IMG/VR virus record: IMGVR_UViG_2541047945_000008
Span: 1-23,343 of that record
Source of the DNA: a virus
Taxonomy: Duplodnaviria > Heunggongvirae > Uroviricota > Caudoviricetes
Length of the DNA: 23,343 nucleotides
Direction: 5' to 3' (one strand)
Part shown: one piece after another, positions 1 to 23,343 of the stretch
Position numbering within the stretch: position 1 is the stretch's first letter
Layout of the letters: the number at the start of each line of letters is the position of its first letter
The notes under the pieces: model-generated
The model's database searches: none
What the model was told of the DNA's origin: nothing
Seen by the model: the letters and a program-made list of their open reading frames with translations, nothing else
Translations under genes and position numbers: made by a program

Positions 1-1131
1 TCAAATGACCAGTTTTTTCCACTCCTTACCGCGTACATCGTTGTAAATATCGGTCATTTTTTGATTCGAATGGCCTAGCAAAATTTTGGTATCAACCCCC
101 TGCTCTCTGAACAATCGCTCTGATAAAGATCTCTGCTCATGGAAAGAGGGTGGGGTGCCATTAGCACGCCAGTTGTAATCCACAGAATCCCGGGCTTTTT
201 TAAATGCAACGGTTAATGTTGCTGGCTTAACCATCCCGCCGCGCTTAGCTGTCCCTTTCGCGTGATGGTGGTGCAATAGCCACGGACTAAGAACGCAATC
301 GCGGCAGGATGACACTACATCATCCAGGGTGAGATTTAATTTATCGCAACGCAGAGCCAGAGGGATGGCAATCCGGGTTCCTGTTTTTTGCTGTTCGACA
401 TGAAGATAACCATCCCGGATATCCGAAAATTGCATTTTGCAAATATCTGAAAGGCGCTGGCCTGTCATCAGTGCCAGCAGCATACCGCGCTGTAAAAAGT
501 AACCATTCTTTTCCGCTGCGTTATAAATCATCATCCACTCATCAAAAGTCAGTCGCTGTCTTGATATCCGCACCTGCGGTTTTTTTGCCGATTCTGCAGG
601 GTTAAAGCCTGGCGGGACATCGCCCGTTTGCTGAGCTTCCCGGAAAACATCGATCAGTACTTTCCTGAAAATTTGTCCCATTCTGTTATGTCCTCTGGCC
701 TTGTACTCTTCCAGTACTGATACCACATCTTTTACGGTTATGGCATCTAACGGTCTGGTGCCAAAACGTTCATCAAATACCCTGAGAGGGGCCGCTTTCT
801 GTTTCAGCGTGTTGAGTTTGATCTCGCCGTTTTCATATCTTTCCTGTTGAATTTTTCTGTAATTATTCAGAAAAATGGTAACGGTTGATGAACCGCCGGT
901 ATCACTAATAATTTTCTCCTGCAGACTGAGCATTTGTTCCATTTGCTGCCGGGCAAGACGGCTGTTCGCTTCTGCTGCAATAGTTTCTGCCAGTTTCTGG
1001 TCAATACTGCCGAGACCGTGATTTTTGCCTGTTATGGGATGCCTGTAACGCCAGTAAACTTTGTTATTTCTTTTGTCAAAATACGGAGATAATCCCGGAA
1101 CATCGGTTTTATATTTTCGCGGGCGCGCCAT
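1..1131 (-). CDS. int: Phage-type tyrosine integrase (376 aa)
   Basis: Full ORF with stop at the window edge. C-terminal region has the tyrosine-recombinase pattern (LLGHS ... TDIYND). Sits at the prophage end next to an excisionase-like gene. Confidence 0.85.
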   Translation of the reverse strand: MARPRKYKTDVPGLSPYFDKRNNKVYWRYRHPITGKNHGLGSIDQKLAETIAAEANSRLARQQMEQMLSLQEKIISDTGGSSTVTIFLNNYRKIQQERYENGEIKLNTLKQKAAPLRVFDERFGTRPLDAITVKDVVSVLEEYKARGHNRMGQIFRKVLIDVFREAQQTGDVPPGFNPAESAKKPQVRISRQRLTFDEWMMIYNAAEKNGYFLQRGMLLALMTGQRLSDICKMQFSDIRDGYLHVEQQKTGTRIAIPLALRCDKLNLTLDDVVSSCRDCVLSPWLLHHHHAKGTAKRGGMVKPATLTVAFKKARDSVDYNWRANGTPPSFHEQRSLSERLFREQGVDTKILLGHSNQKMTDIYNDVRGKEWKKLVI

Positions 1132-1357
1132 CTTCCAGTATCCTCTTCAAAGCAGGGTGATCTGTGGCGATCACCTCCGGCTTGTTTACCATTCCGACAA
1201 AGCGAGCTTGCGGATCCACTCGCCAGCGTCTTCCAACTTTTTTGGGGAGAGGAAATATCATTCCGGCTTTAGCGTATTTACTTAACGTACTCGGAGTAGG
1301 GACCGGTTCACTGAATTCCTCTTTTGCCCACTCAGTGAGCAGAATAAGTCTTGCCAT
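1109..1357 (-). CDS. Excisionase-like small DNA-binding protein (82 aa)
   Basis: Small basic ORF immediately upstream of int, overlapping its start by 23 nt; this position and size are typical of xis. Confidence 0.55.
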   Translation of the reverse strand: MARLILLTEWAKEEFSEPVPTPSTLSKYAKAGMIFPLPKKVGRRWRVDPQARFVGMVNKPEVIATDHPALKRILEDGAPAKI

Positions 1358-1421
1358 GAGCGTCGTTCGCTAATCATGGTCGCCGCCACTATAGCTGGTG
1401 GGCAACGACCGGGGTTGAACA

Positions 1422-3893
1422 TTAAAAATCAGCCTGATTTGGGATCAGTTTTTGCCAGATAGCTGAAACGTATTTTGCCTGGTAACGGGCGTCATCAAGT
1501 GCATTATGGCGCTCACCTTCGAATGGAATAGCCGTTCTGGCATCGAAGTCTATGGCTTTCCCCAGCTCAACGATTGTGCGTACATCGCGATCGTTGTAGT
1601 AACGCCACGGGCAGGGGATCCCCTGCCGTTCGTATGAACGGCGCAAAATCGTGTTGTCGAAGTTGGCTCCATTTCCCCAAACCTGAACAAAAAATTCACC
1701 GGAGTTTTCGTCGATAAATTCCCGCAATTGTAACAGTGCATCATCTAACGGGATTTCATCGGTCATAATGGCAGATTGCGCTTCGCGTGATTGCTTAAGC
1801 CACCATTTAATGGTGTCCCGATCAATGACTCCGCCAGCAGTTTCCAGATCGATAGTCTTACTAAATTCCGGTCCCATATCTCCGGTTTGCGGATCGAAAA
1901 ATATTGCACCTATTGAGATGATCGGGGCATCAGGATTTTTTCCCATGGTTTCAAGGTCGATCATTAGATGGTCACACGTCCTGCTGGTGGATGTGATTTC
2001 TTGATGACCGTTCACCTTAATTGAGTGATCTGCCGTCTCGCCAGTTTCATTATCGCTATCGTGATGCTGATTGCCGCCAGTGTTCTCCTTGTGTGGATGT
2101 TCAGCGCCTTCCATTTCCTCCGGATCATCTTCCTGAACTTCAGGCTGATACTCTTCATCGAATGTTTCCTGGTATGTTGCGTCGCCCATTACCGCGCCAC
2201 AATCAGGGCAGTTGCCGCCGCCGGTCTGACCGCAGGCGGTGCAGACTTTTTCCACTTCCTGTTGCGCCACTGATTCAGGCTGTTTCGTTTCTGGCTCGTT
2301 TTGTAACGCATTTGGGCTGTTTTGTTCCGCTTTCTGGTCGTTCTGTTCCGTTTCTTGCTGGTTCTGGTTCACAGAATCGCGGGTCTGGTTCCCCTTAACC
2401 CATTTCGGATCATTCGGGTCGCTAATCCCTTCAACAAATTCACCACGTGATACTGCAAGCAGTTCATCGGCGTCAGGCTGGCTGATATTGGCTGCCTGCA
2501 TAATTTTGTTTACTTCGTCAGCGGTAACTTTTACTGACCCTGGTTGTGCGGTCGTGTCAGATGCACCAGTATTTTGTTGTGAACCTGAGTATGTACCGTT
2601 TTTGCGGGCGAAATATTCTTCTTTCGTGATTTCAGTAGCCCCAGCAGACAGCGCCTTATCCAGACCAGAAAGTTTGTTTGCGCGACCGTATTTTTCGCCA
2701 TCCTTGTCGGTGAAGAGGAAGTAGAACGGCCCCTCACGTTCTACAGATGGTTCGACTTCCACTTTGCATTCGGTTTTTTCGTTGTCCGGAATTGCCGTTT
2801 CCACTGCATCAGTTTCTGGTACTGGCGACGAGAGAGTATCAGTTGCGCTCTGATTTGTTCCTTCATCTTCAAACACGCCCTTTGTAGTCAGGTATTCAGT
2901 AATGTATTTGTTCAGTGCCACAGGGTCTTTGTGAATGTCGATCGGACGTTCACGGACAAGGCCAAAAATAGTCTGGCGGTCGTAGCGAAGGGCATCAGGC
3001 TGTTTGCGCATTGATGCCGAGATACGCTTCCAGTCTTCGCGGTCGTTGTCGATAACTTCATTTTTTGCCCAGCGATGGATGCTGCCGTCAATGTTTCCGG
3101 CATCCACATCACCAGGCCAGAGAGCGTAGGCCAGTTCGTCATCCAGTGTTTTCCATGTCTGCTTGTATTCGCGATGAATGGCAGCAATGACCGGGTTGAT
3201 TTTTCCTGTTGAATTTTCAGTGTGCTGTTGATTGGCTCTGGCGCGGGCGAGATCAACAACAGACGTGTATTTTCCGGCTTCCTTGCGTTCACCTTCGCGA
3301 CGTTTTTTCCAGATGCGCATCTCTGCCTGAATTTCGGGCCATTTGGCACCAGGCTTACATTTATGCTTAACCCACCCGATGGCATGCAGCTTAAGCTCCG
3401 GATACATGGCGTTAACTTCTGGCATTTTCATCAACGCTTCAACGATATGTCCGTCGAATGTTGCCATGTCTTCCTGCAACAGTTCCTGCGCGCTAATCAC
3501 CATATCAACGGTGATGTTTTCACATGTGTCGAACTTAACCATGACAGCGTTCTGTACTTCAGGGGCCAGCTTGTCAAAAGTGACGTTCATCGGATCTGAT
3601 TCAGTCTCAACCGGGACAAAGGAAGCAGACGCCTCATCCCAGCGGTTTTCCTGCATATATTCAGCATCCCAGGAATCTAGGGCAGGGCGGGGTATACCGG
3701 GTTTATCCTCGCAGACAAGAAATTTATAAGCGCAGTCCTGAGCAGCCGGATAATGTTCCAGGAATTGCCAGTGAAATTTTGCGCGGGCGCGACGTTCATC
3801 ACCGGCTTCAATGGCAGTGGCTACAGCGACTGCACCTTCTTCCTTTATTGCCTGTTCGTCCGGAATGGCGGCGCAAATAAAGACTTTACTCAT
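1422..3893 (-). CDS. Prophage exonuclease (exodeoxyribonuclease VIII-like), C-terminal DnaQ-type DEDDh 3'-5' exonuclease domain
   Basis: 823-aa ORF. C-terminus carries DEDDh motifs (MIDLETMG; GNGANFDNTIL; HNALDDARYQ). Central Cys cluster CTACGQTGGGNCPDCG and an acidic low-complexity linker. SD GAGGT 8 nt before the ATG at 3893. Confidence 0.75.
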   Translation of the reverse strand: MSKVFICAAIPDEQAIKEEGAVAVATAIEAGDERRARAKFHWQFLEHYPAAQDCAYKFLVCEDKPGIPRPALDSWDAEYMQENRWDEASASFVPVETESDPMNVTFDKLAPEVQNAVMVKFDTCENITVDMVISAQELLQEDMATFDGHIVEALMKMPEVNAMYPELKLHAIGWVKHKCKPGAKWPEIQAEMRIWKKRREGERKEAGKYTSVVDLARARANQQHTENSTGKINPVIAAIHREYKQTWKTLDDELAYALWPGDVDAGNIDGSIHRWAKNEVIDNDREDWKRISASMRKQPDALRYDRQTIFGLVRERPIDIHKDPVALNKYITEYLTTKGVFEDEGTNQSATDTLSSPVPETDAVETAIPDNEKTECKVEVEPSVEREGPFYFLFTDKDGEKYGRANKLSGLDKALSAGATEITKEEYFARKNGTYSGSQQNTGASDTTAQPGSVKVTADEVNKIMQAANISQPDADELLAVSRGEFVEGISDPNDPKWVKGNQTRDSVNQNQQETEQNDQKAEQNSPNALQNEPETKQPESVAQQEVEKVCTACGQTGGGNCPDCGAVMGDATYQETFDEEYQPEVQEDDPEEMEGAEHPHKENTGGNQHHDSDNETGETADHSIKVNGHQEITSTSRTCDHLMIDLETMGKNPDAPIISIGAIFFDPQTGDMGPEFSKTIDLETAGGVIDRDTIKWWLKQSREAQSAIMTDEIPLDDALLQLREFIDENSGEFFVQVWGNGANFDNTILRRSYERQGIPCPWRYYNDRDVRTIVELGKAIDFDARTAIPFEGERHNALDDARYQAKYVSAIWQKLIPNQADF

Positions 3894-3985
3894 TTTGTTT
3901 TACCTCATTACAGATTTAAGGGTGAACAAATCCCTGCCATTGCTGGCATATAAGAATGAAACCGGATATTTATTACGGAACTGTT

Positions 3986-4177
3986 TTAAAGACCTGCCGG
4001 GATTTCGTTATTATCCTGGTGAATAACTTTATCGACCGGGTAACAGTTACCGGGAATTTTCTGTTCGGTTGCTGCAGTCACACACTCCTGCATTGTCCTG
4101 TGAACACTGACTGCAATATCAACTGGCTCTCCGGAAACAAGAAAAACTGTCAGAACAAGTGCAAATGCTGTATTCAT
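3986..4177 (-). CDS. ydfD: YdfD-like small protein with hydrophobic N-terminus (64 aa)
   Basis: Protein MNTAFALVLTVFLVSGEPVD... recalled as YdfD of the Qin dicB operon. SD AAGGA 8 nt upstream; start overlaps the dicB stop. The track ORF was trimmed to this internal ATG. Confidence 0.55.
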   Translation of the reverse strand: MNTAFALVLTVFLVSGEPVDIAVSVHRTMQECVTAATEQKIPGNCYPVDKVIHQDNNEIPAGL

Positions 4178-4362
4178 TGTGCACATCCTTTTTGTATCGG
4201 ACGTAAACGGGCCAGCATTGAAAGAATGCATATTTTATTTAATAACTCCCGTTCGTGTTTTCTCTTGTTAATGGCATCTTCAGTAAATACAGGGTTACTG
4301 ATAGTGACACCAATTTCAAAACAACCTTCAGACGTATTAACGTTTGGTAATAACGTTTCCAT
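4174..4362 (-). CDS. dicB: Cell-division inhibitor DicB (62 aa)
   Basis: METLLPNVNTSEGCFEIGVTISNPVFTEDAINKRK... closely matches my recollection of E. coli DicB (62 aa). SD GAGGA 7 nt upstream. Lies just downstream of DicF. Confidence 0.8.
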   Translation of the reverse strand: METLLPNVNTSEGCFEIGVTISNPVFTEDAINKRKHERELLNKICILSMLARLRPIQKGCAQ

Positions 4363-4540
4363 TATCGCGTCCTCAACAATGAATTTTGTGATGCAGTGCC
4401 TGGTGCCTCCAGGTGACGTTAACCAGTTAACAATTAACGCCGGGTTAGTTGATGCTCGTTACGCCCGTAAAATACCGCCTTACTGCTTTAACTGTTCCGC
4501 GTGCGCATAGCCGCATTCACCGCATCACAAAATTCACTTT

Positions 4541-4598
4541 AAAAAGGGCGGCAGAGCAGTCACGGAGTAAAACTGATACCGCCAAATGTCACCAGAAA
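4541..4598 (-). ncRNA. dicF: DicF small regulatory RNA
   Basis: The reverse complement reads tttctggtgacatttggcggtatcagttttactccgtgactgctctgccgcccttttt, matching my recollection of DicF (the ftsZ-targeting sRNA processed from the dicB operon transcript), ending in a T-run. Confidence 0.7.
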
Positions 4599-4933
4599 AT
4601 TGATAACAGAGGGCGTTGTAGCGGGGTTGTCACTTAAGCGTATGGTCAACCTGACAACCCGGTGCATTTTCTGGAGCAATGGAGGAAACCCCAGCCATAC
4701 TTACCGCCGCGCCATTTCGCGGAGTGCCACAACCGGAAGCGCACGGTCGAACTAAATTTAACGACACCGTACAGAGAGACCAATTTCGCCGTGCGCTTTC
4801 GCGTTATGCCCTGACTTTTCAGGGACATATCCTTTCAGTAAACTGTCAGTGCCGGATGCTCACCCGTGTCCGGCGCACGCACTCCACCTGACCAGTGGAG
4901 AACTCCTTAATTACCAACCCTCAGGAGGGTGAA

Positions 4934-5212
4934 ATGGATAAAAAGCAAATTGAGGCCCTGCAATCTATTATTGAAGAACAAGATGAAGCTATCAGGATTC
5001 TTTCATATCGCACTGATATGATACTAAATATGCTTTCTGCATTAACGGCTGCGCTTGGTGGTACAAAAACAAACGTATACCGCGAAGTTGTTATTCAACA
5101 GATAGATAAATTTGAAAAAACCATACCAGGTATTAATGCTCATCTTGCAGAACAAGAGAAAGACCATGCTCTTATGGCAATTTCTTCAGTAGCTCTCCCG
5201 AAAGTTGAGTAG
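4934..5212 (+). CDS. Hypothetical coiled-coil protein (92 aa), opposite in orientation to the surrounding operon
   Basis: ATG at 4934 with SD AGGAGGG 5-6 nt upstream. AT-rich. The track ORF begins at an upstream GTG; trimmed. No recognisable domain. Confidence 0.5.
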   Translation: MDKKQIEALQSIIEEQDEAIRILSYRTDMILNMLSALTAALGGTKTNVYREVVIQQIDKFEKTIPGINAHLAEQEKDHALMAISSVALPKVE

Positions 5213-5573
5213 TTTTAATTGTTGTTTTGAAATAATCACTGCTTTCACATTTGAGTGATTTCATGGCAATCCAAATGCGGGCCTCTGTGCCTGCATTTGG
5301 TTCCAGTTGCTGTAGACGTTTTGCGTCTTCCAAAAGTAAGGCGATAATGTGTTTCAGCTTCTCATCATTTGCTTGATTCTTGTTTTCAGGCGAATTCTGT
5401 CCGCCGAATAGGCGCTTCTCTTCATACAGACCTATAAAGGCACGACGCACGTTACCGGATATAGTATCGATGGTTTCCTTTTCTACAGTACTCAGGTCAA
5501 GAGTCGCCAGTTGAGAGCGAATCACATTCGCTGCCATTTCCTGGAATGGCATTGGTAAATCTTTAAATTCCAT
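5172..5573 (-). CDS. Hypothetical protein (133 aa) inserted between ydfC and dicF
   Basis: ORF with SD GAGG 8 nt upstream. No family recognised. As far as I recall, not part of the K-12 Qin dicB operon. Confidence 0.55.
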   Translation of the reverse strand: MEFKDLPMPFQEMAANVIRSQLATLDLSTVEKETIDTISGNVRRAFIGLYEEKRLFGGQNSPENKNQANDEKLKHIIALLLEDAKRLQQLEPNAGTEARIWIAMKSLKCESSDYFKTTIKTTQLSGELLKKLP

Positions 5574-5595
5574 TATTAGCCTCGTTGGTTAGCTA

Positions 5596-5814
5596 TTAAC
5601 GTGGGTATGTAACCATTCTGGCAATGCTTAATGCCGCTGCTTTTTCCAGCCTGGTGATATCCTGCTCCAGAGCGGACAGATTTTCAGCCTGCTTAGTCCT
5701 GGCTTCATTGGCCCATTTCAGATCCTGCACTGCATTAATTTTCTGGCGCATCCACTCATAAAGTTCATCATCGGTATAGTCTGGCGCGATGATGACGGGT
5801 TCTCGTTTCTGCAT
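5596..5814 (-). CDS. ydfC: YdfC-like small protein (72 aa)
   Basis: Size and position (third small gene of the ydfABC-dicF-dicB operon); SD GAGGA 6 nt upstream. Confidence 0.55.
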   Translation of the reverse strand: MQKREPVIIAPDYTDDELYEWMRQKINAVQDLKWANEARTKQAENLSALEQDITRLEKAAALSIARMVTYPR

Positions 5815-5843
5815 ACTGATTCCTCGCGGTGCTGTTTCGCTTA

Positions 5844-5972
5844 TCAGCCGTTAGATTTTCCCGAACTGGAAAGCGCCTGTTTAAATTCACTGAAGCTGAG
5901 AGCTTCTTCGCCTTCGGCAAGACCATCGAAGTATTCTTCGTAAGCCTTTTCCATGATTGTGTCGAAATCCAT
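5844..5972 (-). CDS. ydfB: YdfB-like small protein (42 aa)
   Basis: 42-codon ORF (MDFDTIMEKAYEEYFDGLAEGEE...) found by hand, below the track size cutoff. Its ATG sits 1 nt after the upstream gene's TGA (TGAtATG). Confidence 0.5.
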   Translation of the reverse strand: MDFDTIMEKAYEEYFDGLAEGEEALSFSEFKQALSSSGKSNG

Positions 5973-5973
5973 A

Positions 5974-6129
5974 TCACTCACCTGAGTTTCTTTCCAGCCA
6001 GCGACGGGCACCATTTTCGGTTTTAAACGTTTTGCTTTTGGTATACGTCATCGCGGTGAATGTGCCGTCCTGGTTGGGAAACACGCCGTACACCAGAGAT
6101 TCGTTGTTGCCAAGCTCGATAGTATCCAT
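5974..6129 (-). CDS. ydfA: YdfA-like small protein (DUF1391-like, 51 aa)
   Basis: Hand-translated: MDTIELGNNESLVYGVFPNQDGTFTAMTYTKSKTFKTENGARRWLERNSGE. SD GAGGT upstream. First gene after a strong promoter. Confidence 0.55.
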   Translation of the reverse strand: MDTIELGNNESLVYGVFPNQDGTFTAMTYTKSKTFKTENGARRWLERNSGE

Positions 6130-6200
6130 GCTGACCTCATTTCCCCTTAACGCCGGGTGGCGGAACTAAAACCTACAGCGCCGTGCTGTTCTTGATAGAA

Positions 6201-6229
6201 ATATTAGTAACGCGGATATTTTAAGTCAA
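6201..6229 (-). promoter_or_regulatory. Sigma70-like promoter of the ydfA-dicB operon
   Basis: On the minus strand: TTGACT, 17-bp spacer, TAATAT. Located about 70-100 bp upstream of the ydfA-like start; a likely target for the adjacent DicA/RacR-like repressor. Confidence 0.5.
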
Positions 6230-6322
6230 CAGTATGGCGTATGATATTTTTGATTTGGTAACTATGTAAATGTTTTTTCAAGGGAAAAATATTAGTTATA
6301 CAGCTGATTTGCAGAAGTTATG

Positions 6323-6357
6323 GCACAAAAAAACCGACTAAGACGTCGGTTTTTTTG
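6323..6357. terminator. Bidirectional rho-independent terminator
   Basis: Hairpin ccgac-taagac-gtcgg flanked by an A-run on one side and a T-run on the other; immediately downstream of the repressor gene. Confidence 0.5.
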
Positions 6358-6382
6358 TTGTGGATGGGGTAGTGAGCGGTGG

Positions 6383-6844
6383 CTACTGGTTACGTTTCTT
6401 TAGTGCCAGCATGTTCTCGAAGGCTTCCTCGTAGAGCTTGTTTAGTCCACGTAGCTGGTTAAGGAGTTTGGCTTTTTCTGACGCAGGTAGAATCTCGAAG
6501 AGGTTAAGTAACTCTGCCTGTTCTTCATTGACCAGCCTCCATCCTTTGCCTGAAAAGTTATCATCATAAGTATCTGATGATCTTACATAATTCATTAAGT
6601 CTTTAAGGTCTTCTCGAATGTCCTCTGGTTTTACCTTTAACAGAGCCGCAAATTTTAGCGCAGCGTCGGTATTTACCGGTATCTTGCCGTTCAGATACTG
6701 GCTAACGGTGCCTTGAGATTCGAATCCCAACAACTCAGCCGCCAGCTCTTGAGTCAGCTTCAGCTCTTTTTTTCTTGCATTCCATGCGGCTTTTAAATTC
6801 TTGCTCGCTTCTGGAGTTGCAATCACTTCGCGTGTTTTTTTCAT
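6383..6844 (-). CDS. Prophage repressor, DicA/RacR-like HTH-XRE protein (153 aa)
   Basis: N-terminal HTH (LTQELAAELLGFESQGTVSQYLNG). Divergent from a Cro-like gene across an AT-rich approx 100-bp region. Confidence 0.75.
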   Translation of the reverse strand: MKKTREVIATPEASKNLKAAWNARKKELKLTQELAAELLGFESQGTVSQYLNGKIPVNTDAALKFAALLKVKPEDIREDLKDLMNYVRSSDTYDDNFSGKGWRLVNEEQAELLNLFEILPASEKAKLLNQLRGLNKLYEEAFENMLALKKRNQ

Positions 6845-6945
6845 ACATAGAGTTTATTTGTTTTACCAATATTATCAAAGATAGTCTGGCTATTGATCTT
6901 TAAAATTAGCGGGGCTAATATTTGCTCGAGGCATAACGTAGAAGG

Positions 6946-7227
6946 TTGGCTATGAACTTAAGAGACTATTTAAAAGAGAAACATATCACCCAGCTACAGT
7001 TTGGGAAGCTAACGGGTTTATCTCAGGTGCATGTAAGTCGAGTGCTGGGGGGCTATGAAAGATTCAGCCCTGAAAAAGCATTACGTGTTGCTGAAGTAAC
7101 GAATTTCGAGGTTACACCTCATGAACTCCGGCCTGATATTTACCCGAATCCAACCGACGGCTTACCTGTTGGATTCAAGGCTAACACACCAAATGCATCG
7201 GAGTTGATTCATGAAAATCAGGCATGA
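6946..7227 (+). CDS. Cro/YdaS-like HTH regulator (93 aa)
   Basis: HTH (ITQLQFGKLTGLSQVHVSRVLGG), divergent from the repressor; SD AAGG upstream. Confidence 0.7.
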   Translation: MAMNLRDYLKEKHITQLQFGKLTGLSQVHVSRVLGGYERFSPEKALRVAEVTNFEVTPHELRPDIYPNPTDGLPVGFKANTPNASELIHENQA

Positions 7228-7636
7228 GCACATCCGCATGGCGATGAATGCCTGGGCGCATCCGGACGGTGAAAAAGTTCCGGCAGCTGAAATAACCCGG
7301 GCTTATTTTGAGCTTGGTATGACGTTCCCGGAATTATATGACGACAGCCATCCGGAAGCCCTGGCTCGCAATACCCAGAAAATTTTCCGCTGGGTGGAGA
7401 AAGACACTCCTGATGCGGTTAAAAAAATTCAGGCGTTGTTACCAGCGATCGAAAAAGCAATGCCGCCTCTGCTGGTGGCCCGAATGCGCAGCCACAGTTC
7501 AGCTTATTTTCGGGAGCTGGTGGAGACGCGGGAACGACTGGTGAGAGACGCTGATGATTTTGTCGCAGTGGCGATCGCTGGTTTCAACCAGATGAATCGT
7601 GGTGGCCCTGCAGGAAATATTGTGGCTGTGCATTGA
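7211..7636 (+). CDS. YdaT-like protein (141 aa)
   Basis: Overlaps the end of the Cro-like gene. N-terminus MKIRHEHI... and size match my recollection of Rac YdaT. Confidence 0.6.
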   Translation: MKIRHEHIRMAMNAWAHPDGEKVPAAEITRAYFELGMTFPELYDDSHPEALARNTQKIFRWVEKDTPDAVKKIQALLPAIEKAMPPLLVARMRSHSSAYFRELVETRERLVRDADDFVAVAIAGFNQMNRGGPAGNIVAVH

Positions 7637-7707
7637 CTCGCAATATTCATACCGGATCACTTCCGGCAATTTGTGAGTAAAAAGATTCGGTATCAGAAGA
7701 GGTGAGT

Positions 7708-8748
7708 ATGGCTAACGCCTGGCTCAGATTATGGCATGACATGCCAAATGACCCTAAGTGGCGAACAATTGCCAGGGTGTCAGGGCAGCCAATTGCAACA
7801 GTGATGGCAGTGTATATCCACCTTCTGGTGAGCGCGTCACGAAATGTCACGACATGTCACGGCGTGTCACTACGTGGTCACATTGATGTCACGACGGAAG
7901 ATTTAGCAAGTGCGCTTGATGTGACGGAAGAAGTAATTGATTCAATTTTACAGGCAATGCAGGGGCGGGTACTTGATGGAGATTTAATCACCGGATGGGA
8001 AAAACGCCAGGTACTGAAAGAGGACAATGGCAACGTTTCACAAACCGCGAAATCCCCGGCAGAGCGCAAGAGAGCGCAGCGCGAGAGGGAAAAATTACGA
8101 AAACAGAATGAGGGGTGTCACGACGAGTCACGCATATGTCACGACATGTCACGACGAGTCACGACAGATAAAGATACAGATAAAGAATTAAACCCCACAC
8201 ATAACGCGCACGTGCGCGAGAGTGCTCCGACCAGTGAGTCGAGTGGTACGCCGTTGCAGGCAGCAGAACCTGCATCCCTGGATGGACTGAGCGAACCCAT
8301 CGGGAAATTTCCGATGGTCGATGACTGGCATCCGTCGCCGGATTTTCGACGACGGGCTGCGTTGTGGGGGATGGCTTTGCCGGAGCCGGAATTTACACCT
8401 GCTGAACTTGCCGCTTTCCGGGACTACTGGGCAGCGGAGGGGAAAGTTTTCACGCAGGTTCAGTGGGAGCAGAAATTCGCCCGTCACGTAAATCACGTCA
8501 GGGCGCAGGTTAAGCCAGTCAGCAAGGGGGTAAACCATGCAGCAGCACCAGGTGGCACCGCATCACGGGCAGTTCAGGAAATTCGGGCAGCACGTGAGCA
8601 GTGGGAACGTGAAAACGGATTTATCAGCGACGGAAACGGTCTGGAAGCTGTGGGAACTCATGGGGGAGGTTTATTCGAACCGCTGGACCCAGAAGAACGG
8701 GGCCGCACCTTCGAAGCTCTGGATTGCACAGATTGGCGCGATGACTGA
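7708..8748 (+). CDS. Replication initiator (lambda O-like functional analogue) with internal iterons and a DnaT-like C-terminal region
   Basis: ATG at 7708 with SD GAGGTGA (track ORF starts at an upstream GTG). Contains two clusters of GTCACG-type direct repeats. Followed by a P-like gene. Confidence 0.65.
   Translation: MANAWLRLWHDMPNDPKWRTIARVSGQPIATVMAVYIHLLVSASRNVTTCHGVSLRGHIDVTTEDLASALDVTEEVIDSILQAMQGRVLDGDLITGWEKRQVLKEDNGNVSQTAKSPAERKRAQREREKLRKQNEGCHDESRICHDMSRRVTTDKDTDKELNPTHNAHVRESAPTSESSGTPLQAAEPASLDGLSEPIGKFPMVDDWHPSPDFRRRAALWGMALPEPEFTPAELAAFRDYWAAEGKVFTQVQWEQKFARHVNHVRAQVKPVSKGVNHAAAPGGTASRAVQEIRAAREQWERENGFISDGNGLEAVGTHGGGLFEPLDPEERGRTFEALDCTDWRDD
7835..7895. repeat. Iteron cluster 1 (about six GTCAC(G) repeats, 10-11 bp period)
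   Basis: Read directly: cGTCACGaaatGTCACGacatGTCACGgcgtGTCACtacgtgGTCACattgatGTCACGacgg. Confidence 0.6.
8116..8191. other. Putative origin of replication: five 10-bp GTCACGACNN iterons followed by an AT-rich tract
   Basis: GTCACGACGA GTCACGCATAT GTCACGACAT GTCACGACGA GTCACGACAG then ATAAAGATACAGATAAAGAATTAAA. Iterons plus AT-rich region inside the initiator gene, as in lambda ori. Confidence 0.6.
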
Positions 8749-9202
8749 GCAGCAAATCCGACAGGTCTGCCGCCAGTGCATGGACCGCTGCCGGGCGGGT
8801 GAAACATGGCCTCCGGACCTGGCTGAGTTTGTGGCGCTGATTTCAGAAAGCGGGGCCAATCCATTTGGCCTGACGGTGGATGCTGTGATGGAGGAGTACC
8901 GCCGCTGGCGTGATGAGTCCTGGCGATATGACGGAAGCGACAAATATCCGTGGCCTCAGCCTGTGCTGTACCACATCTGCCTCGAAATGCGTACCAGAGG
9001 GATTGAGCGCCAGATGACGCAGGGTGAGTTAAAACGACTTGCGGAACGGCAACTGACGAAATGGGCAAAGCATGTTGGTAACGGGATGAGTGTTCCGCCA
9101 GTGCGACGACAACTGGAAGGGGCGAAACACCCGCAAGGGCCAACGCCAATTGAACGGCTGAAACAGGAATACGAACGCCGGAAGGCAGCTGGTTTTATTT
9201 GA
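8537..9202 (+). CDS. Lambda P-like replication protein (helicase loader), 221 aa
   Basis: Resembles lambda P as recalled (WPPDLAEFVALI vs FLPSPGQFVAWC; KYPWPQPVLYHICLEMR vs YPWKSNAHYWLV). SD AAGGGGG 7 nt before the ATG at 8537. Overlaps the O-like gene by 212 nt; alternative in-frame start at 8660. Confidence 0.7.
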   Translation: MQQHQVAPHHGQFRKFGQHVSSGNVKTDLSATETVWKLWELMGEVYSNRWTQKNGAAPSKLWIAQIGAMTEQQIRQVCRQCMDRCRAGETWPPDLAEFVALISESGANPFGLTVDAVMEEYRRWRDESWRYDGSDKYPWPQPVLYHICLEMRTRGIERQMTQGELKRLAERQLTKWAKHVGNGMSVPPVRRQLEGAKHPQGPTPIERLKQEYERRKAAGFI

Positions 9203-9235
9203 ATCTGAGAAACGATTTTGTCGGAGGAAATTTTA

Positions 9236-10006
9236 ATGGAAACCGTATTTGACGCACTGAAAGCAATGGGAAAAGCCACATCGGTAGAACTGGCCGCGCG
9301 ACTTGATATCAGTCGTGAAGAGGTTCTCAACGAGCTGTGGGAACTCAAAAGAAAAGGCGTCGTTGATAAAACTGGTCACACCTGGTTTCTGGCTGGCGAA
9401 GGTGAATCCCGGGTAACCGAAGAGCGGCCAGTAAAATCTGAAGCACAGGATATGCTGACCGGGGAGGTCGAACAAAAAGTTACCGCAGACATGATGATTG
9501 AGTTTATCGGTCAGGATGGGGCTAAAACGTGTGAGGAACTGGCGGGTAAGTTCGGTGTCAGTACTCGCAAGGTTGCTTCCACGCTGGCGGTGGTAACCGC
9601 AACGGGGCGGCTGGCACGCGTTAATCAGAACGGTAAATTTCGTTACTGCATGCCGGGCGATAATTTACCAGCAGAGCCGAAAGCCGCGCTGGTAACGGAA
9701 AGTGATGGTAAGGCCTTTCCTCAGCCAGCAGGTGCTGCGTTACCAGTCCGGGAAGCCGCAACACAGGAAGAAATTAAAACAGAAACTGTGGCGGACATTG
9801 TGCAGCCGTTGCCATCGTTTACCGAAACGCAAGCAGATGAGCTGATTTTTCCGTCCCTTCGCAGGGCAAACCTGGCGCTGCGCAGGGCGAAAAGTGATGT
9901 TCAGAAGTGGGAGCGAGTCTGCGCCGCGCTGCGGGAGCTGAACAAGCACCGGGATATTGTTCGACAGATTACTGATTCTTCCCGCCGTGTTGTATCGGAA
10001 AAGTGA
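9236..10006 (+). CDS. Hypothetical phage protein with two predicted winged-helix-like segments (256 aa)
   Basis: ATG at 9236 with SD GGAGG (track ORF starts at TTG 9218). HTH-like segments [27 protein letters not shown] and [21 protein letters not shown]. Confidence 0.55.
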
Positions 10007-10021
10007 TTGCCGGAGGCGCTT

Positions 10022-10447
10022 ATGGCAAAAGTATTTACACAAGAAGAGCGGGAAAAAATTAAAGGGCAGGTTGTTGAACTTGTACGTCTGAGCGGTCGCG
10101 AGACGTTGCGGCAACTGGAAGCCAAGACAGGTGCGACAAGATATCTGATGAGTGTTCTCGCCAGAGAGCTGGTTGCCAGTGGCGATGTATACAACTCTGG
10201 TTACGGGTTATTCCCGTCTGAACAGGCGCGTAAGGACTGGCAAAATGCTCGCAAAAAACTCTCAAGGGCAAAGGTGAAGAAACCTGCAGTGGTTGATCCG
10301 GACCTTATCTGGTCGTTACCAGACGGCGAAATACGCCGCTACGACAGGCGCCTGAATATAATCTGTCGCGAGTGCCGGAAGAGCGAAGCTATGCAGCGTG
10401 TACTGGCATTTTATCAAGGAAATGTTAGGTATTTTAGACGTTACTAG
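10022..10447 (+). CDS. Hypothetical phage protein (141 aa)
   Basis: ATG at 10022 with SD GGAGG (track ORF starts at TTG 10007). No family recognised. Confidence 0.5.
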   Translation: MAKVFTQEEREKIKGQVVELVRLSGRETLRQLEAKTGATRYLMSVLARELVASGDVYNSGYGLFPSEQARKDWQNARKKLSRAKVKKPAVVDPDLIWSLPDGEIRRYDRRLNIICRECRKSEAMQRVLAFYQGNVRYFRRY

Positions 10448-10600
10448 ATTAAAGAGCATTAGTTCAGATGTGAATTGACATTTTCATGGCGCAGGGTAGA
10501 GCCAGCGTGGTTGTCCGCTTTGCGTCAAAACCAGATATTACCAGATTTAGACATATATTCCCGATAGCCCTGCTCTGATGCTACACTCTGTGCTATTTTC

Positions 10601-11287
10601 ATGACCCCAATAAAAATATTTATGACTATTGCTGATTTCAAACGGCCTAAATTGGAGCTCCCAAACGGGGCAAACAAACTACTACTGCACTCTTGCTGTG
10701 CTCCATGTTCCGGTGAAGTGATGGAGGCGCTTCAGGCCTCGGGAATCGACTACACCATCTTTTTCTACAACCCGAACATTCATCCTCAGAAAGAGTATTT
10801 AATTCGTAAGGATGAAAATATTCGCTTTGCTGAACAACACGGCGTGCCGTTTATCGATGCTGATTACGACACCGACAACTGGTTTGAACGTGCCAAAGGA
10901 ATGGAATGGGAGCCTGAGAGGGGGATCCGTTGTACCATGTGTTTTGACATGCGTTTTGAGCGGACAGCGTTGTACGCTGCTGAAAATGGTTTCAGTGTGA
11001 TCAGCAGTTCACTGGGCATTTCACGCTGGAAAAATATGCAGCAGGTTAACGAGTGTGGGCGGCGAGCTGTTGCGCATTATCCGGGTATGGTGTACTGGGA
11101 TTATAACTGGCGCAAGCAGGGCGGCTCGTCCCGTATGATTGAAATCAGCAAGCGCGAAAAATTCTATCAGCAGGAATATTGTGGCTGTGTGTATTCTCTG
11201 CGCGATACCAATCTACACCGCAAATCTCAGGGACGCCCTCTTATCAAAATTGGCCAACTCCACTACGGAAAAGAAGAGAAGGAGTGA
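10601..11287 (+). CDS. queH: DUF208/QueH-like protein (putative B12-independent epoxyqueuosine reductase), 228 aa
   Basis: N-terminal [11 protein letters not shown] motif with additional conserved Cys (CTMC, CGC), recalled as the DUF208/QueH signature. No obvious SD; alternative ATG at 10622. Confidence 0.6.
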
Positions 11288-11524
11288 TTTTATGGATCAC
11301 CTTTCTGATTGATTTCATATTGGCGAGGTGACGTGAGTTAAGTAGAATGGCTGCGGGTGCTTGAGGCTATCTGTCTCAGGCATGAACACTGAAAGGCAGA
11401 TAGAGAAAAGCCCCAGTTAACATTTCGCGTCCTGCAAGACGCTTAACATTAATCTGAGGCCCAATCTATGTCTCACAAATGTAGGTTAGCCTCTTACGTG
11501 CCGAAAGGCAAGGGGAAGCAGGCT

Positions 11525-11680
11525 ATGAAGCAGCAAAAGGCGATGTTAATCGCCCTGATCGTCATCTGTTTAACCGTCATTGTGACGGCACTGGTAACGA
11601 GGAAAGACCTCTGCGAGGTACGAATCCGAACCGGCCAGACGGAGGTCGCTGTCTTCACAGCTTACGAACCTGAGGAGTAA
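11525..11680 (+). CDS. hokD: Hok/Gef-family membrane toxin (51 aa), HokD/RelF-like
   Basis: MKQQKAMLIALIVICLTVIVTALVTRKDLCEVRIRTGQTEVAVFTAYEPEE matches my recollection of HokD/RelF. A structured leader lies upstream and a terminator downstream. Confidence 0.8.
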   Translation: MKQQKAMLIALIVICLTVIVTALVTRKDLCEVRIRTGQTEVAVFTAYEPEE

Positions 11681-11749
11681 GAGACCCGGCGGGGGAGTAA
11701 TCTCCCGCCACCTCTGATGTGCCAGGCATCCTCAACGCACCCGCACTTA

Positions 11750-11769
11750 ACCCGCTTCGGCGGGTTTTT
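11750..11769 (+). terminator. Rho-independent terminator after hok
   Basis: cccgc-ttcg-gcggg followed by TTTTT. Confidence 0.6.
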
Positions 11770-11845
11770 GCATTAGTCTGGTTGACAAAAATAGAAAAAT
11801 GCGAAAATATGTGGTTTACGAATTCTAAAAAAAGCGAAACTTGAA

Positions 11846-12496
11846 ATGAATGAAAATCAGTTAGCTCCTTGTTGGGAATTTCAACCTTATCTTGCTGAAA
11901 ACTATGTTCGCCACTTGTTGGCGGAGATCGCTAACGTACTTGAGCAGCTGTACTATCATAAGCACGCATTAGACAGCAACTGGTCTGAAGGTGTAAGGGC
12001 TTATGATTGGGTCAGAAATCATCTTATTCAAAATGAAGATGCAATTCCTGGCCTTGAGATGATTTCCAAGGGGTTGGACTATGTAGTTGCTTTAAATAAA
12101 GTTCCGCTACAATTTACCAAAGATTGCATTAATAACCCCAAAAAGAAACATCGTCTGCGTCGAAATAAAGTAGAGTATGAGCAGCTCTCATTGTTTGGTG
12201 ATGTTGAGGCTGAGCAAGATATTACATGGCGAGTCATAGCTGAGCCTTTTTTATCCGAAGAGGGCGATGGTGAATTAGAGTCCACACTGCCTCGTTGGGA
12301 GGTAGCTCTTGTTGGATTTAATACTTATGGTGCTCAGATTAGTATAGTTTCTCATCAATCTACAGCATCGATGCCGCTTATGCCTCTTGATTATAACACA
12401 CTCCCTGACGAAGCGGAGATTAATAAGGTGCCTCTTCGTCGGCGTACGAAGGATAAAGATTTGGATGTGAGCAGTGATGGAACATCAGGTGAATAA
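11846..12496 (+). CDS. Hypothetical protein (216 aa), candidate toxin/effector partnered with an HTH-peptidase
   Basis: AT-rich ORF overlapping the downstream HTH-XRE/ImmA-like gene by 20 nt. Possible promoter TTGACA at about 11781 with an AT-rich -10. No domain recognised. Confidence 0.6.
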   Translation: MNENQLAPCWEFQPYLAENYVRHLLAEIANVLEQLYYHKHALDSNWSEGVRAYDWVRNHLIQNEDAIPGLEMISKGLDYVVALNKVPLQFTKDCINNPKKKHRLRRNKVEYEQLSLFGDVEAEQDITWRVIAEPFLSEEGDGELESTLPRWEVALVGFNTYGAQISIVSHQSTASMPLMPLDYNTLPDEAEINKVPLRRRTKDKDLDVSSDGTSGE

Positions 12497-13580
12497 CTTC
12501 ACTGAGTATCGGGGTGATAAGCTCAAACTAGCGAGAATGGCTGTTGGGCTTTCTTGTGAAGAGTTAGCCGAAAAAATTGGCAAGACAAAGCAATTCGTTA
12601 GCAAACTGGAGAAGGGGTGCAGGCCATCGGAGCAATGTCTTGAGTTAATATCTTCAGCGCTTATGATTAAGTCCAGTTTTCTTTTTACTGAACGAAAATA
12701 CGCTCTGGAAAGTGATGTCTGCCATTTTCGGAGTAAGAAGTCCAGGACTCAAACGCTGACTAATAGTGTATTGGCCAGGGCTGAGATTCTTAATATTATA
12801 ATTTCTGCTGTTGAAGGTGAAATCGAATTTCCTGACGTTAACATACCGGAGCACCCAGGGGCTGAATTACTTACTCCGAATGATATTGAGCGAGTGGCAG
12901 AAGATTGTCGCCGTGCCTGGAATTTAGGTCTTGGCCCTATATCATCAATGGTTAAATTGGCGGAGAGTTTAGGGGTAATCGTTGCGCATGTTACGGGAGT
13001 CGATGATCGTGTTGATGCTTTTACTGTTCACAATAACAGGCCTGTTATCATCAGGAACAATGTTAAAAAAAGCATATGTAGATTTCGCTCTGATTTAGGT
13101 CATGAATTAGGGCATTTAGTAATGCATGAGGGCATAACGACAGGTGATAAACTTACGGAATCACAAGCCGATCACTTTTCGAGCGCCTTATTAGTTCCCA
13201 GGTTATCTTTCATTAAAGAATTTCCACGAATACGAGGTAAGCAATTCGACTGGAATGCTCTGGTTGAATTTAAACTTAGATGGAAAATCAGCCTTAAAAT
13301 GTGTATTTATCGAGCCAGCGCATTAGGCTTATTGACCCAGGAACAGGCAAGAACTGGCTATATGCATCTTAATTCCAGAGGGTATACGAGAGTTGAACCT
13401 GGTGATGAACTTTTGCGCCCTGAAGAACCCGGCATGCTGGCCGAGGCGATTGAAATGCTGGATGATGCAACCTGGCTAAGAATTCTTATGAAAACTGGCT
13501 TGAGCCAAGATTTAATTCGTGAGTTGTTCTCCATCAACAGACCTATTACAAATCCAAGAAATATTTTCCAGATTGTTTGA
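12477..13580 (+). CDS. HTH-XRE DNA-binding domain fused to an ImmA/IrrE-type (M78/COG2856) zinc metallopeptidase, 367 aa
   Basis: N-terminal HTH (LKLARMAVGLSCEELAEKIGKTKQFVSKLEKG) and HExxH zinc-binding motif (HELGHLVMHE). Track ORF starts at GTG 12474; ATG at 12477. Confidence 0.8.
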   Translation: MEHQVNNFTEYRGDKLKLARMAVGLSCEELAEKIGKTKQFVSKLEKGCRPSEQCLELISSALMIKSSFLFTERKYALESDVCHFRSKKSRTQTLTNSVLARAEILNIIISAVEGEIEFPDVNIPEHPGAELLTPNDIERVAEDCRRAWNLGLGPISSMVKLAESLGVIVAHVTGVDDRVDAFTVHNNRPVIIRNNVKKSICRFRSDLGHELGHLVMHEGITTGDKLTESQADHFSSALLVPRLSFIKEFPRIRGKQFDWNALVEFKLRWKISLKMCIYRASALGLLTQEQARTGYMHLNSRGYTRVEPGDELLRPEEPGMLAEAIEMLDDATWLRILMKTGLSQDLIRELFSINRPITNPRNIFQIV

Positions 13581-13584
13581 GTAT

Positions 13585-13606
13585 ACCCGCTTCGGCGGGT
13601 TTTTTG
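13585..13606 (+). terminator. Rho-independent terminator
   Basis: acccgc-ttcg-gcgggt followed by a T-run; same hairpin family as the one after hok. Confidence 0.6.
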
Positions 13607-13737
13607 TTTTTATTTTCAACGTGTTTGAAGTTTTGGACGGTGCCAGAATAGAATCAAAAATACTTAAGTAGCGCGCAGGGAGAAGAGGGATGGACCCCGA
13701 ACAGGGGGAGTGCTATTTATCTGGAAGGATTCTGTTG

Positions 13738-13911
13738 ATGAAAATCGAAGAATTACGTGAAATTTTTAGTGAAGATGGCCTCTATGCTGTGCGCGTTGAG
13801 AATGGGGGTATTACCTACACAGCGTTAATTCCTGATGATCATGTAGTGTTATCTGTTGAGGCATTCATTGAATACTTGGAAAGACTCGGTTTCAAGGTAG
13901 TTCGGGAATAA
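13738..13911 (+). CDS. Hypothetical small protein (57 aa)
   Basis: ATG at 13738 with SD GGAAGGA 8 nt upstream; the track ORF extends to an upstream ATG lacking proper SD spacing. Confidence 0.4.
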   Translation: MKIEELREIFSEDGLYAVRVENGGITYTALIPDDHVVLSVEAFIEYLERLGFKVVRE

Positions 13912-13970
13912 GTTATAATACGTGAGCCAGCCTGAACAACTGGCAACCTGCAGCGCCATTGGAGATGACA

Positions 13971-14243
13971 ATGGCGCATAATTTCAAATTTCGCAATTCT
14001 GATTCTGCCTTTGCCAGCAGGCACGGGTGGCGTTCTCACGCATTCAAATATGACTGGTATCAGCACGATCCCTGTACTGAAGAACAGGCCGAATGGCTGA
14101 TTCATAACTACCGCAGACGTGGATATGAGTTTAGGAAAGCCCTCACCCTCGATTATCGTCACTGGATAATCTACGTCAGACTCCCTTATTCCGAACGCCC
14201 ACCGCGTCCGTCCCGCACATTCCAGCAACGCATCTGGAGGTAA
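13971..14243 (+). CDS. Hypothetical phage protein (90 aa)
   Basis: ATG at 13971 with SD GGAG 5 nt upstream (track ORF begins at TTG). Its stop is coupled to the next gene. Confidence 0.5.
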   Translation: MAHNFKFRNSDSAFASRHGWRSHAFKYDWYQHDPCTEEQAEWLIHNYRRRGYEFRKALTLDYRHWIIYVRLPYSERPPRPSRTFQQRIWR

Positions 14244-14244
14244 C

Positions 14245-15291
14245 GTGCGGGTATTACTTCGACCTGTTCTGGTACCGGAACTCGGGCTGGTGATCGTTAA
14301 GCCGGGCCGTGAATCCATGCCGGTATTCCACAATACCCGGGTACTGGTGGAGCCGGAACCGAAAAGCATGCGTAATCTGCCGTCCGGGGTCGTTCCTGCC
14401 GTTCGCCAGCCGCTGGCGGAGGATAAATCATTACTGCCATTTTTCAGCGACGAACGAGTGATTCGTGCTGCTGGTGGCGCTGGCGCATTGTCTGACTGGT
14501 TACTGCGCCATGTTAAATCCTGCCAGTGGCCACACGGCGATTATCACCACAGTGAAACCGTCATTCACCGTTATGGTACCGGCGCAATGGTGTTGTGCTG
14601 GCACTGCGACAACCAGCTGCGCGACCAGACCTCCGAATCACTCGGGCAACTTGCTCACCAAAACCTGTCTGCATGGATGATTGACGTCATACGCCATGCA
14701 ATGAATGGCTCGCAGGAACGGGAGTTATCGCTGGCTGAATTATCCTGGTGGGCGGTCCGCAATCAGGTGGCGGACGCGCTACCGGAAGCGGTATTACGTC
14801 GTTCGCTGGGGTTGCGTGCGGAAAAAATCCGCTCAATGTACCGTGAAAGCGACATCGTACCGGGAGAGCAGACCGCCACCAGCATACTGAAGCAGCGCAC
14901 AAAAAATCTTGCGCCGCTGCCTCACGCCCACCAGCAAAACCCGCCACAGGAAGAGACGGTGGTCAGCATTGCCGTTGATCCTGAGTCTCCGGAATCTTTC
15001 ATGAAACGACCTAAACGTCGCCGCTGGGTTAACGAGAAATACACACGCTGGGTGAAGACACAGCCGTGTGCGTGTTGTGGTAAGCCAGCCGACGATCCCC
15101 ATCACCTGATTGGTCATGGTCAGGGCGGAATGGGGACAAAATCTCACGATATTTTCACGCTACCGCTGTGTCGGGAGCATCACAACGAGCTTCATGCGGA
15201 TCCTCTGGCGTTCGAAGAAAAGCATGGTTCTCAGGTTGATTTAATTTTTCGTTTTCTTGATCACGCCTTTGCAACTGGCGTGCTTGGGTAA
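14245..15291 (+). CDS. DUF968-like prophage protein (YdfU-like), 348 aa
   Basis: GTG start preceded by GGAGG. C-terminal Cys/His cluster CACCGKPADDPHHL ... CREHHNELH, recalled as typical of DUF968 proteins in lambdoid nin regions. Confidence 0.65.
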   Translation: MRVLLRPVLVPELGLVIVKPGRESMPVFHNTRVLVEPEPKSMRNLPSGVVPAVRQPLAEDKSLLPFFSDERVIRAAGGAGALSDWLLRHVKSCQWPHGDYHHSETVIHRYGTGAMVLCWHCDNQLRDQTSESLGQLAHQNLSAWMIDVIRHAMNGSQERELSLAELSWWAVRNQVADALPEAVLRRSLGLRAEKIRSMYRESDIVPGEQTATSILKQRTKNLAPLPHAHQQNPPQEETVVSIAVDPESPESFMKRPKRRRWVNEKYTRWVKTQPCACCGKPADDPHHLIGHGQGGMGTKSHDIFTLPLCREHHNELHADPLAFEEKHGSQVDLIFRFLDHAFATGVLG

Positions 15292-15303
15292 AAGAGGTGA
15301 CTG

Positions 15304-15663
15304 ATGCTCATAGATTTGGTTTTACCTTACCCGCCGACGGTGAACACTTACTGGCGACGCCGTGGCAGCACATATTTTATCTCGGAGGAGGGAAAGCGTT
15401 ATCGCCGGGCTGTGGCGCTTATTGTTCGCCAGCAGCGGCTGAAATTAAGCCTGTCCGGAAGGCTGGCGATAAAGGTGATTGCAGAGCCACCGGATAAGCG
15501 CCGCCGCGACCTGGACAATATCCTGAAGGCACCACTGGATGCGCTGACGCATGCCGGACTACTTATAGACGACGAGCAGTTTGATGAAATCAATATTGTG
15601 CGCGGTCAGCTCGTTCCTGGTGGGCGGCTGGGGATAAAAATCACAGAACTGGAGTGCGCATGA
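15304..15663 (+). CDS. rusA: RusA Holliday-junction resolvase
   Basis: 119 aa with RusA hallmarks (PPTVNTYW; DKRRRDLDNILKAPLDALTHAGLLIDDEQ). SD GAGGTGA upstream. Confidence 0.85.
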   Translation: MLIDLVLPYPPTVNTYWRRRGSTYFISEEGKRYRRAVALIVRQQRLKLSLSGRLAIKVIAEPPDKRRRDLDNILKAPLDALTHAGLLIDDEQFDEINIVRGQLVPGGRLGIKITELECA

Positions 15664-16349
15664 ATAACCAGTATTTACAGTTTGTGCGTGAGCAGCTCAT
15701 TATCGCCACCGCTGATTTGAGTGGGGCAACAAAAGGTCAGCTTGAAGCCTGGCAGGAGAATGCCATGTTCGATACAGGGCGTTACAGGCGTAAAAAAATC
15801 CGGTACCGCGATGAAGTGACCGGAAAAATGATAACGCGGGATAATCCACCAATCCCGGGAAAACAATCGCTGGCGAAGGGGACGTCAATTCCTCTGGTCA
15901 GTCAGGTTGCTTTTTCTACATCATCATGGCGGCGGGCTGTTTTGTCTCTTGAAGAACATCATAAAGCCTGGTTGTTGTGGTGTTACAGCGGAAATACTTG
16001 CTGGGAGTATCAGATCGCGATAACGCAGTGGGCATGGACAGAATTTAAGACTCACTCTGGTACCAGGAAAATTGCAGGGAAGACACAGGAACGCCTGAAA
16101 AAATTAATCTGGCTGGCTGCACAGGATGTCAGGAGATGGGTTATAGGACATGATATCTACCAGCAACAGGAGCTTGCCCGTCTGTGTGGGATTAAGCCTG
16201 ACAACTGGAGCCACAATTATGTGAGCTACTGGCGTGAAATACTCGACATTTTTATGAACCTCGATACCGAATCTCTGATTTGCACTGTGAAAAGGAGATC
16301 TCAACAAAAAGCGGCATTTTTGCAGCGAGATATTGCAAAAGTCAATTAG
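15660..16349 (+). CDS. Late-gene antiterminator Q-like protein (229 aa)
   Basis: ATG overlaps the rusA stop (ATGA). Position downstream of rusA and upstream of the tRNA/late region, and size, fit a Q antiterminator. Confidence 0.6.
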   Translation: MNNQYLQFVREQLIIATADLSGATKGQLEAWQENAMFDTGRYRRKKIRYRDEVTGKMITRDNPPIPGKQSLAKGTSIPLVSQVAFSTSSWRRAVLSLEEHHKAWLLWCYSGNTCWEYQIAITQWAWTEFKTHSGTRKIAGKTQERLKKLIWLAAQDVRRWVIGHDIYQQQELARLCGIKPDNWSHNYVSYWREILDIFMNLDTESLICTVKRRSQQKAAFLQRDIAKVN

Positions 16350-16396
16350 ATAGCATATATTTTATGTAAATGTGATATATTGCTGTAAAGTGTATA

Positions 16397-16423
16397 AACC
16401 CGCTCAAATGTGCGGGTTTTTTG
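16397..16423 (+). terminator. Rho-independent terminator downstream of Q
   Basis: cccgc-tcaaatgt-gcggg followed by TTTTTT. Confidence 0.55.
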
Positions 16424-16495
16424 CTTAACTCTGTGGACCTTTTTATCTGTAGTTGTAATATATGGATATTGTTACAATTTAGGTCGGTGAGCTTA

Positions 16496-17260
16496 ATGGA
16501 AGAACAGCACGGTAATTACTTTATAAAACGAATTCAGTTGATTGGAAGAGGGGCATTTGGCTTTGTTGAACACGTTAAGGTTTACAACCTCAATAAAGGT
16601 GAATGCGGGGATTATGCTAGAAAGGTTTTAGCACCCGAAAAACCAGAGCTTTTGGCGCAAATAGAGCAGTTTAGAAGGCGTTTTAAAAGGGAGGTTGTGT
16701 ATCAATCACATTGCGTACATAGCAATATTGTTCCTATTTATTTGTGCGATTTGTTTGTTGAGAATCCATGGTTCATTATGGATAAAGCAGAATGTGATCT
16801 TGAGCACGAAATAACGAACAACCTTCTTACAACAGATCAAAAAATTTCAATAGTGAAAATGGTATTAGATGGTGTAGCTTACATCCATGCCAAAGGCTAT
16901 TTACACAGAGATATAAAACCCTTTAATGTTTTGCGATTTAGCGACGGAACATACAAGGTGTCTGATTTTGGTCTGGTAAAAGATACGAATCCCGAAGGGG
17001 ATACCACTAAATTGACCGAGATCGGTACCCGTATGGGAAGTACAAGATATATGGCTCCCGAGATTTTATATAATGCAGAGTATTCAGTTAAGACTGATGT
17101 TTATGCTGTGGGACGGTTAATTGAAGACTTAAATTTAGATGATAAAAAAATAAAGCCTATCATAGCTAAGTGCACAAGGATGGATAAAGATGATAGATAT
17201 CAGACAATAGATGATGTGGCGTTTGATTTTGCGCATTCTTTTTTAAGGAGTGAGTCATGA
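16496..17260 (+). CDS. Hanks-type (eukaryotic-like) Ser/Thr protein kinase, kinase domain only (254 aa)
   Basis: Canonical subdomains: GRGAFGFV (Gly loop), YARKVL (catalytic Lys), HRDIKPFN, DFG, MAPE, DVYAVGR. ATG at 16496 (track ORF starts at TTG 16421). AT-rich. Confidence 0.85.
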   Translation: MEEQHGNYFIKRIQLIGRGAFGFVEHVKVYNLNKGECGDYARKVLAPEKPELLAQIEQFRRRFKREVVYQSHCVHSNIVPIYLCDLFVENPWFIMDKAECDLEHEITNNLLTTDQKISIVKMVLDGVAYIHAKGYLHRDIKPFNVLRFSDGTYKVSDFGLVKDTNPEGDTTKLTEIGTRMGSTRYMAPEILYNAEYSVKTDVYAVGRLIEDLNLDDKKIKPIIAKCTRMDKDDRYQTIDDVAFDFAHSFLRSES

Positions 17261-18000
17261 TTCAGCTGATAGCGACTTCATCATTCTCGTATCCAAAAGA
17301 ACCAGGTAGGGTCAACGAAGATTCATTGCTTCCTCCAAAAATTGTAGGAGACGGCATCTTATTTGCCGTAGCTGATGGTGTAGGTTCATACTCTGGTGCC
17401 AGTTATGCTTCATCCATGGCAATCGCTGAACTTTCAGCATTGACAAGTTTATCTTTTGATGCAGTTCCGAATGTATTTGCTGAAGTTAAGCGAAAAGTTA
17501 TGTCGTTAGCTGAAGTTAATGATGAGTTCGATAAAGCTGCTACTACACTTACCTTTTGTTATGTTTGTGATAGCGGAATTATTATTGGTCATATTGGTGA
17601 TTGTCGCTTGTATTGCATTGGAGAAAAGAAAGCATATCAATTGACGAAGGACGATACCAGACATCAGATGTTAATTGATCAGAATATTTTTAAACCCAGA
17701 GATTTGAAGAATAAACCGGGAAAAAATATCTTAACGACTGCCATAGCCTCAAATGTTGATATGGAATACGACTGTGATTTTATCCCGTGGAAAGATTTGC
17801 CTGGTATTAACGGGTTGTATCATCTGTGTATCATGTCTGATGGAGTTCATAACGTTTGGGAAAAACGCCCCAGATTTACATCAAATACTATGAGTAATAG
17901 TCAGAAGTTTTCTAATGGTATTTTGCGTCGTATAGAGAGAGCCGGACCTGATGATGACTTTTCTTTAGTAAGTATAATGGTGCGTGTGACGTCAGATTAG
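17257..18000 (+). CDS. PP2C-family (PPM) Ser/Thr protein phosphatase (247 aa)
   Basis: PPM motifs: NEDS, FAVADGVGS, GDCRLY, MSDGV, GPDDD. Start overlaps the kinase stop (ATGA), so the pair is translationally coupled. Confidence 0.85.
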   Translation: MIQLIATSSFSYPKEPGRVNEDSLLPPKIVGDGILFAVADGVGSYSGASYASSMAIAELSALTSLSFDAVPNVFAEVKRKVMSLAEVNDEFDKAATTLTFCYVCDSGIIIGHIGDCRLYCIGEKKAYQLTKDDTRHQMLIDQNIFKPRDLKNKPGKNILTTAIASNVDMEYDCDFIPWKDLPGINGLYHLCIMSDGVHNVWEKRPRFTSNTMSNSQKFSNGILRRIERAGPDDDFSLVSIMVRVTSD

Positions 18001-18073
18001 TTGTATAAACCCAGTAGGGAATGCTAATTTCCCATACTACAGAGTAAAGAAAAACTTAATTTTAATGTGAAAA

Positions 18074-18096
18074 GGCTGCTATCAGGCGGCCTTTTT
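18074..18096 (+). terminator. Rho-independent terminator after the phosphatase
   Basis: ggctgc-tatcag-gcggcc (one G-U pair) followed by TTTTT. Confidence 0.55.
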
Positions 18097-18110
18097 ATGT
18101 CTGAAAAGCT

Positions 18111-18437
18111 GTGCAGTACGTTAAACACGCTTGTGGTTGTGAATGCCGACTGCGGCGGTATTTTGGCGTGACAGCGCAGGTGCCGTATACCGATGTCTGG
18201 ACGCATAAACCGGTGCAGTTCTATCCCGGGAAACATCCGTGCGAAAAACCGGCAGAAATGCTGCAGCAGATAATCAGCGCAAGCAGTCGTCCGGGAGACC
18301 TGGTTGCAGATTTTTTTATGGGCTCAGGTTCAACGGTAAAAGCGGCACTGGCGCTCGGGCGTCGTGCGATTGGCGTTGAACTGGAGACCGGACGTTTTGA
18401 GCAGACAGTCAGGGAAGTTCAGGATTTAATCGTTTGA
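18111..18437 (+). pseudogene. C-terminal fragment of an N6-adenine/N4-cytosine DNA methyltransferase; N-terminal catalytic part absent
   Basis: HPCEKP ... PGDLVADFFMGSGSTVKAALALGRRAIGVE matches the HPTQKP plus FxGSGS(T) AdoMet-binding end of this methylase class. No DPPY-type region upstream; only about 110 bp separate it from the phosphatase gene. Confidence 0.55.
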
Positions 18438-18486
18438 AACGGATGAGATTGCAGAATTAATTACGCACCATTATTATTCTGCTTCC

Positions 18487-18562
18487 GGCCCTTTAGCTCA
18501 GTGGTGAGAGCGAGCGACTCATAATCGCCAGGTCGCTGGTTCAAATCCAGCAAGGGCCACCA
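18487..18562 (+). tRNA. tRNA with CAU anticodon (Ile2-lysidine or Met type)
   Basis: Hand-folded cloverleaf: acceptor GGCCCTT/AAGGGCC, D-arm AGCTCAGTGGTGAGAGC, anticodon loop CTCATAA, T-arm GGTTCAAATCC, 3' CCA. Confidence 0.8.
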
Positions 18563-18569
18563 TCACATA

Positions 18570-18646
18570 CCGCCATTAGCTCATCAGGAAAGAGCGCCAG
18601 CCTTCGAAGCTGGTTGCGCGGAGTTCGGGTCCCCGAAGGCGGTCCA
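18570..18646 (+). tRNA. tRNA-Arg-like (anticodon UCG), slightly degenerate
   Basis: D-arm GCTC...GAGC, anticodon stem CCAGC/GCTGG with loop CTTCGAA, T-loop TTCGGGT, 3' CCA. One mismatch each in the acceptor and T stems. Confidence 0.55.
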
Positions 18647-18659
18647 TTATCTGTATCCT

Positions 18660-18736
18660 GCGTTGTTAGCTCAGCCGGACAGAGCAATTGCCTTCTAAGC
18701 AATCGGTCACTGGTTCGAATCCAGTACAACGCGCCA
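18660..18736 (+). tRNA. tRNA-Arg (anticodon UCU)
   Basis: Perfect acceptor stem GCGTTGT/ACAACGC, D-arm TAGCTCAGCCGGACAGAGC, anticodon loop CTTCTAA, T-arm GGTTCGAATCC, discriminator G, CCA. Confidence 0.85.
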
Positions 18737-18782
18737 CACTTATTTTCCCTGGCTCGCTTTTGCGGGCTTTTTTTTAAATGTC

Positions 18783-18996
18783 TCACAATTCAGGCGGTTG
18801 ACTGTTGTCTGGTTTGCGGGGAGTTTGTTAAAAGAAACTGGCATGGTGAATCCCCCTGTGCGGAGGGGCAATCAGCGAGTAGGTATATGGGATAATCGCG
18901 GATTCAGGTGCTGGTACTGAATTCACCGGGAGGCACCCGGCACCATGCAATGGCACATAGCGCCACTCTCCAGCCCCTCTCCGGAGGGGCTTTTCT
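18783..18996 (+). repeat. Repeat unit A: structured element ending in a terminator (candidate sRNA gene)
   Basis: Shares blocks with unit B: tcacaattcag, ttgac, tttgttaaaa, catggtgaatcccc, a cccc/gggg hairpin, caccgggaggcacccggcaccatg and terminator gcccctc-tccg-gaggggc plus T-run. Confidence 0.5.
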
Positions 18997-19250
18997 GTGC
19001 CGGATACATCACAGTTTCTGGAACCTTAGGTACTACAGTATCAGTCAGGGTGCTATATTTTCAGATGTGATGAAAGCCTGTCAGCAGGCAGGGCGTATCG
19101 GAAATGACCCAGTAGAGAAAACGTTGACTCAGATACCGGTGCTGAGTTACCGGGAAACCGGCATCACATGACCGCTATCCTTCCAGGCCCATCCGCTCCG
19201 GTGGGCCTTTTTACTGCAGAAAACAGGTTCCCCGTTAAATGCTATGTTGC

Positions 19251-19483
19251 TCACAATTCAGTAAGTTGACAGTTGCCTGTCAGACTGGGCATTTGTTAAA
19301 AAAATTTCGCATGGTGAATCCCCCTGAGCGGAGGGGCGACTGGTGACGGTATAATCTCTGATTATCAAAACGAGAATGACGCGGGTTTAGTGGCACCGGG
19401 CTGAACTCACCGGGAGGCACCCGGCACCATGTGCATGATGATACAGATACGCGGCTTTAGCCCCTCTCCGGAGGGGCTTTCTT
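19251..19483 (+). repeat. Repeat unit B: second copy of the structured element
   Basis: Same conserved blocks and the same terminator hairpin (agcccctctccggaggggctttctt) as unit A; internal segments diverge. Confidence 0.5.
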
Positions 19484-19711
19484 ATGGACAAAAAAAGCCC
19501 GCGCTGGGAGACGCGGGCGGCAAGGAATAAACAATAAAACGTGAAGTAATATTTCAGCTGGCGAATAATACCCCATAGTAATCACTCTGCGCAACTGCGC
19601 GGTCTTTTTCGAATTGCGGGCTGTAGTCTCCCTTCTGCCATTGTCCTGTAACTTCCGGACTTCAGCCTGCTCCTTATCTGACTCACAACATTATCCCGCC
19701 CGGGAGGATTC

Positions 19712-19855
19712 ATGGCATTTAAACACTATGACGTGGTCAGGGCGGCATCGCCGTCAGACCTTGCGAAACGACTGACACAAAAACTGAAGGAGGGCTGGCA
19801 GCCGTTTGGTAGTCCGGTGGCCATAACCCCTTATACCCTGATGCAGGCGATTTGA
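19712..19855 (+). CDS. Small phage protein (47 aa as read) whose 3' end and stop codon are supplied by the IS629 terminus
   Basis: ATG at 19712 with SD GGAGG 5 nt upstream; the ORF ends at the TGA formed by the first bases of the IS inverted repeat (TGAACCGCC...). Confidence 0.5.
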   Translation: MAFKHYDVVRAASPSDLAKRLTQKLKEGWQPFGSPVAITPYTLMQAI

Positions 19856-19906
19856 ACCGCCCCGGGAATCCTGGAGACTAAACTTCCTGAGAAAGAGGTA
19901 AACAGG

Positions 19907-20233
19907 ATGACTAAAAATACTCGTTTTTCCCCTGAAGTCCGTCAACGGGCAGTCCGTATGGTTCTGGAAAGTCAGGGCGAATATGACTCACAATGGGCGA
20001 CAATTTGTTCCATTGCTCCAAAGATTGGCTGTACGCCGGAGACTCTGCGTGTCTGGGTTCGCCAGCATGAGCGGGATACCGGGGGCGGTGATGGAGGGCT
20101 CACCACCGCTGAACGTCAGCGTCTGAAAGAGCTGGAGCGTGAAAATCGTGAACTGCGCCGCAGTAACGATATCCTTCGCCAGGCTTCCGCTTATTTTGCG
20201 AAGGCGGAGTTCGACCGCCTCTGGAAAAAATGA
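19907..20233 (+). CDS. IS629 transposase OrfA (HTH, 108 aa)
   Basis: [57 protein letters not shown]... with a leucine-zipper-like C-terminus. Confidence 0.85.
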
Positions 20234-21120
20234 TGCCACTGCTGGATAAGCTGCGTGAGCAGTACGGGGTCGGACCGCTATGCAGCGAACTGCATATTGC
20301 CCCGTCAACGTATTACCACTGTCAGCAACAGCGACATCATCCGGATAAACGCAGTGCCCGTGCGCAGCGCGATGACTGGCTGAAGAAAGAGATACAGCGC
20401 GTATACGATGAAAATCACAAGGTATACGGTGTGCGTAAAGTCTGGCGTCAGTTGTTACGGGAAGGTATCAGAGTGGCCAGATGCACTGTGGCACGTCTCA
20501 TGGCGGTTATGGGACTTGCCGGTGTTCTCCGGGGTAAAAAGGTCCGTACGACCATCAGCCGGAAAGCCGTTGCCGCAGGCGACCGCGTAAACCGTCAGTT
20601 CGTGGCAGAACGACCTGACCAGCTGTGGGTGGCTGATTTTACTTACGTCAGCACATGGCAGGGCTTCGTCTATGTGGCGTTCATCATTGATGTGTTTGCC
20701 GGATACATTGTGGGGTGGCGGGTCTCATCGTCCATGGAGACGACATTCGTGCTGGATGCACTGGAGCAGGCGTTATGGGCCCGTCGACCGTCCGGCACGG
20801 TCCATCACAGTGATAAAGGTTCTCAGTATGTATCGCTGGCCTACACACAGCGGCTTAAGGAAGCCGGATTACTGGCATCAACAGGAAGTACAGGCGACTC
20901 GTATGACAACGCGATGGCGGAGAGCATCAATGGTCTTTACAAAGCGGAGGTAATACACCGTAAGAGCTGGAAAAACCGTGCAGAAGTGGAACTGGCCACA
21001 CTCACGTGGGTGGACTGGTATAACAATCGACGATTGCTGGAAAGGCTGGGCCATACTCCTCCGGCAGAAGCAGAAAAAGCTTATTATGCTTCCATCGGAA
21101 ACGATGATCTGGCAGCCTGA
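20230..21120 (+). CDS. IS629 transposase OrfB (DDE integrase-like catalytic domain)
   Basis: 296-aa ORF overlapping OrfA (ATGA); rve-type DDE domain (WVADFTYV ... HHSDKGSQY ... DNAMAES). Confidence 0.85.
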
Positions 21121-21164
21121 GTTCACAGATAAAATACTCTCCAGGAAACCCGGGGCGGTTCACA

Positions 21165-21425
21165 CAGTATCAAGTAAGCCCGGAGACTTCTTCCTATAGA
21201 TCGTATTATCAACGTATTCAGACACAGTCAGCAGGTGCTCATACCCACTCGCTGTCTGGTACTGCAGCAAGTTCTGGCGCACATGCACATACTGTAGGTA
21301 TTGGTGCGCATACGCACTCCGTTGCGATTGGTTCACATGGACACACCATCACCGTTAACGCTGCGGGTAACGCGGAAAACACCGTCAAAAACATCGCATT
21401 TAACTATATTGTGAGGCTTGCATAA
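21165..21425 (+). pseudogene. 3' fragment of a side tail-fibre gene (C-terminal approx 86 codons, no start)
   Basis: Open frame from the IS629 end to TAA at 21423-21425: ...[66 protein letters not shown], with His-containing GxHxH repeats typical of tail-fibre C-termini. Followed directly by tfa. Confidence 0.7.
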
Positions 21426-22009
21426 TGGCATTCAGAATGAGTGAACAAGCACGGACCATAAAAATTTATAATCTGCTGGCCGGAACTAATGAATTTATTG
21501 GTGAAGGTGACGCATATATTCCGCCTCATACAGGTCTGCCAGCAAACAGTACCGATATTGCACCACCAGATATTCCTGCTGGCTTTGTGGCTGTTTTCAA
21601 CAGTGATGAGGCATCGTGGCATCTCGTTGAAGACCATCGGGGGAAAACGGTTTATGACGTAGCGTCAGGGGACGAGTTATTTATTTCTGAACTCGGTCCG
21701 TTACCGGAAAATGTTACCTGGTTATCGCCGGAAGGGGAGTTTCAGAAGTGGAACGGCACAGCCTGGGTGAAGGATACGGAAGCAGAAAAACTGTTCCGGA
21801 TCCGGGAGGCGGAAGAAACAAAAAACAAACTGATGCAGGTAGCCAGTGAGCATATTGCGCCGCTTCAGGATGCTGCAGATCTGGAAATTGCAACGGAGGA
21901 AGAAACCTCATTGCTGGAAGCCTGGAAAAAGTATCGGGTGTTGCTGAACCGTGTTGATACATCAACTGCACCTGATATTGAGTGGCCTACGAACCCTGTC
22001 AGGGAGTAA
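21425..22009 (+). CDS. tfa: Tail fibre assembly protein (Tfa), 194 aa
   Basis: Start overlaps the tail-fibre stop (TAATG). Conserved Tfa C-terminus ([32 protein letters not shown]). Confidence 0.8.
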
Positions 22010-22063
22010 TCATTGGGATTATGCCGCAGCACGTCTTAAGCAAGAACGTGCTGCGGTTGGATG

Positions 22064-22720
22064 CTATTTTTTCCCTGAAGCGGAAAACATTACTACAGTA
22101 CCTTGAACCTTGGTTTTAACATTCTCGAAATGCTCTGAGAGTATATGTGTTAAGCCTTCTTCGGAATCTTTTGTGTTTGAAAAGATGCCTTTCTGATTGT
22201 AAATGCGCATCAGTTTTTGACCGAAGCTATTGTGCACAACTCCATCGCCAAGAATTGTGGCTCCGTATAGAGTTCCATCGTCAGTTAAGGCCTGCGCCGC
22301 ATTGCGTATTACACAGCTTTTTGTAGATATATTTCCAGGCAGGCAGTGAAGAAGGTAAAACATGGAAATGGAATCAAATTGACCATGTAACGCCGCGGGA
22401 TAAGGTTCAAAAACATCATGGCTAATTTTATGTTTAATTTTTGATTCCCCAGCCCTTGTAGATGCCGCGTTCAGGCTAGCTTCGTTCAAATCCATTAAAG
22501 ATATCAGACTACTCTCAGGTACGTGAGTAAGGTAAAACCCAGTTCCAACACCAATATCCAGATGGTTGTTACCTACATGTTCCAGAAAGTGTGGAAGAAG
22601 GTGTTCCTTTGTAGGACATCCCCATGCAAGCCGATTTGATACTCCCAAAACCCACCAGTCATAAAGCTTTAGGGTAAGTGGTGTGTAAATTTTAGCCCCA
22701 TCATCTGTGTTTTTTTTCAT
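22064..22720 (-). CDS. Class I SAM-dependent methyltransferase (approx 218 aa), low-GC cargo gene
   Basis: Motif I LDIGVGTGFY. Convergent with tfa. SD GGTGA 5 nt before the ATG at 22720; the track ORF extends to 22732. Confidence 0.7.
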   Translation of the reverse strand: MKKNTDDGAKIYTPLTLKLYDWWVLGVSNRLAWGCPTKEHLLPHFLEHVGNNHLDIGVGTGFYLTHVPESSLISLMDLNEASLNAASTRAGESKIKHKISHDVFEPYPAALHGQFDSISMFYLLHCLPGNISTKSCVIRNAAQALTDDGTLYGATILGDGVVHNSFGQKLMRIYNQKGIFSNTKDSEEGLTHILSEHFENVKTKVQGTVVMFSASGKK

Positions 22721-22788
22721 TGATTTCACCATGTTATAGTTTTATTTGTGAATTAAATCAATTATGGCGATGAATTACAAGGGGTTAA

Positions 22789-23058
22789 ATGCTGCCGCAG
22801 CATAGCGATATTGAAATAGCCTGGTATGCTTCGATACAGCAGGAGCCGAATGGCTGGAAGACCGTCACCACACAGTTCTACATCCAGGAATTCAGTGAGT
22901 ATATTGCGCCACTGCAGGATGCTGTAGATCTGGAAATCGCAACGGAGGAAGAAAGATCGTTGCTGGAGGCATGGAATAAATATCGGGTATTGTTGAATCG
23001 TGTTGATACATCAACTGCACCTGATATTGAGTGGCCTGCAAATCCTGTCAGGGAGTAA
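22789..23058 (+). CDS. Chimeric small ORF whose C-terminal approx 50 aa duplicate the Tfa C-terminus (possible tfa remnant)
   Basis: C-terminus [50 protein letters not shown] is near-identical to the end of Tfa (21425..22009); the N-terminal part is unrelated. Confidence 0.4.
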
Positions 23059-23172
23059 TCATTGGGATTATGCCGCAGATACGTCGTATGCAGGAACGTG
23101 CTGCGGTTAGTTTGTGAGCTTTCGATAGTGGTTGTTATTTTTGCCCTTATTTGTTCCGGAGGCCATGGTTCA

Positions 23173-23343
23173 ATGGTCCGTCTGCCCCCTGTGGTGATGT
23201 CAGCAAAATCAGCCACTGCGCGAACCACAATAGCCCGGGAAGATGCTGAAGATCACCAGGTAAAGCTGTCAGCGCAGAAACTGGAAGAACTGCTCGCATC
23301 AATGGTTAAGGATGAGGTTGATCGCAATGATGGGATTTATTGA
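23173..23343 (+). CDS. Hypothetical small protein (56 aa) ending at the window edge
   Basis: In-frame ATG at 23173 with GGAGG 10 nt upstream; the track ORF extends to an upstream ATG lacking an SD. No family recognised. Confidence 0.3.
   Translation: MVRLPPVVMSAKSATARTTIAREDAEDHQVKLSAQKLEELLASMVKDEVDRNDGIY

Follow-up and report, generated by a model that had tools for sequence, protein, structure and literature searches.

The closest described counterparts of the locus analysed here lie in the early-left operons of lambdoid phages and prophages. In lambda, sieB (34482..35036, plus strand) is embedded among the early-left genes and points towards the one before it, N (35037..35438, minus strand), which it abuts end to end; in the Rac prophage, sieB is likewise a convergent plus-strand gene within the early-left operon, and overlaps ydaF by 4 nt. 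SieB is a membrane protein, of 162 aa in Rac and 184 aa in lambda. In P22, an antisense RNA controls the sieB gene (PMC7067206, PMC12197685).

The e14 prophage of Escherichia coli K-12 has a similar arrangement in ymfJ, an early-left gene beyond the repressor that converges on the small plus-strand gene ymfI and overlaps it by 63 nt. Literature searches on this pair yielded expression data alone. In K-12 RNA-seq, ymfI-ymfJ and sieB-ydaF both count as convergent excludons (PMC12288877). Induction of ymfJ is strong late in the SOS response and its protein has been detected, whereas ymfI rises modestly in the SOS time course (log2 fold change of ~2) with no fall (PMC11002266). The e14 induction iModulon comprises ymfJ, ymfH, xisE and intE, with ymfI absent (PMC12132413). 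We find the same convergent architecture in Aeromonas phage pAEv1818 (gp20/gp19) and in Cronobacter phiES15.

Two convergent genes between ydfC and DicF

The window, the whole 23,343-nt stretch of DNA that we analysed (IMG/VR record IMGVR_UViG_2541047945_000008, Caudoviricetes), carries a Qin-type dicBF operon on its minus strand. The genes ydfA, ydfB and ydfC, DicF with its terminator, dicB and a DUF1482/ydfD-like gene are co-directional, the repressor is divergent, and promoter scans place the operon promoter at 6229-6201 (TTGACT-17-TAATAT). These parts are canonical, stand in the same order as in Qin (ydfABC-dicF-dicB-ydfD), and are 92-96% identical to the common alleles; we took gene order from an ORF listing and from the RefSeq annotation of the ML35 locus, which is 100% identical to the window. 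The window departs from Qin in its repressor and antirepressor, which are of another type (a 153-aa HTH protein; YdaS/YdaT-like), and in a 656-bp cassette between ydfC and the DicF leader (Table 1). Pairwise alignment finds this cassette missing from K-12 Qin, in which ydfC is followed directly by the DicF leader of ~330 nt.

Table 1. Positions of the features of the dicBF locus, numbered from the first nucleotide of the window.
Feature	Position	Strand	Remarks
ydfA	6129..5974	-	first in operon order, then ydfB
ydfC	5814..5596	-	upstream neighbour; stop codon 22 nt ahead of the 133-aa gene
Variable cassette	4920..5575	none	absent from K-12 Qin; two genes and the Shine-Dalgarno sequence of the plus-strand gene
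133-aa early-operon gene	5573..5172	-	RefSeq hypothetical protein; phrog_1363
Gene overlap	5172..5212	both	41-nt 3'-3' overlap of the convergent 133-aa and 92-aa coding regions
92-aa cargo gene	4934..5212	+	RefSeq CDS; phrog_18692 (family I); sieB position and orientation
Shine-Dalgarno AGGAGG	4923..4928	+	within the conserved CTCAGGAGGGTGAAATG adaptor common to all cargo types
Double hairpin	4849..4900	+	hairpin 1 4849-4876, hairpin 2 4882-4900; directly 5' of the 92-aa gene
Putative plus-strand promoter	4816..4844	+	-35 TTTTCA, 17-nt spacer, -10 TAAACT (4839-4844)
DicF sRNA	4597..4546	-	Rfam RF00039, 77 bits; same operon, downstream
dicB	4362..4174	-	Pfam DicB, E = 4e-38

A sequence-only reading of this DNA had proposed two extra genes at this place that K-12 Qin lacks, and described the insert as AT-rich and the genes as convergent, overlapping by about 40 nt, with a strong Shine-Dalgarno sequence on the plus-strand gene. 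All of this was borne out: the cassette has a G+C content of 40.4% against 47.7-51.2% in its flanks, the overlap measures 41 nt, and AGGAGG lies five bases 5' of the plus-strand ATG. The minus-strand gene has GAGG at 5583-5580. In two Salmonella loci (L006 and L136) the overlap is again 41 nt. The span 4934-5573, to which that reading referred, runs between the two start codons. The pair thus placed after ydfABC and before DicF differs in location from the e14 pair, which comes directly after the repressor.

Both genes are coding, and the minus-strand gene is a mosaic

Three parts make up the mosaic 133-aa protein: a helical N-domain (residues 1-57, nt 5403-5573), a YmfJ-type domain (~residues 66-110, nt 5244-5378) and a tail. 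The two halves have separate PHROG matches, and in an exhaustive HMMER search each domain formed the N-terminal part of many clusters whose C-termini are unrelated. The AF2 model consists of two helical hairpins with a disordered linker (residues 58-64) and a tail predicted to be disordered (residues 111-133); this tail is simply the reading frame running on into the neighbouring cassette. The N-terminal domain of YmfJ (~42 aa; ELKHVIALLLEDAKRLQQxEPNAGTEARI) is matched by ~residues 69-110, the DNA of the YmfJ-type domain matches K-12 e14 ymfJ at 78%, and both the YmfJ translation and the PHROG matches agree. The window protein differs from YmfJ in its additional N-terminal helical domain and its tail. 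Some 70 clusters carry the YmfJ domain, and the layout of the family, on the early-left strand, downstream of the repressor and converging on a small opposite-strand gene, recurs in the window, e14, Salmonella, pAEv1818 and phiES15. Foldseek searches with the 133-aa models found nothing significant in the PDB or BFVD except one uncharacterised Stx-phage protein that matched a single hairpin.

The 92-aa protein is modelled by AF2, at low confidence and from a single sequence, as a two-helix hairpin. It belongs to family I, which is unrelated to YmfI and whose homologues, all hypothetical, a profile search found restricted to Escherichia and Salmonella; those in Salmonella are 44-74% identical and have differing partners. 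Searches of Pfam, NCBIfam and PADLOC with both window proteins and six proteins from alternative alleles gave nothing above threshold, PHROG matches were solely to families of unknown function, and a sequence search of the PDB gave no match below E = 0.6.

Both ORFs are genuine coding genes under purifying selection. The C-terminal half of the 133-aa gene has a dN/dS of 0.187 against a stand-alone 71-aa Salmonella gene, and the 92-aa gene one of 0.245 against its Salmonella homologues; in a six-frame control over the 183 nt outside the overlap, the annotated 92-aa frame alone was free of stops and had the lowest omega (0.17). Being short, AT-rich, antisense to the operon transcript and of unknown function, the 92-aa ORF might have been taken for a chance antisense frame, misannotated as a gene. 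This interpretation, to which we give next to no credence, is already effectively refuted by an omega of 0.17-0.245 in the sole stop-free frame of six, by the well-placed AGGAGG, and by the identity kept in Salmonella next to different partners.

One allele of a polymorphic slot with exchangeable cargo

The pair is not a standard member of dicB operons: of 5426 complete E. coli genomes, 4764 have dicB-operon sequence and 124 have the full segment at ≥98.6% identity. EPEC E2348/69 has the window allele at 98.9%. Nor is it a unique insertion event, since the slot is polymorphic and this allele is one among several, the site having at least six alternative convergent pairs. In the same genomes the window allele (A, 124 genomes) stands beside alleles B (198), C (88) and E (66). 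Among 120 IMG/VR copies of the double-hairpin element that precedes the plus-strand gene, 84 are empty and 36 carry at least six different plus-strand ORFs behind the same Shine-Dalgarno sequence; in every one of the 36 occupied copies the plus-strand ORF converges on, and overlaps by 11-41 nt, a minus-strand gene built from shuffled modules. The proposal of an insertion survives in part: the segment is extra relative to K-12, and need not have arisen by insertion. Because its empty allele keeps the promoter-like sequence and double hairpin described below, K-12 Qin may be the deleted form of the locus.

The cargo comprises at least five unrelated small-protein families, interchangeable at one place. 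An hhalign probability of 0.4% marks cargo families I and II as unrelated, and different cargo types belong to different PHROGs. We considered and rejected a single diverged family for all cargo genes; the 92-aa protein of allele A is 28% identical to the 91-aa protein of allele B, and no such relationship joins families I and II. The cargo gene is dispensable, because many genomes, such as O157 Z869 (L005) and 95-3322 (L003), retain the minus-strand gene and have lost the plus-strand one; this counts against the reading favoured below. Cargo is probably exchanged by recombination between two conserved flanks, one formed by the hairpin/Shine-Dalgarno adaptor and the second by conserved domain DNA together with the GAGGCTAATAATG adaptor.

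The slot resembles a moron or hotspot, being a segment present or absent among near-identical prophages, with lower G+C than its surroundings, conserved joints and several cargoes. Unlike a moron, it has cargo that runs into a resident gene and gives that gene a new C-terminus at each swap; the cargo may also differ in its signals, with a weak candidate promoter of conserved position and no predicted autonomous terminator.

The sequence-only reading had further suggested a small toxin/immunity module. On such an account the 133-aa protein would be harmful and made together with dicBF, the 92-aa protein would neutralise it, and the 3' overlap would add antisense control. The genes are tightly linked, with an overlap of constant length from E. 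coli to Salmonella; the minus-strand gene, with its conserved N-terminal domain, variable C-terminus and variable neighbour, resembles polymorphic toxin loci; the same operon already codes for the toxic DicF and DicB; and the 92-aa protein has a faint, sub-threshold RelB-like match (E = 0.014, 15.6 bits against a cut-off of 50). We nevertheless consider a cognate pair decidedly unlikely, because the modules reassort freely. The YmfJ domain pairs with families I, II and III and with YmfI-like cargo, four unrelated plus-strand families; family I pairs with a YmfJ-domain gene, a 'Y'-domain gene and an HTH gene; and family II pairs with unrelated tails. Such reassortment of domains and cargoes is not the co-inheritance and co-variation of cognate type II toxin-antitoxin (TA) partners. 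Each gene is also found without the other. Disorder is predicted for the tail that changes along with the cargo, and even alleles with one and the same cargo family do not have a conserved tail. Pfam and PADLOC gave no TA or defence family above threshold, and type II TA systems do not typically have a convergent layout. The 92-aa and 133-aa proteins are unlikely to be partners.

Predicted expression states and the parallel with sieB

The arrangement of the pair is that of an excludon: the genes converge with overlapping coding regions, and a consensus scan that included the overlap predicted no terminator between them, so that transcripts from both would overlap. The dicBF operon transcript crosses the whole 92-aa gene antisense en route to DicF, and the DicF leader is antisense to both the promoter candidate and the 5' UTR of this gene. 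With this antisense passage and no terminator to separate the genes, mutually exclusive states are expected. The timing that we infer would have the cargo gene on in the repressed prophage; the 133-aa gene, as an early gene, would be turned on with DicF and DicB once the DicA-like repressor is removed; and collision and RNA duplex formation would then shut off the cargo gene. Antisense regulation, which the convergent pair had suggested at first sight, is likely from the geometry, and the homologous ymfI-ymfJ pair and the positional analogue sieB-ydaF are listed excludons (PMC12288877). The rise of ymfI in SOS is contrary to a simple excludon prediction.

The 92-aa gene has the position of sieB, antisense within a PL operon and converging on the preceding early gene, and part of the DNA upstream of it is also found ahead of sieB in Rac and lambda. 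The proteins are dissimilar: at 92 aa, with a soluble-looking helical hairpin in the model, the window protein is shorter than either SieB, has no SieB similarity, long hydrophobic segment or PADLOC match, and matches no SieB family in Pfam, NCBIfam, PADLOC or PHROGs. Where the cargo lies and which way it points make a service to the lysogen most likely, for instance in exclusion of or defence against other phages, or in some other modulation of the host; for the 92-aa protein itself, an exclusion role would follow by positional analogy with sieB only.

We favour, with somewhat more confidence than doubt, the reading that the segment is an allele of a polymorphic cassette in the sieB slot of a lambdoid early-left operon (PL-type, here dicBF), with exchangeable cargo and mutually exclusive expression. 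A bolder version would make the slot, which lies between ydfC (or the repressor) and the DicF/kil region, an unrecognised lambdoid hotspot, in which a fixed adaptor of promoter, double hairpin and Shine-Dalgarno sequence serves swappable small helical proteins that are expressed in the lysogen, act in anti-phage defence, exclusion or host modulation, and are silenced by the dicBF transcript on induction, with the 92-aa protein a new exclusion or defence effector; this we regard as conceivable and rather doubtful.

If the analogy with sieB holds, the slot would provide a compact set of candidates, at least five unrelated families of 63-95 aa that prophages deploy in lysogeny. The K-12 y-gene pair ymfJ/ymfI is part of a widespread modular architecture, and wild dicBF operons often have a gene embedded antisense within them, with a possible effect on DicF/DicB expression. 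Taken alone, the finding is ordinary lambdoid mosaicism.

A promoter-like sequence and a double hairpin ahead of the plus-strand gene

The promoter of the 92-aa gene is putative. A consensus sigma-70 scan found no promoter on the plus strand; the candidate in Table 1 has the best plus-strand PWM score, 9.49 against a median best of 8.78 for random chunks, which is not significant alone. Its predicted transcription start, ~4851, lies at the foot of hairpin 1. The promoter-like hexamers hold their position in four contexts although the spacer has diverged, and a TGn extended -10 is present in three loci (L019, L006 and L136).

Lambdoid phages as a rule have their mosaic joints at gene borders, and the pair could on that ground be two unrelated, uncoupled accessory genes whose overlap reflects compaction at a recombination joint, the plus-strand gene being expressed in lytic growth and not in the lysogen, by read-through, for instance, or on a late transcript. 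The lack of a convincing plus-strand promoter or terminator in our predictions fits such an account, as does ymfI going up, not down, late in SOS. We find it unlikely in view of the constancy of the hexamers across a diverged spacer, and of the structured 5' UTR and Shine-Dalgarno sequence, which accompany the plus-strand gene into contexts with unrelated upstream DNA. Further, ymfI is missing from the e14 induction iModulon, and all alleles share the convergent orientation with lambda, Rac and e14.

The double hairpin, with the promoter-like sequence before it, stands ahead of every cargo type; it is present in empty alleles as well, and both elements also occur in Salmonella contexts without dicF. 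As plus-strand RNA the element folds at -38.4 kcal/mol (z = -3.44), whereas the minus strand folds no better than shuffled sequence (z = -0.26); three invariant G-U pairs are possible on the plus strand alone, and Salmonella L136 has two compensatory pairs in hairpin 2. We looked for a known RNA and dropped the idea, as the element matches nothing in Rfam even at E ≤ 10. Some natural variants of hairpin 2 would fit the minus strand better, and the element may work on either strand.

A plus-strand transcript might itself be the main product, with the protein secondary; as a long antisense RNA it would keep the toxic dicBF operon (the 133-aa gene and ydfC-ydfA) from leaky expression. The promoter-like sequence and hairpins persist in the K-12 empty allele, where they would drive transcription antisense into ydfC, and the first plus-strand terminator-like site lies inside ydfC, at 5619-5636. 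A precedent exists in the sas antisense RNA at sieB of P22 (cited in PMC7067206). We think this very unlikely to be the main role, given the clear purifying selection on the 92-aa ORF in its own frame, its strong and conserved Shine-Dalgarno sequence, and the five unrelated protein families kept at the site, which an RNA-only role would not need.

Returning to the sieB-slot reading, the hairpin element may instead serve the dicBF transcript, because it is retained in empty alleles; an operon-strand nut-/put-like antitermination site, or a processing site, may be what it represents. The dicBF leader of K-12 Qin itself keeps an apparently orphaned expression adaptor.

Two convergent genes between ydfC and DicF

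The sequence is 100% identical to a lambdoid prophage of E. coli ML35 and carries a dicB operon on its minus strand. In the ORF listing, a 133-aa gene of this operon converges with a plus-strand gene of 92 aa, here called cargo, with a 41-nt overlap; RefSeq names both hypothetical proteins. Alignment showed that 656 bp (4920-5575) are missing from K-12 Qin, where ydfC runs directly into the DicF leader, and the segment has a G+C content of 40%, against 48-51% in its flanks. A sequence-only reading had described two extra convergent genes here, AT-rich and with a strong SD on the plus strand; the K-12 Qin alignment, composition and SD bear this out in every particular, its coordinates of 4934-5573 running from the start codon of one gene to that of the other. 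The immunity region is unlike K-12 dicA/dicC, which places this dicBF operon under another immunity type.

Features of the dicB operon region, the rest of the prophage and compared loci (window coordinates unless a locus is named)
Feature	Position	Strand	Remarks
Immunity region	6383-6844, 6946-7636		153-aa HTH repressor, YdaS/YdaT-type genes
Divergent promoter region	~6200-6270		contains TTGACT-17-TAATAT
ydfA	6129..5974	-	heads operon order
ydfB		-	between ydfA and ydfC
ydfC	5814..5596	-	immediate upstream neighbour of 133-aa gene
133-aa gene	5573..5172	-	ribosome-binding GAGG
92-aa gene	4934..5212	+	AGGAGG 5 bases ahead of ATG
Double hairpin	4849-4876, 4882-4900	+	
Putative promoter	TTTTCA 4816-4821, TAAACT 4839-4844	+	best-scoring plus-strand candidate
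boxB-like hairpin	4808-4823	-	CCCTGAAAAGTCAGGG
GNRA-type hairpin	4793-4804	-	ACGCGAAAGCGC
DicF	4597..4546	-	Rfam 77 bits; preceded by structured leader
dicB	4362..4174	-	Pfam DicB
DUF1482/ydfD-like gene		-	after dicB
sok antitoxin match	11355-11530		Rfam, 120 bits
Three tRNA genes	18487-18733		
Two STnc100 sRNA copies	18812-19489		165, 136 bits
ALIL pseudoknot	20188-20304		Rfam cis-regulatory RF01497
IS009 RNA match	21768-21966		
ymfI-type extended -10 regions	L134 1960-2012; L012 2030-2080; phiES15 (L011) 2020-2075		
95-aa ORF of phiES15	L011 2075-2362	+	convergent with gp10
Cargo-less allele, O157:H7 Z869	L005 2286-2660		minus-strand gene kept
Cargo-less allele, 95-3322	L003 2544-2903		minus-strand gene kept

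A multi-allelic site with a conserved adaptor

The pair proved nonstandard in dicB operons: of 5426 complete E. coli genomes, 4764 contain operon sequence but only 124, EPEC E2348/69 among them, the full 656-bp segment. A further ~770 genomes have a match to no more than the opening ~160 nt of the 133-aa gene, and those inspected have other alleles at the same site. We searched IMG/VR with the 28-nt core of the conserved element beside the plus-strand gene and classified what lies downstream of its 120 copies; 84 are empty, K-12-like, and 36 are occupied by at least six different plus-strand ORFs, with products starting MDKKQIE (92 aa, the window's allele), MSTENDE/MGFDVNE (91 aa), MTSKNVN (73 aa), MNTIKTT (74 aa), MTQEEK (63-69 aa) and MLKSTLI (77 aa). 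Each of these ORFs is preceded by the same CTCAGGAGGGTGAA-ATG adaptor and, with few exceptions (one frameshifted copy), converges with a minus-strand gene over an 11-41 nt overlap. Four cargo genes have 124, 198, 88 and 66 carriers among the complete genomes. The segment is no singular insertion; the site is multi-allelic. Among the ~770 genomes that match the N-domain only, degenerate alleles with the minus-strand gene retained but without any cargo are common.

Immediately 5' of every cargo gene stands a double hairpin that folds as plus-strand RNA at -38.4 kcal/mol (z = -3.44; complementary strand, z = -0.26) and has three invariant G-U pairs on that strand only. Hairpin 2 is kept in a diverged Salmonella copy by two compensatory changes, weak support from a single lineage, and Rfam has no family matching the double hairpin. 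The plus-strand transcript may possibly act mainly at the RNA level. The putative promoter ahead of the hairpins was missed by a consensus promoter scan and scores 9.49 against a random-chunk median of 8.78, unremarkable alone; even so, three diverged contexts have both hexamers at the same positions, with another spacer between them and a TGn extended -10, and the predicted transcription start is the foot of hairpin 1.

The K-12 empty allele retains the promoter-like hexamers and double hairpin (window 4816-4905; K-12 Qin, L002, ~2440-2530), so the empty state may be a deletion. The pair had been called inserted; its absence from K-12 Qin stands, but insertion as an event is not established. 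If active, the K-12 hexamers would give antisense transcription into ydfC-ydfA.

On the operon strand of the DicF leader, the boxB-like hairpin overlaps the putative -35, and its first ten bases match lambda boxB (GCCCTGAAAAAGGGC) minus one A; the GNRA-type hairpin follows. The boxB-like hairpin may be a nut-like site or one for RNase processing.

Real genes of modular make-up

In Salmonella prophages a 93-aa homologue, 72% identical to the 92-aa protein by alignment, converges over the same 41-nt overlap with a stand-alone 71-aa gene, the counterpart of the C-terminal half of the 133-aa protein. Comparison with Salmonella gave Nei-Gojobori dN/dS values of 0.245 (92-aa gene) and 0.187 (the half of the 133-aa gene that is shared); in the 183 nt free of other ORFs, the annotated frame is the sole stop-free one of six and has the lowest omega (0.17). 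Judged by sequence, both ORFs are real genes. A spurious 92-aa ORF is excluded by dN/dS and the six-frame control.

The 133-aa protein is evidently a mosaic, with separate PHROG matches at residues 1-62 and 69-117. When 1.8 billion representatives were searched exhaustively with HMMER, 109 clusters matched; in ~35 of them the first domain forms the N-terminus ahead of unrelated C-terminal parts, as the second does in ~70. The second of these domains is the one found at the N-terminus of YmfJ in K-12 e14; its DNA is 79-85% conserved and matches Cronobacter phage phiES15 and Aeromonas phage pAEv1818. AlphaFold2, given an 81-sequence alignment, predicts helical hairpins at residues 8-57 (pLDDT ~90) and 66-108 (pLDDT ~75), and disorder in the linker and in the tail (111-133), the part that overlaps the plus-strand gene.

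In an IMG/VR contig (L075), ydfC is fused in frame to a YmfJ-domain gene (136 aa), and further alleles have MRLTM as an alternative start ahead of either the N-domain or the YmfJ domain. A conserved initiation adaptor, GAGGCTAA(T/C)AATG, is therefore present on the minus side of the cassette as well.

For the 92-aa protein (cargo family I, phrog_18692) a two-helix hairpin is predicted with low confidence. It shares 28% identity with the 91-aa cargo of the most frequent alternative allele and is unrelated to the 73/74-aa family, and cargo types are spread over different PHROGs. The YmfJ domain partners cargo families I, II, III and YmfI-like; a second partner domain (EKYFLDLMDIIDKGFGLL) occurs with families I and II; in another Salmonella element an HTH-containing gene lies opposite family I, the overlap once more being 41 nt; and either gene of the pair is also found without the other. 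Minus- and plus-strand modules thus combine freely. Possibly the two are accessory genes without regulatory coupling. A toxin/immunity module, suggested earlier from the convergent overlap, is disfavoured as a cognate toxin/antidote pair because the modules reassort, the tail of the 133-aa protein is non-conserved and predicted to be disordered, and neither protein has a TA or defence signature above threshold.

The position of sieB in lambdoid early-left operons

This layout recurs in other lambdoid elements. The first early-left gene past the repressor in K-12 e14 is ymfJ, which converges with ymfI (63-nt overlap); in Rac, ydaF converges with sieB (4-nt overlap); the lambda genes N and sieB lie directly end to end; and similar pairs occur in pAEv1818 (gp20/gp19) and phiES15 (gp10 and an unannotated ORF). 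A TGTGCC..CCAC..GGTGG block is common to the upstream regions of lambda sieB, Rac sieB, ymfI and these phage genes, and an adjacent CGCTTTCGCGTTATGCC block to the window and Rac. By this common layout and upstream sequence, the plus-strand gene can be said to occupy the "sieB slot" of the early-left operon in lambdoid elements.

The phiES15 ORF, missing from the record's annotation, encodes a pAEv1818 gp19 homologue. Cargo of the ymfI type has a clear extended -10 (TGGTATGCT or TGGTATACT) ~35-45 nt ahead of the start codon, just past a CCAC...GGTGG hairpin that the lambda and Rac sieB upstream regions also have.

Both genes are known hypotheticals in existing PHROGs, the minus-strand gene is an uncharacterised YmfJ family member, and the layout repeats those of lambda, Rac and e14. 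Modestly new are a multi-allelic slot with one conserved expression adaptor, the empty adaptor of K-12 Qin, and the membership of K-12 ymfJ/ymfI in the same system.

A model of mutually exclusive expression

A promoter/terminator scan found no terminator between the two genes, and the dicBF transcript crosses the entire 92-aa gene antisense before DicF, a geometry that enforces overlapping convergent transcription. In K-12, ymfI-ymfJ and sieB-ydaF are listed as convergent excludons by RNA-seq (PMC12288877); late SOS induction of ymfJ reaches a log2 fold change of 4.8, and its protein is detected (PMC11002266); and the e14 induction iModulon comprises ymfJ, ymfH, xisE and intE, with ymfI absent (PMC12132413). 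Mutually exclusive expression would fit these three data sets on homologous or analogous pairs, and with the overlap geometry they favour a model in which the derepressed operon silences a lysogen-expressed cargo. In the repressed prophage the cargo gene would be expressed from its own, presumably active, adaptor and would serve the lysogen like sieB, perhaps in exclusion; after derepression the 133-aa gene and DicF/DicB would be expressed, and their transcription would silence the cargo gene. Against the simple model, ymfI is modestly up late in SOS (PMC11002266), and cargo is lost from many genomes.

Elsewhere in the prophage

The sok match implies that the prophage carries a hok/sok-type module. 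The STnc100 copies come after the three prophage tRNA genes, and the ALIL pseudoknot and IS009 RNA matches probably mark an insertion sequence in the late region.

Follow-up and report, generated by a model that had tools for sequence, protein, structure and literature searches.

Introduction

Phage lambda has four iterons, 18-bp units of inverted symmetry, and each binds a dimer of the O protein (PMC6022878). According to the annotation they occupy nt 349-433 of the O gene. The initiator gene itself contains the origin, at the point where the N-terminal DNA-binding part meets the C-terminal loader-interacting part, and after the repeats comes a strand-asymmetric, AT-rich tract which encodes a flexible linker. 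The P gene for the helicase loader lies immediately downstream, the N-terminal domain and the iterons are swapped as one module between phages, and DnaA boxes are absent. In phage SPP1, initiator-bound 'AB boxes' and an adjacent AT-rich DNA-unwinding element form oriL inside gene 38; the product of this gene, G38P, is an origin-binding protein without an AAA+ domain, and a second set of the same boxes constitutes oriR (PMC5737612). Lambdoid phages that carry an O-type gene but no loader gene are described as unstudied, and their replication as not understood (PMC12315714).

The present work concerns a stretch of 23,343 nucleotides (hereafter the window), which is the left part of a lambdoid prophage located beside ompW in Escherichia coli. 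Its replication region is identical in E. coli ABU 83972, NCTC86, 118UI and others. A 346-aa ORF of this region contains two arrays of short direct repeats, the second of which abuts an A-rich tract (Table 1). The repeats are probably iterons, and the segment 7836-8192 is likely to be the vegetative replication origin of the prophage, within the very gene that encodes its initiator. This would provide a concrete candidate origin for a large family of initiators, encoded by phages and prophages and not characterised so far, some members of which come from phages without a helicase-loader gene.

Apart from the form of the iterons, the features of the lambda origin given above have their counterpart in the window, where array 2 takes the place of the lambda iterons and a lambda-P-family gene follows the initiator gene. 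A sequence-only reading of the window had already pointed to a lambda-like layout, with iterons and an AT-rich element inside the initiator gene, and this is supported by the conservation, the covariation and the tract described below. It had also set the short, single-turn repeats apart from the lambda iterons, correctly so, since the unit in the window is a direct repeat with a 6-bp core. The name 'O-like' that it gave to the gene holds for position and architecture and fails for homology, as no similarity to lambda O is detectable and the C-terminal domain is DnaT-like. Lambda has a single cluster, whereas the gene in the window has two. This had been regarded as unusual, but two clusters turned out to be conserved in a widespread family of initiators and are no peculiarity of the window.

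The locus also resembles SPP1 oriL/G38P in that repeats and an AT-rich element are located in the initiator gene, a second, separate array exists, and the N-terminal domain is DnaD-NTD-like. The second SPP1 site lies about 32 kb from oriL, whereas the second array of the window belongs to the same gene; the repeats differ in sequence and unit length as well. Two arrays of one initiator-binding repeat, one in the origin and one with an auxiliary or regulatory role, are known from P1 (incC/incA), F (incB/incC) and P4 (ori/crr). Those arrays are intergenic, consist of 19-22 bp units or octamers and are hundreds to thousands of bp apart, while both arrays of the window are coding sequence of the initiator itself. 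From the RepA_N-type plasmid initiators (staphylococcal pSK41/pTZ2162 RepA) the present family differs in host range, C-terminal domain and iteron sequence, and no sequence-level family match was found. An origin within the initiator gene is thus a known layout, of which the two-array form is most likely previously undescribed. Neither a description of this origin or its repeats nor any experiment on the family was found in the open-access literature searched, and an older account in a subscription journal is possible.

Table 1. Features of the replication region (positions in the window)
Feature	Position	Strand	Remarks
cI-like repressor	6383-6844	-	early-right operon
cro/YdaS-like	6946-7227		early-right operon
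cII/YdaT-like	7211-7636		early-right operon
Initiator gene, 346 aa	7708-8748	+	winged helix aa 1-~105, linker, DnaT-like ssDNA-binding domain aa ~201-267
Array 1, six GTCAC(G/T/A) units	7836-7893	+	GTCAC starts 7836, 7846, 7856, 7866, 7877, 7888; spacing 10, 10, 10, 11, 11 bp
Possible inverted core GTGAC	7921-7925	-	in D-V-T codons, aa 71-73
Array 2, five GTCACG units	8117-8163	+	GTCAC starts 8117, 8127, 8138, 8148, 8158; spacing 10, 11, 10, 10 bp
A-rich, purine-rich tract, candidate DNA-unwinding element	8164-8192	+	ACAGATAAAGA x2 + ATTAAA
Lambda-P-family helicase-loader gene	8741-9202	+	RefSeq start 8741; longest ORF from 8537

Results and discussion

Two phased repeat arrays

The two arrays have the same orientation as the ORF and are located at nt 129-186 and nt 410-456 of the gene, 229 bp apart. 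The unit consensus is nnnGTCACGnn, that is, an asymmetric 6-bp core repeated directly every 10-11 bp. Over 71 genes the spacing between units was 10 bp in 340 cases and 11 bp in 140. In the 23.3-kb window, the arrays hold 11 of the 21 GTCAC occurrences on the + strand, nine of the 11 occurrences of GTCACG and all six exact copies of GTCACGAC. The window was compared with 300 first-order Markov simulations, in which the number of GTCAC per 60 nt never exceeded 3, against the observed values of 6 and 5. When one mismatch was allowed, the 8-mer GTCACGAC gave 15 matches over the whole window with 12.8 expected. As this is no enrichment, the signal consists of clustering and phasing. The six and five GTCACG-type direct repeats with a period of 10-11 bp, first noticed by reading the sequence, are therefore confirmed by their positions and by the simulations.

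Array 1 encodes residues 44-62 of the protein (SRNVTTCHGVSLRGHIDVT) and array 2 encodes residues 137-152 in the linker (CHDESRICHDMSRRVT). In most genera array 1 has four units; the two extra units of the window correspond to an in-frame insertion of 21 bp (7 aa). A first scan of IMG/VR returned near-identical relatives only, which were used to evaluate copy-number polymorphism. Among these close relatives, array 1 has 4, 5 or 6 units and array 2 has 3, 4 or 5, and the substitutions are located mostly in the spacers.

Purifying selection on the repeats as DNA

The repeats lie in coding sequence, and their copy number moves by in-frame 21-bp steps, which indicates that slippage does occur. They could be seen, then, as a mere repetitive peptide or as the product of neutral replication slippage, with no function at the DNA level. 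Against this stands the way in which the hexamer is translated. It is read in three frames, as VT (GTC ACG), as C/G-H (xGT CAC G) and as SR (xxG TCA CGx), and a period of 10-11 bp puts successive hexamers in different frames, so that no peptide repeat is formed.

Codon usage was evaluated in 19 species-level homologs from different genera, aligned codon by codon without gaps. The mean codon entropy was 0.33 bits inside the hexamers versus 1.53 outside them (p=2e-5). The codons of V47 (GTC), T48 (ACG) and G50 (GGT) were the same in 19 of 19 sequences, and so were those of H51 (CAC) in 18 of 18 and V54 (GTC) in 19 of 19, while T55 (ACG) and S44 (TCA) each had one exception among 19. Other invariant residues use 3-6 codons each, their synonymous sites being saturated, and the spacer residue R49 is encoded by four codons. 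Since the remaining synonymous sites of the very same sequences are saturated, it is unlikely that the freezing of these codons is an artefact of recent ancestry.

Of 38 loci, fetched as one genome per species, about two dozen have GTCAC at nt 129, 139, 149 and 160 of the gene and a further group of GTCAC at about nt 387-430. Array 2 was present in all 22 GTCACG-type loci that were inspected, with 3-6 units in rotating frames, and always abutted the A-rich tract. In 21 of these loci it has 3-5 units at 10/11-bp spacing, and the remaining one (Erwinia, L023) has six units at mixed distances of 5-10 bp. The frames of array 2 differ among species, in a linker whose other residues vary; the hexamer is retained all the same. 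With respect to phages 689R5 and Tritos, a 1-nt deletion is offset by a 1-nt insertion, by which the peptide is shifted and the hexamers are kept.

For the analysis of covariation, IMG/VR was rescanned with queries from other hexamer classes. Of the 108 distinct homologous genes compared, 101 have one and the same hexamer, which is GTCACG, GTAACG or CGAACGC, at least twice in each of the two zones; elsewhere in the gene it was present in 0-3 copies, usually 0 or 1. Repeats shared by both zones were lacking in six of the 108. The GTCACG class comprises 70 genes, a count that includes a GTCACA gene and another that narrowly misses the cut-off; among the more distant homologs, 23 genes belong to the CGAACGC class (e.g. 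several metagenomic Pseudomonadota) and ten to the GTAACG(C) class (e.g. Pantoea, Enterobacter, Marinobacter and Sphingomonas). The hexamer class shifts together with the initiator lineage. Some branches have no array 1, and in these homologs the repeats of array 2 are weak as well.

The GTAACG class uses only two frames, and its spacing is irregular (8-12 and 21 bp). The third frame is avoided because an in-frame TAA would arise. In this class the repeats are thus kept at the cost of regular spacing, which speaks against a peptide repeat or slippage. Taken as sequence comparison, these results show purifying selection on the repeats as DNA, array 1 included, and the probability that they merely reflect peptide or slippage is practically negligible. 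A repetitive peptide had been named beforehand as the outcome that would speak against an origin. As sole cause it is excluded by the three-frame reading and the frozen synonymous sites. The comparison of homologous initiators, which had been proposed at the same time, gave a positive answer in the hexamers kept through frame changes and compensating indels and in the covariation of the two zones. The result is an unusually clean case of dual coding, in which a DNA array coincides with the code for a structured segment of its own presumed binding protein; the traces of this are the frozen codons, the reading in three frames and the avoidance of stop codons that distorts the spacing of the GTAACG class. 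The three hexamer classes would predict replication-specificity (incompatibility) groups among co-resident prophages.

An additional site may exist between the arrays. At least 60 of 72 GTCAC-class genes, counted among the eight commonest variants, have GTGAC at the D-V-T motif, with GTG as the Val codon, unlike the Val of the direct repeats, for which GTC is always used. In the CGAACGC class the motif is replaced by DL(D/E) or DM(D/E), once by DVE, and in the GTAACG class GTTAC was found at this site in one gene and GTAAC in two. The pattern is only suggestive of an extra inverted site at the codons for aa 71-73.

Two homologs depart from the common gene structure, namely those of a Serratia MAG (L038:3001-4191) and of Pantoea sp. 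BAV 3049 (L040:3001-4305). They have an insertion of ~100+ aa after aa ~113 with the motif VGISRNPWAR..., which we take to resemble a T5orf172/GIY-YIG-type module. Repeats of a fourth kind (GTAGTACTACG / CGTAGCTAC) border the insertion on either side, and the downstream copies abut the usual GATACAGATACAGAT tract. From the sequence, it looks as if a mobile domain had landed within the iteron array.

Modules that travel with the repeats

In megablast searches, positions 7600-8186 matched phages 689R5, Evi and Tritos at 88-90%, and positions 8166-9300 matched Rac-SA53 and the PPompW phages at about 90%. The switch of homology falls inside the A-rich tract, where the 689R5/Tritos side ends and the Rac-SA53/PPompW side begins. 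In phages 689R5 and Tritos both arrays are found again, but the C-terminal half of the gene is another one and P is missing. Conversely, YdaU of Rac-SA53 has the C-terminal half, the P gene and the A-rich tract in common with the window, and its N-terminal half is DUF1376. It was considered as a carrier of the same repeats and rejected, as no GTCAC arrays were found in it. An inverted repeat (TGTTCAAACA...TGTTTGAACA) is located upstream of the A-rich tract in its gene (L002:2440-2530) and may be the binding site of the DUF1376-type N-terminal domain.

When the neighbours of 16 distant GTCACG-type loci were compared, the initiator was present in every case, P in three, cro in two and DUF1627 in one. 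The mosaic of megablast matches, 689R5/Tritos, Rac-SA53 and these 16 loci together indicate that the N-terminal domain and the repeats form one unit of exchange, and the DnaT-like C-terminal domain and P another. At the level of sequence, the N-terminal domain of the initiator is the only element that always accompanies the repeats. The common A-rich tract would explain where replication modules recombine.

These comparisons also bear on the possibility that the arrays bind some other protein (a host factor, YdaT/cII-like, DUF1627 or DUF977) and serve regulation or packaging. The genes for DUF1627 and DUF977, both with HTH-like features, are indeed located just downstream of P in the early-right operon. 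None of these neighbours is conserved across the 16 distant loci, however, and 689R5 and Tritos keep the arrays with another C-terminal module and without P. Furthermore, the change of hexamer class with initiator lineage points to the initiator, as a conserved host factor would not account for three classes, and no DnaA box was found in the whole window. Binding by a protein other than the initiator is thus very improbable.

Many of the closest database proteins are annotated as 'partial', their contigs ending inside the initiator gene. Draft assemblies seem to break often at this gene, perhaps because of several co-resident prophages with a common mosaic half.

The initiator protein

Database relatives of the N-terminal 160 aa number more than 900, with 55-67% identity, and belong to Enterobacterales, Pseudomonas, Bordetella, Achromobacter, Chromobacterium, Acidovorax and others. 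NCBI names close relatives 'phage replisome organizer'. A Pfam scan of the complete protein gave a single match, PF17948 (DnaT ssDNA-binding), at aa 201-267 (E 1e-17), and no Pfam family, the replisome-organiser N-terminal family included, was matched by the N-terminal domain at E<=0.01. Homology to lambda O was rejected, as there was no Pfam match and hhalign gave a probability of 0.04 (E 0.87) for the N-terminal domain profile. Weak PHROG matches were to 'DnaD-like helicase loader' (3e-7) and 'replisome organizer' (3e-5), and the fold of the domain is a DnaD-NTD-like / RepA_N-like winged helix.

The AF2 model of the C-terminal domain matched the DnaT crystal structures 4ou6/6aeq (Foldseek E 1e-5, 56-59% identity). 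With the NCBIfam DnaT model the score was 97 bits over positions 80-166, below the equivalog cut-off of 201 bits. The likeness to DnaT is limited to the domain, and the initiator is not a DnaT ortholog.

In the AF2 model, array 1 encodes a beta-hairpin/loop between helices 29-45 and 63-70 of the N-terminal domain. This hairpin is a segment of lower confidence with an invariant Arg-Gly turn. The position of the classical 'recognition helix' (aa 74-84) is acidic. Outside the repeat-encoded residues, the N-terminal domain is almost invariant among the three iteron classes; it varies with class only in the hairpin flanks (NVT-RG-H.., NATE-RG-RTQ and NET-RG-N..) and in the DVT motif. The hairpin encoded by array 1 (aa 44-62) might itself read the hexamer, which would amount to a self-referential code, an idea that we consider improbable. 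Were it true, a single change in a repeat would alter the binding site and its reader together, and new origin specificities (incompatibility groups) could arise by a path built into the gene.

The A-rich tract and the predicted core origin

Array 2 is directly followed by ACAGATAAAGATACAGATAAAGAATTAAA, in agreement with the AT-rich tract seen in the sequence-only reading. The 30-mer 8164-8193 has a G+C content of 23%, within the lowest 1.8% of all 30-mers of the window, and by nearest-neighbour energy no 30-mer of the gene is less stable than the one at 8163-8192. The tract is 76% purine on the top strand and encodes the linker TDKDTDKELN. A tract of the (GATAAA)n type follows array 2 in all GTCACG-type homologs and is present in the other repeat classes inspected too. 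The repeats beside it are clear, except in the six genes without shared repeats. Since the tract occurs in every repeat class inspected, with repeats beside it, array 2 together with the tract is the predicted core origin.

A perfect G+C-rich palindrome of 14 bp (CGCGCACGTGCGCG) lies at 8205-8218, 13 bp past the tract. It was the sole hairpin found in a scan of 6800-9300. It is part of the C-terminal module, and close relatives vary at this position (GCGCGCGTGCGC etc.). In the lambda origin, too, a palindrome follows the AT-rich region on the right.

The following sequence of events can be proposed. Monomers of the initiator would bind the GTCACG hexamers through their winged-helix N-terminal domains, head to tail and one per helical turn, and would be arrayed on one face of the DNA. 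The complex on array 2, aided by negative supercoiling and by transcription from pR, would then open the A-rich tract. Finally, the DnaT-like C-terminal domain would hold the opened strand and/or recruit the lambda-P-type loader, which would deliver the host DnaB.

The role of array 1

Array 1 is a second candidate initiator-binding array, predicted to be auxiliary and, to judge from its codons, under selection of its own at the DNA level. It most likely cooperates with array 2, either via looping or by a higher local concentration of the initiator. A rigidly phased loop between the arrays was considered and rejected, as the inter-array distances of 249-339 bp are not multiples of 10.5. Array 1 may also, or instead, serve autoregulation as a roadblock close to the 5' end of the initiator gene.

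In its stronger form, this last idea states that both arrays bind the initiator and that array 1 is a control element and not a part of the origin. It would either block RNA polymerase coming from pR, with autoregulation of the initiator and P, or titrate or handcuff the initiator, like the incA/incC iterons of the P1 and F plasmids. The location of array 1 early in the gene, in the path of transcription from pR, is favourable to such a role, and so are its dispensability in some family members, its copy number of 4, 5 or 6 among close relatives, as expected of a tuning element, and the lack of a conserved helical phasing with array 2. On the other hand, a promoter and terminator scan of 6800-9300 gave nothing above chance, and no promoter-like site stands out (1 versus 1.6 expected). 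The weak array 2 of homologs without array 1 suggests moreover that the two arrays act together. A control element separate from the origin is thus somewhat unlikely. It is compatible with the main explanation for array 2, and cooperation of the two arrays within the origin remains the preferred reading.

Other features of the prophage

The loader gene was identified by Pfam (PF06992 Phage_lambda_P, E 5e-16), by the PHROG 'P-like helicase loader' (E 2e-63) and by the RefSeq annotation. Its start is ambiguous. The ORF from 8537 shares 212 nt with the initiator gene, read in a different frame, and the Pfam P-domain alignment starts at aa 55 of this long form (nt ~8699), upstream of the RefSeq start. 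A single PHROG profile of 482 positions (15931) spans both the initiator and the P proteins.

Just past the DUF977 gene, the early region holds a gene for QueH (epoxyqueuosine reductase, 10622-11287), which is found in 118UI too; other small genes take its place in ABU 83972. No Rfam family overlapped the array region. The matches above the gathering score in the window were the DicF sRNA, the sok antitoxin beside hokD, three tRNAs (Ile, Arg and Arg in the matching RefSeq record), two copies of the STnc100 sRNA, the ALIL frameshift pseudoknot, which corresponds to an IS3-family element, and IS009. They are located at 4546-4597 on the - strand and at 11355-11530, 18487-18733, 18812-19489, 20188-20304 and 21768-21966 on the + strand. 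In the 118UI record, adjacent genes for a serine/threonine protein kinase and a PP2C phosphatase lie downstream of the Q antiterminator (L123:23397-24900). By offset from 118UI, from which the window diverges further downstream, this pair would correspond to positions ~16496-17999 of the window.

Follow-up and report, generated by a model that had tools for sequence, protein, structure and literature searches.

A queH gene of chromosomal type carried as cargo by a lambdoid prophage of Escherichia coli

Introduction

What is a gene for an epoxyqueuosine reductase doing in a prophage of Escherichia coli, whose own genome already encodes one? The last step in the synthesis of queuosine (Q) in this organism depends on cobalamin, and K-12 strains with a single-gene knock-out of yjeS (queG) accumulate epoxyqueuosine, oQ (PMC4646009). 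In some bacteria, QueG has been replaced by the non-orthologous QueH (PMC5372724). QueH is iron-dependent, and Staphylococcus aureus has both QueG and QueH, with different expression profiles (PMC13443448). The two proteins share their reaction and their tRNA substrates (PMC5372724, PMC4646009), and here both occur in the same cells. They are not homologous, however, and QueG needs cobalamin together with two [4Fe-4S] clusters.

The question is raised by a stretch of viral DNA 23,343 nucleotides long, called here, in its entirety, the window. A sequence-only reading had proposed that the window carries a gene for QueH (DUF208) as prophage cargo, in a host species whose usual enzyme is QueG. 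That proposal now stands, backed by the Pfam match, the predicted fold, the cysteines, an identity of 88-92% to chromosomal proteins, the setting in an ompW prophage, and the presence of queG in 5426 of 5426 E. coli genomes. The present analysis establishes for this queH its family, intactness, selection, distribution, origin and context.

Calling the protein a QueH is, of course, not new. The family has a published structure and published genetics, and the RefSeq name is already correct. What the searchable sources lack is the vehicle: queH travels as prophage cargo, and it has gone unrecognized in phage resources (PHROGs and the record of phage HannyBb). A 2019 survey of queuosine-pathway genes found no homologs of QueA, QueG or QueH in the viruses that it analyzed (PMC6884629). 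Likewise, the searchable literature on QueH, DUF208 or epoxyqueuosine reductase in combination with phage or prophage yielded no paper that describes a prophage-borne QueH.

The gene and its coordinates

The features that the argument needs are these.

10506 to 11289, plus strand: the cassette that carries queH as cargo, the gene preceded by about 116 nt of upstream DNA, delimited by homology borders against phages
10579 to 10587, plus strand: TGCTACACT, a candidate extended -10 element with TG at 10579-10580 and the hexamer TACACT at 10582-10587, proposed from cross-species conservation
10601 to 11287, plus strand: the queH open reading frame counted from an in-frame upstream ATG, 228 aa, as listed in the sequence-only reading
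10622 to 11287, plus strand: the queH coding sequence, 221 aa plus stop, by Pfam, PDB, AF2 and the RefSeq start

Two in-frame ATG codons thus compete as the start. The one at 10622 is kept in all of the aligned homologs, chromosomal as well as prophage, and is the RefSeq start too. The one at 10601 shows no such conservation, and a mere 6 nt or so separate it from the predicted transcription start. The alignments point to 10622, not 10601, as the place where queH begins. The gene had been read as 10601-11287; its open reading frame, strand and end are retained here, while its start moves to 10622.

A full-length QueH

The 10601-11287 reading frame matches the Pfam profile PF02677 (QueH) over profile positions 1-174 of 175, with an E-value of 1.1e-65 and 221.5 bits, where the curated Pfam cut-off is 23.5 bits. 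A search with the DUF208/QueH model was the check that the sequence-only reading had itself suggested, and the protein passes it. Among the protein sequences of the PDB, phmmer matches the window's QueH to Thermotoga maritima QueH (7LC5, E-value 8e-22) and otherwise only to two point mutants of that protein, C9S and D13N, these matches lying near 1e-21. The structure of the D13N mutant is 9DCO. A scan of NCBIfam matched no model, so membership in the family rests on Pfam, the PDB and the fold.

The residues agree. In the 228-aa numbering, the motif HSCCAPCS occupies residues 30-37, and the other characteristic cysteines sit in IRCTMCF, NECG and EYCGCVY. In the 221-aa numbering, C25, C26, C104, C107, C187 and C189 align to C9, C10, C87, C90, C169 and C171 of the T. 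maritima protein. These six cysteines, which form the [4Fe-4S]-plus-iron metal site, are conserved in 201-202 of 202 aligned QueH sequences, a set that reaches to distant proteobacteria, and in which 112 of the 221 positions are at least 98% conserved. One further position is less settled. Li et al., in 2021, reportedly found Asp13 of the T. maritima enzyme to be an iron ligand. Its counterpart here depends on the aligner, being Cys29 with HMMER and Glu32 with MAFFT; both residues are invariant in the clade of the window's QueH.

An AF2 model built with 29 homologs as input has a mean pLDDT of 77 and a pTM of 0.79. Its top five fold matches in the PDB are all T. maritima QueH, a fold of the adenine-nucleotide alpha-hydrolase type (E-values of 5e-11 to 9e-10), with TM scores, normalized to the crystal structure, of 0.76-0.83 (0.80 for the best match, 7LC5/7LC7). 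The next fold is TtuA, at an E-value of 9e-5.

Thus, the gene in the window encodes a bona fide, full-length QueH (PF02677). RefSeq names exactly this protein "epoxyqueuosine reductase QueH" (WP_000150294.1, MULTISPECIES [Enterobacteriaceae]). Compared with T. maritima QueH (7LC5/7LC7/9DEU), it has the same family and fold, an identity of about 30%, and all six of the metal-site cysteines. It differs in being about 30 residues longer, through a short extension at the N terminus and a basic tail at the C terminus, in having Cys or Glu (depending on alignment) where the T. maritima protein has Asp13, and in being carried by a phage rather than by a chromosome.

The prophage setting

The whole window is 100% identical to DNA of E. 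coli LC-1302-2020 (NZ_CP091756.1), and the RefSeq annotation of that region describes a lambdoid prophage inserted in ompW. The prophage opens with an integrase, an excisionase, a RecE-like exonuclease and dicB (with the DicF RNA). A cI/Cro-like pair, YdaS and YdaT follow, then the O-like and P replication proteins, DUF1627 and DUF977. QueH comes next, and after it hokD/sok, a hypothetical protein and an HTH-peptidase, then DUF968, RusA and the phage protein Q, a Ser/Thr kinase with a PP2C phosphatase, and three tRNAs (anticodons CAU, UCG and UCU). At the end stand an IS3 element, tail-fiber remnants and an ompW fragment. The annotation agrees with the earlier placement of the gene between the replication module and the hok/HTH-peptidase island. 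Genes for lysis and morphogenesis are absent, so this copy of the prophage is defective. The early-right operon and queH share a strand. Nearby genes of conflict are hok/sok, the Rosmer pair RmrT/RmrA, and a kinase of the PD-T4-6/Stk2-like kind. The three prophage tRNAs are not Q substrates, as none has a GUN anticodon.

The place of queH in this order is itself a variable one. In other E. coli prophages, the gene also follows DUF977 and precedes hokD or other genes of the nin region, with a truncated methyltransferase or a small reverse ORF lying between DUF977 and queH in some of them. In the Qin prophage of K-12, the slot upstream of hokD is filled by relBE; in phage mEp460_ev081, it is filled by an unrelated, reverse-oriented gene of 449 aa. 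The adjacent hok/sok DNA is present in about 4500 genomes, queH in only 995. Here, the queH insert is a dispensable one, and the position that it takes between conserved phage modules varies. Other cargo of the same slot and of its surroundings (relBE in K-12 Qin, Rosmer, kinases) shares this position between the replication genes and hok/rem/DUF968/Q. That cargo, however, is of the toxin-antitoxin or defense kind, whereas queH encodes a tRNA-modification enzyme of the housekeeping type.

The borders of the insert can be drawn. Homology to phage HannyBb starts at window position 10506, and homology to the queH-less phages Tritos, Evi and mEp460 resumes at 11290, directly past the stop codon. 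The movable unit therefore comprises about 116 nt of upstream DNA and the gene. This cassette, 10506-11289, is what moves between different lambdoid prophages.

Distribution, and the enzymes already present

A query of 728 bp, the gene with 62 nt of upstream DNA, found queH in 995 of 5426 complete E. coli genomes (about 18%). The copy is near full length in 985 of the 995 carriers and is almost always single and chromosomal, and every copy among the matches listed is annotated "epoxyqueuosine reductase QueH." Carriers include O104:H4 and some O157:H7 strains, and E. coli B REL606, E. coli C and ATCC 8739 have an allele that is 93-94% identical. K-12, we take it, lacks the gene. The exact protein occurs on at least 1000 contigs. 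Beyond E. coli, Escherichia albertii has an identical queH with the same phage neighbors, and queH in lambdoid prophages is also found in Shigella.

Phage collections hold less of it. Among 50,697 phage records, a single bona fide isolate carries queH, Escherichia phage HannyBb (45 kb), whose protein is 96.8% identical in amino acids and is annotated "hypothetical protein." The remaining matches in that collection come from metagenomic fragments that carry no annotation, or from very large records of chromosomal appearance. In IMG/VR, 189 contigs encode a relative of the protein, and the best 80 of these 189 are all 100% identical. The PHROGs family phrog_3217 is this QueH; it is labeled "unknown function," and its profile begins after the CCAPC motif.

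Every complete genome examined has queG, as the sequence-only reading had wished to see checked: a K-12 queG query finds the gene in all 5426 complete E. coli genomes, with an identity of at least 95%. At the same level of identity, queA-tgt is present in 5425 of the 5426. Consequently, the oQ-tRNA substrate is made everywhere, and queH is in every case a second reductase and never a replacement. QueG belongs to the core genome (5426/5426), and queH to the accessory genome (995/5426). About 18% of complete E. coli genomes thus have a predicted back-up for QueG.

Origin from a chromosomal gene, and selection since

The closest non-phage relatives are chromosomal. The window's protein is 92% identical to QueH of Scandinavium, 91% to that of Kluyvera, 88-90% to those of Enterobacter species, 79-87% to those of Erwinia, Serratia, Photorhabdus, Providencia and Dickeya, and 74-81% to those of alpha- and beta-proteobacteria. 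The chromosomal gene order in Erwinia is purL-queH-glrK; on Enterobacter-like contigs, queH adjoins a LysR regulator and acetyltransferases. The phage neighbors of the window's gene were seen at none of 79 queH loci outside Escherichia, and among the closest copies compared, only E. albertii shares the phage genes around queH. The idea that the closest chromosomal copies share either phage neighbors or the purL/glrK neighbors of Erwinia was considered and rejected; contexts vary by genus.

Chromosomal queH genes of the Enterobacterales (Enterobacter, Kluyvera and Scandinavium, as well as Erwinia) have the length and the start of the window's gene, and an extended -10 element about 42 nt upstream. 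They differ in setting: they lie among ordinary genes, whereas the queH of the window lies in the early-right region of a lambdoid prophage. On these comparisons, the window's QueH is no divergent phage version of the protein.

Selection was estimated with alleles from different prophages: those of the window, E. coli B, an O7:H15 strain, an STEC strain and HannyBb. Between E. coli prophage alleles, dS is 0.27-0.45 and dN is 0.013-0.024, giving dN/dS of 0.04-0.06. Between prophage queH and the genes of Scandinavium and Kluyvera, dN/dS is 0.02-0.04. A ratio so low, at such synonymous divergence, implies that purifying selection on queH has been strong during its residence in phages. It is also intact in a prophage that has lost its lysis and morphogenesis genes, and a gene retained under selection in a dead prophage argues for a benefit to the lysogen.

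A candidate promoter that came with the gene

The upstream DNA offers a clue to transcription in the lysogen. That of prophage and chromosomal queH genes cannot be aligned, apart from a single block some 42 nt ahead of the ATG, with the sequence (T)GCTACA(A/C)T. The block is common to the window, three other E. coli prophage alleles, HannyBb, and the chromosomal genes of Scandinavium, Kluyvera, Enterobacter (3 species) and Symbiopectobacterium, and its distance to the ATG is always about 38-44 nt. In the window it has the form TGCTACACT, which reads as an extended -10 (TGn followed by TAcAcT) and would place the transcription start near 10594-10596. The pattern TGnTAnnnT is found upstream of queH in 22 of 79 regions of 70 nt each, against 2.9% of control windows; either that pattern or the core GCTAC is found at -38 to -44 in 8 of the 8 closest relatives. 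For the E. coli allele that diverges most, homology to the window sets in at 10573, just six bases ahead of the element.

The -35 of this candidate promoter is weak. A generic sigma-70 scan gave no canonical -35/-10 promoter before queH, with site numbers equal to the shuffled expectation, so the promoter is proposed from cross-species conservation only. The element is best called a candidate extended -10 promoter, one that may be active. The evidence that queH arrived with its native promoter, and that it can be expressed in a repressed prophage, is good if indirect.

A terminator scan found no terminator-like site between DUF977 and queH, nor any between the queH stop (11287) and hok/sok; the first lies at 11749-11766, after hok. 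Since no terminator follows the gene, queH is not a textbook moron of promoter, gene and terminator. Rfam, run over the whole window at gathering scores, showed no riboswitch upstream of queH, nor an RNA element of any other kind; run over 10300-11900 with E-values up to 1, it returned only sok and two sub-threshold chance matches.

What queH may do for the lysogen

The explanation that accounts best for these observations, and that we regard as likely, is that a captured queH, self-promoted and carried as single-gene cargo, converts oQ to Q on host tRNAs independently of cobalamin. The gene would have been captured from a chromosome of the Enterobacteriaceae along with its own short promoter, and would now travel as single-gene cargo (a "moron") between the replication genes and the hok/sok of lambdoid phages. 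Its own extended -10 promoter would drive its transcription in the lysogen. Induction would add read-through from the early-right operon, as is suggested by the orientation of queH with that operon and by the lack of an upstream terminator. QueH, as an iron-sulfur enzyme, would reduce oQ34 to Q34 on tRNA-Asp, tRNA-Asn, tRNA-His and tRNA-Tyr without cobalamin, acting on host tRNAs made by Tgt and QueA, and in parallel with QueG. That the protein has this activity in E. coli is presumed.

The benefit would be that completion of Q is freed from the supply of corrinoids or from their BtuB-mediated uptake. E. coli is not known to make cobalamin de novo, and QueG needs it; sparing of B12 is therefore the likely form of any benefit, and a plausible one. 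Lysogenic conversion by queH is plausible as well, being supported by the conserved promoter element and by strong purifying selection. The size of any benefit is uncertain, since it would depend on how far oQ-tRNA and Q-tRNA differ in physiology. Gut E. coli may usually obtain enough corrinoid.

A second reading has queH serve the phage instead of the lysogen. Here, expression with the early-right genes after induction would raise Q, and so tune the decoding of NAU and NAC codons in the phage's genes or counter a response of the host. The two readings overlap in part, and are not mutually exclusive. The orientation of queH with a pR-type operon, with no terminator found between DUF977 and the gene, fits this idea, as does its presence in HannyBb, a viable phage. 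In a 2026 preprint, moreover, Shewanella infected by phage is reported to gain Q and lose oQ through induction of queG, so that the step from oQ to Q can matter to an infection. Against it, queH is intact and strongly purified in a prophage that is unable to make particles, and it has kept the promoter element of the chromosomal gene. The NAU fraction of His, Asn, Asp and Tyr codons in the window's genes runs from 0.33 to 0.82 with no clear pattern, and 0 of its 3 tRNAs has a GUN anticodon. Service to the phage is on this evidence unlikely as the main explanation, yet it deserves weight.

The neighborhood invites a third reading, in which QueH has been recruited to phage-host conflict, in defense or counter-defense, for example by modifying anticodons in a way that abolishes or newly creates their recognition by anticodon nucleases. 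The neighbors hok/sok, Rosmer RmrT/RmrA and the PD-T4-6/Stk2-like kinase, together with relBE in the K-12 Qin slot, make up its attraction. QueH itself, however, has no match in PADLOC, and its sequence is undiverged and of the housekeeping type. Colicin E5 enters cells by way of BtuB. It is also the one known nuclease that is aimed at Q-tRNAs, but it cleaves Q-less tRNAs equally (PMC1635277). A direct link to colicin E5 was therefore rejected, the modification not being recognized (PMC1635277). We judge recruitment to conflict improbable.

Could queH simply be a decaying passenger, with no current function, that has spread with its prophage? The prophage is defective, and the gene is redundant with the queG of every E. 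coli. Yet the selection data contradict this reading, with dN/dS near 0.05 over dS of up to 0.45; 985 of 995 carriers have a near-full-length copy, all of the catalytic cysteines are kept, and the 112 of 221 positions that are at least 98% conserved are conserved even with distant proteobacterial QueH. A passenger is very improbable.

The last alternative, a link to DNA modification that the sequence-only reading had also raised, fares worst. In it, QueH would act on 7-deazaguanine in phage DNA, as an anti-restriction modification, and not on tRNA. We know of no DNA modification that bears an epoxy-cyclopentanediol, the group that QueH reduces. Bases derived from preQ0 do occur in the DNA of some phages (PMC6884629), and the clusters responsible (DpdA with FolE/QueD/QueE/QueC; Hutinet et al., 2019, PMC6884629) are likewise phage-borne genes of the queuosine and archaeosine pathways. 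Those clusters act on DNA and end at preQ0-derived bases, whereas the queH of the window encodes a late, tRNA-specific step and stands alone. The link finds no support, and the reading is hardly credible: the element has no DpdA/TGT-like transglycosylase and no FolE, QueD, QueE or QueC, by the RefSeq annotation of the prophage and Pfam scans of its unnamed proteins; its QueH is 88-92% identical to housekeeping chromosomal QueH; and the survey of phage deazaguanine clusters recorded no QueA, QueG or QueH (PMC6884629).

Implications for E. coli and its prophages

The preferred reading, in which captured queH acts on host tRNAs, leads to a bolder one. The prophage queH would be a lysogenic-conversion gene for the state of tRNA modification, and about one-fifth of E. 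coli strains would be able to finish queuosine without vitamin B12. This we advance tentatively, with somewhat less than even confidence. Loss of BtuB is a common route to resistance against phages and colicins. If the bolder reading is true, strains would differ in their balance of oQ and Q when cobalamin is scarce or when the BtuB importer has been lost. It would also be, to our knowledge, the first case of a temperate phage that supplies a cofactor-independent isozyme for the modification of a tRNA anticodon.

If the enzyme is active, completion of queuosine would depend on B12 in some E. coli and be independent of it in others, with the difference residing on a mobile element. Strains B (REL606), C and ATCC 8739 carry queH; hence, deletion of queG in those strains may not give the oQ phenotype of K-12. 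An active QueH would bear on work on tRNA modification and translation in strains other than K-12, and on how limitation of cobalamin, in the gut or at extraintestinal sites, affects translation. Prophage cargo as listed so far consists mostly of toxins and defense genes; this case adds an RNA-modification enzyme of the housekeeping type.

Neighbors of queH within the prophage

Across prophages, the gene whose linkage to queH is most constant is its left neighbor, which encodes a DUF977 protein. To the right lies hokD with its antitoxin RNA, and just 3' of hokD is a "hypothetical plus HTH-peptidase" pair. RefSeq labels the members of this pair only "hypothetical protein" and "helix-turn-helix domain-containing protein." Here, the pair matches the Rosmer anti-phage defense system as RmrT and RmrA, the latter carrying HTH_3 and Peptidase_M78/ImmA-IrrE domains.

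Features flanking queH (window coordinates)
10022-10447, +, DUF977 gene; matches phrog_142 in PHROGs (E 1.5e-46), labeled "Ren-like exclusion protein"
11355-11530, +, sok, the antitoxin RNA at the hokD locus (Rfam)
11846-12496, +, RmrT, Rosmer match (E 4.6e-25)
12474-13580, +, RmrA, Rosmer match (E 6e-105)

Kinase and phosphatase genes, and the defective right end

Further along, the Q antiterminator gene stands directly 5' of a serine/threonine protein kinase gene and a PP2C phosphatase gene that overlaps it. The kinase matches three PADLOC models, PD-T4-6, Stk2, and mad6, with E values from 1e-27 to 6e-40. Both genes are AT-rich, having a GC content of 0.37-0.38 against 0.48 for the window. 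The prophage itself is defective; an IS3-family element, which contains an ALIL frameshift pseudoknot, occupies the place where lysis and head/tail genes are expected. From there to position 23343, and on to the right end of the prophage, marked by a fragment of ompW (26647-26772 in the compared database locus L003), all that is left is a class I SAM methyltransferase gene together with tail-fiber-assembly remnants.

Features from the kinase gene to the right end (window coordinates)
16496-17260, +, Ser/Thr protein kinase
17257-18000, +, PP2C phosphatase
19907-21120, IS3-family element
20188-20304, ALIL frameshift pseudoknot
22064-22732, -, class I SAM methyltransferase, left of the ompW fragment

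Transfer RNAs and small RNAs

The prophage carries three tRNAs. The first is called tRNA-Met (anticodon CAT) by ARAGORN and tRNA-Ile by RefSeq; if the RefSeq call holds, it would be of the lysidine-modified Ile2 type. The remaining two are Arg-UCG and Arg-UCU. None of the three has a GUN anticodon, and therefore none is a substrate for queuosine modification. Rfam places the other RNAs as follows.

RNA features (window coordinates)
4546-4597, -, DicF RNA, adjoining dicB
18487-18562, +, first prophage tRNA
18812-19002, +, STnc100 sRNA family, copy 1, 3' of the tRNAs
19280-19489, +, STnc100 sRNA family, copy 2, 3' of the tRNAs
21768-21966, +, IS009 element RNA

queH in other genomes

In PHROGs, this QueH (window 10622-11284) belongs to phrog_3217, a family labeled "unknown function." The profile of that family has 188 positions and begins at residue 34, past the CCAPC metal-binding motif, as if it were the product of N-terminally truncated gene calls.

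Laboratory strains also carry the gene. Among the matches listed, which do not include BL21, queH alleles are found in a Qin-like prophage in E. coli B (REL606 and ATCC 11303, the latter at 5061-5726 of locus L168), E. coli C, and ATCC 8739. In K-12, by contrast, the same position in Qin holds relBE.

Outside phages, the closest chromosomal copies come from Enterobacter, Scandinavium, and related genomes (database loci L090, L091, L092, L088, L172, and L004). Here, queH has as neighbors, for example, icd, a LysR regulator with acetyltransferases, or a DeoR regulator. Because the chromosomal locus differs from species to species, this pattern suggests that the mobility of queH as a small unit is not confined to phages.

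Follow-up and report, generated by a model that had tools for sequence, protein, structure and literature searches.

Why does a defective lambdoid prophage of E. coli hold a kinase gene and the gene of an opposing phosphatase as a small, self-contained two-gene unit? The question is raised by the window, the whole stretch of 23,343 nucleotides analysed here, in which the prophage has lost its lysis and structural genes and has kept the kinase/PP2C cassette. Judged by its sequence and its occurrence, the pair, which recurs in many temperate phages, is probably a minimal relative of phosphorylation-based anti-phage and toxin/antitoxin (TA) modules.

Organization of the kinase/PP2C cassette

The pair starts just 3′ of the Q/pR′/tR′ region (Table 1), where the arrangement of pR′ and Q is analogous to the annotation of phage 933W (Q, pR′, qut, terminator). 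It is bounded by two strong terminators, and its GC content is 0.34-0.41, compared with 0.50-0.57 in the flanks. The upstream, tR′-like terminator (16396-16419, before the end of the T-run) folds with -14.7 kcal/mol (z -4.5 against shuffles) and is kept in alleles of 95% and 93% identity. The terminator of the cassette itself folds with -19.8 kcal/mol (z -5.8, with 0 shuffles equally good) and is conserved in locus L090. An Rfam match to Leu_leader at 16320-16422 (E 0.011, 27 versus 50 bits) lies in the tR′ terminator region and was set aside as chance-like; the Rfam search returned no family within the cassette. On the 3′ side of the cassette, an open reading frame (ORF) at 18111-18437 represents the C-terminal third of an N6_N4 methylase.

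The initial annotation, made from the sequence alone, had described two coupled low-GC genes between terminators, followed by a truncated DNA methylase. The ORFs, their ATGA overlap, the drop in GC, both terminators and the methylase remnant bear out this description. It had also assigned the pair to the slot that holds toxin and accessory cargo in Stx-type phages. The cassette does lie in the accessory region between Q and lysis; its slot, however, differs from that of stx in 933W, where the stx genes are found downstream of the tRNAs, whereas the cassette is located upstream of the tRNAs, in the same region.

Table 1 Features of the cassette and its surroundings (positions in the window) and kinase-null alleles of the family.
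Feature	Position	Strand	Description
Q CDS	15654..16349		Phage_antiter_Q match 5.6e-84
pR′-like late promoter	16333..16361	+	TTGCAA-17-TATATT; promoter scan; overlaps the end of Q
tR′-like intrinsic terminator	16396..16425	+	Upstream boundary; AAACCCGC..GCGGGTTT, then T-run
Putative cassette promoter	16434..16461	+	-35-like TGGACC 16434-16439, 16-nt spacer, -10-like TAATAT 16456-16461
Palindrome	16453..16477	.	TTGTAAT-A-tatggatat-T-GTTACAA; left arm overlaps the -10-like element
Kinase gene	16496..17260	+	Hanks-type RD Ser/Thr kinase; 254 aa, kinase domain only
Coupling junction	17247..17260	+	GGAG Shine-Dalgarno 17247-17250, ATGA start/stop overlap 17257-17260
PP2C/PPM phosphatase gene	17257..18000	+	247 aa, catalytic domain only
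Cassette terminator	18070..18098	+	AAAAGGCUGC-uauca-GGCGGCCUUUUU
Kinase-null allele 1	17144		1-nt deletion; 5 complete genomes and L022
Kinase-null allele 2			10-nt deletion; L023
Kinase-null allele 3			W93stop; L053

Structure of the kinase and the phosphatase

Translation of the kinase most likely begins at its ATG rather than at a TTG at 16421, as the RefSeq protein and all homologues begin with MEE... The protein matches Pfam Pkinase (PF00069) with 1.5e-33 (cut-off 31.7 bits), and the only Pfam families matched are Pkinase and PK_Tyr_Ser-Thr. In an alignment of 27 family sequences, the residues G17/G19/G22, K43, E66, H137-R138-D139, K141 and N144 are invariant, and so are D157-F158-G159 and E189; D201 and R234 are conserved. 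The catalytic loop, HRDIKPFN, is of the Ser/Thr type. In the AlphaFold (AF2) model, which has a pLDDT of 88 and a TM-score of about 0.7 to known kinase folds (PknB, BTK), the kinase domain occupies the entire protein. The activation loop, which spans residues 162-177 and includes the nearly invariant T174, is modelled as disordered. A domain search over the 254 amino acids found no PASTA, transmembrane, sensor, CSD or FHA domain.

The phosphatase matches Pfam PP2C_2 (PF13672, 3.9e-14) and PP2C (PF00481, 1.2e-4), both above the cut-offs. Residues D22, D40-G41, G114-D115, D195-G196 and D233-D234 are conserved in the 27-sequence family alignment, and the six aspartates among them are invariant. 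Its AlphaFold model, with a pLDDT of 93, reaches TM-scores of 0.75-0.80 to the bacterial PPM folds Stp1, PstP and tPphA, and the domain search found no sensor domain in this protein. The PP2C subfamily is tight, consisting of 19 clusters (50% identity) at E<=1e-30 among 1.84 billion representatives. At the junction of the two genes, the ATG of PP2C (17257-17259) overlaps the kinase stop codon TGA (17258-17260). Both genes are under strong purifying selection, with a dN/dS of 0.04 for the kinase and 0.12 for PP2C.

The complete set of catalytic kinase subdomains and the full PPM metal-binding set that had been read from the translations are present, with all named motifs conserved in the 27 aligned members. 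The Pfam profile search and the structure prediction proposed at that time confirm the kinase and PPM folds, and the catalytic residues, whose loss on alignment had been named as an argument against the reading, are retained in both proteins.

Distribution of the pair

Of 88 family loci, 87 have the PP2C gene directly downstream of the kinase gene on the same strand, the exception being a contig end. The overlap of the two genes is 4 nt in most of the 88 loci according to an ORF scan, which took the first possible start codon, so that the values listed for the other loci may deviate from the true overlap. Kinase and PP2C behave as an obligate unit. With taxonomy taken from the source names, the pair is spread over the Gammaproteobacteria (Enterobacterales, Vibrio, Pseudomonas, Pasteurellaceae), and temperate phages of Cronobacter, Yersinia, Proteus, Klebsiella, Vibrio and Pseudomonas also carry it. 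It is present in the phages Flotzy and phiES15 (40-45% protein identity), and also in Yersinia, P. putida and Vibrio. Within the phage collection searched, the full pair occurs in temperate phages only, and none was found in the virulent phages of that collection. A near-identity DNA search of the same collection gave no match, its relatives being 40-45% identical as protein.

The carriers comprise lambdoid, corticovirus-like and other temperate elements and, in P. putida, an island outside prophages. Their slots vary: in temperate phages, the pair follows Q or the lysis genes or adjoins cI/N, which amounts to at least three unrelated slots. Among the upstream neighbours are lysozyme or Rz (17), Q-type antiterminators (14), S24 repressors (7) and N (3), while terminase, holin and methylase are among those downstream. 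Within 200 nt past the PP2C stop codon, 29 of 57 family loci have a terminator-like site, compared with 12 of 264 control windows. The cassette is found in 50 of 5426 complete E. coli genomes (~1%), with prophage DNA in every locus examined. E. coli carriers include EAEC 55989, APEC BEN2908, VR50 and the laboratory strain ML35.

Conserved elements of the leader

The -10-like element of the putative cassette promoter falls inside an invariant motif, TGTAAnAT, which is unchanged in six relatives (74-100% identity) despite diverging flanks. GTCGGTG, in the ribosome-binding region, is also invariant among the leaders of the compared relatives, and between alleles with a dS of 0.14-0.16 the 76-nt leader shows 2 substitutions. 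Across the family, 23 of 47 non-redundant leaders have GTA[ACG]N[AT]T at -50..-30; the -40..-31 bin contains 18, and no other bin exceeds 5. Exact 7-mers are not enriched above shuffles in the family leaders, and the leader signal reads as positional and degenerate, not as an exact 7-mer. The putative promoter scores 8/12, which is weak and under the threshold of the promoter scan. Among the marks of a moron, the cassette has a terminator, low GC and variable slots, and for the promoter the conserved -10-like motif alone.

An imperfect palindrome just upstream of the kinase gene had been noted in the initial annotation and read as a possible operator. The palindrome is indeed present, with perfect arms of 6 bp (TTGTAA, 16453-16458, and TTACAA, 16472-16477) to which a T.G pair can be added. 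In the allele of 95% identity, the only changes in the leader, T16459G and G16471C, affect the two partners of one pair and result in a perfect 8-bp stem. Conservation does not support the operator reading: L021, Cronobacter, Raoultella and L096 (relatives at 93% and 74-76% identity) lack the right arm. A repeat finder listed 8 inverted repeats with a length of 8 nt or more, the palindrome not among them. Folded as RNA, it reaches a z of -0.8, with 38 of 200 shuffles doing equally well, and was rejected as a hairpin for being unexceptional. The palindrome is weak and confined to E. coli alleles, and its left arm corresponds to the family-conserved -10-like element.

Comparison with known kinase-based systems

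The closest characterised precedent is KKP (PfpC-PfkB-PfkA; Guo et al., Nat Commun 2024, PMC11341870), a module of two kinases and a phosphatase that is carried by Pf6, P2, P4 and Mu-like prophages. KKP is a prophage TA and defence module that protects against T4 and T-odd phages. Its trigger is a phage protein that inhibits the phosphatase, with T4 Gp59 acting on PfpC, and its second role involves phosphorylation of the H-NS-family protein MvaU and prophage induction (PMC11341870). Like KKP, the cassette combines a prophage-borne Hanks-type Ser/Thr kinase and a PP2C (PF13672) in one operon, in Gram-negative hosts including E. coli. [quoted passage not shown] No triplet is found here, where the flanks are Q/tR′ and the terminator/methylase fragment, and 87 related loci likewise hold two genes. 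KKP toxicity requires both kinases, with an essential C-terminal CSD (GFI/A motif) and FHA domains (PMC11341870). While the KKP kinases carry a CSD or FHA domain, the cassette kinase of 254 aa has no extra domain and is accompanied by no second kinase. Set apart by the published description of KKP, the cassette follows KKP logic without being a KKP member.

The kinase Stk of phage 933W and staphylococcal Stk2 had been put forward as precedents. Both are kept as comparisons, with KKP being closer than the distant Stk. The latter is reported to be activated by infection with HK97 and to take part in phage exclusion (PMC3681748). Both Stk and the cassette kinase are eukaryote-like kinases from an E. 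coli lambdoid prophage and are matched by the PADLOC profiles of PD-T4-6. In contrast to the cassette kinase, Stk has 348 aa and HFD in place of HRD, is reported to be a tyrosine kinase, and lies in the immunity region with no phosphatase partner. Close homology to Stk was rejected, with 24% identity over 215 aa and a different catalytic-loop motif. A single-gene defence of the PD-T4-6/933W Stk type was rejected as well, since the PP2C partner is obligate and the profile match is not full-length: on the PD-T4-6 profiles (292-327 positions), the cassette kinase covers about 10-201 and 933W Stk about 18-273. Stk2 is a phage-activated Ser/Thr kinase that causes abortive infection via broad phosphorylation (Depardieu et al. 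2016, as summarised in PMC11341870 and PMC9519451). Unlike the cassette kinase, it is the product of a single host gene, has a length of about 500 aa and includes an additional N-terminal region; the cassette kinase matches the PADLOC Stk2 profile at positions 160-348 of 500 only.

In PADLOC, the kinase domain comes closest to profiles of defence kinases (mad6 6e-40, PD-T4-6 1e-34, Stk2 1e-27), the matches covering generic kinase-domain parts only, and the sole match of the phosphatase, PDC-M21C with 0.0035, is not convincing. The earlier remark that the pair is not recognised as a named defence system holds for this profile search. The literature, searched including the RefSeq and phiES15 accessions, yielded no experimental study of the kinase/PP2C family. 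A two-gene kinase-PP2C phage module is not described in the literature searched, including a bacterial STK atlas and a component-modularity defence preprint, and the CoCoNuT preprint no longer mentions PP2C.

Proposed function of the cassette

With moderate confidence, we postulate that the cassette is a lysogen-expressed, phosphorylation-based exclusion module of the toxin/antitoxin type, which forms an autonomous accessory unit ('moron') of temperate phages. A weak promoter and a terminator of its own would enclose the genes of a minimal, active Ser/Thr kinase and of a PP2C coupled to it in translation. The lysogen would make kinase and PP2C at a fixed ratio, and PP2C would hold the RD-type kinase and the substrates of the kinase dephosphorylated and 'off', with Thr174 as the likely control point. 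In the pair PknB/PstP, the PP2C dephosphorylates the activation loop of the kinase. Infection by a second phage would then upset the balance of the two enzymes. This could occur by inhibition or titration of the phosphatase, comparable to the action of T4 Gp59 on PfpC in KKP, by direct stimulation of the kinase, comparable to 933W Stk on HK97 infection, or by the disappearance of whichever partner is less stable once the host is shut off. The kinase would auto-activate and phosphorylate many host or phage proteins, resulting in growth arrest and blocked phage production. The cassette would act as a reversible switch for abortive infection or superinfection exclusion, whose toxin is the kinase and whose antitoxin is the phosphatase. 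We infer enzymatic activity, toxicity of the kinase, the trigger and the defence phenotype, as well as lysogen expression, which is predicted for this cassette. Late lytic expression would be certain if Q acts, given the sense orientation of the cassette in the Q-dependent late operon.

An abortive-infection or exclusion role had already been suggested, and the idea is strengthened by the obligate pairing, the promoter-like element and the terminator, an occurrence limited to temperate phages and mobile elements, and the kinase-null alleles. Also in favour are the retention of the cassette in a prophage stripped of lysis and structural genes, the proximity of the kinase domain to defence-kinase profiles, the precedents KKP and 933W Stk, and a further pair in this prophage that matches the PADLOC models RmrT and RmrA. 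Three such alleles arose independently, each with an intact PP2C, and no phosphatase-null allele with an intact kinase was found among 59 non-redundant loci; this asymmetry of three versus zero is suggestive and not significant. A single minimal kinase may lack toxicity, given that KKP is toxic only with both of its kinases and their CSD and FHA domains. The weak promoter-like site (8/12), the absence of a sensor domain from either protein, the want of a convincing PADLOC model for the phosphatase and the failure of the literature searched to yield an experiment on the family are further points that weigh against the proposal.

More tentatively, and as a rather doubtful possibility, the cassette may be a two-protein immune or TA switch without a sensor, in which the bare kinase/PP2C balance would act as the sensor and the phosphatase would be the guarded target of phage inhibitors. 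If true, the pair would constitute a widespread two-gene 'KP' defence family of temperate phages, distinct from KKP and from single-kinase systems. If the prediction is right, no simpler phosphorylation-based phage-exclusion or TA module would be known: the cassette comprises about 1.5 kb and two catalytic domains with no accessory domains. [quoted passage not shown] As ~1% of complete E. coli genomes and temperate phages of other genera carry it, the cassette could influence phage-therapy host range and prophage competition.

Alternative explanations

The cassette could instead control lysogeny or induction by phosphorylating a host nucleoid or regulatory protein, thereby tuning its own or co-resident prophages, which we regard as unlikely. 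Exactly such a second role is described for KKP (MvaU), and the cassette often adjoins the phage regulators Q, cI-like S24 repressors and N. However, it occupies at least three unrelated slots, is also found outside prophages in the P. putida island, and is kept by the prophage of the window though no lysis or structural genes remain for regulation. Such control and a defence role can coexist.

Lying in sense orientation directly 3′ of pR′/tR′, the cassette may also be seen as a tool of the lytic cycle. The late transcript, antiterminated by Q, would supply a kinase that remodels or disarms the host in the manner of T7 gp0.7, and the phosphatase would limit the damage or reset the targets. A precedent is provided by the T7 kinase, reported in a preprint as disarming bacterial defences (bioRxiv 10.1101/2024.12.20.629319). 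Late expression would, however, come too late for counter-defence, and the -10-like element and the terminator are conserved even at early and immunity-region sites. Furthermore, the virulent phages of the phage collection lack the full pair, kinase-null alleles persist in prophages, and the constant coupling to a phosphatase is hard to account for. A lytic function is unlikely to a similar degree.

The TA-like logic and the tight coupling of the pair, its presence on diverse mobile elements and the null alleles, which hit the kinase only, are also consistent with a selfish addiction module. In this case, the kinase/phosphatase TA would kill cells that lose the prophage or island and would have no anti-phage role. 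Many prophage TA modules nevertheless prove defensive, KKP being an example, and the mechanism overlaps with that of the exclusion module that we favour; addiction by itself seems quite improbable.

The pairs PknB-PstP, Stk1-Stp1 and PrkC-PrpC share the same two folds and the antagonistic logic with the cassette and are its best structural matches. The best NCBIfam matches are the Stk1 family for the kinase (1.6e-29) and the Stp1/IreP family for the phosphatase (2.2e-27). As equivalogs, Stk1 (103 versus 450 bits), Stp1/IreP (96 versus 230 bits) and MAD6 were all rejected, far under their cut-offs. Housekeeping kinases are chromosomal, clade-universal membrane receptors with PASTA or other sensors, whereas the two cassette proteins are soluble and minimal, and their genes occur on mobile elements only. 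A known housekeeping pair, which the initial annotation had listed among the findings that would count against it, is rejected, since only 50 of 5426 complete E. coli genomes carry the cassette and all of the loci examined are prophage DNA, and the low NCBIfam scores and the lack of PASTA and transmembrane domains agree with this. On the same grounds, together with the lack of sensor domains, an ordinary signalling or lysogenic-conversion pair acting on host physiology or virulence like Stk1/Stp1 or PknB/PstP, unrelated to phage conflict, is very unlikely, even with the pathogens 55989, BEN2908 and VR50 among the carriers.

Defence-finding tools may at present miss or mislabel the cassette, given the partial match of the kinase to the PD-T4-6 profiles and the lack of a model for the phosphatase.

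The kinase-phosphatase unit and its boundaries

The cassette downstream of Q consists of two overlapping ORFs on the + strand, a Hanks-type kinase gene followed by a PP2C/PPM phosphatase gene. Both Pfam matches, to Pkinase and PP2C_2, exceed the curated cut-offs. The kinase start is best taken as the ATG at 16496, as RefSeq and all homologues open with MEE. With a GGAG Shine-Dalgarno sequence 7 nt upstream of the ORF overlap, the junction is a classical one for translational coupling. GC content is 0.34-0.41 over the pair versus 0.50-0.57 in both flanks, and the unit is bracketed by two intrinsic terminators. The next ORF retains the C-terminal third of a DNA methylase. In a related prophage (L090), the methylase is intact and a 66-aa ORF separates it from the cassette, so the window has undergone a deletion just downstream of the cassette terminator. 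The initial annotation had described two low-GC genes overlapping by ATGA between two terminators and ahead of a truncated methylase, and this description is confirmed throughout, as are both domain assignments in the profile search.

Positions of the cassette, its signals, variants and surroundings
Feature	Position	Strand	Description
Intrinsic terminator	16396-16419		just after Q; z -4.5
-10-like TAATAT	16456-16461		within TGTAAnAT; TGGACC 16 nt upstream
Kinase gene	16496..17260	+	254 aa; Pfam Pkinase 1.5e-33
PP2C phosphatase gene	17257..18000	+	247 aa; Pfam PP2C_2 3.9e-14
ORF overlap	17257-17260	+	phosphatase ATG 17257-17259, kinase stop TGA 17258-17260
Intrinsic terminator	~18070-18098		just after phosphatase; -19.8 kcal/mol, z -5.8, 0 shuffles equal
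Methylase ORF	18111-18437		next after cassette; C-terminal third of ~350-aa N6/N4 DNA methylase
Kinase-null allele 1	A7 run at 17144		1-nt deletion; five complete genomes and one IMG/VR contig (L022)
Kinase-null allele 2	16627-16636		10-nt deletion just after catalytic Lys; L023
Kinase-null allele 3	W93stop		L053, distant family member
Inverted repeat AAGTCAAT..(~36 nt)..ATTGACTT	~4490-4545 of L002 (phage Flotzy)		8-9-bp repeat; also leaders of L044, L049, L055, L062, L064, L080, L081
IS3 element	orfA 19907-20233, orfB 20230-21120
Tail-fibre-assembly gene	21425-22009
QueH gene	10601..11287		epoxyqueuosine reductase, 1.1e-65
RmrT match	11846..12496	+	PADLOC, 4.6e-25
RmrA match	12474..13580	+	PADLOC, 6e-105
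tRNA	18487..18562		ARAGORN: Met (anticodon CAT)
STnc100 sRNA copies	18812..19002, 19041..19214, 19280..19489	+	Rfam; 165, 136 and 30 bits
Possibly rearranged locus	L083 1..2534		IMG/VR contig

Conservation of both enzymes

The kinase is of the RD type, and its catalytic loop, HRDIKPFN, is that of a Ser/Thr kinase. In an alignment of 27 family members (43-100% identity), all catalytic residues are invariant, namely G17/G19/G22, K43, E66, H137-R138-D139-K141-N144, D157-F158-G159, E189, D201 and R234; the catalytic subdomains read earlier from the single sequence hold across the family. The AlphaFold model has a pLDDT of 88 with a disordered activation loop (residues 162-177), within which Thr174 is nearly invariant. 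RD kinases are usually switched through activation-loop phosphorylation, which makes this loop a natural control point for the partner phosphatase. The PPM metal-binding set that had been noted in the phosphatase is likewise present and invariant in the family alignment (D22, D40-G41, G114-D115, D195-G196, D233-D234). Its model (pLDDT 93) superposes on the bacterial PP2Cs Stp1, PstP, tPphA and PppA with TM scores of 0.75-0.80. Neither protein leaves room for a further domain. Between two E. coli alleles (dS ~0.14-0.16), the kinase has a dN/dS of 0.04 and the phosphatase one of 0.12, indicating that both genes are maintained by selection.

A paired family in variable locations

The kinase family is well populated and consists of ~250-aa, kinase-domain-only proteins from throughout Gammaproteobacteria. 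By the names given in the sources, its genera include Escherichia, Raoultella, Yersinia, Hafnia, Providencia, Xenorhabdus, Photorhabdus, Serratia, Enterobacter, Pantoea, Aeromonas, Vibrio, Photobacterium, Pseudomonas, Haemophilus and Xanthomonas. The phosphatase family is distributed alike, and many contigs are common to both. Its clade is narrow, with 19 clusters (50% identity) at E<=1e-30 among 1.84 billion representatives; below this threshold, the matches grade continuously into generic PP2Cs.

We examined 88 loci from two cultured temperate phages, isolate genomes and 80 IMG/VR contigs. In 87 of them a PP2C gene directly follows the kinase on the same strand, mostly with a 4-nt overlap, and the sole unpaired kinase lies at a contig end; the pair is thus an obligate unit. 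Within the phage collection, the full pair occurs only in temperate phages, namely Flotzy and phiES15. A survey of neighbouring genes at ~55 non-redundant loci matched upstream Q-type antiterminators (14), lysozyme or Rz (17), cI-like S24 repressors (7) and N (3), and downstream small and large terminase subunits, holins, lysozyme and methylases. The cassette therefore occupies differing variable slots of temperate phages. In Vibrio it adjoins a PM2-like (corticovirus-type) prophage, and in P. putida it resides in a transposase- and integrase-rich island beside a PNP-superfamily 'Effector' protein.

Two further observations concern the family. Against PHROG profiles (phrog_5650, phrog_2361), the phosphatase aligns to positions 273-520 of one with 565 positions and the kinase to 6-273 of one with 415, so some phage records may encode, or annotate, fused kinase-phosphatase proteins. 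In L083, the kinase C-terminus is broken and a 366-aa PP2C ORF carries a ~120-aa internal duplication, reflecting either rearrangement of the cassette or an artefact of assembly.

Putative expression signals of the cassette

Aligning the leader with those of six relatives (74-100% identity) shows that TGTAAnAT is invariant while the flanking leader diverges; GTCGGTG, in the ribosome-binding region, is invariant as well. Across the family, 23 of 47 non-redundant leaders carry GTA[ACG]N[AT]T at a distance of 30-50 nt before the start codon, with 18 occurrences in the -40..-31 bin and <=5 in every other 10-nt bin. The 76-nt leader carries 2 substitutions between two E. coli alleles versus ~10 expected at the synonymous rate (p ~1e-3, our own binomial estimate). 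At the other end, 29/57 loci have a hairpin plus T-run resembling a terminator <=200 nt past the PP2C stop codon, often within 5 nt of it, versus 12/264 control windows. Taken together, the promoter-like element, two genes, terminator, atypical GC content and variable location would constitute the classical architecture of a phage 'moron'. Moron units are typically expressed from the prophage.

A palindrome upstream of the kinase had been put forward as a possible operator. The element exists, its arms pairing perfectly over 6 bp and the left one coinciding with the conserved -10-like element; it is weak on RNA folding (z -0.8), absent from the repeats reported by the repeat finder, and its right arm is missing in a 93%-identity relative, in Cronobacter and in the 74-76%-identity relatives. 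Within the leader, the E. coli alleles differ at two positions only, T16459G and G16471C, which are partners of one pair; the change converts T.G to G-C and yields an 8-bp perfect dyad. In a separate subfamily, comprising Flotzy and seven others, a AAGTCAAT...ATTGACTT inverted repeat brackets the -10-like element, with a covarying variant ATGTCAAT/ATTGACAT in L080. These paired changes and the subfamily repeat make some dyad-symmetric regulation around the putative promoter possible. No DNA-binding protein or regulator is encoded within the cassette.

Relation to known systems and proposed function

The closest characterised system is KKP, a prophage operon of one PP2C phosphatase and two Ser/Thr kinases, which acts as a phosphorylation-based TA system, gives protection from T4 and T-odd phages, is activated through inhibition of its phosphatase by T4 Gp59, and also controls Pf prophage induction via MvaU (Guo et al. 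2024, PMC11341870). The cassette shares its kinase/phosphatase logic but has two genes rather than three, in reversed order, and lacks both the CSD-fused and the FHA-fused kinase; by every architectural criterion of the KKP authors, it falls outside KKP. The 933W kinase Stk reportedly takes part in phage exclusion when HK97 infects (PMC3681748). In contrast to the cassette kinase, to which it is only 24% identical, Stk has HFD instead of HRD, lies in the immunity region without a phosphatase partner, and matches PD-T4-6 profiles along their length, whereas the cassette kinase matches only the N-terminal two-thirds. Matches to the Stk2, MAD6 and Stk1/Stp1 models are partial or far below cut-offs. 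Our literature search found no paper on the two-gene kinase-PP2C family. This compact family stands outside the phosphorylation-based defence and TA modules already described for prophages.

Three independent alleles break the kinase and spare the PP2C, while the reverse, a broken phosphatase beside an intact kinase, was seen at none of 59 non-redundant loci. A toxin/antitoxin relation predicts such an asymmetry, which at three against none is only suggestive. Locus L089 is listed together with these alleles.

The existence of a kinase-PP2C unit that is intact, under selection, mobile and obligately paired, and that has the architecture of an autonomous element, is firmly established. What we infer of its activity, toxicity, expression timing, trigger and phenotype is best captured, with about even confidence, by a lysogen-expressed kinase/phosphatase switch, that is, a toxin/antitoxin-type exclusion or abortive-infection module. 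We postulate that the PP2C would keep the kinase off until infection upsets the balance. The exclusion switch suggested in the initial annotation remains a proposal, reasonable and now better supported. Two rival readings are compatible with such a switch: control of prophage induction, as in the second role of KKP, and a purely selfish addiction module. The cassette may otherwise be a late-expressed host-takeover tool, or serve an ordinary signalling or conversion function. It is small, widespread and open to direct testing.

The host prophage

The window represents a lambdoid prophage of E. coli, integrated beside ompW. Strain ML35 and others carry the 1.76-kb cassette at 100% identity; among 5426 complete E. 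coli genomes it is present in 50, with all matches chromosomal. From RusA and Q, the region continues with a pR'-like promoter and a tR'-like terminator, then the kinase, PP2C, cassette terminator, methylase fragment and tRNA-Ile(CAU)/Arg/Arg. The backbone of phage 933W is the same, with Q, pR', terminators, ileZ-argN-argO, stx2, SASA esterase and holin, which places the cassette within the Q-to-lysis accessory region. The proposed Stx-cargo slot holds to this extent; the cassette lies upstream of the tRNAs, away from the stx position.

The prophage is defective. Following the tRNAs, an IS3 element adjoins the tail-fibre-assembly gene (region 18737..22009), leaving the prophage without the lysis, terminase, head and tail genes that ML35 has. 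This junction is common to only 2 complete E. coli genomes. The cassette is still intact despite the truncation.

The tRNA trio matches the ileZ-argN-argO arrangement of 933W; RefSeq assigns an identical copy of the gene called Met by ARAGORN as tRNA-Ile, corresponding to 933W ileZ. Three tandem STnc100 copies, two strong and one weak, separate the tRNA cluster from the IS3 element. The early region of the prophage additionally contains a QueH gene. Furthermore, ~3 kb upstream of Q, adjoining genes matching RmrT and RmrA, the latter with an HTH domain and an M78 ImmA/IrrE peptidase domain, form a second, already catalogued defence-type pair.

Follow-up and report, generated by a model that had tools for sequence, protein, structure and literature searches.

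The DNA analysed here (the window, 23,343 nucleotides in full) matches, with 100% identity, a defective lambdoid prophage that E. coli LC-1302-2020 carries at ompW; the strains ML35 and VR50 have this prophage too. The prophage starts with int, xis, exo and dicB (with DicF), which are followed by immunity and replication genes, hokD/sok, DUF968 and rusA. Then come Q, of the Q82 family (PF06323), a Ser/Thr kinase, a PP2C phosphatase and a DNA methylase fragment. Q is immediately followed by a promoter-like site (TTGCAA, 17 bp, TATATT; 16333-16361) and then by a terminator (16396-16419), which were read as PR' and tR', respectively. Further on are tRNA-Ile2 (anticodon CAT), two tRNA-Arg genes and, after the tRNAs, a terminator at 18751-18768. 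Behind these we found three plus-strand units of the STnc100 type, which we call unit A, the middle unit and unit B. The units and a convergent small-RNA candidate on the minus strand are followed by a DUF1737 gene interrupted by an IS3-family element, and then by tail-fibre remnants.

A preliminary description of this DNA, made from its letters, had placed two units of about 220 bp at 18783-19483, with several blocks in common and an identical terminator. All of these elements were located. TTGAC occurs at 18798-18802 and 19266-19270, units A and B have the blocks TTTGTTAAAA, CATGGTGAATCCCCCTG(T/A)GCGGAGGGG and CACCGGGAGGCACCCGGCACCATG in common, and the terminator AGCCCCTCTCCGGAGGGGCT with its T-run is present in the same letters at 18972-18991 and 19459-19478. 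Alignment of A with B gave a mean column identity of 81%, with the inner segment as the divergent part, as had been described. The description had also proposed an Rfam scan, and when we scanned the whole window at gathering thresholds both units turned out to belong to an already catalogued family, STnc100 (RF02076, curated gathering score 47 bits). Each matched the model from position 1 to 206, unit A at 18812-19002 with 136.3 bits (E = 2.6e-30) and unit B at 19280-19489 with 165.4 bits (E = 9e-38), so that the repeat goes far beyond chance. The suggestion that the units are paralogous small-RNA genes was thus borne out for A and B, and the Sakai copy of STnc100 is the Hfq-bound RNA EcOnc27 (PMC4104026). 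They also lie where the family would be expected, in the late region of a lambdoid prophage, with Q or an accessory gene on one side and the lysis genes on the other. The region 18783-19483 therefore consists of copies of a known prophage small-RNA family, real and mostly ordinary, and its novelty is low. A search of 596 Gb of genome contigs with the short pattern CATGGTGAATCCNCC returned only chance matches from unrelated phyla, the pattern being too short to give a taxonomic range.

The number of units had to be revised. A permissive Rfam scan of 18700-19900 (1.2 kb) revealed a further STnc100 match over the full-length model at 19041-19214, with 30.1 bits (E = 2e-4). This score is below 47 bits, and the middle unit is a diverged relative of STnc100, not a member by the Rfam criterion, although all of its helices are present and compensated. 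The repeat itself stands, but the array holds three units rather than two copies. Likewise, a 33-codon ATG ORF (19070-19171) and an extra terminator (19185-19208), which had been described as lying between the units, both exist but are not separate from the repeat: they are parts of this third, diverged copy. The middle unit is carried by 673 of 5426 complete E. coli genomes (~12%) in two versions, and by five phage records. Its version in phage vB_EcoS-640R1 is 91% identical to that of the window and keeps the helices via compensatory and wobble changes, which in P2 are C-G to U-A, U-A to U-G and U-G to C-G, and in the pseudoknot U-G to U-A; the terminator is kept despite a 4-nt deletion, with a compensating change. 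Judged from its letters, the middle unit reads as a gene and not as debris. The same three-unit array is found in vB_EcoS-640R1 and in 8 of 120 IMG/VR loci, 7 of which have the terminator of a convergent sRNA after it. The recurrent three-unit array appears to be new.

Homologues of these units have been published (EcOnc27/sRNA103, PasD1/2 and STnc100_4), and their functions are known only in part. Tree et al. (2014) reported that eight Sakai prophages have convergent pairs of sRNAs 3' of their accessory genes, the pair in Sp5 being EcOnc27 (sense) and AsxR/EcOnc02 (antisense) (PMC4104026). The Hfq-crosslinked (CRAC) site of EcOnc27 is at 1268411-1268490, and Northern blots gave bands of ~235 and ~247 nt, the 247-nt form being destabilised without Hfq (PMC4104026 supplement). 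When reverse-complemented, the Northern probe for EcOnc27 matches the STnc100 tail of the Stx2 phage. In EDL933 all 11 STnc100 copies are transcribed and one of them, STnc100_4, was verified by Northern blot (PMC5331693). An STnc100 copy 75 nt after stx2B is found in outer-membrane vesicles (PMC12370729). Sequence features and variants predictive of HUS overlap STnc100 of the Stx2 phage, and overexpression of EcOnc27/sRNA103 raised espA and fimZ transcripts (PMC12711010). In EPEC, PasD1 and PasD2 are 172-173 nt long, depend on Hfq for stability and have RIL-seq targets (PMC8550237), and PasD and STnc100 were concluded to share ancestry and fold (bioRxiv 10.64898/2026.05.13.724894). In our scans PasD2 and PasD1 gave sub-threshold STnc100 matches of 41 and 38 bits. 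The literature on STnc100 holds no target validated by compensatory mutation for any member of the family.

One of the closest likenesses to the window is with STnc100/EcOnc27/sRNA103 of EHEC O157:H7. Its helices and terminator type are those of units A and B. It occupies the same slot, in which an accessory gene or tRNAs are followed by the unit and then by nanS-p, DUF1737 or lysis genes, and a convergent small RNA lies opposite, AsxR for EcOnc27 and the minus-strand candidate here. Unlike it, the window has three tandem copies, the middle one below the Rfam threshold, and no stx genes; its linkers and tails also differ from those of the Stx2a-phage copy, so any targets would differ. PasD1 and PasD2 (EPEC E2348/69, homologues of EcOnc13) share P1 (GCAUGGUG), P2, the pseudoknot and P4 with the units, as well as a -10-like TAAAAA at equal distance and a position after the Q region. 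They differ in having neither P5 nor the upstream CTCACAATTCAG block, and in a longer U-rich linker with the seed UGUGAG and another terminator. We did not assign the units to PasD: the seed UGUGAG is in none of the linkers of units A, middle and B, and their tails differ from that of PasD.

The three units folded independently into the same architecture, with a closing stem P1, a hairpin P2, a variable insert, hairpins P4 and P5, a single-stranded linker and a terminator (MFE z-scores -2.83 for unit A, -2.67 for the middle unit and -1.86 for unit B). The consensus helices of STnc100 (closing stem, 5' hairpin, two 3' hairpins and terminator) are present in the MFE folds of all three. P1 closes a 5' domain of ~110-130 nt that contains P2, P4 and P5. 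In unit A (18841-18995, its 5' end placed by analogy with PasD), P1 pairs 18841-18848 with 18941-18948, P2 is at 18853-18868, the pseudoknot strands are 18871-18877 and 18909-18915, P4 pairs 18900-18907 with 18917-18924, P5 is at 18926-18940, and the linker (18949-18971) leads to the terminator (18972-18991) and its U-run. The middle unit (19065-19213) has P1 formed by AUGUGAUG with CAUCACAU, P2 at 19077-19092, pseudoknot strands AUCGG (19097-19101) and CCGGU (19136-19140), P4, a P5 of CCGG-GAAA-CCGG, and its terminator. In unit B (19309-19482), P1 is at 19309-19316, CUGGUG (19340-19345) faces CACCGG (19394-19399) in the pseudoknot, and the terminator (19459-19478) again ends in a U-run.

In every sequence class that we examined, the P4 loop is complementary to the strand that directly follows P2. 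The paired strands differ between classes: AUCAGC with GCUG(A/G)U in the unit A type, CUGGUG with CACCGG, CACCAG or UACCAG in the unit B type and the Stx2 phage F004, AAUGAC with GUCAUU and CUGGCU with AGCCAG in IMG/VR variants, AAUGAUC with GAUCAUU in PasD, and AUCGG with CCGGU in the middle unit. In all cases but one, the loop strand stops 1 nt short of the 3' arm of P4. The covariation analysis that the preliminary description had called for was done on 25 non-redundant sequences in a hand-registered, N-padded alignment; a plain MAFFT alignment with RNAalifold had given a scrambled consensus, with the variable insert and the pseudoknot strands out of register. Over the whole structure, 98.2% of cells pair, against 85.6% in shuffles and 34-44% when the partners were slid, and two-sided changes were seen in 18 of 33 pairs, a number reached by 0 of 500 shuffles. 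The helices are thus supported. P1 is paired in 97% of cells, P2 in 100%, P4 in 99.5% and P5 in 99.1%; two-sided changes affect five of the eight pairs of P4 and four of the eight of P1, the latter all contributed by the middle unit. For the pseudoknot, two-sided changes were found in all seven pairs and 96% of cells are paired, counts that lean towards the pseudoknot because its register was set by complementarity itself, with the offset of the 5' strand free over 1-4 nt. One copy in phage vB_EcoS-640R1 keeps only four of six pseudoknot pairs. The Rfam consensus structure printed with the STnc100 matches is without the pseudoknot, and the preprint on PasD and STnc100 used RNAalifold, which cannot predict pseudoknots (bioRxiv 10.64898/2026.05.13.724894). 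The conserved 5' domain contains a covariation-supported pseudoknot that appears to be new.

These data also bear on whether the region encodes small proteins or fragments of protein genes instead. There are ORFs to consider, namely the 33-codon ORF, others of 87 and 93 aa and an antisense "hypothetical protein" pseudogene from RefSeq; in the PGAP annotation a partial hypothetical protein runs antisense to unit A, and an ORF of 132 aa antisense to PasD1. Searches of these ORFs against Pfam and NCBIfam found no significant family, the only match being a sub-threshold one for the ORF antisense to PasD1, and the ORFs in the array itself had no match in either. The substitutions between the window and vB_EcoS-640R1 that keep the RNA helices of the middle unit alter this ORF non-synonymously in four of six affected codons, and the G-U pairs of the helices indicate an RNA from the plus strand. 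We regard a protein-coding origin as extremely improbable.

Each unit is preceded by a region in which we read a candidate promoter. Upstream of unit A (18782-18834), the block CTCACAATTCAG (18782-18793) is followed by a -35-like TTGTCT (18805-18810) and, after 18 bp, by an extended -10 with TG at 18826-18827 and TAAAAG at 18829-18834; a strict promoter consensus scan made no call in this region. The region upstream of unit B (19250-19302) has CTCACAATTCAG at 19250-19261, TTGACA at 19266-19271, a -35-like TTGCCT at 19273-19278, and an extended -10 with TG at 19294-19295 and TAAAAA at 19297-19302. The region upstream of the middle unit (19009-19059) sits opposite the promoter region of the Rfam model and contains TCACAGTTTCTGG (19009-19021), a block related to CTCACAATTCAG, and an extended -10 of TG-c-TATATT (19051-19059). 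An extended -10 is thus present in all units, as TG-n-TAAAA(A/G) in A and B, at the same distance from P1 as in PasD, and the upstream blocks of A and B are kept in most of the 43 distinct upstream sequences of the IMG/VR loci. The TTGAC of the shared blocks lies 7 bp further upstream than TTGYCT. It is probably not the -35 of the RNA-proximal promoter, because it is 25 bp from the -10-like TAAAAA, whereas TTGYCT has the correct spacing of 18 bp. From these elements we infer that each unit has its own sigma-70-type promoter.

Starts at these proximal promoters predict RNAs of 155 nt for unit A, 149 nt for the middle unit and 173 nt for unit B. There is a second conserved block, CTCACAATTCAG, at ~57 nt upstream of P1, with a -10-like hexamer (TGTAAT in F004) in front of it. 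If the RNA started distally, near CACAATT/CTCACAATTCAG, its length would be ~229 nt in F004, and ~211 nt for unit A and ~229 nt for unit B here, and by analogy this would fit the Northern sizes of EcOnc27 (235 and 247 nt) better than the proximal start does. Both starts may be in use. Reading of the upstream alignment revealed no conserved hairpin common to the unit types in the 57-nt stretch upstream of P1. In PasD the annotated 5' end is the G of GCAUGGUG, an estimate from RNA-seq coverage whose size fits the Northern blot (PMC8550237).

Q proteins act on the late promoter of their own phage. The preliminary description had offered, as its other reading, that the units are duplicated cassettes of late promoter, pause site and terminator. 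Spelled out, each would have a PR'-like promoter, a Q-utilisation or pause site and tR', and their RNAs would be by-products like lambda 6S RNA or StxS. In each unit a promoter-like region is indeed followed by a strong terminator ~150-230 nt downstream, inside the late operon, and StxS provides a precedent for a leader that became an sRNA; it binds Hfq and is processed to a 3' sRNA (PMC7547250). Like the predicted RNAs of the units, StxS and lambda 6S RNA are short terminated RNAs from the lambdoid late region that are made in lysogeny; they differ in starting at PR' directly after Q and in being tied to the Q type. Comparison with Q-dependent late promoter regions did not favour the cassette reading. 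The window has its own PR'-tR'-like pair at 16333-16419, apart from the units, which begin 2.4 kb after Q, behind this other promoter and terminator, and are not part of the late leader. In F004 the region directly after Q, the site of StxS (PMC7547250), is unlike STnc100 by eye and has no STnc100 match in Rfam. Furthermore, STnc100 or PasD stands behind Q proteins of three unrelated families: PF06323 in the window and EPEC PP2, PF06530 in F004 and Stx2_95, and PF03589 in vB_EcoS-640R1 and EPEC PP4. PasD1 and PasD2 differ in just four nucleotides, yet they have different Q families upstream. As PR' and tR' come right after Q and the element is tied to no single Q family, we rejected the late-promoter cassette, to which we would give very little probability.

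The preliminary description had pointed out that Stx phages carry their toxin genes in this slot, and the comparison with them bears this out. In the Stx2 phages F004 and Stx2_95 the order is Q, (methylase), three tRNAs, stx2A, stx2B, STnc100, nanS-p/yjhS and holin, and STnc100 is found 75 nt after stx2B, facing AsxR; Rfam matches in F004 are 207.7 bits for STnc100 and 88 bits for AsxR directly adjacent on the opposite strand. The window contains a toxin-less version of the stx slot. The minus-strand candidate (19490-19594), recognised from a terminator call and its position in the AsxR slot, has a promoter-like TTGCGC, 18 bp, TATTAT (19594-19565), a predicted RNA of ~69 nt (19558 to 19490) and a terminator (19518-19497) followed by seven U. 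It is ~90% like an sRNA candidate from EPEC RIL-seq, E2348C_1409.E2348C_1408.IGR (PMC8550237 supplement). Scanning both strands of 18700-19900 with E up to 5 gave no Rfam match to AsxR (RF02703) or AgvB (RF02702), with the AsxR match of F004 as positive control. The window thus resembles the AsxR/AgvB systems in its convergent-pair module, and differs from them in that its plus-strand units are unrelated to AsxR or AgvB. We also considered whether the candidate is HnrS. It has no likeness by eye to the Sakai stretch at the listed coordinates of EcOnc10 (HnrS), and its duplex with the hha leader was no better than those of shuffles, 428 of 500 being as good, and this identity was rejected. The terminator type of the candidate is found after STnc100 in 33 of the 120 IMG/VR loci.

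The arrangement of the units could also be that of a cis-acting leader, a riboswitch or attenuator in which the 5' domain sets terminator read-through into the nanS-p esterase, DUF1737 and lysis genes. Such a role would suit a structured, pseudoknotted domain that is followed by a linker, an intrinsic terminator and then genes of the same strand. In most tail types the terminator has a 3' arm with the same letters as that of P2 (GGAGGGGC), so that the strands could exchange. However, P2 shows no relation to the terminators of the PasD-type tail and of a few other tail types, no covariation was found for an antiterminator helix, and the tails are interchangeable. What lies downstream does not fit well either: behind unit A, as behind the middle unit, there is only a further unit, and in at least 55 of the 120 IMG/VR loci, as in the window, a convergent sRNA that has its own terminator comes next. 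Among homologues, discrete RNAs accumulate, and EcOnc27 and PasD are reported to associate with Hfq. A cis-acting leader is in our judgement quite improbable.

The 120 IMG/VR loci, collected by the 5' motif, reduce to 90 unique copies; in these the 5' domain is conserved, and the part between the end of P1 and the terminator forms a mosaic with 48 distinct tail sequences, which fall into several visibly different types. The linkers contain CU-rich stretches resembling an anti-Shine-Dalgarno sequence, CUCUCC in unit A and UCCUUCC in the middle unit. The U-tails of the units in the window are short (UUUU and UUUCUU); such tails are weak for Hfq binding and for termination, a point against the small-RNA reading. 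Conservation is opposite to that of a classical sRNA: the 5' fold is kept and the presumed seed varies, so the 5' domain may be the real functional part.

One form of this idea is that the folded 5' domain is a putative decoy or binding RNA for proteins, such as CsrA-like GGA-binding ones, ProQ or a ribonuclease, and that the tail is secondary or a guide. P1, P2, the pseudoknot and P4 persist between classes whose paired strands have little primary sequence in common, tails are exchanged freely, and P2, P5 and the terminator loop all contain GGA motifs; a 2026 preprint on a CsrA-guiding sRNA mentions PasD. On the other side, P5 is absent from PasD and from one IMG/VR variant, so at least the GGA site of P5 is dispensable. 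We consider it unlikely that protein binding is the main role of the RNA, and the idea is compatible with the small-RNA reading below rather than exclusive of it. Somewhat less doubtful, and still tentative, is the more general proposal that the 5' domain is an autonomous pseudoknotted fold (P1, P2, pseudoknot and P4), a selected module that is joined to swappable tails of seed and terminator and multiplied in arrays. Such a fold might be a protein- or ligand-binding element or a nuclease-resistant one.

Taken with the family membership, fold, array structure and context observed in this DNA, the evidence argues that the region is probably an array of three tandem sRNA genes of the STnc100/PasD family with one convergent small-RNA gene, in the moron slot that reaches from the tRNA cluster to DUF1737 and the lysis genes. 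Transcription in the lysogen and Hfq binding at the 3' part have been demonstrated for homologues in the literature. By analogy, the units would be transcribed in the lysogen independently of Q, since PR' transcripts stop at tR' just after Q, and their RNAs would bind Hfq via the terminator and U-tail region. The RNAs may then base-pair in trans by means of the variable linker that adjoins the terminator, a mode of action proposed for the PasD seed, with the compact 5' domain most likely stabilising the RNA or binding protein. Late transcription, antiterminated once Q is present, would run on past the terminators of the array. What this adds to the known picture is modest, namely a previously unrecognised third paralogue, the recurrent array of three units, which here has a convergent partner and no toxin genes beside it, and the pseudoknot.

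STnc100 is one of the most abundant families of prophage small RNAs in pathogenic E. coli. Our results indicate that a prophage without the toxin keeps the small-RNA module, that this module can consist of three genes in an array plus a convergent partner, and that the Rfam threshold overlooks a diverged paralogue found in about 12% of complete E. coli genomes. The pseudoknot, supported by compensatory changes, suggests a separate function for the conserved 5' domain. If the 5' domain is an autonomous module, STnc100/PasD would be a modular RNA with a structured head and a swappable guide, rather than an ordinary base-pairing sRNA.

The prophage in the window is decayed. Only the C-terminal 108 amino acids of a DNA methylase are left (window 18111-18437), lysis and morphogenesis genes are absent from the prophage, and the DUF1737 gene is interrupted at 19852/19853 by an IS629-like element of the IS3 family (window 19712-21162). 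This element carries an ALIL frameshift pseudoknot (window 20188-20304). Elsewhere in the window, Rfam matches were found to DicF (4546-4597, minus strand), to sok, which accompanies hokD (11355-11530, plus strand) and, inside a tail-fibre-assembly remnant, to IS009 (21768-21966, plus strand).

Directly downstream of the Q82-family Q gene, a promoter-like site (TTGCAA and TATATT separated by 17 bp) is followed by a strong terminator (window 16333-16419, plus strand), and the two are likely the PR'/tR' pair. Transcripts from this candidate pair would terminate after no more than about 45-60 nt, and the resulting leader would be a counterpart of lambda 6S RNA or StxS. Between PR'/tR' and the methylase fragment with the tRNAs, a gene pair has been inserted that encodes a Ser/Thr protein kinase of eukaryote-like type together with a PP2C phosphatase (window 16421-18000, plus strand). 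As with Stk of 933W, these two accessory genes may serve in phage exclusion. In phage vB_EcoS-640R1 the same three-unit STnc100-family array as in the window has, as its next gene, not nanS-p but an iraM-like anti-adaptor gene, which lies on the opposite strand (L246, the locus in this phage, 3946-4281, minus strand). This is a further example of cargo exchange in the slot between the tRNAs and the lysis region.

The block CTCACAATTCAG is conserved about 57 nt upstream of units A and B (window 18782-18793 and 19250-19261), and a variant, TCACAGTTTCTGG, precedes the middle unit at the same distance (window 19009-19021). Most of the different upstream sequences taken from other loci also have the CTCACAATTCAG block. 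Within the block lies CUCACA, the motif found by RIL-seq in PasD targets. The block could be the 5' leader of a longer isoform, an operator or a chance occurrence.

A candidate small-RNA gene, oriented convergently to the array, has its own promoter-like site and strong terminator and would give an RNA of about 69 nt (window 19490-19594, minus strand). It holds the slot that AsxR occupies in Stx2 phages, and it had no Rfam match to AsxR or AgvB. An EPEC small-RNA candidate from RIL-seq, E2348C_1409.E2348C_1408.IGR, is about 90% alike. Compared by eye, the candidate bears no likeness to the Sakai stretch at the listed EcOnc10 (HnrS) coordinates.

Changes associated with HUS have been published at +90 and +103 after stx2B (PMC12711010). 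In Stx2 phage F004 they map, to about 1 nt, within TTTG-T-TAAAAAAA-TTTCG (L002, the F004 locus, 4540-4560). In our reading, this stretch supplies the putative proximal promoter of STnc100 with its discriminator and extended -10. If this promoter reading is true, the HUS-associated +90/+103 changes could alter expression of the STnc100 RNA.

Follow-up and report, generated by a model that had tools for sequence, protein, structure and literature searches.

An IS629-type element at the joint of a 28-kb late-gene deletion in an ompW-integrated lambdoid prophage of Escherichia coli

Transposition in the IS3 family proceeds by a copy-out/paste-in mechanism, which leaves the donor site intact and does not in itself delete the donor flanks. 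Within this family, the IS629/IS1203/IS3411 group, found in Escherichia coli and Shigella, consists of elements of 1,310 bp with TG...CA termini and imperfect inverted repeats, in which orfA and orfB are accompanied by a −1 frameshift, an ALIL pseudoknot and an rve (DDE) catalytic domain. Simple insertions of these elements are bounded by duplications of 3–4 bp; in O157:H7, a duplication is present at only 21 of 47 IS629 sites and absent at the remaining 26 (PMC3271280), which indicates that rearranged copies of IS629 are common.

IS-associated decay of E. coli prophages, linked to IS629 in O157, leaves a single IS at the joint, with the late genes lost and the early and accessory genes retained. 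The prophage described here shares all of these features, but resides in a non-EHEC ST10 host (PMC9250482), is integrated at ompW and is not an Stx phage. Members of the same IS group are also found inserted inside nanS-p in Stx2a phages, where the encoded esterase has a DUF1737/SASA/C-terminal layout that defines the NanS-p architecture (PMC10462455). The gene type that is hit is the same in both cases (a DUF1737-SASA esterase downstream of Q), although the Stx2a phage insertions (PMC10462455) lie within or next to nanS-p, whereas the present site is one end of a 28-kb deletion.

A further parallel is provided by the IS150-mediated rbs deletions of the E. coli long-term evolution experiment, which reportedly (Cooper and colleagues, in 2001) arise by insertion followed by recombination with a resident copy. 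These resemble the present case in that an IS3-family element is involved and that the deletion extends from a fixed left junction to a variable right end point; they differ in that they were tracked experimentally, whereas the present case is known from its end product alone.

The window (the whole 23,343-nt stretch of DNA that was analysed) is 100% identical to E. coli LC-1302-2020 (NZ_CP091756.1) and MMC-J-0105. LC-1302-2020 is an ST10 rectal-swab isolate with a blaKPC-3 plasmid (PMC9250482), and carries at the 3' end of ompW a lambdoid, non-Stx prophage of approximately 23.7 kb. The left part of the prophage runs from ompW through int, xis, exo, dicB, repressor and cro-like genes, replication genes, queH, hokD and rusA to Q. 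Q is followed by a Ser/Thr kinase and a PP2C phosphatase, three tRNAs (the last intact late-region features ahead of the break), an esterase stump, the IS, a tail-fibre stump and tfa, after which come a methyltransferase, tfa fragments, an ompW fragment and yciE. Across the whole prophage from ompW to yciE, the annotation of NZ_CP091756.1 contains no holin, endolysin, terminase, portal, capsid or tail genes. The original prediction, made from the sequence of the window, was of a cryptic prophage that keeps its accessory cargo, and this is borne out, since the lysis, head and tail genes are missing and the kinase/phosphatase pair, tRNAs and methyltransferase are kept. The features at and around the joint are listed in Table 1.

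Table 1. Positions of the features discussed in the text, in window coordinates except for the last row, which refers to contigs of related prophages.
Feature	Position	Strand	Evidence or remark
Integrase gene, attL end	1..1131	-	ompW directly upstream; ompW fragment and yciE past the right end (NZ_CP091756.1)
Three phage tRNAs (Ile/Met-CAT, Arg-TCG, Arg-TCT)	18487..18736	+	ARAGORN, Rfam, PGAP; downstream of Q
Esterase 5' stump	19712..19852	+	codons 1-47 of 617; DUF1737 only; NanS-p-like SASA-family carbohydrate esterase gene
Complete IS629-type (IS3 family) IS	19853..21162	+	1,310 bp, without target-site duplication
Left inverted repeat	19853..19893	+	TGA (bases 1-3) stops the esterase stump
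Transposase orfA + orfB	19907..21120	+	ORF list, Pfam, PGAP note 'programmed frameshift', Rfam ALIL
Right inverted repeat	21122..21162	+	
Side tail-fibre 3' remnant	21163..21425	+	2 bases of split codon 922, codons 923-1008, stop
tfa (tail-fibre assembly, 194 aa, intact, orphaned)	21425..22009	+	Pfam Caudo_TAP, E = 1.1e-44
Sister IS copies	L004:4891-6200; L005:4891-6200; L003:18131-19440 and 28024-29333		3-4 bp duplications each

The IS has the ends and the coding organisation of the IS3 family and the IS629 group. Its terminal inverted repeats are imperfect and 41 nt long (TGAACCGCCCC...GGGGCGGTTCA), with arms that are 78% complementary (TGAACC...GGTTCA) and termini of the form 5'-TG...CA-3'. 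The two overlapping ORFs characteristic of the group are both open: orfA (19907-20233, 108 aa) matches the Pfam family HTH_Tnp_1, and orfB (20230-21120, 296 aa) matches HTH_21, rve and rve_3, with the −1 frameshift represented by an ALIL pseudoknot (Rfam, 120 bits) at 20188-20304. Judged by its sequence, the element is a probable IS629 isoform, a status defined by at least 95% nucleotide identity to the ISfinder IS629 reference. Sub-types of IS629 that are 4–5% apart have already been separated in published work (PMC3271280), and because the window IS is 99.6% identical to a PGAP-named IS629 copy (over bases 1-795) and only about 96% identical to the O157/O111 copies (which carry the NCBI label IS1203), it would fall outside the main EHEC sub-type. 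The suggestion that IS629 points to an EHEC lineage does not hold: of 5,426 complete E. coli genomes, 3,043 (56%) contain matches that cover at least 80% of the IS, on chromosomes and plasmids alike, the O157/O111 copies are the more distant ones, and the host is ST10, a commensal-type, non-EHEC E. coli.

The genes on both sides of the IS are truncated. On the left, an ORF of 47 aa (19712-19855 including the stop) begins at an ATG and ends, as had been predicted, at a TGA supplied by the inverted repeat. The original prediction had placed the IS between a small gene and a tail-fibre gene reduced to its last 86 codons, and while the location is right, the small gene is the stump of a 617-aa esterase gene: it agrees at 100% identity with the beginning of a 1,854-bp gene in the relatives VR50, ML35 and 23CRST038 and matches Pfam DUF1737 (E = 7.7e-17). 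The intact esterase contains DUF1737, SASA and DUF6645 domains. The NanS-p-type architecture is complete in the intact VR50 allele, which lies between Q/tRNAs and the holin gene, whereas in the window only DUF1737 (residues 1-47) is left. The window esterase is thus a pseudogene, in which codon 47 is the last before the left end of the deletion.

On the right, the anticipated start-less frame encoding a His-repeat fibre C-terminus is found, and it does end at the start of tfa. Ser codon 922 (TCA) of the fibre gene is split at the joint, and is followed by 86 complete codons (21165-21422) and a TAA (21423-21425) that shares one base with the tfa ATG at 21425. Read backwards, the frame remains open into the IS as far as 21108, and the ORF list contains no ATG, GTG or TTG ORF of at least 30 aa ending at 21425. 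The encoded peptide carries four G-x-H-x-H-type repeats (GAHTHS, GAHAHT, GAHTHS and GSHGHT), matches Pfam Phage_fiber, and is the product of a remnant that is 99.95% identical to the 3' end of a 3,027-bp fibre gene in VR50 and ML35. The intact fibre of 1,008 aa consists of phage_tail_N, Gp34_trimer, Collar and Phage_fiber domains; of such a Lambda Stf-like side fibre the window retains no more than the C-terminal 86 residues, which include the His repeats, together with the intact tfa. A consensus scan found no + strand promoter at the right end of the IS that could serve the fibre stump and tfa, promoter-like sites being at shuffle level. Two public pseudogene calls can be corrected here, as the "DUF1737 protein" is the esterase stump and the "hypothetical protein" is the fibre stump.

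Alignment to intact lambdoid relatives, which had been proposed as the check, shows both flanks to be colinear with an undeleted prophage and the interval between them to contain every lysis, head and tail gene. The whole prophage was read through in three relatives, ML35, 23CRST038 and VR50, all of which are integrated at ompW. In BLAST comparison with VR50 (contig L007), window position 19852 corresponds to position 1059 (100% identity over 1,000 bp) and window position 21163 to position 29426 (99.95% over 2,181 bp), in the same orientation. The break points are separated by 28,366 bp in VR50, 27,538 bp in ML35 and 30,865 bp in 23CRST038; the ML35 interval has its own IS200C insertion and a loss in the capsid region, and that of 23CRST038 has an ISEc23 insertion. 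In VR50, the interval contains 30 complete annotated genes from holin to lom (including lysozyme, Rz, terminase, portal, protease, decoration and capsid proteins, the whole tail and J), as well as most of the esterase gene (92%) and of the fibre gene (91%). With 47 of 617 esterase codons and 86 of 1,008 fibre codons remaining at the joint, the difference represents a loss in the window and not a gain in the relatives. A single IS without a duplication is thus bounded by flanks that are non-adjacent yet colinear in the relatives, as is characteristic of an IS-bounded deletion.

Approximately 22 other complete genomes match window positions 1-19852 at 99.5-100% and stop matching exactly at the IS edge. 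Four contigs from the look-up of the stump protein described below (L013, L014, L015 and L017) also end at the break, three of them running on with the G or GC of the intact gene; they are simply contig ends, and are uninformative as evidence for a hot spot. One of these, a metagenome contig (L015:6141; ENA ERZ27246463 k141_43969), has an identical esterase 5' end that stops exactly at the left break point, in a lambdoid setting of another kind, with Fic, NinB, NinE, NinH and a Q of a different type. An end of this sort would fit a graph branch that separates IS-bearing from intact alleles in the sample, though it could also have arisen by chance.

The IS is abutted by GCGATT on its left side and by CACAGT on its right, and, as the original prediction stated for ATT and CAC, these bases contain no direct repeat of either 3 or 4 bp. 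In this respect the window copy differs from simple insertions of its group, and also from all four sister IS copies in related prophages, which are 99.2-99.7% identical and are each bounded by 3-4 bp direct repeats: AGG and GAG for the two copies in the early region of 23CRST038, and CTGG and CTA for the copies in the fibre gene of CEA106S and SCPM-O-B-12142. Since simple insertions of the same IS duplicate 3-4 bp, the absence of a duplication at the window copy is meaningful, and the ATT/CAC flanks therefore mark a rearrangement rather than a simple insertion. In intact VR50 (L007:1040-1080 and 29406-29446), ATT immediately precedes both end points (GCGATT/GCAG and AGAATT/CACAG). This is neither required nor explained by any of the deletion models tried, and a three-base match is within chance (about 1 in 64 per comparison).

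That the joint is a simple IS insertion or an assembly artefact such as a collapsed repeat, with the late genes still present, is scarcely credible. IS elements commonly cause misassembly in general, but no specific support for this was found here, and both junctions are present in at least five independent assemblies (NZ_CP091756, NZ_CM128543, KE702425, LR890661 and LR890262), four of which are megabase-scale. In two complete RefSeq genomes each junction is covered by a single alignment, ompW and yciE follow the usual chromosomal order at a distance of only 23.7 kb, and two genes are visibly truncated. The pattern that would have spoken for a simple insertion, a target-site duplication together with intact late genes in the same prophage, is absent in both of its parts. 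An exchange between two different prophages is excluded by the recurrence of the same junctions in several assemblies and by the normal order of ompW and yciE. It is very unlikely, too, that the interval was lost independently of the IS, by illegitimate or microhomology-mediated recombination, and that the IS inserted at the joint later. The ATT ahead of both break points in the intact sequence could be taken to favour this, but is within chance, and the IS-less joint implied (...GCGATTCACAGT...) should then have acquired a 3-4 bp duplication, as all four other copies did; an ATT-mediated joint followed by insertion cannot yield ATT-IS-CAC without a repeat. Microhomology acting through the shared ATT predicts a joint with ATT to the right of the IS or CAC to its left, which is not what is observed, and was rejected. 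The ompW-integrated lambda-like prophage has lost approximately 28.4 kb, from esterase codon 48 to side tail-fibre codon 922, probably in one IS-dependent deletion. The route that we consider most likely, with moderate confidence, requires a second copy of the IS: one copy would have inserted into the esterase gene at the target ATT and a second, in the same orientation, into the fibre gene at the target CAC, after which homologous recombination between the two direct copies would have removed the interval along with one IS copy. The left flank of the IS belongs to one site and its right flank to the other, which accounts for the lack of a target-site duplication. The end points, extent and content of the loss, the missing duplication and the recurrence of the structure in several assemblies are observed directly; the order of events and the recombination step are what we infer from the end product.

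This two-step route is favoured because of the copy-out/paste-in mode of the IS3 family, the number of places in the host that match the IS and the repeated insertions in this prophage in other strains; the insertions inside nanS-p of Stx2a phages (PMC10462455) are also in keeping with it. In LC-1302-2020, 22 places match the IS, including one 100% identical copy elsewhere in the genome; in the related prophages, the fibre gene has been hit twice (L004 and L005, independently, in the same orientation, 540 and 464 bp upstream of the window break) and the early region of 23CRST038 twice. The principal alternative, possible but less probable, is a one-step IS-mediated adjacent deletion, in which a single resident copy (in the simplest case that of the esterase gene) attacks an intramolecular target at a distance of 28 kb. 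A tandem (IS)2 dimer or an active IR-IR junction could have served as the intermediate, and the IS would end up attached to the new target CAC, with the intervening DNA released as a circle. Adjacent deletions from IS dimers have been described for IS3-family and IS30-type elements, the product would be the same (a single IS between an old flank and a new one, no duplication, and the loss of one continuous segment), and a two-copy intermediate was seen nowhere among the complete genomes and stump-carrying contigs. Against this, IS3-family copy-out/paste-in normally spares the donor flanks, the independent same-orientation insertions in the fibre gene show that a two-copy state is easily reached, and the single-copy precursor was likewise not found (in the 5,426 complete genomes, nor in viral and metagenome scans of low power). 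The original prediction of an IS629-mediated adjacent deletion thus stands as regards an IS-bounded loss (28,366 bp as measured in VR50), while its one-step mode is inseparable, from the window sequence, from IS–IS recombination, the end products being alike. A concerted event, in which the ends of one IS circle integrate into two distant targets within the transpososome so that insertion and the 28-kb deletion occur together, is set beside the ATT that precedes both sites in the intact phage, and appears highly improbable.

A precursor with only one of the junctions would be recognisable: a simple insertion in the esterase gene would read IS right end, ATT and GCAGCAGAAGG, and a simple insertion in the fibre gene would read ...CAGAATTCAC followed by the IS left end. 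A junction-spanning search found no genome with a single junction among 5,426 complete E. coli genomes. An exact look-up of the 47-aa stump returned six IS-bearing contigs, all of the same prophage, with the IS-tfa arrangement in KE702425.1, LR890661.1 and LR890262.1 and the left junction in three shorter contigs; no precursor was present among the stump-carrying contigs, and every one long enough to cross the IS carries the deletion. Exact-pattern scans for the precursor junctions gave no match in viral contigs, a collection that lacks the real junctions too and hence has low power, and none in metagenome contigs, which carries little weight. The IS copies are so alike that a recombinant mosaic would not show. 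Four apparent precursors were rejected: H3 and H23, whose matches seemingly extended to 21162, have the IS elsewhere in the prophage (merged as one place) and an intact esterase gene, and H58 and H59 are independent fibre-gene insertions, 540 and 464 bp further upstream, with duplications of their own. In LR890262.1 (L010:9500-10900), which has the same IS joint, the sequence past the right end of the prophage is different: a Phage_pRha gene, immediately ahead of trpA, takes the expected place of yciE/yciF/yciG. Identity to the window is no more than 98.8% at this locus, possibly owing to nanopore errors.

The deletion has left a 23.7-kb cryptic prophage with int/xis, immunity and replication functions, Q, the kinase/phosphatase pair, tRNAs, tfa and the methyltransferase. 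As read from its gene content, the loss would account for the cryptic state of the ompW prophage, with neither cell lysis nor particles expected, although it may still excise and confer immunity. It is conceivable that a disarmed prophage of this kind has been kept by selection in a globally spread ST10 sublineage, providing immunity and the kinase/phosphatase cargo without the risk of lysis. The event itself is ordinary and of a known kind, as IS-driven prophage decay is textbook knowledge and the joint was already flagged as pseudogenes in public annotation; the finding has little weight beyond annotation and makes no open question testable, but the joint provides a clean marker junction for one ST10 sublineage.

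Several further features of the prophage were observed. The Ser/Thr protein kinase and PP2C phosphatase pair occupies 16421-18000 (+), between Q and the tRNAs; after it comes the remnant of a DNA methyltransferase gene that has lost its 5' end (about 18150-18437). The first tRNA (18487-18562, +) is called Met (CAT) by ARAGORN and tRNA-Ile by RefSeq, the usual ambiguity for phage tRNAs of the ileZ type, which carry a lysidine modification. The stretch that separates the tRNAs from the esterase stump contains two copies of the STnc100 sRNA family (Rfam), at 18812-19002 and 19280-19489 (+), with scores of 136 and 165 bits, and each copy is closed by a terminator-like hairpin. To the right of the joint, Rfam IS009 (224 bits) matches inside tfa at 21768-21966, and the 3' end of tfa is present as a direct repeat of 216 nt (21843-22058 and 22892-23108, 89% identical). 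Between these repeats, in the opposite orientation, lies the class I SAM-dependent methyltransferase gene (22064-22732, -), which looks like a moron inserted by recombination within tfa. In the early region, the DicF sRNA (4546-4597, -) adjoins dicB and the sok antisense RNA (11355-11530, +) accompanies hokD, both of these pairs being known features of Qin/Rac-like cryptic prophages.

Follow-up and report, generated by a model that had tools for sequence, protein, structure and literature searches.

The ybcY-family methyltransferase gene beside tfa in an Escherichia coli lambda-like prophage is probably a moron exchanged through tfa 3′ ends

Lambdoid morons include lom and bor of lambda and the morons of HK97 and HK022, and cargo loci reportedly also reside downstream of the tail-fibre genes in O157 prophages. 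In both cases, an extra gene of deviating GC content lies between conserved modules on the opposite strand, apparently with its own promoter and an end hairpin, and is present or absent among close relatives. The ybcY gene described here resembles them in position, base composition, strand, end hairpin and presence/absence variation, with a putative promoter of its own, but differs in having no canonical U-tract terminator. The closest described unit is tfaD-ybcY-tfaX of prophage DLP12 at the argU/ompT locus of E. coli K-12, which has the same gene order and orientation as the locus analysed here. PMC3946193 uses the names ybcY and tfaX and lists the divergent spacer between the two genes; both names recur in the annotation of phage PhiR26_1 (PV340555). 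The unit is the long-annotated tfa-ybcY-tfaX module of E. coli lambda-like prophages, which is already known and is a case of ordinary phage mosaicism; since annotations of it exist for K-12 and for thousands of genomes, it carries little weight as a discovery. The literature found on ybcY/tfaX was confined to a SELEX promoter/H-NS entry, a null result in a Hha toxicity screen and descriptions of the ompT context, and a search for the protein accessions returned no literature matches.

The window analysed, a 23,343-bp stretch (IMG/VR record IMGVR_UViG_2541047945_000008), is 100% identical to a sequence of E. coli LC-1302-2020, in which the prophage extends from an int gene adjoining ompW to an ompW fragment adjoining yciE-trp. 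The region studied is best read as the right-hand end of a lambda-like prophage that is integrated in ompW and has undergone degradation. The intact relative, L002, has the layout J-lom-stf-tfa-methyltransferase (minus strand)-‘tfa-‘DUF4376-attR. In the window, the side tail fibre gene (stf) is cut short by an IS3 element of the insE/insF type (19853–21162, plus strand; annotated by PGAP as IS3 family transposase), which also takes the place of the prophage's lysis and morphogenesis genes. This element contains an ALIL frameshift pseudoknot (Rfam match at 20188–20304) and is bounded by 41-nt terminal inverted repeats (19853–19893 and 21122–21162); it has no target duplication, as the flanking triplets differ (ATT vs CAC). 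The stf 3′ remnant (21163–21425, plus strand; a partial CDS in PGAP) is contiguous with the full 3027-bp stf of L002 and is followed by an intact tfa gene (21425–22009, plus strand), which encodes a tail fibre assembly chaperone of 194 amino acids (Caudo_TAP, PF02413, E 1e-44; phrog_105, E 9e-101). At the right end, a DUF4376/tail-fibre-related pseudogene fragment (23155–23343, plus strand; PGAP, with matches to phrog_7703 and phrog_1141, ‘tail fiber protein’) continues beyond the window end toward attR in ompW.

The DLP12 locus of strain DH1 and the window (21571 to 23035) share 96.9% nucleotide identity over 1465 nt, and their hairpins, divergent spacers and promoter hexamers are the same. 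The K-12 locus reads ‘tfa-methyltransferase-‘tfa-appY-ompT, with a frameshifted methyltransferase gene, an internal stop in tfaX and appY-ompT as the right neighbour, whereas the window has an intact methyltransferase gene, a tfaX whose 3′ terminus was swapped for that of a native tfa and, as its neighbour on the right, the DUF4376 fragment with attR in ompW. The segment 22059–22881 is present in 3844 of 5426 complete E. coli genomes (71%), the full stretch 21160–23343 in 1062 genomes, and an intact methyltransferase gene in 14 phage records. Homology in other contexts places the limits of the module at the hairpin (22018/22024) and at ~23013–23035. Its left neighbours differ (tfa directly, katN-yciEFG-like genes, or pin-ydfK-ynaM), and its right neighbours are likewise variable. 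The homologues in Salmonella, Enterobacter, Aeromonas and Citrobacter stand alone or lie in other prophage-cargo regions by sodC, dinI, sopA and perC; no conserved operon partner of the methyltransferase was found among them. The original prediction viewed the gene as cargo captured at a tfa hotspot. The description as accessory cargo at a recombination-prone site agrees with its lower GC content, opposite strand, variable neighbours and presence/absence variation, whereas a fresh or unusual capture does not fit a named module that is widespread in E. coli and carried by active phages.

The methyltransferase gene (22064–22732, minus strand) encodes a ybcY-family class I SAM-dependent methyltransferase of 222 amino acids, the sequence of which carries HLDIGVGTGFYL. 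A convergent, lower-GC enzyme of this class had been predicted between the repeat copies, and HMM classification agrees: the protein matches Methyltransf_12 with 37.5 bits (cut-off 30) and, with residues 5–222, the full length of phrog_2132 (profile positions 1–218 of 218, E 4e-157). Because the start conserved throughout the family is M5, the true start is probably at 22720 rather than 22732, giving 218 amino acids. Assignment to class I is based on a profile match above the curated threshold, a seven-stranded alpha/beta fold (AF2 pLDDT 89) and the glycine-rich loop of motif I (LDIGVGTG, residues 58–65); D59, G61, G63, G65 and D81 (in LMDLN) are invariant across 31 homologues, D81 matching the acidic position expected after strand 2 for contact with the ribose of SAM. 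The 100%-identity cluster comprises 6589 sequences, and the family 2296 clusters over Enterobacterales, Aeromonas, Shewanella and Pasteurellaceae, with many invariant residues and the family-specific invariant motifs YDWWVL..SN..AW.C.T, YLLHCLPG and HN.F..KLM..YN.KGIFSN. The dN/dS ratio is 0.21 against Citrobacter and 0.11 against Salmonella; within E. coli it is uninformative, since the gene copies are 98.8–99.8% identical over all contexts. ybcY represents a conserved uncharacterised enzyme family with members in most E. coli. A frameshift in its copy is tolerated by K-12, and this breakage may explain why ybcY has never been studied.

The tfa and methyltransferase genes converge on a strong hairpin (22024–22056). 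Its arms, at 22024–22034 and 22046–22056, form the perfect 11-bp inverted repeat noticed earlier, and the pattern CCGCAG-N21-CTGCGG occurs once in the window against an expectation of 0 from shuffled sequences. As RNA, the hairpin forms a stem of ~14 pairs (z = −3.5 on the plus strand and −4.4 on the minus strand). Homology with the O157 and EC6622 loci starts at 22018/22024, i.e. the hairpin accompanies the methyltransferase gene in other contexts. Intrinsic-terminator scoring did not call it; because no U-tract abuts the stem on either strand, it is not termed a canonical intrinsic terminator, and we infer, as a probable role, that of a transcript-end or terminator element for both genes, one that would end tfa as well as ybcY.

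On the other side of the methyltransferase gene, the divergent spacer (22733–22788, minus strand) contains two sigma-70 promoter-like sites identified by hexamer match, TTGATT-17-TATAAC (22761–22733, minus strand) and TTAACC-16-CATAAT (22788–22761, minus strand). The former occurs only once in the window, directly 5′ of the methyltransferase gene. The ybcY/tfaX spacer of K-12 contains the same hexamers and is an RpoD-holoenzyme SELEX site (in vitro support, from K-12) that was also flagged for H-NS (PMC3946193), which suggests silencing. Promoter-like sites are not in excess across the region (3 found, 3.3 expected from shuffles). The best reading of the spacer is that it provides the methyltransferase gene with its own putative sigma-70 promoter.

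The methyltransferase gene is bracketed by a 226-bp direct repeat (89% identity). The original prediction of repeats of the tfa 3′ end was correct, although they start 13 bp further upstream than predicted. Copy 1 (21833–22058, plus strand) comprises the last 58 codons of tfa, the stop codon and the post-tfa hairpin, with which it closes. It aligns with copy 2 (22882–23108, plus strand) in two parts separated by a 1-nt indel, namely 21833–22029 with 22882–23078 (197 nt, 89%) and 22031–22058 with 23081–23108 (28 nt, 89%). Copy 2 is a hybrid: from 22882 to ~23013 it shares 99% identity with tfaX of the DLP12 type, and thereafter it consists of the native tfa 3′ end and a weakened hairpin (23073–23106) of an ompW-integrating phage. 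A passage of PMC9608196 (citing North 2019) describes the Tfa chaperone as variable in its N-terminal, fibre-binding domain and conserved in its C-terminal domain, and several Tfa PHROG families align with the C-terminal 60–85 residues only. The repeats are therefore best explained as the conserved C-terminal (oligomerisation) domain of Tfa plus the post-tfa hairpin, derived from two different tfa alleles.

Copy 2 supplies the C-terminus of a small ORF (22789–23058, plus strand; 89 amino acids), which, as had been noticed, is chimeric: 31 unrelated N-terminal residues are joined to the Tfa C-terminal domain. The ORF matches phrog_2341 along its full length (E 4e-61) and Caudo_TAP at profile positions 75–130 of 131 only (E 6e-25), and it contains no N-terminal fibre-binding domain, full-length Tfa being ~175–200 amino acids long. 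PGAP annotates 22882–23058 as a partial tfa pseudogene with a missing N-terminus. Orthologues of tfaX contain an internal stop in K-12 and phage Kati and a frameshift in IAI39, are truncated by IS66 in O157, and have lost the last 15 residues in ev243, PhiR26_1 and EC6622; in Nissle, tfaX is absent. A non-functional, decaying leftover of an earlier tail-fibre module is the best explanation of tfaX.

Comparison with related prophages revealed a presence/absence polymorphism in otherwise near-identical prophages. Among genomes with the same prophage, 1062 are occupied and 19 are empty, the latter containing one mosaic tfa and no methyltransferase gene; the two groups agree in tfa allele and downstream sequence. 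The empty form spans 870 bp and holds exactly one repeat unit. At least two classes of junction can be distinguished: the switch point lies between 21994 and 22029 in EFF60 and at 21948 to 21989 in most other empty forms. NMBU-W13E19 (empty) and WP7-S17 (occupied) have a rare SNP, the stf protein and the downstream genes in common. NMBU-W13E19 bears an extra copy-2 patch, and in O104:H4 a copy-2-like patch is found within copy 1. These SNP mosaics establish several junction classes without polarising gain and loss; the more divergent empty alleles, with flanks 96–98% identical, may represent the ancestral state rather than deletions. The 19 empty genomes with their mosaic tfa genes and differing switch points support the earlier suggestion that the repeats mediate exchange or loss of the insert.

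A single unequal homologous crossover would most likely account for the arrangement in the window. All that lies to the left, including tfa-hairpin-ybcY-tfaX′, would have come from a DLP12-like phage, and the native tfa 3′ end with all that follows to the right from an ompW-type phage. Judging from the natural variants, the conserved tfa 3′ ends, of which there are several per genome, would serve as portable homology, so that ordinary homologous recombination through RecA or phage Red could bring the unit in, remove it or convert it in patches, presumably with no dedicated recombinase. ybcY is thus very probably a moron with its own promoter that is moved and lost via homologous recombination at tfa 3′ ends, i.e. 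a self-contained accessory gene that is located just 3′ of the tail-fibre operon and read from the other strand. In keeping with a moron, presence and absence alternate at the module boundary in the occupied and empty genomes, and the base composition deviates (GC 0.40–0.43 over the insert, 42% in the methyltransferase gene, vs ~0.50 in tfa). As for promoter and terminator, the hexamers match the K-12 RpoD SELEX site, with no enrichment over shuffles, and the hairpin is without a U-tract. The locus offers a clean, countable case in which recombination at conserved tfa 3′ ends shuffles cargo between prophages.

Three other readings of the repeats were weighed against recombination between tfa alleles. 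That they are a duplication made by the insertion itself, either of the target of a recent cassette or through staggered-break repair, would fit the near-exact bracketing (only 5 bp separate the repeat from the stop codon of the methyltransferase gene) and the one repeat unit at empty sites. However, the copies are just 89% identical (dS 0.41), compared with 98.8–99.8% for the methyltransferase gene, and because they are two diverged tfa alleles they are not products of an insertion. Moreover, copy 2 combines a 5′ part from the DLP12-type tfaX relic with a 3′ part that matches the native tfa end found in the empty alleles. Nor would duplication of a target yield the right-hand copy of DLP12-type loci, from which both ends are missing. 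This origin is already contradicted by the evidence on the copies and is extremely unlikely. An invertible tail-fibre segment like those of Mu (G), P1 (C) or e14 (P) would have the tfa copies as alternative chaperone genes, framed by inverted repeats and accompanied by a Gin/Cin/Pin invertase; it is brought to mind by the Pin-type invertase located between tfa and the methyltransferase gene in phage Kati and the EC6622 prophage. It is already contradicted, and can be regarded as practically ruled out, because the repeats are in direct orientation and neither the window nor the intact relative contains an invertase; in addition, the locus contains no alternative fibre C-terminus and copy 2 has no N-terminal fibre-binding domain. 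The outcome that would have spoken against captured cargo, alternative tfa genes of such a segment with a conserved resident methyltransferase gene, was thus found in one half only: the gene is a conserved resident in a sense, since it belongs to a widespread named module (71% of E. coli), and the segment is not invertible.

It could also be proposed that tfaX is functional, alone or with an IS009 RNA, as a C-domain-only chaperone, a fibre-assembly inhibitor or a prophage sRNA, and that the repeat is kept by selection. The ORF is intact here, is preceded 4–5 nt upstream by a Shine-Dalgarno-like AAGGGG and matches its PHROG family over the full length, and dN/dS between the repeat copies is 0.18 (dN 0.074). 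The candidate prophage-associated RNA IS009 (Rfam RF02111; gathering threshold 117) matches copy 1 at 21768–21966 (223.9 bits, full model length) and copy 2 at 22812–23015 (112.5 bits, just under the threshold). Nevertheless, we consider a function of this kind very unlikely. The orthologues are broken or absent as listed above, PGAP handles tfaX as a pseudogene, and a low dN/dS is expected for a relic too, because the alleles diverged while each was a working tfa. The IS009 match runs in sense within the tfa coding sequence, and a RIBO-seq study left IS009 out as an Rfam family expected to show ribosome footprints, same-strand location inside a gene being an example of the reasons for exclusion (PMC5331693). 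An independent RNA function of IS009 is doubtful.

As to the enzyme, the predicted fold suggests that it most likely acts on a small molecule or lipid in the lysogen. Its fold neighbours (TM 0.55–0.67, 11–21% identity) are generic with no substrate identified and include JHAMT (7ec0), bacterial PmtA (8ys9), PEAMT (3uj7), SgvM (8rpr), NovO (5mgz), DhpI (3ou2) and Coq5 (4obw). At such low identity a substrate is not transferable from them, and, as far as tested, these small-molecule and lipid methyltransferases do not have the invariant motifs of the ybcY family. A bacterial phosphatidylethanolamine N-methyltransferase is among the neighbours. NCBIfam yielded sub-threshold matches only (CpaM, RquA and PmtA, 16–18 bits vs cut-offs of 175–390), and a PDB sequence search returned only JHAMT and UbiG (E ~1e-3), with no characterised close homologue. 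A role in modifying DNA or RNA, or in anti-phage defence or counter-defence within a tail-fibre-distal defence hotspot, is highly improbable. PADLOC gave nothing significant (best mad2, E 0.009, 12.9 bits, with no stretch passing the threshold), the Pfam search no DNA-methyltransferase match, and the 222-aa sequence contains neither a (D/N/S)PP(Y/F/W) nor a PCQ/ENV motif; at 218 amino acids, the protein lacks a target-recognition domain. No DNA methyltransferase is found among the top fold neighbours, all of them enzymes that act on small molecules or lipids, and the Salmonella and Enterobacter homologues are stand-alone chromosomal genes with no conserved partner. An effect on the methylome is unlikely, because the fold neighbours are of the small-molecule type and DNA-methyltransferase motifs are lacking.

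A bolder, and rather unlikely, extension of the small-molecule or lipid reading is that ybcY encodes a lysogenic-conversion methyltransferase of a host metabolite or membrane lipid and that the Tfa C-domain segments are the homology arms of a recombinase-free mobile cassette. If so, lysogens would gain a selectable trait, which would explain the near-invariant ybcY sequence in ~70% of E. coli, and the cassette would shuttle between lambdoid prophages. Translation of the stretch immediately upstream of the methyltransferase gene in the window gave no clear DinI similarity; the equivalent stretch in IAI39 is annotated by PGAP as a DinI-family fragment.

A direct repeat of 197 nt with 89% identity was detected by the repeat finder at 21833–22029 and 22882–23078, and past a 1-nt indel it continues for 28 nt (22031–22058 versus 23081–23108; 89% identity). 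The original prediction had described this repeat, a convergent low-GC methyltransferase gene between the two copies, an ORF whose C-terminus is formed by the second copy, and a perfect 11-bp inverted repeat; the repeat finder, the ORFs and the GC content bear out all of these features, and the repeat extends as described except that it starts 13 bp farther upstream (21833). The tail fibre assembly chaperone gene tfa is a 194-aa ORF (21425–22009, plus strand), the methyltransferase is a 222-aa ORF containing HLDIGVGTGFYL (22064–22732, minus strand), and the small ORF (22789–23058, plus strand) encodes 89 aa, with repeat copy 2 as its C-terminus. The GC content is 0.40–0.43 across the insert versus ~0.50 in tfa. 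The outer pattern of the inverted repeat (22024–22034/22046–22056) occurs once in the window, with no occurrence expected by chance. As RNA, this copy-1 hairpin forms a stem of ~14 pairs on either strand (z-scores of −3.5 and −4.4), whereas RNA folding gave a weaker hairpin for copy 2 (−1.4 and −2.1). A 45-aa 'hypothetical protein' annotated by PGAP at 21982–22119, which covers the tfa stop codon and the hairpin, reaches into the 3′ end of the methyltransferase gene and is called 'nucleocapsid protein' in K-12 records, has no family match and looks spurious.

This structure is an ordinary, already known and annotated tfa-ybcY-tfaX module; the names ybcY (the methyltransferase gene) and tfaX (the partial tfa of copy 2) have been published (PMC3946193). 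A search with the insert alone (22059–22881) found it at ≥95% identity in 3844 of the 5426 complete E. coli genomes. The carriers include K-12 derivatives, where it resides in the cryptic prophage DLP12, with a tfa fragment on one side and appY-ompT on the other. In DLP12, the methyltransferase is frameshifted and the right neighbour is appY-ompT, whereas the window has a DUF4376 gene fragment on the right. An intact methyltransferase gene was found in 14 phage records (including ev243, 2G7b, Kati, Turner and the PhiR series), one of which uses the name YbcY, and the gene order in carrier phages is J-lom-stf-tfa-ybcY(-)-tfa′-hydrolase-ompT-int. Across all E. coli contexts, the methyltransferase shows 98.8–99.8% identity. 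The original reading is right in that the methyltransferase gene is cargo at a recombination hotspot, but this gene belongs to the module as a conserved resident.

To define the module limits, the window was aligned with each of eight loci by pairwise BLAST. In unrelated contexts, homology extends from the hairpin (22018/22024) into copy 2, where it stops at 23013–23035. The left neighbour is the tfa 3′ end directly in the window, K-12, IAI39, Nissle and PhiR26_1, and pin-ydfK-ynaM in EC6622 and phage Kati; the right neighbours also vary (hydrolase-ompT, appY-ompT, IS66 or, in the window, the DUF4376 fragment). The conserved unit therefore consists of the hairpin, the methyltransferase, the spacer and the 5′ part of tfaX, and the breakpoints are clustered around the tfa stop codon and within the tfa C-terminal coding segment. 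In O157:H7 strain 9234, the left neighbours are genes for a katN-like manganese catalase and yciE/yciF/yciG-like genes, located between tfa and the ybcY hairpin (795–3008 of that locus), and a paralogous set of stress genes has thus been captured at the same post-tfa breakpoint. In IAI39, an N-terminal DinI-family fragment (PGAP; 4249–4329 of that locus, corresponding to window 22807–22887, minus strand) immediately precedes the methyltransferase gene on the same strand, and in Citrobacter a complete dinI adjoins the methyltransferase homologue; these may reflect an older dinI-methyltransferase linkage.

The coding part of the repeat corresponds to the last 58 codons of tfa. Between copies 1 and 2, 12.5 synonymous and 9.5 non-synonymous changes were counted (dS 0.41, dN 0.074, ratio 0.18); the copies are thus two alleles of long standing that were constrained by purifying selection as they diverged. 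The possibility that the repeats are products of insertion, duplicated upon arrival of the methyltransferase, was therefore rejected, as they are allelic tfa ends. Matches to several distinct Tfa PHROG families are confined to the C-terminal 60–85 residues, which agrees with the architecture outlined for Tfa chaperones, in which the N-terminal fibre-binding domain varies and the C-terminal domain, which drives oligomerisation, is conserved (PMC9608196, summarising North et al. 2019). Parts of the tfa query had a median of three locations in each genome, and the tfa segment thus represents dispersed homology. The same segment corresponds to Rfam family IS009 (RF02111), which matched copy 1 (21768–21966) with 224 bits and copy 2 (22812–23015) with 112.5 bits, the latter slightly short of the 117-bit gathering score. 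The match is in sense within the tfa 3′ coding region, and a RIBO-seq study left out IS009 as one of the families in which ribosome footprints are to be expected, e.g. through location inside a same-strand gene (PMC5331693). IS009 may be a conserved coding segment instead of an RNA gene.

Nine loci were translated at the tfaX position, and the lesions differ between them. K-12 (the second tfa piece of DLP12) and phage Kati carry an internal stop, IAI39 has a frameshift, and IS66 truncates the ORF in O157. In ev243, PhiR26_1 and EC6622 the final 15 residues are missing and the frame reads through into unrelated sequence, and in Nissle tfaX is absent altogether; PGAP annotates the copy-2 tfa piece as a partial pseudogene. 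Copy 2 is a relic. In the window, it is also a hybrid: positions 22882 to ~23013 share 99% identity with the DLP12-type relic, and the sequence from ~23013 on matches the tfa 3′ end and hairpin allele of insert-free prophages integrated in ompW (ompW-type). The simplest history would be a single unequal homologous crossover between a DLP12-like phage, at its tfaX relic, and an ompW-type phage, at its tfa 3′ end.

Insert-free forms were searched for with a query joining an allele-specific tfa 5′ part to unique downstream sequence, a hit being taken as a single place only if the two parts lay close together. The insert proved polymorphic among related prophages: 1062 genomes carry the occupied form versus 19 with the empty form, in each of which the span is exactly 870 bp, i.e. 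one repeat unit without the methyltransferase. When 70 variable sites were tabulated in 5 occupied and 10 empty loci, all empty alleles resembled copy 1 in their 5′ part and copy 2 in their 3′ part. For most of these alleles the switch point falls within 21948–21989, and for strain EFF60 within 21994–22029. NMBU-W13E19 (empty), which has an additional two-site copy-2 patch, and WP7-S17 (occupied) share a rare SNP (21871), the stf protein and downstream Rha/ash genes. The occupied locus of the O104:H4 outbreak strain 2011C-3493 carries a copy-2-like patch of three sites in copy 1 (21989–21994) and keeps the copy-1 hairpin, an apparent gene conversion between the two tfa ends. These switch-point and patch patterns are those expected of homologous recombination between diverged repeats, and at least two independent events are evident from them. 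These natural variants fit the proposal that the repeats mediate excision or exchange. The events may be deletions or acquisitions, and the more divergent empty alleles (96–98%) may represent the ancestral state.

Profile classification placed the methyltransferase in class I, through matches above threshold to generic Pfam families, and in the function-unassigned family phrog_2132 over its full length; no significant match was found in NCBIfam, PADLOC or PDB sequences. Homologues of 218–224 aa with many invariant residues form 2296 clusters over Enterobacterales, Aeromonas, Shewanella and Pasteurellaceae, and dN/dS is 0.21 versus Citrobacter and 0.11 versus Salmonella. In other genera, it occurs on its own, on the chromosome or within different prophage-cargo regions, and no conserved partner gene was found beside it. 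Nearly all homologues begin at the residue corresponding to M5 (22720), which is invariant; translation probably starts there, 12 nt downstream of the start codon listed by PGAP (22732). The divergent ybcY/tfaX spacer was reported as a binding site of the RpoD holoenzyme in genomic SELEX, also flagged for H-NS, with a predicted ybcY promoter of TTGATT-17-TATAAC (PMC3946193). This pattern occurs once in the window (22761–22733, minus strand), directly upstream of the methyltransferase, and its −10 hexamer abuts 22732, which would leave a very short leader. The AlphaFold model is confident (pLDDT 89), and no DNA-methyltransferase motif was found in the sequence. We infer that the enzyme methylates a small molecule or lipid; DNA methylation is unlikely.

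The window comprises nearly an entire degraded lambda-like prophage, running from the integrase adjoining intact ompW to just before an ompW fragment beside yciE-trp, and the segment 21160–23343 is 100% identical to the E. coli LC-1302-2020 chromosome. An IS3 element (19853–21162) is present in place of the lysis, head and tail genes; it truncates the side tail fibre gene stf and links a DUF1737 gene fragment directly to the final 260 bp of stf. Because the triplets flanking IS3 differ (ATT/CAC), the event was an IS-mediated deletion or rearrangement rather than a simple insertion. The intact version in strain 118UI contains J, lom, stf, tfa, the methyltransferase (antisense), a partial tfa, a partial DUF4376 gene and attR; its IS3 copy lies elsewhere, between tail genes L and K. 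Directly downstream of the Q antiterminator gene, an overlapping pair (16421–18000; GC content, 0.34–0.41) encodes a 279-aa Ser/Thr protein kinase together with a 247-aa PP2C phosphatase. The kinase strongly matches the PADLOC models mad6 (E = 2e-40), PD-T4-6 (2e-34) and Stk2 (2e-27), and the prophage likely uses it for defence or exclusion, paired with a dedicated phosphatase. Three tRNA genes (18487–18736) lie after the C-terminal remnant of a site-specific DNA methyltransferase (18111–18437), namely CAT (Ile by PGAP, Met by ARAGORN), Arg-TCG and Arg-TCT, the usual cluster downstream of Q in lambdoid phages. Rfam matches above the gathering score include two copies of the sRNA STnc100 (18812–19002 and 19280–19489), DicF beside dicB (4546–4597, minus strand) and the sok antitoxin with hokD (11355–11530). 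The early region also contains a PGAP-annotated homologue of the epoxyqueuosine reductase QueH (~10622–11287), a tRNA-modification gene unusual for a lambdoid prophage.
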